DNA from: Nemertoderma westbladi
Lineage: Eukaryota; Animalia; Xenacoelomorpha
Direction: 5' to 3'
Length of the DNA stretch: 34,398 nucleotides
Assembly (NCBI GenBank): GCA_032718475.1
Contig: JAUCBJ010003191.1
Coordinates: 1-34,398 of the forward strand
The position numbers were made by a program, and so were the translations under genes. A model generated the notes under the pieces. That model did not search any database. It was not told the origin of the DNA and worked only from the letters and a program-made list of their open reading frames with translations. Below, piece after piece: positions 1-34,398 of the stretch (positions are counted from its first letter, which is position 1; each line of letters opens with the position of its first letter).

Positions 1-125
1 TGTGTTTGTTAGCTTTATAGTTTAGTTTTTTATATTTATAGTTTAGTTTTTTTAGATTTATAGTTTAGTTTTTTTTAGCTTTATAGTTTAGTTTAGTTTA
101 GTTAGGGGGGGGGGGGGGGGGGGGG
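1..125. repeat. Low-complexity (TTTAG/TTTATAG)-like degenerate repeat ending in a G21 homopolymer
   Basis: Repeated tttatagtttagttttt units at 1-104 and a G run at 105-125. Confidence 0.6.
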
Positions 126-466
126 TCACTAATTAATAAAAAAAATCGATTTTTCAATTACAATCCCCTCTAGTGCAGATTTTTATGTAACCACAACTGT
201 TTATTTATATACTATTTACTAAACATCACTATTTATCACATAAGTTTTCAATTCTATAAATGTTTGCTGAGATGTTGCGATTGTGACGCGATTGAGGGTT
301 TGAAGATAATCCTTACAATATTCTTCAAGTGCAGAGTTTAGCAATAGCGGGGGATGCTTTACCTTCAGTGTCTCTGCTGCTTCTTCTAATCTTTCGACAT
401 CGAGGTCTAGTCCCTGTTGTTCACTCCCGTAAGACTCAGGATGGTTGAAAATGTAGTCTGGGATAC

Positions 467-662
467 CTGAAAGGAAAATGAGCAAAACATATCTAAAATT
501 ATATAGTACCATGTATTAGTAGACTATTGGAAACTAACTGTAACTAGTACAATTACCCTCTGATTATGCAACTGCCACCCTCACCAAACACTATTGCGAC
601 CCAACAGATTCATCTAAATTCCAAACAGGTGTCGCAATTGTCCTAACTTCCCTACCACTAAC
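467..662 (-). other. Phase-1 spliceosomal intron (196 nt) of the transposase gene
   Basis: Donor CAG|GTTAGT at 663/662 and acceptor TTTTCCTTTCAG|GT at 467/466. Splicing fuses ORFs 658-1527 and 219-512 in frame. Confidence 0.85.
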
Positions 663-1577
663 CTGTTGGCAAATCAATTTTCTGTGCGCGTATCCTATGA
701 CTATTCCATTCTTCGATGAATTTATCAAGAATTTCTTGAAGCACAGGTAAATACACCATTGCCATTAACTGTCGATCAACTTGACTCCCTGGATCATAAT
801 TGTGACAATGAAGCAATTCCCGCAGTTGGTCTTTCAGCACACCCTCAACCCGGTCTGTCAACTCCCTCCACCAACGCTCTATCTTATTCGTAGTCGATGG
901 ACCATAAATTATGCTCTCCGATGCATCTTCAAAAACATCTAGGGTTTCAATTAAGTATGCATGTAAAGTCGCGGCCTTACCCGTTTCAGTTCCACAATCA
1001 AAGCGGCAGTAAATTGGGATCTGATTAGTTTCCTTGAGCATTTCATAATATAAGTTGCCAATAACGATGGGATTTGAGTTAGAATAAACTGCCTTGCACA
1101 TTAGGACTTTCCTGGAGTATGTATCCAAGCATCCATAAATTCCTATAGGAAAAGTTGAGTTTTGAAATCCACAGGGTTTGTCATGGCCATCGAAACTTAG
1201 CATAAACATTGGACCATCGGATGTGAAATTTCCTTTCATTCTCTTCTTTTTAAATCTTGGCGTACGATGTGCCATTCCTTCAGGGTCAACCGCTTTCATA
1301 ACTGCATGCGTTACCTTACGTGGAATTTTTATGTCATGTTGTACTCGAAGTCTTTGATTGACTGCGCGATACCCCATGTCTCGACAGTTTCCGTTAAGTT
1401 CGTTTTTCACTGTTTGTATTATGTTATCCAAATTTTCTGCGTAATTGATATATTTAACTTCGAAAAATCGTAATCGTCGATCGGGCGTCCTTAAGCTCCA
1501 GTCATAATAATTAAATTCGTCTTTCACAAGATTTAAAATCTCTTTTCTGTGGAAGTTTTTCCTAACTAAATCCTTAA

Positions 1578-3223
1578 CCCTATTAAACCCAGAGGGGGGT
1601 CAATATGACCCCCCCCCCCCCCCCCCCCCCCCCGTGGTTTTTTATTATAATTCTGAAACAAACGCAGTTGGGAATCTGAAATTTTATGACTTTTCCTAAA
1701 AATCTATTGTCTTCCTAGTAGTGAAAACCGTTTTCAAAAATATTGGGTAGTTTTCGAGTTATAGCACCATTTTTTAACCCTACTTTTGGCACTTTTTTTG
1801 AGACGTTTTTTGAAAATTACATTTCATTAAATATGAATTGTAACATCTCTATTTTTGATTTACACCGGTTTTTTTGGTGTTAGAAATTGGATAGAATTCA
1901 TATAAATTGATTTAGAAATTTCAAACTTGTTTTTTTCGGTGGGTGCCAAATTTTGGTGCCAGCACCAAATTTTGAAATATGTCAATTTTGTTAATTGATT
2001 GTTTGAAACTTGTTTTTTACGCAATTGGGGTTTTTTGGGGTTCTGAATTCGATGAACATGAAATATATACGAGTTACACCAAGCGTATCAATCTTGTATT
2101 TTTCGGTGCTGTGTGCAAATTTTGGTGCTATCACGAAATTTTGAAGATCCATTCAATAGATAAAATTGCTTGTGAGCATTTATTTCTTGCGTTTTAGAGG
2201 TTTATGGCTGTTCTGAATTCAATGGAATATATAATTATCGAACTAGACATCTCAAACTTGTATTTTTCGGATATGGGTGCAAAATGTGGTGCTAGCACCA
2301 AATTTTGAAAACCATCAAATATATCAATTGATTGTGTCATCTTGTTTCTTGCGTTATACGGGTTTGTGATGGTTCTGAATTCAATGGAATCAGTAAAAAT
2401 TTCATAAGAGTTCTCAAACTTGTATTTTTCGCCGGTGACTGAAAATTGTTGTGCCAGCACCAAATTTTGGAAAATATGCAAATTGATCAGTAGATAGTAT
2501 CACCGTGTTTATTGCGTTATACGGGTGTATGAGGGTCCTGAATCCGATGGAATCAATAAAAACAGCACTGGACATCGCAAACTTGTACTTTTTGGTGATG
2601 GGTACTAAATTTGGTGCTAAAATTTGCCAAATTACGCCGAAAAATACAAGTAGCAATGATCTGGCATATTAGAAATGTATTCCATTAGAATCAGCGCCCT
2701 CGAAAACCTGAAAATACGAATTTATAGCATCGTATAAGTGAATTAAAAATTTTGTGTTCTAACTGAAAAGTGCTGGTTTCTTGTTTTTTTCATTTTTTTC
2801 CTACGCAGAGAGGACTAAACAGCCATTTATAGTAATCATATTATTTTTAAATATTTTCCAATGTATTTTATACCCCAAAAAACCTGTATTGAAAAATAAT
2901 TAGAAAAAAAAATTATTTATAATTTAAAAAAAAATTATTAGTAATAAATAATAAAATAATTGAAAAATTAATATAAAATGTAACTTTCAAATTTTGTGAA
3001 AATTGTGCACTACTTGTAATTTTGGTGCTGCAATATAACCACCCAAGTACATTTTTTCTAAAATTTTTTTTCGGTCGGATCCATACAAGTGATACCTACG
3101 TACAAACAAAAAATCAGACGTTTTCGTAAATATTTGTAGATTTTAGAGGGGGGGGGGGTCCAATATGACCCCCCCCCCCCCCCCGGTATTTGTACAACAT
3201 TTTATAGCCCGGTACTAATAGGG
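1578..3223. mobile_element. Non-autonomous piggyBac-type (TTAA) DNA transposon/MITE
   Basis: TTAA at 1574-1577 and 3224-3227. Termini are CCCTATTA.../...TAATAGGG. Subterminal palindromes GGGGGGTCAATATGACCCCCC lie at ~1595 and ~3150. Excision restores the interrupted ORF. Confidence 0.85.
1920..2630. repeat. About 5 diverged tandem copies of a ~163-bp unit inside the TTAA element
   Basis: The motif caaacttgtatttttcgg...ggtgc.agcaccaaattttg recurs at ~1922, 2089, 2252, 2415 and 2578. Confidence 0.75.
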
Positions 3224-3802
3224 TTAAGTTTAGTTTTTAATACAACATCACTTTGCCAAATACACGTAGTCGCCATCTCCTCATTTGAGATGTAGTGAGC
3301 TGTCCACTGTCAGACTGCTTACATGACTGTGGGGTGTGGAGTTAGGAGGCGTCTGTCATAAGTGGAGATAATTATATTAATGTATTATTATTAGTTACTG
3401 GCATTAATAAACCGAATAAGACAATAGTCAGGCATAGTGCTGCGAACTGAAATGAACATGTTTATTGAAATGAACGTGTTTATTAGAACTGAAATCGAAA
3501 CAAGTCCAATTTTCTTTCAGTTCGCAGCACTAGTCAGACAGTAACTACAACCTACTAATGCAATAGCTAGCGATATGGTAGGGTAGATACCATACAATAA
3601 AAAATGAGCAGGGAAACAACGTGCAGCAACTTGTTGCTGCACACCTCCCACGCAGAAACAAGTTTCAGAAACAAGTTGCTCCTTGTGAGGGGGGCCTAAC
3701 AGGCAGAGCAACAAAGTTGAAAAGTCAGTACTGCAGTACTGTAGTACCGGCATCTGGAACTGCGGTAGACCTACTGTGTGATGTGATGTGCTCTGGTCCA
3801 AC

Positions 3803-4375
3803 AGTATTACTGATTCTGGGGGCAGTGGCAGTCCTGGGCCACGAGGGATATTTTATTTTTTTTATTATTTTTTTTAATGGCAGCCATGGGCCAACCGTTA
3901 TCTGATTATGGGGTGATGGCAGTCCTGGGCCACGTGGGGTGTTTTTTTTTCTTTAACAGTATTTATTTTTTATGGAAATTTTTTCGTGAGTATTTGTTAA
4001 ATTATTTTTTTAATGGCAGCCATGGGGGCCAATACTATTACTGATTCTGGGGGCAGTGGCAGCCCTGGGCCACGAGGGGGTATTTTATTTATTTTTATTT
4101 TTTTTTTAATGGCAGCCATGGGCCAACTTTTACCTGATTATGGGGTGATGGCAGCCCTGGGCCACGTGGGGTGTTTTTTTTCTTTAACAGTATTTATTTT
4201 TTATGGAAATTTTTTCGTGAGTTTTTTTTTTCCTTTATTTTTCAAGATTTTTTTACTGAGATTTTTTTAAAGATATTTTATTTTACTTATTTTTTTAAGG
4301 TATTTTTTCCACTTATTTTTTATTTAAATATTTTATCAAGAGTTTTATAGTGGCAGCCATGGGCCACCATATACT
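3803..4375. repeat. ~235-bp tandem duplication built from tggcagcc(a/c)tgggcca sub-repeats and T tracts
   Basis: tattactgattctgggggcagtggcag occurs at ~3805 and ~4037. The sub-motif occurs 8 times, the last at ~4351. Confidence 0.75.
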
Positions 4376-5955
4376 AGTGGTCAAATTTCTGGTTGAAAGT
4401 GATGAACTCTGGGTTTTGTGGGTTTTATATCTTTCAATATTAAATTATTCAATTTTAATTAATTTTTCAATGACAAATGCTAATTTTTTTTTTAATATTA
4501 TATTAAAAGAAAAATTATTAATAGAAGGACTATTATTAATAGGAGGGCTGGGGCAATATTGTGGGCAATATTGTGGGGCAGGTGATTATACTAGGGGTAC
4601 CACCTACCTTACCTGTCTTACTTTCTTATTTTTCTTTGGACAAGCCTGGGCTGGGATAATGTGAATTCTATCTGGTCTGGATGCTAATGTTACTTCAACA
4701 AAGTTTGCCTTGTGGCTTGCCTGAGGAGACATTTTCATTAAAGTGAATATACAATAAAATGTAAAATGTGTATAAATGTCATATAAATGGGATCTTTGGG
4801 AGGGGGGTCACATGTTTTTATTTGGTTTTCTTATTATTTGCTTGTGTTCGTTAATATTTTGGTTTTCATGGGTGATAAAATTAAATCAAAATTAAAAATT
4901 CAATATTTTGCATAAGTTATTAAGTATAGTGACCGTTTCTCTCAAGAGGGGGGGGGGGGGGGGGGGGGGGGGCACGTGCCCCCGTGCCCAAAACTCTAAA
5001 ACAATATATGGCAGCCCCTCGGCTACACCACTATTATAACTCAATAGTGGTGCGAGCATAAAACTCAAATCACGCAAATTTACAAGAACCGGGTATGTTG
5101 TCATAATATCTACAGTATCTCCACAGGTTATTCTGCTTGACTGGGTCTGGGTGCCAGGGTGCGAATTTGCTTTTGGGACGGTGTGCTGATTGAAAGGGGG
5201 GGGGGGGGGGTGAAGGGGGGAACTTCCCCCCTTTTCACTTTGACTGATTTGCGGTTTTGTTAAATTTCTTGGATATAGTTGTTGTGATGCTAAAATTTAA
5301 TTTGTCTTTGATAATGTATTATTTTGTTTCATATTGTTTAGACCTTCAATTTTCATAATATTAGTTGAGTTTTTGTTTATACATTTGCTCTATAACATAT
5401 TAAATAATTTGTATTTTTTCAAAAAATTGAATGAAACTGTTATCACTATTATTATCTTACTAGAACTACTGACACTGATGTGGAACAACTAGGATATTTG
5501 CGCTTTTAGTTTTAGTAACTATAGCTACCCCTTTCTATTGTTAGTTTTGTTCTATAATCCAGCATTGTTGATTGCCTTAGCAGCCGGTGTTGTACAATTT
5601 GTATGGAAATGGAGTCTGCATTTATAATATAGGGTGGTTCTAGGGTGGGTTCAGGGTCATCACTCGCTCGGTGTCCTGGTTGTGCATCATGGGAATTTTT
5701 TATAAATATTCGGTAATCTTACTGTATATCTTGTAAACCTGCTTGATAATGGAAATATTTGCTTTATATTATATTTTTGTTAGTGGTAGCAAAGTTTCAC
5801 TTTTTATTATGTGGGACGAGCCACAAATTCAGCTAGCCTCACGCCTTACAGTTTAGACAATTGTTTAGTTCACTTACTGCTGACTGACTGACAAGGTTCA
5901 TTTGTAATAGTCTTGGCTAGGATTCTTCCCCCGGGCTCCTTCCTTTCTAGTAGGT

Positions 5956-7114
5956 TGTTTGCGCTTTTAAGACCTTTGACAGTTTAACCTGCCAAATTAG
6001 GATGTCTTTTGGATGATATATAGTCTTTAGCCTATGACGAGTATTTGATACACTACATTAGCCGAAGCCAGTCTATGCGCAATCATTCACCCGCTGGATA
6101 TACCCGGGAGACTGAATTCGGAAGCTTAATGATTGATGGTGTAAGCCTACCGTATTATTCGACTGATCGTAATATATAATCTCTGACAAATATTATTCAC
6201 TTTCGGGAAATATTAACAGTTCCTTTAGGACGTGGCGCTCTAAATATGTAAACAGAGTTATGACTTAAACTAGACACAACGAAAAGGCTATAGATTCACG
6301 TATATGGCGCATTCTTTAGGAGATGCTTTGTTATCAGTCACAATCATACACAATGCTGCACAATGCTGCACACCAATCTGCCGACCTTCACTAATTTTAG
6401 TCACATACAAAGAGAATAACAGACAATACATGTAGGGCCTATAAAATAGCATTAGATTCACTTCAAACCACTTAACATAGGTCGCAATCGTTTATCTGTA
6501 ACCGGTCTCTCTAACCTTTAGTATATCAAGAAGGTTGGGTGTCTGACTATTGATCAGTTAAATATAATATAATCTTCCATCAATAAATATAATGAATAAC
6601 CGACAGCAAAAGCAGTAATGTTAAGTAAGATATGCATGATATGTTTAGTAAGCATTGATAAGGTAACTCGATAACAGATATACGTTCTATAATTAAGCCT
6701 ACTAATGTAAGACTAAAGACTGAAACACGGAGGTGCCAAAAGCCGGTGTTCTTAGGCTCTGGGCAAAAACATAACACTGAATTCCTGAGTTTCTGTATCC
6801 ACCTCCAACACAGAGACAAAAAACGCTCTGATTGGTCGACCGAACAACGAGAGAACAAAGAAACAAAGAAATGTCGATGTGGCAATATCAGCTGTTAGCC
6901 GTCGTCATAGTAGCGACACTGTTTTCAAGAGTATCGAGCTTATTGCGTCACGAAATTGCGGATTATGTCCTCTAAAGTACAAATACAGAAGAAATGGCTT
7001 TTATGTCCTCTAAAACACCAGTACAGCAAGGACACGGCCTTTTTATGCCTGGTAAACCAACCACAGAGTACTTTACGGGGATAATAACCGGCTAATTACG
7101 CAAAAGCTTTTACA
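5956..7114 (-). repeat. 3' LTR (1159 bp)
   Basis: TGTTTGCGC...CTTTTACA, about 99% identical to 14942-16099. By eye there are 4 substitutions plus one 6-7 nt block difference. Confidence 0.95.
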
Positions 7115-7122
7115 CCGCTCCC
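7115..7122 (-). other. Short polypurine-tract-like site before the 3' LTR
   Basis: The minus strand reads GGGAGCGG immediately before the TGTAAAAGC start of the 3' LTR, consistent with gag orientation. Confidence 0.55.
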
Positions 7123-9058
7123 AGAAAATGGGATTTAAGTCTATAAAATATAACAAATCACAGTTTCTAAAATATAAAGATACTCTAAACAGTTAGTCTT
7201 TCTTACGCAGACGGCGTTTACGCAGTTTTTTTTTGAGGCTAGCAAGAGTCCTTTTCTCTTTGGGGCGAGCCACTTTACTAGGAGGGCTATAAATCCTGGG
7301 TGAAGGGTGCAATATGATTGCATCAGAAGGTGTAGGATTATGTTCGGGGTATCCGCCGTTTCGATATGCTTCTCCTCGAGCTGATTTTCCTCCGCTCGTA
7401 GCTGGATACGTTCATCCAAAAACTCTCGCAGAGAATGGGGTTGCCTAAGTTCGATATCTTCTTAGAGATTCTGGATTTTACAATCGAACTGAGATAAAGA
7501 CAATTCGTTTATCGCTTGGACTTGCTGTTACAACTTACGTTTATCTGAACAAACGCAGGTTTCCTTTCTGATCTTTGTAGAATAGCGTTTAACTCGTTTG
7601 GTACAACGTTCTCCACCACTTTGGTGACAGGTTATATCGTGTTAAGCCGGGACGGGACGATGGTAAGGGTTAAACGGCGATATTAAATGTCCGCGTCCCA
7701 ATCCGGCTAGGTAGAATGGGCTAGTATCTAGGAAGCCCACAACTGGGGTGCCACCGACTAATTGTTCAGGTAACACTAGATCTTTGAGCAGTGAGTACAG
7801 CTCGGGAGGATCCGTCATACTAATAGGATCAAATCAAGAGTCTGAAGTCTCACTAGGGAATGAGGAGTTCTGATCGAGTATTCCGAAACTCTGATCATTG
7901 GTTTATTTAAGGATCGTCTGAGTCGAACGAGCGTAGGTGATACATCGAACAAGTTTCGCTCGAAACTCCCGTAAGTATAGCGAGTAAAACCGTGTTTAAA
8001 GCAACGTCTCCGCGGATGTTTATGTCTTTCCGTTTGTTGGTTGGGTCTTGGGCATTACACTTAATATAGTGGATCTCCGCTCCCATGATCTATTAATTAA
8101 TGGAATTTTGGGAATGTTATAAATTGTATAAAATTGCAATTTATTAAATTCATTAAAGTATGAATTTAAATTTATTCCCTGAAATTTTATTATTTGATAG
8201 TTAAATTGACACAATTTGATTCCAGAGCATATCTGGGGACATATGATCCTTGATTCTATGAATTTGTCTTTTTAAGAGTATCGGTAAATGCTACGATATC
8301 TTAATCGACTAGAATGTTAAAGGATCTAAAATTTGACAGATTTTGTAAATATTAATAATTAATATTTAGGATGGGCACCAGTTTATTTCAGAACTTGTCT
8401 GGGGACGTTAACCACTGATTCTAGAATTTTGTCTTTCAAGTATATCTGTGGGTGCCGCGATATCTTAATCGACTAGAATTGCAGATGGTCAAAGGGTTTA
8501 ACAGATTTATTTTGCGTTATACGCTACTGTTAAAGGGACATCACGCTACTATATGTATTATTTAATATACGGTATGAGAGCAATATCGCACGAAGCAATG
8601 TCAGTGAGAAGAGGCAAGTCGTTTCCAAGGTCTACCCGGAGCTTGGTTTAGCCGAGACACGAGAATCTGAACTTTGCATTCCTAATACTCTGCCTACCAA
8701 TAATACTTGAATATAGTAGTGGCTTTATTGTACTTTAATAAGTACGGATATGTCATCTTACTGTAGTTACGTATTTGTAATGTAATACGGACAGTAAGGA
8801 AGGAGAAAAAGAATTATTTCTCGCTGTCGCACTAAATATAATATATACGTAATTAAGTAATAAACGCGAATATATTGCACTAATCTACTAAATAATCACT
8901 AAATAACATTCTACTAAATAAAATTAAAGAAAACGATTATAATAAAATTACATAATAATACATACATAATATAAAATAATAAAATAAATATAAAATAATG
9001 TAGTCACACACCCACTCCGTATGTTGTTACGTTATGGAGTCCCTAGATATTTGTTGGA

Positions 9059-9400
9059 TTAGGGAGGTGGTCGTGGGAAGAGTATCTTGCCTTCCATAGT
9101 TTCCGGACAGTTTTCGGTCTCTTTCCAGTAAACATAAAGACCAGCTGGGCGATTGAGTGGTTGTGTTACTTTCTCCGCTCCCTTGGCCTGTCTAATCTTC
9201 GCCGGGTTAAGATGGGGAGGCCATTCATCTTCTTTACTTAGGAAGTCGGGTTCACCTAACCAGTCTGGAGTATCTGTAAGTTCTTGAGGAGTTGCTCCTC
9301 TGGAGGCGATGTCGGCTAGATTGATAGTCTCGGGGCAATGTCTCCATTGATCTACATTGGAGTTGATGTCGTCATTATCTGAGGAGTATGGTGTTCCCTC
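9059..9400 (-). pseudogene. Remnant of BEL/Pao pol (end of the RNase H region)
   Basis: QWRHCPETINLADIASRGATPQEL..W..EPDFL...WP matches the Pao WRHVPxxxNPADxxSRG motif. PR, RT and IN are absent. Confidence 0.8.
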
Positions 9401-12377
9401 AGACGCAGACTTCATCACACACACTTAAGCGGTGGGGCCCATCGCACAGCACACATTTGGGCTTGATGTTACTTACTTTAACATGTGCTGTGTGGTGCAC
9501 GTTCGTTCTTTCCTCGGGCTTTCTCACCTGAATTCTTTTGGGAGACGTAGGATGAGTTTTTCTTACCTGTTCTCTCCTGTCATTGGTTCGAGACTTGAAT
9601 TTACTTACCTGGTCTTTAGGCGTTTTATTGACATAATAAGATCTTTCAGTGTCTTTCCCGCTATCCTCTCCTTGAGAAGTCTGGCTTTCGCCGTCGTCTG
9701 TATAACACACTGGTGTTACCCTTCTCCTAGAAACGGGTTTCTCACTTACCTTGTTTTCCAGTGTCTTCTCTCTGGACTGCCTTAGGAGCTGTAATTTCAC
9801 TTCTCCATCTAAGAATGACATGAGATCAGCCATGGTAGGGTCTCGTCGTTGTTGTTCCATCATATATAACACTTTCTTGTCCCAGCGTGTACCTACTCCA
9901 CCCTTGGGCAAAGTAGATGCTAAGGCTCCTACAACCATAGAATTCTGGTATTCATGAGACTTACCTAGCCAATCTAATTGTCTACAGATCTCCTGAATCT
10001 CATCGGAAAACTCTATAATCCCGCTGCTAAGAAACTTTCGGGGCGCCATTAATTTTGCATACAAATACCTAGCTATGTTATTCCTATTACCATACCTGAT
10101 GTTTAGTGTATCCCAAACTTGTCTTAATCCGTCTGGATGTCCAATAAACTTTAACGCCATTAACTTGGGAGATCCTTCCAAGCACTCAATGAGGAATCTA
10201 AGTTTCTCTCCATTAGATAGCACAGAGTTCTGTATGTTATCTTTGTAATATTCATTAAAAGGTAACCATTTCATCTCATCTCCATTGAACTTGACGATCT
10301 CTCCCACCTTTACCGCTTGCTGGGCTTCGGTTCTAGCCATTTGACGCGTAAAACTTTCTTGGGCCATCGTGTTATTTAATATCGAGTTATCGGTATATAA
10401 ATTTCTCGGATTATGATCCGGTCTATAGGGAATATCATTATCAACAGATCTATAATTACCCTTAATAGGGTTCACTATAGGAGTTTCTACTTCGCTAGCA
10501 GTATAGATGCGTGTAGGCTCCACACCTTGCGCATGAGATACTTCAGACCTAACAGGTTGACACATTGTTACAGGGGGTGGTGGTATACCCTTTTGTGTAT
10601 TTACTAATTTATCGCGTTCTAGCGCGATACTTTGCTGCACTTCTTGCAACTCTAGCCTACTTTCCCTTACTGTGCCCTTGAATTGCTGAACGGTCTCCTG
10701 CATCTGTCCGAGCAGGAGATCCATCCCCCGTCGTCTCTCATCCACCCATTCGACCGCCGAAGCGGGATTCGCCAACGTTGTAGCGGGCGGATGAGGGACA
10801 ACGGGCGACAAATCATGAATATTTCGCTCGGAGTCCAGGGCATGAACTGTCTCATGGGCTGTTCTGCTGGGCACAGGTAGCTTAGTACTGTGCAAAGGGA
10901 ATTTAGAGGTAGGTTCAGGGAGTACAGGTGTCTCTACCACCGAAAGGGTAGCTTCGAGAACAGGCCTAATTATTTCAGGCTCATCTACTATAGTAGGGAG
11001 TCTCTCTATTGTAATTATTTGGTCTGTGGGTTCTGTACTACCTAAGTTGGTGTTATTTAGTTGCCTTCTAACAGCTGGAGGCAAATCAGGCAATTTCTGA
11101 CGGTGGGATGTTCTTTTACGTCTGCTTAGCTGAGATCTATTTCCTTTGCCTTCAGTATCGGTGGTATCGCCTTCCTCAGATGATGTATATCCCTGTCTTT
11201 TGGGAGTAGATCGATTCATCATCTGCATATTACTAGCTGTTAACTGTTTATTTATGCAGTCTTGATTCTCCTGAATATTTTCCAATTCTAATTGGGCGAT
11301 CTCTTCAGCCGCTATCCGCTCTGCTTCTGCCGCTGCCATTGCCGCTTTTCTTTCCATTTCGGCTGCTTTTCTTTTCGCTTCTGCCTCTGCCGCTGCCGCT
11401 TTTCTTTTCGCTTCTGCCTCTGCCGCTGCTGCTGCCGCTTTTCTTTCCATTTCGGCTGCTTTACTTTCCTCTTCGGCTGCTTTCCTTTCGGCTTCTGCAG
11501 CTGCTACTGCTGCTTTCTTTCTGTCTTCTATGCGTTTTTTCTTCACCTTTTCTTCTTGGTCTCTAGCGATGCGGAGTTGTTCATCGAATTTAGCTTGGTT
11601 CGCCGCTAACCTATCCACGTCGATGGCGTCAAGCACACGCTGTGCTCCTTCACTATTAGGGTTAAGTCCATCCAACCTTCTCCTCAACTCTTCATCACCT
11701 AAGAAACGTTGATAGTCTGACAGATAGATATCAATGGCATCCCTCTTATGCGGGTTCTCTGCCGTCGTTTCACTTTCCACTTGGGAAAAAGTAGCGTCTG
11801 TTGATTCTCCATGGGTTGAGCGCTCCTCCAGCTGAGCTTTCCACTGAGCCGTTCCTTGAACTTGGAGACTCACCCGTTGAAACCAAGTCTTTACGGCAAC
11901 TTGCAACGACGTGTCTTGTCTTCTTTTAGAAGCCTCCTCAAAGGCCGATAAGATTAGCCTAATTCGCAGAATTCTTTCTCTAACTTGATAAAGCAGTTGT
12001 CCCTGCTCTTGAGGTCCTTGAGGTTGTTGAAACAGTTGTTCTTTTACTCGCTCCATAGAGCTGAAGAATCCCTGTGCGTATCTGGCTGCGGACCTCTTCC
12101 ACATAGCTGGATCGATGGTTTCCTTGGCTACTCCCATCCGGTGTATGTCTTCCCAGGCAGCTTCTGATAAATCAAACGGGAGTCCGGGTCCGGGGAAGTT
12201 CCATTGCGACTCGACCATAGACTTCAGTTCTTCCCTTGTGTATCCCTCATAACTATCTTTAGTTGATCGCTTACTTCTCGCCCAATCGATCTGGTGTTCT
12301 TCCACCGCAATCAATAACCTAGTGAGTACGGCTGCAGGAAGGATGAGAAGGGGATCCGAATAAACCGCATCCGTCAT
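9399..12377 (-). CDS. gag: BEL/Pao Gag-like protein (992 aa): K/A/E helical repeat, DUF1759-type capsid region, truncated zinc knuckle
   Basis: KFNGDEMKWLPF..NGEKLRFLIECLEG..WDTLNIRYGN is the Pao gag signature, and the C-terminus reads CVLCDGPHRLSVC. The frame stays open for about 67 codons upstream of ATG 12377. Confidence 0.85.
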   Translation of the reverse strand: MTDAVYSDPLLILPAAVLTRLLIAVEEHQIDWARSKRSTKDSYEGYTREELKSMVESQWNFPGPGLPFDLSEAAWEDIHRMGVAKETIDPAMWKRSAARYAQGFFSSMERVKEQLFQQPQGPQEQGQLLYQVRERILRIRLILSAFEEASKRRQDTSLQVAVKTWFQRVSLQVQGTAQWKAQLEERSTHGESTDATFSQVESETTAENPHKRDAIDIYLSDYQRFLGDEELRRRLDGLNPNSEGAQRVLDAIDVDRLAANQAKFDEQLRIARDQEEKVKKKRIEDRKKAAVAAAEAERKAAEEESKAAEMERKAAAAAAEAEAKRKAAAAEAEAKRKAAEMERKAAMAAAEAERIAAEEIAQLELENIQENQDCINKQLTASNMQMMNRSTPKRQGYTSSEEGDTTDTEGKGNRSQLSRRKRTSHRQKLPDLPPAVRRQLNNTNLGSTEPTDQIITIERLPTIVDEPEIIRPVLEATLSVVETPVLPEPTSKFPLHSTKLPVPSRTAHETVHALDSERNIHDLSPVVPHPPATTLANPASAVEWVDERRRGMDLLLGQMQETVQQFKGTVRESRLELQEVQQSIALERDKLVNTQKGIPPPPVTMCQPVRSEVSHAQGVEPTRIYTASEVETPIVNPIKGNYRSVDNDIPYRPDHNPRNLYTDNSILNNTMAQESFTRQMARTEAQQAVKVGEIVKFNGDEMKWLPFNEYYKDNIQNSVLSNGEKLRFLIECLEGSPKLMALKFIGHPDGLRQVWDTLNIRYGNRNNIARYLYAKLMAPRKFLSSGIIEFSDEIQEICRQLDWLGKSHEYQNSMVVGALASTLPKGGVGTRWDKKVLYMMEQQRRDPTMADLMSFLDGEVKLQLLRQSREKTLENKVSEKPVSRRRVTPVCYTDDGESQTSQGEDSGKDTERSYYVNKTPKDQVSKFKSRTNDRREQVRKTHPTSPKRIQVRKPEERTNVHHTAHVKVSNIKPKCVLCDGPHRLSVCDEVCV

Positions 12378-14089
12378 CCTTGCTCCGCGCTCGGGTGTCA
12401 GCTCTACAGTATCCTCACTACTGGAGCTGTCGGGCCGCTGAGAAATAAGTTCGTGGCTCGCGGGTTGTTGCTGTTCCGCTGCTTCTTGGTCCTGCTTGAC
12501 CTGAGCTCGAGTGCCTATGATAGACCTACGATGTTGGACTAGCCTAGGGTCTGAGATTACTACAGTAGGGATGGGCCTTTCTTACAGCAGGAGGTGACTT
12601 AGACTTGGATCTAGGATGTTCTATACTTGGATCTGGGTCACTGATCTTTTTAAGACACTGTCTAACAGTCATTCTAACACTATCTAGGAGACTATCCGAC
12701 AGTGATTGGGTTGTGTCAGACATGTTTGTTTACACAGTTGAATGCCTACGGCATAAATACAGTTAAAGCAAGTCTAGTAATTCAGTATCACTGTTAGCCT
12801 AATAATTAATTACCGATACTGCTACTCAGTGGAGCGTGATATATATATAATATATTAGAATACCGGTATGCTTACAGTATATATAAGTATTATTACAGAC
12901 TAGGTTTGTCACAGAATGCCGGTAGGTACTTTTAGCACAAATATAAAAATATATAATAGGCCTATCGTGAATACCGGTATGCAGTTTACACTTATAGTGT
13001 ATATATATAAGTATAATTACAGACTAGAATTAATTACAGAATACCGGTATAATTTCAGCCTATATTTATAAAAATAAAGATAATAAGCCTATTGTAAATA
13101 CCGGTATATCAATTATTTTAGAATAATTGAATTTCTGAATTTTAAGGGTTACTTGGTTACTTTAACTTACTTATTACCGTTATTTAAGCAGTAGTCCAAC
13201 TGATATTGAGACCTAATTGTTGTATGGCAGGCCTACTATTTATAAATCGTTTGAGTTGATTTATAATATATATATACCCGTTTAATGGGTTTTGTCAATG
13301 TTTGAAATAAATGTTATTATTTCTGGGGGAGTCACTACACATAAGCTGTGCGCTCTCAGTGGAGTGCTACTTGTTAGACACTAAAACAAATAATTCTAAT
13401 TTACCTAAGTTACTTAATACTACGAATTACGTACAATTCGGGTTGAGATTACAATCTCTAAATAAACACAAAAAATTTAATTACAAATACACAAATACAA
13501 ATTTTTAGGGTAATTTTACAAGAAGTCTACTAACCAGCCTAACAAAGGGTTAGAATATCTGGTTATTACAACGGACAGGTTACTACGGTATTTGAAAATA
13601 ATAAGTAGTAGTAAGTATACTGCGCTGTCCAGATAGGAAAATACCACCGTCTGACGACCTATAGCCGTATCGCTATAGGTACTACGTTATGTATCACGGA
13701 GTGTTCCTACCCAGAAGTTAATTACCGCGGTCTACCAGAACCAACGTGCCTATTAACCAATTTACAACACAAATATACTGCCTACACACTAATCACCCTC
13801 GGAAAGTACTGTACACTAAACCCTAAATTAGGTACAAGTACTTGTACAACAAATAATCAGTAGTTAAAAATACTTGAACAGCTAAAAGAACCACGGTATC
13901 TGCCAGAGTGACCAAAGCATAAAATCTCCAGTCTTTACCTACGCCGAGCAGCCCTGATGTAGTACCGGGGTTAGTTTAACTATAACGGTATGTATAACAA
14001 ACACAATTACTGTAGGAATAAACTTGGGGATATGAATGTTGCGAATAATCGCATAAACTCTGAATAATAAATATTACGCTACGCGTACA

Positions 14090-14645
14090 AACTACTCAAA
14101 CAAAATGCAGACCAAATACTGACAGGCTACTATCAAGCCTAAACAAACTACGGTATATGCAGACTCTGAAATGATTAGTTAGTATGCGTTCTAACCCAGT
14201 AGTACGACTTATTCTTTCACAGGGGGTTTACCTCACAGCACTTGAAGCCCCTACTTTCCTAACTTAGCACTTTATCAGACAGATGCTCTATACACACCGA
14301 AATTTCCTCAAACCCAACAACAGCCAGACAACTATCCAGCCTACAAATTATCTAAATAAAATTATACGCTACCCGTACAGACTACACAAACAAAGTACAG
14401 ACCAAACGATGGCAGACTACTATCAAGCCCAAATACACTACAGTATATGCAGACTCCGAAATGATTAGTTAGTATGCGTTCTAACCCAGTAGTACGACTT
14501 ATTCTTTCACAGGGGGTTTACCTCACAGCACTTGAAGCCCCTACTTTCCTAACTAGCACTTCATCGGACAGATGCTCTACACACACTGCAATCCATTCAG
14601 ACTTAACAACAGTTAGACAACAGTCAAGCCTACAAATTATCTGTA
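14090..14645. repeat. ~289-bp tandem duplication in the 5' leader of the LTR element
   Basis: gaaatgattagttagtatgcgttctaacccagtagtacgacttattctttcacagggggtttacc is identical at ~14168 and ~14458. Confidence 0.85.
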
Positions 14646-14930
14646 CAATCTGAGCAGGCTTACACGCCTTCTGCTCAATACTGGCTTACAAATAAATAAA
14701 ACTGACAGAAATAGGCCTAAGTAAAATCCCAATAAAAACCAGGCGTCCCCGATTAATTATTAAGACCTCCTGGTATATAATAATCAAATCGAATAATACT
14801 GCTGTACCTGTACTGTAAGTACCGGTTCGGATGATCAGGCAGTCAGGCCTACTGGTTACAGCAGTACAGGTTACCGTACGACCAGTACCGGTACTTTAGA
14901 CTTGATTGCTTACGCCGCAATCCAGAAGCA

Positions 14931-14941
14931 ATATCTGTTAT
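14931..14941 (-). promoter_or_regulatory. Non-tRNA primer-binding-site candidate (ATAACAGATAT), complementary to LTR positions 15656-15666
   Basis: It abuts the 5' LTR end and lacks TGG. It is an exact 11-nt reverse complement of a site in the LTR (also present at 6671-6681). Confidence 0.55.
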
Positions 14942-16099
14942 TGTTTGCGCTTTTAAGACCTTTGACAGTTTAACCTGCCAAATTAGGATGTCTTTTGGAT
15001 GATATATAGTCTTTAGCCTATGACGAGTATTTGATACACTACATTAGCCGAAGCCAGTCTATGCGCAATCATTCACCCGCTGGATATACCCGGGAGACTG
15101 AATTCGGAAGCTTAATGATTGATGGTGTAAGCCTACTGTATTATTCGACTGATCGTAATATATAATCTCTGACAAATATTATTCACTTTCGGGAAATATT
15201 AACAGTTCCTTTAGGACGTGGCGCTCTAAATATGTAAACAGAGTTATGACTTAAACTAGACACAACGAAAAGGCTATAGATTCACGTATATGGCGCATTC
15301 TTTAGGAGATGCTTTGTTATCAGTCACAATCATACACAATGCTGCACAATGCTGCACACCAATCTGCCGACCTTCACTAATTTTAGTCACATACAAAGAG
15401 AATAACAGACAATACATGTAGGGCCTATAAAATAGCATTAGATTCACTTCAAACCACTTAACATAGGTCGCAATCGTTTATCTGTAACCGGTCTCTCTAA
15501 CCTTTAGTATATCAAGAAGGTTGGGTGTCTGACTATTGATCAGTATTCCAAATATAATCTTCCATCAACAAATATAATGAATAACCGACAGCAAAAGCAG
15601 TAATGTTAAGTAAGATATGCATGATATGTTTAGTAAGCATTGATAAGGTAACTCGATAACAGATATACGTTCTATAATTAAGCCTACTAATGTAAGACTA
15701 AAGACTGAAACACGGAGGTGCCAAAAGCCGGTGTTCTTAGGCTCTGGGCAAAAACATAACACTGAATTCCTGAGTTTCTGTATCCACCTCCAACACAGAG
15801 ACAAAAAACGCTCTGATTGGTCGACCGAACAACGAGAGAACAAAGAAACAAAGAAATGTCGACGTGGCAATATCAGCTGTTAGCCGTCGTCATGGTAGCG
15901 ACACTGTTTTCAAGAGTATCGAGCTTATTGCGTCACGAAATTGCGGATTATGTCCTCTAAAGTACAAATACAGAAGAAATGGCTTTTATGTCCTCTAAAA
16001 CACCAGTACAGCAAGGACACGGCCTTTTTATGCCTGGTAAACCAACCACAGAGTACTTTACGGGGATAATAACCGGCTAATTACGCAAAAGCTTTTACA
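14942..16099 (-). repeat. 5' LTR (1158 bp)
   Basis: Direct repeat of 5956-7114, with TG...CA ends and followed by the TSD TAGGT. Confidence 0.95.
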
Positions 16100-16294
16100 T
16101 AGGTGCACCCCTTTACGGGGTAAATGGTTTTATTACTTATTATTAATTCGATTTAAAAGCCTATTATAGTCATGATCATAGGAGTGCGTTAATAACATTT
16201 AAATTAAATATTAAAATATATAATAAAGGGTATAAAATTGGAGAAAAGCGAGTTAAAAAAGGGGCGATTTATTTATTGCAGGTTTCCAGTTGTC

Positions 16295-16403
16295 CAGGGG
16301 CCGGATTTAGAGTGGCGGGTGGCCTGGGGCCGGGTCAGTGGTTTGTTTGGGTGGGTGGGTGGGGGGGGGGGGGGGGGGGGGGGGGGTTGGTTGTACGGCC
16401 CTG
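16295..16403. mobile_element. 109-bp MITE-like insertion with CAGGG-type ends and a G26 tract
   Basis: CAGGGGCCGGA...TACGGCCCTG is flanked by the direct repeat GTTGTC (16289-16294 and 16404-16409). Its removal restores the LINE C-terminus. Confidence 0.6.
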
Positions 16404-16485
16404 GTTGTCGTAGGGGCGGGCATGAGTCGCTGTTAAATACATGATAAATGTAAGTAGGTGAACCCCCGCAGTATTTGAAGGTGCA

Positions 16486-16720
16486 AAAAAAAAGCAAACA
16501 GTCGGCCGAAGCCGGAGGCGACCCGAAGGCTCCTCTTTCGATAGCTGCTACCCGAGGGTAGGGGTGGGCGCTACTCCTATCCCAAGATTTGCTCCCAGTT
16601 ATTTAACTGGTACTCATTTTATCGACCCCAGTGGATGAAAGGCTGAGTGGACCCTGGCGGGGCTGAACCTACAACCAATAGATTGCAGGCCCGGCGCTCA
16701 ACCAACTGAGCTACCCCGCC
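16486..16720 (-). mobile_element. tRNA-derived SINE (copy 1)
   Basis: The head GGCGGGGTAGCTCAGTTGG contains an A box and is followed by a degenerate B box GGTTCAGCCCC. The core reads ACTCAGCCTTTCATCC..GGTCGATAAAATGAGTACCAG, and there is a T-rich tail and an imperfect 13-bp TSD. Confidence 0.8.
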
Positions 16721-17194
16721 GTTAATGATTGCGGATTTTGATTTTGATTTTGATTTGCAGGTACAATCATCAGATAATTCGTGGAATTGTGTTTTAATGT
16801 TACATAGTTTCCAATGGAAGCCATGAACGGTTAATCTTGAAATTAAATGTCGCTTTCTTCGTCCGGCAGACCTGGTGAGTGTTACCCCCTGACACTAGCC
16901 TTGACTAGCTGTGTTCTCCCTGTGAGGTGGTTTGACCTCTCACTTCTCTCTGTGGCTTTAGGGCCTGTATCGCCCCCCCCCCCCCCGAGTTGGTTATGAG
17001 GCGAGATTATTATTGGTAATCTTGTATTGCCAACTATATTGGTAAAATTCCACTGGTCCCATTTTCGGGTGGATAATGCAAGGGAATTGAATCCGCTTAC
17101 ACCGTCCAAAGTCTCGTCCTCATGTCTCAGTCAATTAGTTCCCAGTCCCAGTAGCTAATTGGAAAAGGTTACATCTGACTACGGTATGTATATT

Positions 17195-17990
17195 ATATTA
17201 TATACATTCGTTTGTACGGTGTGTCTACTTCTCCGTCCACCAGATGTTGGGTATTATAATGCACCGATTCGCCCTTTTGCCCCGGGTGGCCTACAGGATC
17301 CTCTAAAGCAGTTTAAAGGCTCTCCTGTGGTTCAGAGGTCCTCCCATCAGTAGGAATGCCGTCGGCACCCTGCTGATGACCACAGCTATTAATAAGTTCA
17401 CTAACCCTATCATTGTCCAGTCCTCCTGTAAGAAATACTTCTCGTGGTATATCTTAATCGCTCCCTTTCGGAAGTGATACGACTCGTCCCTTCCTGTTCT
17501 CGTACTCCTCTCGGAACTTGTTCCACTATGTTGGCTTGTGGCACACGAGTCCCATCGACTGACCCATTGCCACTGCTACGTATTGTCCCCTTTTATCCAC
17601 CAATCCCAATCCATACGGTTTCGTCATAGCCATGTAGAGTACCTGCATATCCAGAAGATTCGGGGTGTTCAGTCCAATAATACTCCCCGCATCGTCGCGT
17701 ATCGCCGATCCAATCTTGATCATAGTCTTCGACCTCATCTGCACTGCATCCGGTATACGATTCAATTTTTGGTCCACAGCGTTACCCAATGACGGCGTCC
17801 TGTAGGTCCTGACTAATCATTGTTCGTGGATCTCCCTAAACTGATCTTGCAGCGCGTGTGCTTTCTGACTGTTTGGAAGTTGTTTGTAGTATTCCCTCGT
17901 CTTATTCTCTGGATGTCTCAACGTGAAATCCACTAGTAGTTATTTCTCACTCTTCTCCCACTTTCTCTTCTTGATTAGCTTCTCTGCCAT
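17195..17990 (-). pseudogene. Decayed N-terminal part of an unknown retroelement-associated ORF, homologous to 24880-25490
   Basis: VAMGQSMGLVCHKP..KFREEY, FRKGAIKIY..LQEDW.MIGL and PLNHRRAFK match ORF 24744-25475, with many third-position differences. Stops and frameshifts are present. Confidence 0.7.
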
Positions 17991-18749
17991 CCCGATTCTC
18001 CTCTCTCACCGAACTGGTGGTGGCTTGCAAAGGCTCAGTAGGGCAAGAGATAACTAAGTTCAGTTCTAATTAGTTTCAAATCAGTGATGGCCTACCCTCT
18101 ATCTACCTTTTGTTCAAATGTTCCCCCTTATGCGCCAATTCCGTAATTTTGTCCGTTGCCTTTCAACTATGTTTCTAGAACCTCCTAGTTCTCAGTTGCT
18201 ACGATTTTACTTTGCTGTATTCCTCAACTCACACCCCATCACCCATCTGCTACTCAATTACTATGTAAGTAATTCATCACTACTTGTTTACAGAAAATAC
18301 TAGCTACAACTTTCTTATTGTTATACAAGCTTCCTACCAGACAGCTTTCTGGGTCTGTAATAATACTCTAAGTCTGCACTACTCTGGGCTATGCGCTATA
18401 GTAGTCTAGTTCGTGCAGCCTACACGGTTTATTCTACTATGCCTACATATCCCCCTCAACTCCTAATGTGGCGCCCCCAGTGCCCACTATAGTATGTATT
18501 ACGTACTATTATTGGTCCCATTGATCCGGCATTGGTATTATTACATATGTTGACACATTGTGCCCATCAGACGTATGCAATGTGTACCCTTCTAATCCTC
18601 ACTGTGGTACTATGTACCCTTCTAATTCTCCTACAGTACATATTTTGTACTATTGGTCCGATTCATCCAGTAAGCAACCGAGGGTGGACTCTCTATAGCC
18701 GAGGGGCACTTGTATAATAACTAATAATCACGAACCCCCTCCTCTTATA

Positions 18750-19137
18750 ATATACACGAAGTGGGGACTTCGCGCAGCACGAAGTTGGCAGAGCCTTAGC
18801 GAATTGACACTGTTAGGGGGTAGGTCAATTTATGCAAATAGTCACGTTGGCCCTCTAGCGGCAGACTGGAGAACTGCAGATGGATTCGCCTCCTTTGAAA
18901 GTCACAGCTAATGGTCTAATACATATCTGCCAAGTTTCAGCTTAAACGGATTAAAAGCAAAGAAATGGGAGGGCATTTAATGTTTAGACATGTGGCCCTC
19001 TAGCGGGAGACCATTGCACTGATGGTGTCTGAAAGTCTCTCAAAAATCTCAACTTTTGCTCATATTGATACCTACAAATTTTCAACTTGGCAGCTTTAAA
19101 TCCGACAAAGTTATTAGCATGTCAAAATCGTAACGAC

Positions 19138-19182
<45 letters not shown>

Positions 19183-19262
19183 AACTATTTGCATAAATTG
19201 ACCCACCCCCTAACAGTGTCAATTCGCTAAGGCTCCGCCAACTTCGTGGCTCGCCCCATAAC
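18750..19262. mobile_element. Non-autonomous Helentron/DINE-1-like element with 65-bp subterminal inverted repeats and an (ACG)n microsatellite
   Basis: 18778-18842 is the reverse complement of 19184-19248 with 2 mismatches. (ACG)n lies at ~19133-19183, and a small hairpin CGAAGT-GGGG-ACTTCG sits near the left end. The family is inferred from architecture. Confidence 0.6.
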
Positions 19263-19265
19263 TCT

Positions 19266-19330
19266 GTAGTAGTGAGTAGTAGTAGTAGTAATAGTAGTAG
19301 TAGTAGTAGTATATAAGTAGTAAGTAATAG
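19266..19330. repeat. (AGT)n microsatellite
   Basis: Imperfect agtagtagt run. Confidence 0.85.
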
Positions 19331-20334
19331 TAAAGGAGATCGGTTTAAACCAAAGTGATAAAGTAACATTATTATATAACATAATCATATAGACAAAGTA
19401 GAATGAGATACAGATTCATAATTATTTTATCAAACTCATGTACTACTTACTTCAATGTGCCAATTGTAATAATAATTAAACATATTATTCCGATTTATCT
19501 GCGTTTGGCCCTATAAGATATTATGCTGAAGTGTTTTATATCAATATATCCATGCGAGTAAACAAGAAGTGAAGTAAATGTTTATTATTATAGTTTTAGA
19601 AATTGAATGATATACCCAAGATAGTGAAATAAATAATTTACCACAAATTGCCATTTGATCAGATATATCAAAGCGGTGTCTTTAGTATAATACCGTAATA
19701 GTATTAATTAACTCTGTTATACAATGTAAATATACTAAATCTACTTATAAATATATTATGAGCCCTACATTGTATATTTCTCCTACAGGTAGACAATGTA
19801 GATATTAAAACTTGATATAATTTGGTATAATGTATAACATATTACAAATAAGACTGAGGCAGCTAAACTATATTGCAAAGAAATCAAATATCCTAAAGTA
19901 ATATACTAGACCCTCCCTCCACCCTATAAATAGTGTTCACCACCTACCCCACCCACCGCCCTTATTACTTCATAATAATGAAAGATAGTACTGGCGCTCC
20001 GGTCACTCCGTTCCCTCCGCTGGGGGGGTTAAGTTGTAGCTTTTGACACTATGCAAAATCCGAGCACAGAGTTAGAAGCGCATTGGATAGGTGAACATTT
20101 TTTGCAGTGAAAGTATTTCCATACCTATTATAGTTTTCGAGATAGTCAGACATGAGTAGCTAAAATTTGAATTTTTTTCGGTAAAGTCTGATTTCACCGG
20201 TACCTGTCATCCGAAATATGGATTGTGATATATCGTTAAATGCGGGTCCACTAACTGTACATTCACATATTTTCAAGGAAAAAATTCGATCAAGCGTTTT
20301 CGAAATATTTTCGAATTACCGGAAGCAGACTTTG

Positions 20335-21560
20335 GACGACTATATCTCCGGTACCGGTAGGCCTATTGAGTCGAAATTTTTTTTAATCTACTTAGAACAC
20401 TCCATTGAATGTTTTTTAGTTTGAAAGTTTTGCCCCAAAATGCTCAGAAGTAATTTCGAAAAAAATGATCATTTCGCGATCATGATCTTTTGACCCCCTA
20501 GAATTGAACTTTTTTATGGTCAAATTTTGGCTACCCCCCTAATTCGAGGGTGAGGAATCTTTTTGTAATGTTAAGTTTTTTCATACGGTGAACTCACAGG
20601 ACTTGGTCTTCGAAATAAAACCGAAAACATGATCTTTCGTGATCATGGCCTGATCAAATCGCTTTTTAAAAATTTCGAAATGCTTAAAAGTTGCCCCTTC
20701 TTAATAGAAGTCGATTAGTAAAAAAAAAATCGGGGGTCTCAAACAAAGTTTTCGAGAAAATCGGGAAAAAACGAAAAACACGATCTTTTATGATCAGGTA
20801 TCAGATCTCGAGAACCGGTTGTCCGATCGAGCCAATTTTTTTTTTAATCAACTCAGAATAGACCATTGAACATTTCTTACAATGAATGTTTATTAGAAAA
20901 ATGCTTAGATTCGATTTTAAATATACTGATCTTTTCGCGATCATGATCTTGAGTTTTGACCCACTAGACTTGAACTTTTTTATGCCCAAATTTTGGCTAC
21001 CCCCCATAATTCGATGGTGAGGAATCTTTTTGTGATGTTAAGTTTTTCCATACGGTGAACTCCCAGGACTTGGTCTTTGAAATAAAACCAAAAACACGAT
21101 CTTTTCTGATCGCGGCCTGATCAAATCGTTTTTTGAAAATTTCGAAATACTCAAAAGTTGCCCCTTCACCATAGAAGTCGATTCGTAAAAAAAAAATCGG
21201 GGGTCTCAAACAAAGTTTTCGAGAACATCCAAAAAAACTAAAAAATCTGATCTTTAATGATCAGGTATCAGATCTCGAGAACCAGTTGTCCGATCGAGCC
21301 AATTTTTTTTTTAATCGACTCAGGGCGGTGTTCTGAACGTTTCCTACAGTAATTGTTTATATCAAAAATGCTTAGTTACGATTTTACGAAGTCCGATCTT
21401 TGCGCGATCATGATCTTGGTTTTGACCGGGAAGAATTCACTTTTTTTAAAATCTTTTAACGGGAATCATGACTAATGTGGGGTCGCTGAATCTTTTTGTA
21501 ATGTTAAGTTTTTCGATTGGAGCAAGCCTTGAGTGTCCGATTGCTGATCAAAACTGATCT
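20335..21560. repeat. About 2.5 tandem copies of a ~465-bp unit, probably the interior of a non-autonomous DNA element (~19990-21840)
   Basis: cgcgatcatgatctt occurs at ~20476, 20936 and 21403. tgatcaggtatcagatctcgagaacc occurs at 20791 and 21258. Confidence 0.75.
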
Positions 21561-22149
21561 TTGCTGATCATGGTCAAGATCATGATCTGACACCTCCAAA
21601 AAAAGCTCCTTGAATGTAAACCCATATGCTGCCTATCGATTGGCGCCGGTCCCAACTCCGTAGCATTAGCCGTTTTGGCTGTAGCTCCATAGCAACGTGG
21701 TTGCTAGGGAAGCGGACTTTTTGACTCAAATTGGCCCTAGCCGGAGAACCGTAGACTTTTTTAACACATTATGTATGGCGAAAAGTCTTCTGGATAAATT
21801 TTGGGGGGGGGGGGGGGGTCTAGGAACATCCTATTGTTCGTTTTCGCTTAGTTGCTGAGATCCTCTCGTCCCCCAAATCCCAGGATTCTATAAAGGCATT
21901 CTGCTGGACTAGTTCCGTGGCCGGAATAGTGTTCGGTGTTCTGCGAACAGAGAACCTAATCGGTTTAGGGCCCTGACCGTCCAGCATTAGTGCGTATGTA
22001 AATTATGTACATTGGTACGTAATTATAACTACCTACTCCTAAATATTATGTATGTTGGTATGTTCGTACCCATCAGTTTGTATCAGTTTGTACCACCCCC
22101 CCCCCCCCCCCCCCCCGGGGGGGGGGGGGGGGTTGGTTGTACGGCCCTG

Positions 22150-23355
22150 GTTGTCGTAGGGGCGGGCATGAGTCGCTGTTAAATAGATGATAAATGTAAG
22201 TAGGTGAACCCCCGCAGTATTTGCAGGTGCAAAAAAAAAGCAAACAGTCGGCCGAAGCCGGAGGCGACCCGAAGGCTCCTCTTTCGATAGCTGCTACCCG
22301 AGGGTAGGGGTGGTCGCTACTCCTATCCCAAGATTTGCTCCCAGTTATTTAACTGGTACTCATTTTATCGACCCCAGTGGATGAAAGGCTGAGTGGACCC
22401 TGGCGGGGCTGAACCTACAACCAATAGATTGCAGGCCCGGCGCTCAACCAACTGAGCTACCCCGCCGTTAATGATTGCGGATTTTGATTTTGATTTGCAG
22501 GTACAATCATCGGATAATTCGTGGAATTGTGTTTTAATGTTACATAGTTTCCAATGGAAGCCATGAACGGTTAATCTTGAAATTAAATGTCGCTTTCTTC
22601 GTCCGGCAGTGCAAGTGATCCAGGTGTTCTTGTGAAACTTGTTGAATAATGACGGGAATTTATCGTTGAGATCTTCGATATACGTTTTGCATCCGACCAT
22701 TTTCAATGCAACAGTAGAAGAGGCGTTTTTAGGAAGTCCCAGGAGTCTTTTAACGAAAGTTGTTTTAACTTTATATATTTCTTTCAAATTTAAAAGTGTA
22801 AAATATGGCGCAATCTCTGGGAAAGCATAACTAATCATAGGTTCCAGTTTCAATTGATATTAATTGGAGATATTTGAGGCAGCCAATCGCAGCAAAAGCT
22901 TTCCTCTTTTTCTTGTTGATGTGTTTTGTGAAGACTAAGGACGGTTGCATTTTGACCCCGAGATATTCATATTCGTAATAGAGTTCAATTTCCTGTCCTG
23001 CATAGTTGAATACATCATCAATGGCTAAAATCTCCCTCCCTTTCGGAATTTAATAATTTAAATTTTTGTTAATTTCACCTGCATTAAGTTGTTTGTAGAA
23101 GTACACCATCAGAGTAGTTCATCAAGTCCCTTTTGGATATCTGATTTTATTGACGAGTAGAATTCAAGGTCGTCGGCGAAGAAAATTTGTTTTAGGGTTA
23201 GTGTTGAGAGTTTTATTCCATCAAATATTCTAATTTTATTCTGGAGAAGTGCCTTCGTTAAATTAAATAGCTTCCCCTTGATTCCGAATAGAGAATATAG
23301 TTTGTACATAGAGCAGTATCCTTCTGTCGACGAGATCAAAGGTTTTCCGGAAGGT
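22150..23355 (-). pseudogene. Decayed non-LTR retrotransposon reverse transcriptase and Cys/His C-terminal domain
   Basis: Recognisable motifs include FRKTFDLVDRRIL, IFFADDL, YLGVKMQPSL, EPMISYAF and HGFHWKLC..FHE..DCTCKYC..YH. Internal deletions and frameshifts are present, and the clade is not determined. Confidence 0.8.
22232..22466 (-). mobile_element. tRNA-derived SINE (copy 2)
   Basis: Near-identical to 16486-16720. The TSD ATTTGCAGGT(G/A)CA lies at 22219-22231 and 22493-22505, and the SINE splits the LINE motif CTC|KYC. Confidence 0.8.
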
Positions 23356-23550
23356 CATCCTCAACTCTGCCCCCCCCACAATTGGATCTCGCACCTCGCA
23401 CTCTTCTCTTCCCCCCCCCCCCTCCCAAACTCTCGCACCTCCCCCCCATGCTCCTCTGATACTCAACCCCCTTTTACTTTCACTCTCCATACTCCTGTCG
23501 GGTTCCCACATTCTCATTTCTGTCGTCGCACTTGAGAAATGGGATCCGTC

Positions 23551-23699
23551 TGTGATGGGATCTGAGATCCCGACCGGGTAAGATTTATACGCGTCACTTG
23601 ACTGCTGGTCTGCTGGGCTAGTGTTCTTTTGGCCGAAGGGCGTTGGGGAAAAATAACAGAGTTTGTGTTTCTCGATGTTAATGTTCCAAATGATAATAA
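23551..23699. repeat. LTR-terminus-like repeat, partner of 28607-28710
   Basis: TGTGA(T/C)GGGATCTGAGATCCC...gttccaaatgataata is shared between the two. This copy has about 43 extra nt. Confidence 0.55.
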
Positions 23700-23759
23700 C
23701 TGATAATTGATAATATTTGATAATATTTAATAATAATTGATAACTGATAATAACTAAAT

Positions 23760-25490
23760 AATTGATGACTCCTCCATACGATATAGCTGTCGCTACCTCC
23801 TGATATGTGAATGGCAGTCTCCTCTTGATAATCTCCTGATGGGCTCCCGGATTGCTATTAAAGAAGCCCCACCGGAACTCCTGGGCCTTCATCCTCTGCC
23901 GTGTCATGACACCGACGTCGGCCCACTCCTCAATGATCTTGAACTTCTCTTCATCGTCCATCCAGTCGCACTGACGCCTATAGTGCCCTCGATAGTTGCA
24001 CTTTGAGCATTGGTTGTGCAGCCTCGGACATGCACCCATCCTATGGGTCGACTCGCGGCAGTAGAGACAGGTCGTCCCCCTCTGGAATCGATACAAACAG
24101 CTCTTTTCCTGGTGGGGTTAGTCTCCCACACTACTCACAGCCATGTATCAACGCGTCCCGCCCCAAGTCGTCCTTTGCCCCATGCGGTCTCCTGGGTCTA
24201 TGGAGCCGCTGATAGGCAAACATCTGGACGCTGTGGTCCCTACCCATATCGACATCTTCCTCCACCCTCGGCATCGTCTCCCCAAACACTACCCGTGGTG
24301 CCATTCCCGGTTGCTCTCCCAACCTGATCGTACTTGCCGCGAAATCCATCGCATGCTTCTCATGCTCCCAGGCCCGCTTGCCGGGTTTGTCCCAGAAGGC
24401 TCTCGCCCCACTGGCCATCACCACACTCCCGCCCACCCAGTCCTTGTCTGAGTGGCCGATCCTATCAATGGGTGGCATCTCCCCGAACTCGTCGTCATCC
24501 CCTCCCTTGATGGGAGTGGATCCGAACCTGGTAGCCCGGTAGATCCACTATGTCCCTTTCCACCTTGGTTTCCACCCATAACTTTCCACCCTTCCTGCTC
24601 CCTCAGTCTCTTCCTTGCAAAGTCGCCCTCAGAGCCCCCTGTTATGGGCATTACTTGCAGTCCCGATGTCGACTGTTTCAGTGATCCCTCCATCCATCCC
24701 AGTTCATCCTCCAGAAACTCGCCTGAGGTCTCCGATCCCCACCTCAGCTCGTCCAGGTTCTGGACTTCAAACTCGTATTCCTCCCCCCCTTCTCTCTCGT
24801 CTGCCTCCCTCCTTTCTCTCCTCGCGACCTCCTCCAGTCTCCTCTCCTCGACTTTGTCCGCTTCAAACTTCTTCCACCTCTTGTACGGTGTGCCACCTCT
24901 CTGTCCACTAGGTGTCGGCTATCATAGTACACCGACTCGCCCTTCAGTCCTGGGTGGTATACAAGACCTTTGAAGGCCACCTTAAAGGCTCTCCTGTGAT
25001 TTAGAGGTGCTCCTGATAGCAGAAACGCCATCGGCTCTCTTCCAATAACCACAGCCATGAATAGTTTTAATAAACCTATCATTATCCAATCCTCCTGTAA
25101 GATACATCTCTTCTGATATATCTTTATCGCTCCCTTTCGGAACTGATATACCTCTTGCTTCCCTGGCCTCGCTCCCCATTTCAGCGAGTTCACCAGTTCC
25201 GCTCCGTACTCCTCTCGGAACTTGCCCCAGTCCATCGGCTTGTGGCAGATGAGCCCCATGAGCTGGCCCATCGCCACTGCTCCACAATGTCCCGTGCCCA
25301 CTCCTTGCTCCTCCCGGAACTTGCCCCAGTCCATCGGCTTGTGGCAGATGAGCCCCTTGAGCTGGCCCATCGCCACTGTTCCACAATGTCCCATGCCCGC
25401 TCCTTGCTCCTCCTGGAACTTGCCCCAGTCCATCGACTTGTGGCAGGCGAGCCCCATGAGCTGGCCCATCGCCACTGCTCCACAATGTCC
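23760..25490 (-). pseudogene. Frameshifted ORF of unknown function with an acidic/charged middle and tandem CCHC zinc knuckles
   Basis: The co-directional ORF pieces 24744-25475, 24418-24693, 24131-24478 and the 5' part of 23263-24096 chain together. CLYCRESTHRMGAC and CSKCNYRGHYRRQC both fit CX2CX4HX4C. Confidence 0.65.
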
Positions 25491-25491
25491 T
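25213..25491 (-). repeat. In-frame 99-bp (33-aa) near-triplication
   Basis: ggaacttgccccagtccatcg recurs at 99-bp spacing. The homologue at ~17510-17590 has a single copy. Confidence 0.9.
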
Positions 25492-25517
25492 GTGTTATTA
25501 TCCTATCTACCTTCCTA

Positions 25518-26780
25518 TGTGGCGCCCTCAGTGCCCACAACTTCTATGGTACTATGTACCCTGCTACTACTATGGTATCCGTACATACCCTTCACTTACA
25601 CTCACTACGTGGCGCCCTCAGTGCCCACAACTTATACGGTACTATGTACCCTACTATTGCTACTATGGTATGCCTACATACATACCCTTTACTTTCTTAC
25701 TACGTGGCGCTCTCAGTGCCCACAACTTCTACAGTACTATGTACCCTACTACTGCTACTATGGTATGCCTACATACCCTTTACTTTCTTACTATGTGGCG
25801 CTCTCAGTGCCCACAACTTCTAACTTCTACGGTACTATGTACCCTACTACAACTTCTATAGTATACCTACATACCATACCCTTTACTCTCTTACGTGGCG
25901 CCCTCGGTGCCCACAACTTCTCTGGTACTATGTACCCTACTGCTAGATTCGTTACATGGTTTCTCCGCCATCGCAACTCCGTACACTCTCACCTAATTGG
26001 TGGGGCCTTACAAAGGCTCAATCCAGGTAAGAGGATCGTCAAACAGAGTAATATTTGTTCCGGTCAGTGATGGCCTACCTCTTATGTCACGTTTTGATGT
26101 ATTTTCTGCTCCCCTACATCTACTTCCTCTACCTCTACTTCCTCTACATATACTTCCTCTACATCTTCTTCCTCTATATCTACTTGCGGTATGCGTACAT
26201 ACCCTCCTGACTTCCTCACGTGATGCCCTCAGTGCCCACAGGTTTCTCACTCTCCATACTCTTCGGCTACGGTATGCGTACACATACCCCCCCCCCCTCA
26301 CTTCCTAACGTGGCACCCTTTGTGCCCAAATCTACTACTCCCTACATGGCACCCTTTCTGCCCATCTCTACTACCCCCAGCACCCTTTGGCTGGGGGTAG
26401 GTGGCACCCTTTGTGCCCACCTCTACTACTCCCTACATGGCACCCTTTGTGCCCATCTCTACTACCCCCAGCACCCTTTGGCTGGGGGTAGGTGGCACCC
26501 TTTGTGCCCACAACTTCTACTACTCCCTACATAGCACCCTTTGTGCCCATCTCTACTACCCTCAGCACCCTTTGGCTTGGGGTAGGAGGCACCCTTTGTG
26601 CCCACCTCTACTACTCTCTACATGGCACCCTTTGTGCCCATCTCTACTACCCTCAGCACCCTTTGGCTGGGGGTAGGTGGCACCCTTTGTGCCCACCTCT
26701 ACTACTCTCTACATGGCACCCTTTGTGCCCACCCCTACTACTCCCCAGGTGGCACCCTTTGTGTCCACCTCTACTACTGC
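25518..26780. repeat. Two minisatellite blocks (25518-25940, ~90-105-bp unit; 26310-26780, ~30-bp subunits in a ~90-bp higher-order repeat)
   Basis: gtggcgccctcagtgcccacaacttct and tggcaccctttgtgccca.ctctactac recur. A related single unit lies at ~18440-18490. Confidence 0.85.
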
Positions 26781-26879
26781 ACCCCTCGACTACGGTATGC
26801 ATACATACTCCCCCTCAATTCCTTACGTGACGCCCTCAGTGCAGTCAAAGATGCGTATGCTAAATTACCCTAGGAGCTA

Positions 26880-27060
26880 TGTTAACCTAGGCAACGTTTA
26901 ACTACCTACACCTTTGCGCATACACCTCGGCACGTCCGTACCCTTCTCTGTCCAACCTATTGGACCACTCAACAACCTAAGGGCCACCCCTCTATCACGT
27001 ATCTCTCCCATCTTCCCCCTCTAGCTCATCTTACTTTCTACCCCATTCTCTTCTTCTAAT
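26880..27060 (-). pseudogene. Highly decayed C-terminus of BEL/Pao pol (DUF5641-like)
   Basis: Across frames it reads RRREWGRK*DELEGE...GWPLG...RVRT...VVKRCL, resembling R.KW....L..GD...WPLG...VR...KRP...L. Confidence 0.45.
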
Positions 27061-27123
27061 CCTTCTTGTTTCTGGTGGGACATTCTCTGCCCCTCTCGCC
27101 CTCCGTCGGGTGCCACGGATCCC

Positions 27124-28600
27124 TTAACTCTCCGCGCGCACTATCTGTCGACGCTCTATTGTCTCGATTCCTTGTCTTCTTGGTTGTCTATATTGCGGAT
27201 ACTGTAATGGGGGAATGTCACCCTGCCCCCCCCCCCCCCCCACCGGTGTTATGTTTGGTACTGGGGTTAATGTTAATATATTGGGGCCCATCCATCTATC
27301 TGCAATCGCAGTTCGTCTTATCTCGTTGCACATTATCGTTCTTGTGGTCCGTAATGTTCTCTTGTTCCTGTATGTTCTTGGTTGTCTATATTGCCTATCT
27401 GCAATATCCCCCACAACCGGGTATGCATATCATCCCGCATACGCTTTCCCGCTCTCTCTCTCTCTCTAGCCTCCCTCATACTTTGGTTGGCCAATTCTGC
27501 CTCCCTCTCATCCCGCCCTCTACGCTTGTTCACCTCTCTTGCCCCCGCTCCTTGTGCTCATTCATCTCTCTTGCCTCCCGCTCCTTGCGCTCGTTCATCT
27601 CTCTGGCCTCCTGCTCCTTACGTTCATTATCTACTCTCGCCTCCTGCTCCTTGCGCTCGTTTTCTACTCTCGCCTCCCGCTCCTCACACTCGTTTACCTC
27701 TCTCTCCTCCCGCTTCCTATAGTTTCTCGCCACCCTCTCGGCCCTCTCTTTACACTCTCTTGCTAATTCTCTCTCCCTCTCTAATAGTGCAGTTCCCTCA
27801 TCTAACTGCCTCTCCAGTTCCTTTTTGCCACAATGTCTAGTTGACACACCAGATATATCTCTAACACCCTTCTTGCTTTCGCGGACGATGTATCGGACTT
27901 GTCGGTCGCGATGGACTCCCGTCGCCTCTCTGTCCTGCTAATTTTCCCCCGTTTACTGGGGTTCCTCTAACCGACGACACCAAATCCTTGGGGTTAACCT
28001 CGGATTCGCCGTCATGCGGGTCCGCCCATCCCACTAACTTAATTCCCCTAGCATCCACTAAGTAATGCCCTACGTACACTACGTCTGGTTCCATTACCTC
28101 GGACCGCCACAATTCAATCAGTTCCGTGGCGACCCCCCTCGCTCTCTCACCTGCTAGTTCTCCCTGTCCAAAACGGACTAAGTAACGGAAATGTTTATTC
28201 GACTCACCTAGCCTCTGGTATAGTTTAGGCTGGTCTACCTTTCTCACCTTCTTGGCCTCTTTGAGTAGTTTTTTTGTGGCGTTGTACGCCCGTCGTAGGC
28301 GATCATTCGTCCCGACATCCTCCTCATTGACTCTACCTTCCCTCCTCGTCCAGCGTCATACCGGATCGTTAGCTTTCCCTCCTCATAGTTGTCTGCTGCC
28401 TTCCGCTTGGGTAGTCAGATCGTCCCTCATTGGTGAATCCGGGGTGGCTGGCCAGTACCGTCTCGTCATGGCCTCTCGGATCGTTTGGTTGGTGTCGCCC
28501 GGGGTCCGCGGCGGCGTTCTTTCTCCCTCTGATTCTCGGGGCGTTTGTCCTTCACTCTTCTTGGTGTGTTGTGGTCACAGTTCTCGTTGTAAGGATAGTT
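27124..28600 (-). pseudogene. Decayed N-terminal gag-like region with 33-nt E/R repeats, related to the gag at 33.7-33.9 kb
   Basis: 27195-27305 is homologous to 33735-33850 (GGGCCCCAATATATTAACAT..poly-G..CAGGGTGACATTCCCCCA). It contains ARxxNERKEQE repeats and stop codons. Confidence 0.6.
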
Positions 28601-28606
28601 TTTAAC

Positions 28607-28710
28607 TGTGACGGGATCTGAGATCCCAACCGGGTAAGATTTATAAGCGTCACTTGACTGCTGGTCTGCTGGGTGTTTGTGTTTCTCGATGTTAATGTTC
28701 CAAATGATAA
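28607..28710. repeat. LTR-terminus-like repeat, partner of 23551-23699
   Basis: It starts TGTGACGGGATCTGAGATCCC and has few substitutions relative to the 23551 copy. Confidence 0.55.
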
Positions 28711-28742
28711 TAGCACAGAATCAGTTACAGTATATGATCGAA

Positions 28743-28843
28743 ATCGCAATACAGAATAACAACAGCAGTGTGTATAGTGATGTTACTAATCATTGATTAG
28801 TAACATCACTATACACACTGCTGTTGTTATTCTGTATTGCGAT
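28743..28843. repeat. Perfect 101-bp palindrome (50-bp arms, 1-nt centre)
   Basis: 28743-28792 is the exact reverse complement of 28794-28843. Confidence 0.97.
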
Positions 28844-31800
28844 CTAGGCGTCAGCACGTCTAGTGACTCAGGGTCATCATTCTCCGGATATAGCGGTCTG
28901 CTATTAATGATACCCTCACACTTCGCAAGTACTGTTCTCAGAACGTCCTCTGTGACCATATGGGTGTTCATTAACTTCGTCATGAGACGCTTCGAACTAC
29001 CCACCAGTCTCTCGACGCATCCTAACGTATGTGGTGCATACGGCGTCCTTCTCTCCCACTTTACTTGTCGTCGTCTCATGGCTGCCCTGACTTCCTCCCA
29101 TTCCAAGATGTCCAAGGCCTCTGCCATCTCGTTCTCTGCCCCCACAAAATTGGTGCCGTTGTCGCTGTATATCACTGCGATCGTCCCACCTTTGCGGTCT
29201 CTGAATCTCTCTAATGCATTAATGAATGCTGATGCGGTTGCATCTTGGGCGAGTTCTATCCCTACCGCCCGTGTGTTGTTACATACGAAGATAATGCCAT
29301 AGCGTTTCTCCGTGTGTCGCATCACTTTGATCTTTATCGGCCCGAACATGTCCACACCGCAATGCGTAAATGGTGGGTCGTGCTGTCTTACCCTACTCGC
29401 CGGTAGTGGCGCCATCTCCTGTATGGCTCGCTCCTTCTTCGCTCGTCGGCAGGTCTGGCACTGCCCCACTACCGCTTTCACCTTCTTCCTCAACTGCTTG
29501 ACCCAATAGGTCCTCCTTATCTCCGTGAGGGTTTGGTTGGTGCCCCCATGCAATATCGACTTGTGGGAGTCCCAGATAATCTGGTGGACTATTGGCGATC
29601 CTGTAGGGATGATGATGGGCTTCGGTGGTACGACAATACTGTTGTTGTAACCCACCCTAGAGTTCATTACTAGAATCCCGTCATCATTAAGTTGTGGTGA
29701 CAGCGTGATCAGCTCGCTGTCCCGTCGAAGACGCTGTTGCTTACCGACGCGTTCCACCTCGTCGCCATAGTTCTTCCGTTGTTCATAGCGGATGACTGCT
29801 TTGGCCGCTCCTTCCAGATCTATCGTTGTCCCGATCTTCTTGCCTCTGTCAACTCCCGCGAGGAAATTCCCGAAGGCTCTCCAGTACGCCACTAATTTCT
29901 TGGTCTTATACCAGCTAGAGCTGTAGCTGAGGAGTTTATCCGTCGGGTTATCGCACAGTTCTTCTGGTTTGGGTCGCACGTCCCTTATCTCCCTCACCAT
30001 CTGGGAGTATATCTCTTCTCCCTCTGAATCTCCTTCTTCTCCCTCTGATACTACTTCTGAGCCCGGATCCACCTTTCTCATCGGCGGCCAGGCCTCCTTA
30101 TCGCTCAGAAATTGTGGCCCATGTTGCCACAATACTTCCTTCTTCAAGAAAGCATGGCGTACCACGCCCCTCGACAACAAGTTCGCTGGGTTCTCGTCCG
30201 TTGGGCAGTAGTGCCACCTTTCCAGTTATGTGGTCGCCCTTATTTCGTCCACTCTATTTGCGACGAATATTGGGTATCGCGTTTTCTCGTTATGTAGCCA
30301 GCCAAGTACTACCATGGAATCCGTCCAGTAGTGTGCCTCCACTATGTTTGGTATTGTATCCATTAGGTAGGTCGTGGCCCTAACTCCTACTTTCGCAGCT
30401 GTCAATTCTAGTTTGGGAACCGATGCCGAATCTGGTGGTGTTGACTTCGCCTTGCTGAAGGCGAGTCTGGGTTTATGAGCCCCCTCTCGTTGTTCCTCTT
30501 GCTGCTCCGTATGCCTCTAATGATGCATCGGAGAACATGTGTAGGTCCAGGCTCGTCATATTTCCGTCCGGGAAATACACTCGCGGCATGCTGTATGTTC
30601 CCATCTGCTCCAGGCTCTCCGTCCACTTATGCCACTGCTTTCTAATCTCTTCCGGGACCTCTGCGTCCCATTCGTCCTTTAACTTGTATACTCTTTTGAG
30701 TATCTGTTTTCCCGTGACTAGTAATGGGGATGCTAGGCCTAGGGGATCGTATATCCTTGCTATGTACGACACATAGCCCCTCTTTGTGTGGATGTCTGCG
30801 CCCTCCTGGCTTAACTGGTACTTCAGTTCATCTGTCTCTTTGTCCCACACGATTCCCAGTGCCTTCTGTTGAGACACTATCCTCTTGTTTGCCATGTCCT
30901 GCCCCTTTGTTGTTGTGGGATTATCCATGGTCGATTCAGGTCTCCTATCCTCTATCGCCTTGATAAATTCCTCAGAACTGGATTGGAATTTGGTTAGGTT
31001 AAAGCCGGATCCCTTAAGGATGTCGCGAACCTCGCGCCCTGTGTCCAGCAGCTCCTTAACCGTATTTCCAGACTCCATCCCGTCGTCTACGTAGAAGCCG
31101 CGTCGAATCATGTCGACGGCTCTAGTGCTGCATTTATCTTCCTTTCCCTTCACCGTGTCTCTTACCACCATAGTCATTGTAAATGAAGACGACTTGGCTC
31201 CCATATTATGTACTATCATCTTATACATCAGTATGGTCGATGGTTTCTCATCGCCGTCGTACCATAGGAAGCGTTGACTGTCGCTATCCTCTTCCGTCAC
31301 ACGGACTTGGTTGAACATGCCTTCTATGTCACATGTGAAGGCGTGTTTCCCATTTCTAAATCTAAGTAGGACCTCTATCCCTGAGTTGTAAATGTTGGGA
31401 CCCTCTAGTAGATAGTCGTTTAGACATTTTCCGTTGGTCTTTGCCGACGCGTCCACTACCATCCGTAGTTTACCTTTCTTTGGATCTAAGGCCACGTGGA
31501 GTGGCAGGTAGTAGGTCCTATCCGTGTTTGGTTCGTCGACCGGTAACTCCACGGCCCATCCTTTCTCGACGTACTTCTTGATTGTCTTGTGGATATACTC
31601 GTTTTTCTCGGGGCTCCGTTTTAATGTCTGCTTTAATTTGCGAAGCCTCGTGAGTACCATCCCTCTGTTGTCGGGTAACGGTAGCTTCCATACCATCCCT
31701 ATGGTATATCGCCCCTCATCGCATGTCATCGATTCCTCCACGCTTTGTAGAGCCTGCTTGTCTTCTACCGAGGTCCCGACCCCGGTCTCCTTTAGTCCCT

Positions 31801-34398
31801 CGAAATCTTGCCTGAGCAGTCTCTTAAGCTGCTCCTCTGCTCTCTCATCACCCATTTCCTGCATGGTTCCCGCGAACATGCATCCTGATGTCTCCGACAT
31901 CCTAAATGGTATCTTGCTCTTGATTGGGCCACTCAGCGTCCACCCGAATGGTGTTAATATCGCCACTGGGTCACACTGCTTGTCTTCGCCGAAGACCGTT
32001 TGCATTCTTTCGTGGGCCGTTGGGCAGTCCATTCCTACTATGATGGATACCTTCCTAACGTCCACTTCTGGGATTGAGAATTCAATGTCGTCCAGGAATT
32101 TATATTGCTCGACCTCGATGTTGGTTGGCCGCCTGGCATTGATATTAATTGACTCTATCACTTGGATGGGGTCGATGGTTGCCCCGTAGTCGCATCCCGG
32201 TGCCACTGCTGCAATTTCGCACCGCCCGGTTCTCATCTCCAGGATCTCATCTTTACTAGAGATGGTTGTTACCGCCATTCTACTTGGCCTCGTTCTCAAT
32301 CCTATCTCTTCGGCCACCCATTCCTCGACTAATGTGAAGGCAGCTCCACTATCAACCAGCATCAGTGTTGTTACTGATCGATTGCCTTCTCTAATCACTC
32401 GCACTGGTACTACCCCAAGTAGCACCGTTCCTCTCTTCTTCGCCCCTACCGTGCTCGTTGCCATTGTTTGGCCTCTCCTTTGACCGAACTTGACCGGCGT
32501 CTCCTTGCATTGCCTAGCTCTATGTCCACTCATCACGCATCGCGAGCAGATCTCATTTCTCGCCGCATATTCTACCTGATCTTCTCTAGGTAGCGCTTGC
32601 CAGTACCTGCAGTTCATGGTTTGATGAAGCGCATTTGTATGTAGCTGGCATTTGCTATTTTGGTTGTAGCCATCCTTATACAGTGCATCGCGTATCGCAG
32701 CTGTGTTTGTACCAAAGTCCCTACTATTCTTATTGCTTGGGTTCGGCCTACTGGACGTACTGGGGTTATATTTATTTGTGTTGTTATTTCTCCCCTGTCC
32801 GTTCCATGGTGTGGTCTTACCTTCGGCTACCTGTGGACTTGCAGTCCCCTGCGTCGCTGCGTATGGCAGTGATTGCCTTAGCTTTGGTAATGCGTTTGAC
32901 GTGTTGTGCTCTGGTTTCGGTCTATGATAATCCGTCTTCGGTCCCTTTCCCAGGCTATCTTCACTATAGACTGGGTCGGTTATTAGTTCAGCTTCGTAAT
33001 TCAAGAAGCTTGACATTTCTTCTAAACCCGGTTCCGCACCCTTCCTATCTCGAGTGGAGAAAGCGATTTTCCTCCACTTGTTGCGCAGCCAGATCGGTAG
33101 TGCCTGCGCTATCGTGGTGATGTTATTGGACGCGTTGAGCTCGTATGGCGCGTCTAGCGTCTTCAGCACGATTAGCGCCTTTTCGACTTTGTTAGCGAAC
33201 GTCTTAATGCTAACGGGATTATCCTGTAGGCCACCCGATGTTATGACTCTCAGTGTCTGTCTGATGATCTTGGCCGGGTGCCCATATTCCCTGTCCAGTG
33301 CCCGCCATGCTGTCGTGAAGCCGCCCTCTATGCCTTGATATTGCCTCATGATGTCGTATGCTGGGCCTCCCGTGTATACTTGCAGATATTTTAGGCACTC
33401 CGCCTGCGTCAAGTTCTTTGTTAGTATTTCGTTACTATACATGCGCCGAAACTGTAGATATTCTTCCGGCCTACTCCCATCGAATTTAAATGGTTCCACG
33501 GGTGGTAACTCGATCCTCGTTTTCAACGCATCGATCAACGTGGCCATCCCCATCGCCTGCGCTTCCAGTGGGTTCGATGGATGTTGTATAGTTTCTCCTG
33601 TTTGGTGCGATCCGTCCGTCCTATTTCCAGCTTTCCTTTGACTTGGATATGTCATTGGGGGTAGCGGCCCCCTCCATATTTCTGTGTCGCACGACCTATT
33701 TTCATCCAAGGGGTTGGTTGTTCTCGCTCTTATTGGGGTATATTGTTGATATTGTGATGGGGGAATGTCACCCTGCCCCCCCCCCCCACCGGTATGTTTG
33801 GTACTAGGGTTGATGTTAATATATTGGGGCCCATGCACCTATCCGCAATAATTCCCCCCTCCCCTGGGTATATGTTATGTCCCTGCATGCTGTAGTCATA
33901 CTGCTGCACCGGTACCAGTATAGGCCTATCAGCTTCTGGCCTACCCGCCGGTACGTATTCCGCGACTTCCGGGTTTAATCCCGTCGTCGGCGCTATCCTA
34001 TCGCCTACATTGACTCTGTCAGTATGGCCTATGGTGTGTGCAGTAAGGCCTACAGTATGTCCTACAGTCTGCATGTGTCGCGCGGGATCGAAGCTTATTC
34101 TTCTCGAATAGTCCTCTCCGCGGCTACCGTATTCTCGATCGGTAGGTATATCCCGTCGGAAAGTTTCTCTTCGACCCCCTCTACTGCTCTCATCTTCGTA
34201 CCAGTACATCGTGTACCCCTCTCTCGACGCGTAGTGCGCCTCGCCAGGTCGCGTCTCTCCGGGGCGACGGCAATCTCCCGAAGATCGACCCCACCGACTC
34301 TCCGCTCTCATCTCGACTACCGACGGCTCACTATCCGTCCTCGCTCTCCCGTTGTTCGCGGCGACACTTTTTCTATTCTCTTCTCTTCTTCGTAGTGC
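28844..34398 (-). pseudogene. BEL/Pao gag-pol polyprotein (Gag-PR-RT-RH-IN), disrupted and 3'-truncated; extends beyond the window
   Basis: Motifs include DUF1759-type FKFDGS..LDREYG, CSRCVMSGHRARQC, LVDSGA, YLPLH, FYVDD, FSDAS, PKLEL, WTDS, an HHCC zinc finger, DMFGP, SDNG and ERL. There is a frameshift at ~30490, a TAA at 30226-30228 and a frame change at ~33830, and the ORF is cut after LTPR at 28844. Confidence 0.93.

What the first reader, a model, noticed from the sequence alone, without database searches (positions are those of the whole stretch)
14931..15666. Candidate tRNA-independent (Tf1-like self-priming) BEL/Pao retrotransposon
Seen: on the sense (-) strand the 5' LTR ends ...GCAAACA and is followed with no spacer by ATAACAGATAT (14941-14931), with no TGG complementary to a tRNA CCA end. 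The sense strand of the LTR contains the exact complement ATATCTGTTAT (15666-15656, also 6681-6671), and pairing stops at exactly 11 nt on both sides. The polarity is right for priming, because the 3' end of the LTR 11-mer would sit at the U5 boundary. Known: S. pombe Tf1 (Ty3/Gypsy group) primes with the first 11 nt of its own RNA annealed to an LTR-adjacent PBS and cleaved by RNase H. From memory the Tf1 PBS also begins ATAAC. BEL/Pao elements are regarded as tRNA-primed, and I know of no self-priming example. Inference: this element, which integrated cleanly and recently (TSD, ~99% LTR identity), self-primes. My rough estimate for a chance match in an AT-rich 1.16-kb LTR is about 1 in 1000. 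Caveats: the loop would be ~715 nt, much longer than in Tf1, and an Inr-like TCAGTC lies ~40 nt upstream of the 11-mer, so it may not be the transcript 5' end.
Basis: partly seen in the sequence, partly recalled or inferred. Interest (0 to 1): 0.85.

Follow-up and report, generated by a model that had tools for sequence, protein, structure and literature searches.

The report
Self-priming signature in BEL/Pao retrotransposon
A young jumping gene of the BEL/Pao group has no tRNA landing site; 11 bases of its own terminal repeat match that site exactly and its sister copies stop resembling each other right behind those bases, so it likely starts copying itself with a cut-off piece of its own RNA, which was not thought to happen in this group.

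Summary
Observation confirmed. A non-autonomous BEL/Pao element (LTRs 16099-14942 and 7114-5956, 99.1% alike, 5-bp target duplication) has ATAACAGATAT directly behind the 5' LTR and its exact complement at LTR nt 434-444 (22 of 20,000 shuffles). Sister copies in sequencing runs match through the 11-mer and diverge one base past its 3' end, the place where a Tf1-type cut would fall. Among 15 other BEL/Pao elements with a fixed LTR end, 8 of 10 without TGG carry a 10-15-nt self-complement, each split by a GT-AG intron; 0 of 5 with TGG do. This copy is the intron-less form, with a longer loop (714 nt against 44-216). Best reading: self-primed reverse transcription (0.75). Not shown: transcript start, cleavage, host tRNAs, compensation within the family. 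Folding is neutral, and minor copies change one primer letter with the partner site unseen. ICTV lists the family as tRNA-primed, and 10 paper searches surfaced no BEL/Pao self-priming. This scan reported the same signature before on other genomes (unchecked notes); the split-primer lead came from them.

The parts
16100..16104 (-). target-site duplication ACCTA, upstream copy
14942..16099 (-). 5' LTR, 1158 nt, TG...CA; no AATAAA
15667..15693 (-). 27-nt block just upstream of the 11-mer with no listed substitution at 2% or more among laid contigs (one rare 1-nt insertion at 15678); likely promoter-proximal
   Evidence: role inferred
15656..15666 (-). candidate self-primer ATATCTGTTAT (LTR nt 434-444)
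15655..15655 (-). last base shared by most copies; predicted first base after the cut and predicted end of strong-stop DNA
   Evidence: depth step, loose ends; role inferred
15596..15654 (-). segment that differs between copies (several unlike continuations, small duplications)
15136..15154 (-). U5-side arm of a predicted 18-bp helix with 14801-14782 that encloses the primer site
   Evidence: mean pair probability 0.91; predicted only
14931..14941 (-). primer-binding site ATAACAGATAT at offset 0, no TGG
14782..14801 (-). leader arm of the predicted helix
14059..14642 (.). two tandem copies of about 290 nt (87% alike) in the long leader
9402..12581 (-). gag reading frame, 1060 aa stop to stop, DUF1759 at residues 765-893; first in-frame ATG at 12377, upstream ATGs lie in other frames
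9218..9361 (-). short remnant of BEL/Pao pol; no protease, RT or integrase match found
7115..7122 (-). short purine-rich tract GGGAGCGG before the 3' LTR (likely PPT)
5956..7114 (-). 3' LTR, with the second copy of the 11-mer at 6681-6671
5951..5955 (-). target-site duplication ACCTA, downstream copy

Best explanation
This is a recently inserted, gag-only BEL/Pao retrotransposon whose RNA likely primes its own reverse transcription: the LTR 11-mer would pair with the site behind the LTR, a reverse transcriptase borrowed from an intact relative would cut the RNA just behind the 11-mer, and the freed end would start DNA synthesis. Shown: the element's anatomy, the exact 11-nt match at offset 0, the lack of TGG, the break in family likeness at 15655/15654, and the same kind of match in relatives. 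Inferred: transcription starts at or shortly before 15666; RNase H cuts between 15656 and 15655 as in Tf1; strong-stop DNA therefore ends at 15655 and jumps to the 3' LTR there, which would explain why copies vary from that base on. Also inferred: this is the intron-less form of a mechanism that most relatives run with a primer joined by splicing.
For: (1) Match beyond chance: 22 of 20,000 shuffles, 18 of 1,000 in the laxest test. (2) In three runs of the host, summed contig depth falls from 228,278 to 7,962 (X1), 112,892 to 5,750 (X3) and 534 to 49 (X5) between bins 15660-65 and 15648-53. Loose ends begin at 15655 in 10, 3 and 4 contigs with agreement of only 0.56-0.64, so several different continuations start one base past the 11-mer. 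(3) An 8-letter insertion in X1 and X3 (about 8% of local depth, one contig each) repeats the 7 letters that start at 15655, as a slipped strand transfer would. (4) 8 of 10 non-TGG relatives have 10-15-nt self-complements (0-19 of 1,000 shuffles each), with different letters in different families; 0 of 5 TGG relatives exceed 6 nt. A blind scan gave 17 hits in 70 loci against 2 in the reverse-complement control. (5) The 11-mer starts at 37% of the LTR; in the 8 relatives the primer starts at 27-57%. (6) The Tf1 primer is also 11 nt and is cut between bases 11 and 12 (PMC7175516 passage).
Against: No transcript start, cut or strong-stop DNA was seen. No TATA-like motif lies within 40 nt upstream of the 11-mer; 2 of the 8 relatives have one. 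The loop is 714 nt against 44-216 nt from primer to LTR end in relatives, and I found no convincing intron to shorten it. Folding is not robust: pairing probability is about 0.87 with 60 nt of leader but 0.001 or less with 220 nt. Minor copies change primer letter 6 (one X4 contig and a two-contig loose end in X1) or letter 4 (one X3 contig), and their primer sites were not seen. Invariance of the 11-mer alone is weak: 140 variable places in 1,561 bases in X1 leave about a one-in-three chance of none in 11 bases, and 15716-15760 also shows no substitution. The two flanking duplexes of Tf1 are not evident. Gag places the element only weakly among the self-priming relatives. 2 of 10 non-TGG relatives (L085, L104) fail the test.
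Confidence: 0.75

Rival explanations
1. Transcription starts at about 15655, just behind the 11-mer. The break in family likeness marks the ordinary U3/R border, the conserved block upstream is promoter, and a host small RNA (a tRNA half or another) primes at 14941; the 11-nt match is chance.
For: Any LTR element has its strand-transfer junction at the RNA 5' end. An AT-rich TATA-like stretch lies 15-26 nt upstream of 15655. Half-tRNA primers are known in copia elements (PMC6317226 passages). Host tRNAs could not be searched.
Against: It needs a match of about 1 in 1,000 to fall also within one base of the border, and it leaves the split complements of 8 of 10 relatives unexplained.
Confidence: 0.1
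2. The primer is the element's own sequence but comes from the 3' LTR copy (6681-6671) at the end of the RNA, or from a separate short LTR transcript acting in trans, not from a 5' loop.
For: The LTR has no AATAAA, so the RNA 3' end is unknown. A trans primer removes the 714-nt loop problem. The family is highly repeated, so short LTR transcripts may exist.
Against: In relatives the intron is kept in both LTRs, which fits best if only the 5' copy is spliced and used (inference). TATA boxes 31 and 26 nt before the primer in L027 and L108 put it at the 5' end. A poly(A) tail would block a 3'-end primer.
Confidence: 0.08
3. The pairing is real but regulatory or structural (a switch, dimerisation or packaging signal), and priming happens elsewhere, for example by a tRNA at the TGG 17 nt behind the LTR.
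For: TGG-type relatives have spacers of 0-7 nt. The 11-mer has a competing partner inside the LTR and a predicted U5-leader helix encloses the site.
Against: 17 nt is more than twice the longest spacer seen. The competing hairpin is no more stable than shuffles (z -0.27). A switch does not explain the break at 15655.
Confidence: 0.07

Closest known systems
Tf1/Tf2/Tj1 and the Tf1/sushi group (Ty3/gypsy chromoviruses)
   Same: An 11-nt LTR segment complementary to a PBS directly behind the 5' LTR, no tRNA site, cut between bases 11 and 12 (PMC7175516 passage); PBS begins ATAAC (PMC11042837 passage).
   Different: Another superfamily (DUF1759 gag, Pao-type pol remnant). Loop of 714 nt. The three-duplex 'pretzel' (PMC10085805 passage) is not evident. 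Non-autonomous. Relatives split the primer with an intron.
Plant Tcn1 chromoviruses and Ty1/copia TAR (Houba, Osr-1), predicted self-primers
   Same: Meets the same computational criterion: at least 10 nt of LTR complementary to a site 0-5 nt behind the 5' LTR (PMC6317226 passage).
   Different: Plant elements of other superfamilies; no intron-split primer in the passages read.
Belpaoviridae (BEL/Pao, Semotivirus) as described by ICTV
   Same: LTRs of 0.2-1.2 kb, gag with DUF1759, Pao-type pol remnant, animal host, short PPT (PMC8742986 whole text).
   Different: ICTV gives an 18-nt PBS for the 3' end of host tRNA-Arg or tRNA-Gly; there is none here. RT, protease and integrase are missing.
Intron-split self-primer BEL/Pao elements
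   Same: No TGG; a 10-15-nt self-complement whose 3' end meets the LTR border within 0-3 nt; primer starts at a similar relative place in the LTR.
   Different: Here the primer is contiguous, with no GT-AG intron inside it, and lies 714 nt instead of 44-216 nt from the LTR end.

Membership tests
BEL/Pao (Belpaoviridae) | LTRs TG...CA with a short target duplication | tested here: met
BEL/Pao (Belpaoviridae) | BEL/Pao-type gag and pol sequence | tested here: met
   DUF1759 E 1.9e-12; pol remnant 49% identical over 48 residues to a Pao polyprotein, matched by 64 hits from 120 homologues
BEL/Pao (Belpaoviridae) | complete pol in the order PR-RT-RH-IN | tested here: not met
   no match other than gag and the remnant: a deleted, non-autonomous derivative
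BEL/Pao (Belpaoviridae) | 18-nt PBS for the 3' end of a host tRNA (TGG start) | tested here: not met
   first TGG at offset 17; 10 of 15 relatives also lack it, so the feature is not universal in the family
Tf1-type self-priming (works like) | LTR segment of at least 10 nt complementary to the site behind the 5' LTR | tested here: met
   11 nt, offset 0
Tf1-type self-priming (works like) | primer at the 5' end of the RNA | not testable with these tools
   no RNA holder listed; contigs cannot show starts
Tf1-type self-priming (works like) | RNase H cut behind base 11 | tested here: inconclusive
   indirect only: family likeness breaks at 15655/15654 and a duplication starts at 15655
Tf1-type self-priming (works like) | two further duplexes flanking the PBS ('pretzel') | tested here: inconclusive
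   only 7-nt matches near the site; a predicted 18-bp U5-leader helix lies 140-200 nt away
Tf1-type self-priming (works like) | complementarity kept through changes of sequence | tested here: inconclusive
   met across other families; within this family primer variants exist and their partner sites were not seen
Tf1/sushi group (membership) | Ty3/gypsy chromovirus RT and integrase | tested here: not met
   coding remnants are BEL/Pao; not a member
Half-tRNA or other host-RNA priming | site complementary to a host tRNA fragment | not testable with these tools
   no host genome; no tRNA gene in the window; Rfam shows nothing credible at the site

The most novel reading that the evidence does not exclude
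A large branch of animal BEL/Pao retrotransposons does not use tRNA at all but primes itself, mostly with a primer that the host spliceosome assembles from two pieces of the LTR. This family is the intron-less form, primes across a loop of about 700 bases, and records its RNase H cut site in the genome as a sharp border of copy-to-copy variation. Self-priming would then exist in a third LTR superfamily and put retrotransposition under splicing control.
Probability: 0.6. Interest if true: 0.85.

Novelty: new variant of a known kind. Interest (0 to 1): 0.72.

Why it matters
The ICTV profile defines BEL/Pao replication as primed by a host tRNA and calls it poorly understood (PMC8742986). If a large part of the group primes itself, that definition is wrong for them and annotation tools that need a tRNA site will miss or misjudge them. 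They would also escape silencing by tRNA fragments, and in the split forms splicing would switch mobility on or off. The sharp border at the predicted cut site gives a single-base prediction that end-mapping of RNA can test.

Tried and rejected
No host genome was held, so sibling copies and host tRNAs could not be read directly. No RNA holder listed; X4 is only guessed to be RNA and did not cover the 11-mer by alignment. Exact DNA patterns of the LTR end plus PBS: 26 chance hits in viral contigs, none extending into the element; 0 in metagenome and 0 in genome contigs. Protein scans of viral contigs found no BEL/Pao relative. Gag has no close relative: none at E 0.001, 20-36% identity in the 150 listed. 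Rfam: only weak hits, none credible at the site. A split reading of the window's own primer scored 10 nt at offset 1, 44 of 500 shuffles, with a poor donor: rejected. The long hairpin behind the 11-mer is no better than shuffles. Folding neither supports nor excludes the duplex: forcing it costs 0-4.3 kcal/mol over seven lengths. The first read-laying covered the PBS but showed only 40 of 248 variant rows, so sibling PBS sequences remain unknown. The careful RT tree did not finish; only the quick tree is used. The neighbouring BEL/Pao element shares no DNA with this LTR and is not shown to be its helper. Papers: 10 searches listed none on BEL/Pao self-priming. Term look-ups in PMC3118150, PMC6238403, PMC554778, PMC9094657 and PMC8220671 found nothing on BEL/Pao priming. 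The library lacks most subscription papers, Repbase and GyDB records and the full ICTV report, where such a remark could stand; no supplements were read.

Full report
Verdict. The mechanism is known from other LTR superfamilies; in BEL/Pao it is not in the papers I could search. Score 0.72, new variant of a known kind.

Anatomy. On the minus strand the element runs from a 5' LTR (16099-14942, TG...CA) to a 3' LTR (7114-5956). The LTRs are 99.1% identical and flanked by ACCTA on both sides, so the insertion is recent and clean. It encodes a 1060-aa gag frame with DUF1759 and a 48-residue remnant of Pao-type pol at 9361-9218. No protease, RT or integrase match was found with 120 BEL/Pao polyproteins as queries. 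It is therefore a non-autonomous BEL/Pao derivative.

The match. ATAACAGATAT follows the LTR with no spacer, and its exact complement lies at LTR nt 434-444. The first TGG is 17 nt away. Chance is 22 of 20,000 shuffles for the exact site, 59 of 20,000 for offsets 0-4, and 18 of 1,000 when split primers are allowed too. Of 7,817 internal 11-mers only 2 have a complement in the LTR: this one and one 142 nt further on, which belongs to a predicted U5-leader helix.

Sister copies. No host genome was held, but public runs hold the family; 4 of the 7 listed runs were laid. On 14600-16160 they show a highly repeated, variable family: 10,518 contigs laid in X1, with 140 variable places. On 15600-15760 all 15 substitution rows were shown: 8 at 15635-15651, 7 at 15694-15715, none at 15652-15693 and none at 15716-15760. 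The clear signal is a border. Summed depth falls about 30-fold in X1, 20-fold in X3 and 10-fold in X5 across 15655/15654, and loose ends start at 15655 in 10, 3 and 4 contigs with agreement of 0.56-0.64, meaning several unlike continuations. One insertion seen in both X1 and X3 repeats the 7 letters beginning at 15655. In Tf1 the RNA is cut between bases 11 and 12 (PMC7175516, passages). Base 12 here is 15655, where strong-stop DNA would end and jump, so variation starting at this base is what self-priming predicts (inference). Summed contig depth is not a copy number, and only the position of the step is used. Against: contigs too unlike to align are clipped, and such loose ends show copies with primer letter 6 or letter 4 changed; whether their primer sites change with them could not be seen.

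Relatives. An alignment of 21 BEL/Pao polyproteins fetched 77 loci from metagenomes and 28 from genome assemblies. In 15 of these 105 the LTR pair fixed the 5' LTR end (chosen by eye); the other 90 had no LTR pair or a pair that did not reach a clear end. Five have TGG within 7 nt of the LTR and ten do not. Earlier notes of this scan (unchecked) proposed that BEL/Pao primers are split by an LTR intron, and I tested that lead on these loci. In one search, which knew nothing of splicing, the partial complement in 6 of the 10 began right at a pyrimidine-rich AG. A uniform test found 10-15-nt complements across a GT-AG intron in 8 of 10 non-TGG elements (0-19 of 1,000 shuffles each) and at most 6 nt in the 5 TGG elements; L085 and L104 failed. 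The donors came out as strong consensus sites although only GT was asked for. L105 and L108 are sisters from one assembly, so there are about 7 independent cases. A scan without known LTR ends gave 17 hits in 70 loci against 2 in the reverse-complement control; two of the 17 (L046 and the best hit in L115) look spurious and L030/L031 are the same family. On a quick RT tree of 80 rows the split-primer label clusters (14 rows, 3 changes against a shuffled mean of 6.7, 1 of 500) apart from the TGG elements. The window's gag scores best with L105 (39.7 bits) and at most 23.3 bits with a TGG element, which is weak placement.

What differs here. The primer is contiguous: a split reading is not significant (44 of 500). 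It lies 714 nt from the LTR end, against 44-216 nt in the relatives. An intron-less primer would arise naturally if the 3' LTR copy of the intron were once spliced before reverse transcription, but an ancestral intron-less state fits as well; I cannot tell them apart. No TATA-like motif lies within 40 nt upstream. Folding does not decide: the duplex has a probability near 0.87 if the RNA starts at the 11-mer and ends 60 nt into the leader, 0 if it starts at LTR nt 392 or 1, and 0.001 or less with 220 nt of leader. Forcing it costs 0-4.3 kcal/mol and the competing hairpin is not significant.

Rivals. A transcript start at 15655 with an unknown host primer explains the border but needs the 1-in-1,000 match to sit within one base of it (0.10). 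A primer from the 3' LTR or a separate LTR transcript is possible, as the RNA 3' end is unknown (0.08). A purely structural pairing with priming at the TGG 17 nt away is least likely (0.07).

Comparison with print. ICTV describes BEL/Pao as primed by a host tRNA at an 18-nt site (PMC8742986, whole text). Self-priming is described for Tf1/sushi and predicted for Tcn1 and copia TAR (PMC6317226, passages). Passages were also read in PMC4600332, PMC5341516, PMC10085805, PMC11042837, PMC3601003, PMC6934838 and PMC5443660; none of those passages ties self-priming to BEL/Pao. Ten searches listed no such paper. Subscription papers, database records and supplements were not seen. From memory only: a C. 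elegans BEL element (Cer7) was reported to encode its own tRNA-like primer, which would be a different tRNA-independent route. The element works like Tf1 but is not a member of the Tf1/sushi group. Six earlier unchecked notes of this scan report the same signature on other genomes; they gave the lead and are not counted as evidence.

Noticed in passing
window 28789-33838 (-): A second BEL/Pao gag-pol (DUF1759, protease, Peptidase_A17, integrase), broken near 30473 and cut off in the integrase at a 101-nt near-perfect palindrome (28743-28843). No LTR pair found; long branch in the RT tree.
   Followed up: partly
window 16371-16869 and 22117-22609: Two 98% identical copies of a 499-nt repeat with a tRNA-like part (weak Rfam tRNA hit at 16655-16720) and a poly-C end; looks like a SINE (MetaSINE-type middle recalled from memory, not tested).
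   Followed up: no
window 658-1599 (-): 313-aa frame with an rva_4 integrase-core match (E 2.1e-16).
   Followed up: no
window 20344-21517, 1837-2619, 25199-26800, 27544-27741: Tandem arrays with units of about 467, 163, 91-99 and 33 nt.
   Followed up: no
window 17212-17589 vs 24881-25293; 27189-27306 vs 33739-33849; 23550-23617 vs 28606-28673: Diverged repeats (71-96%) that suggest further nested or duplicated pieces of a large element related to the second BEL/Pao copy.
   Followed up: no
L104-L131: 28 loci in bacterial genome assemblies encode BEL/Pao polyproteins, several with full LTRs and target duplications; likely animal DNA binned into these assemblies.
   Followed up: partly
L078 (behind 55), L120 (1120), L123 (8967), L126 (8640), L130 (6257), L072: TGG-type BEL/Pao elements share one primer site (recalled as tRNA-Tyr, not tested) with spacers of 0-7 nt; ICTV names only Arg and Gly.
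   Followed up: partly
L104 6170-6183; L085 415-430: Non-TGG elements that fail the strict test: L104 has an 8-nt contiguous complement at offset 4; L085 (LTRs 86% alike) has a partial split match with a good donor and acceptor.
   Followed up: partly
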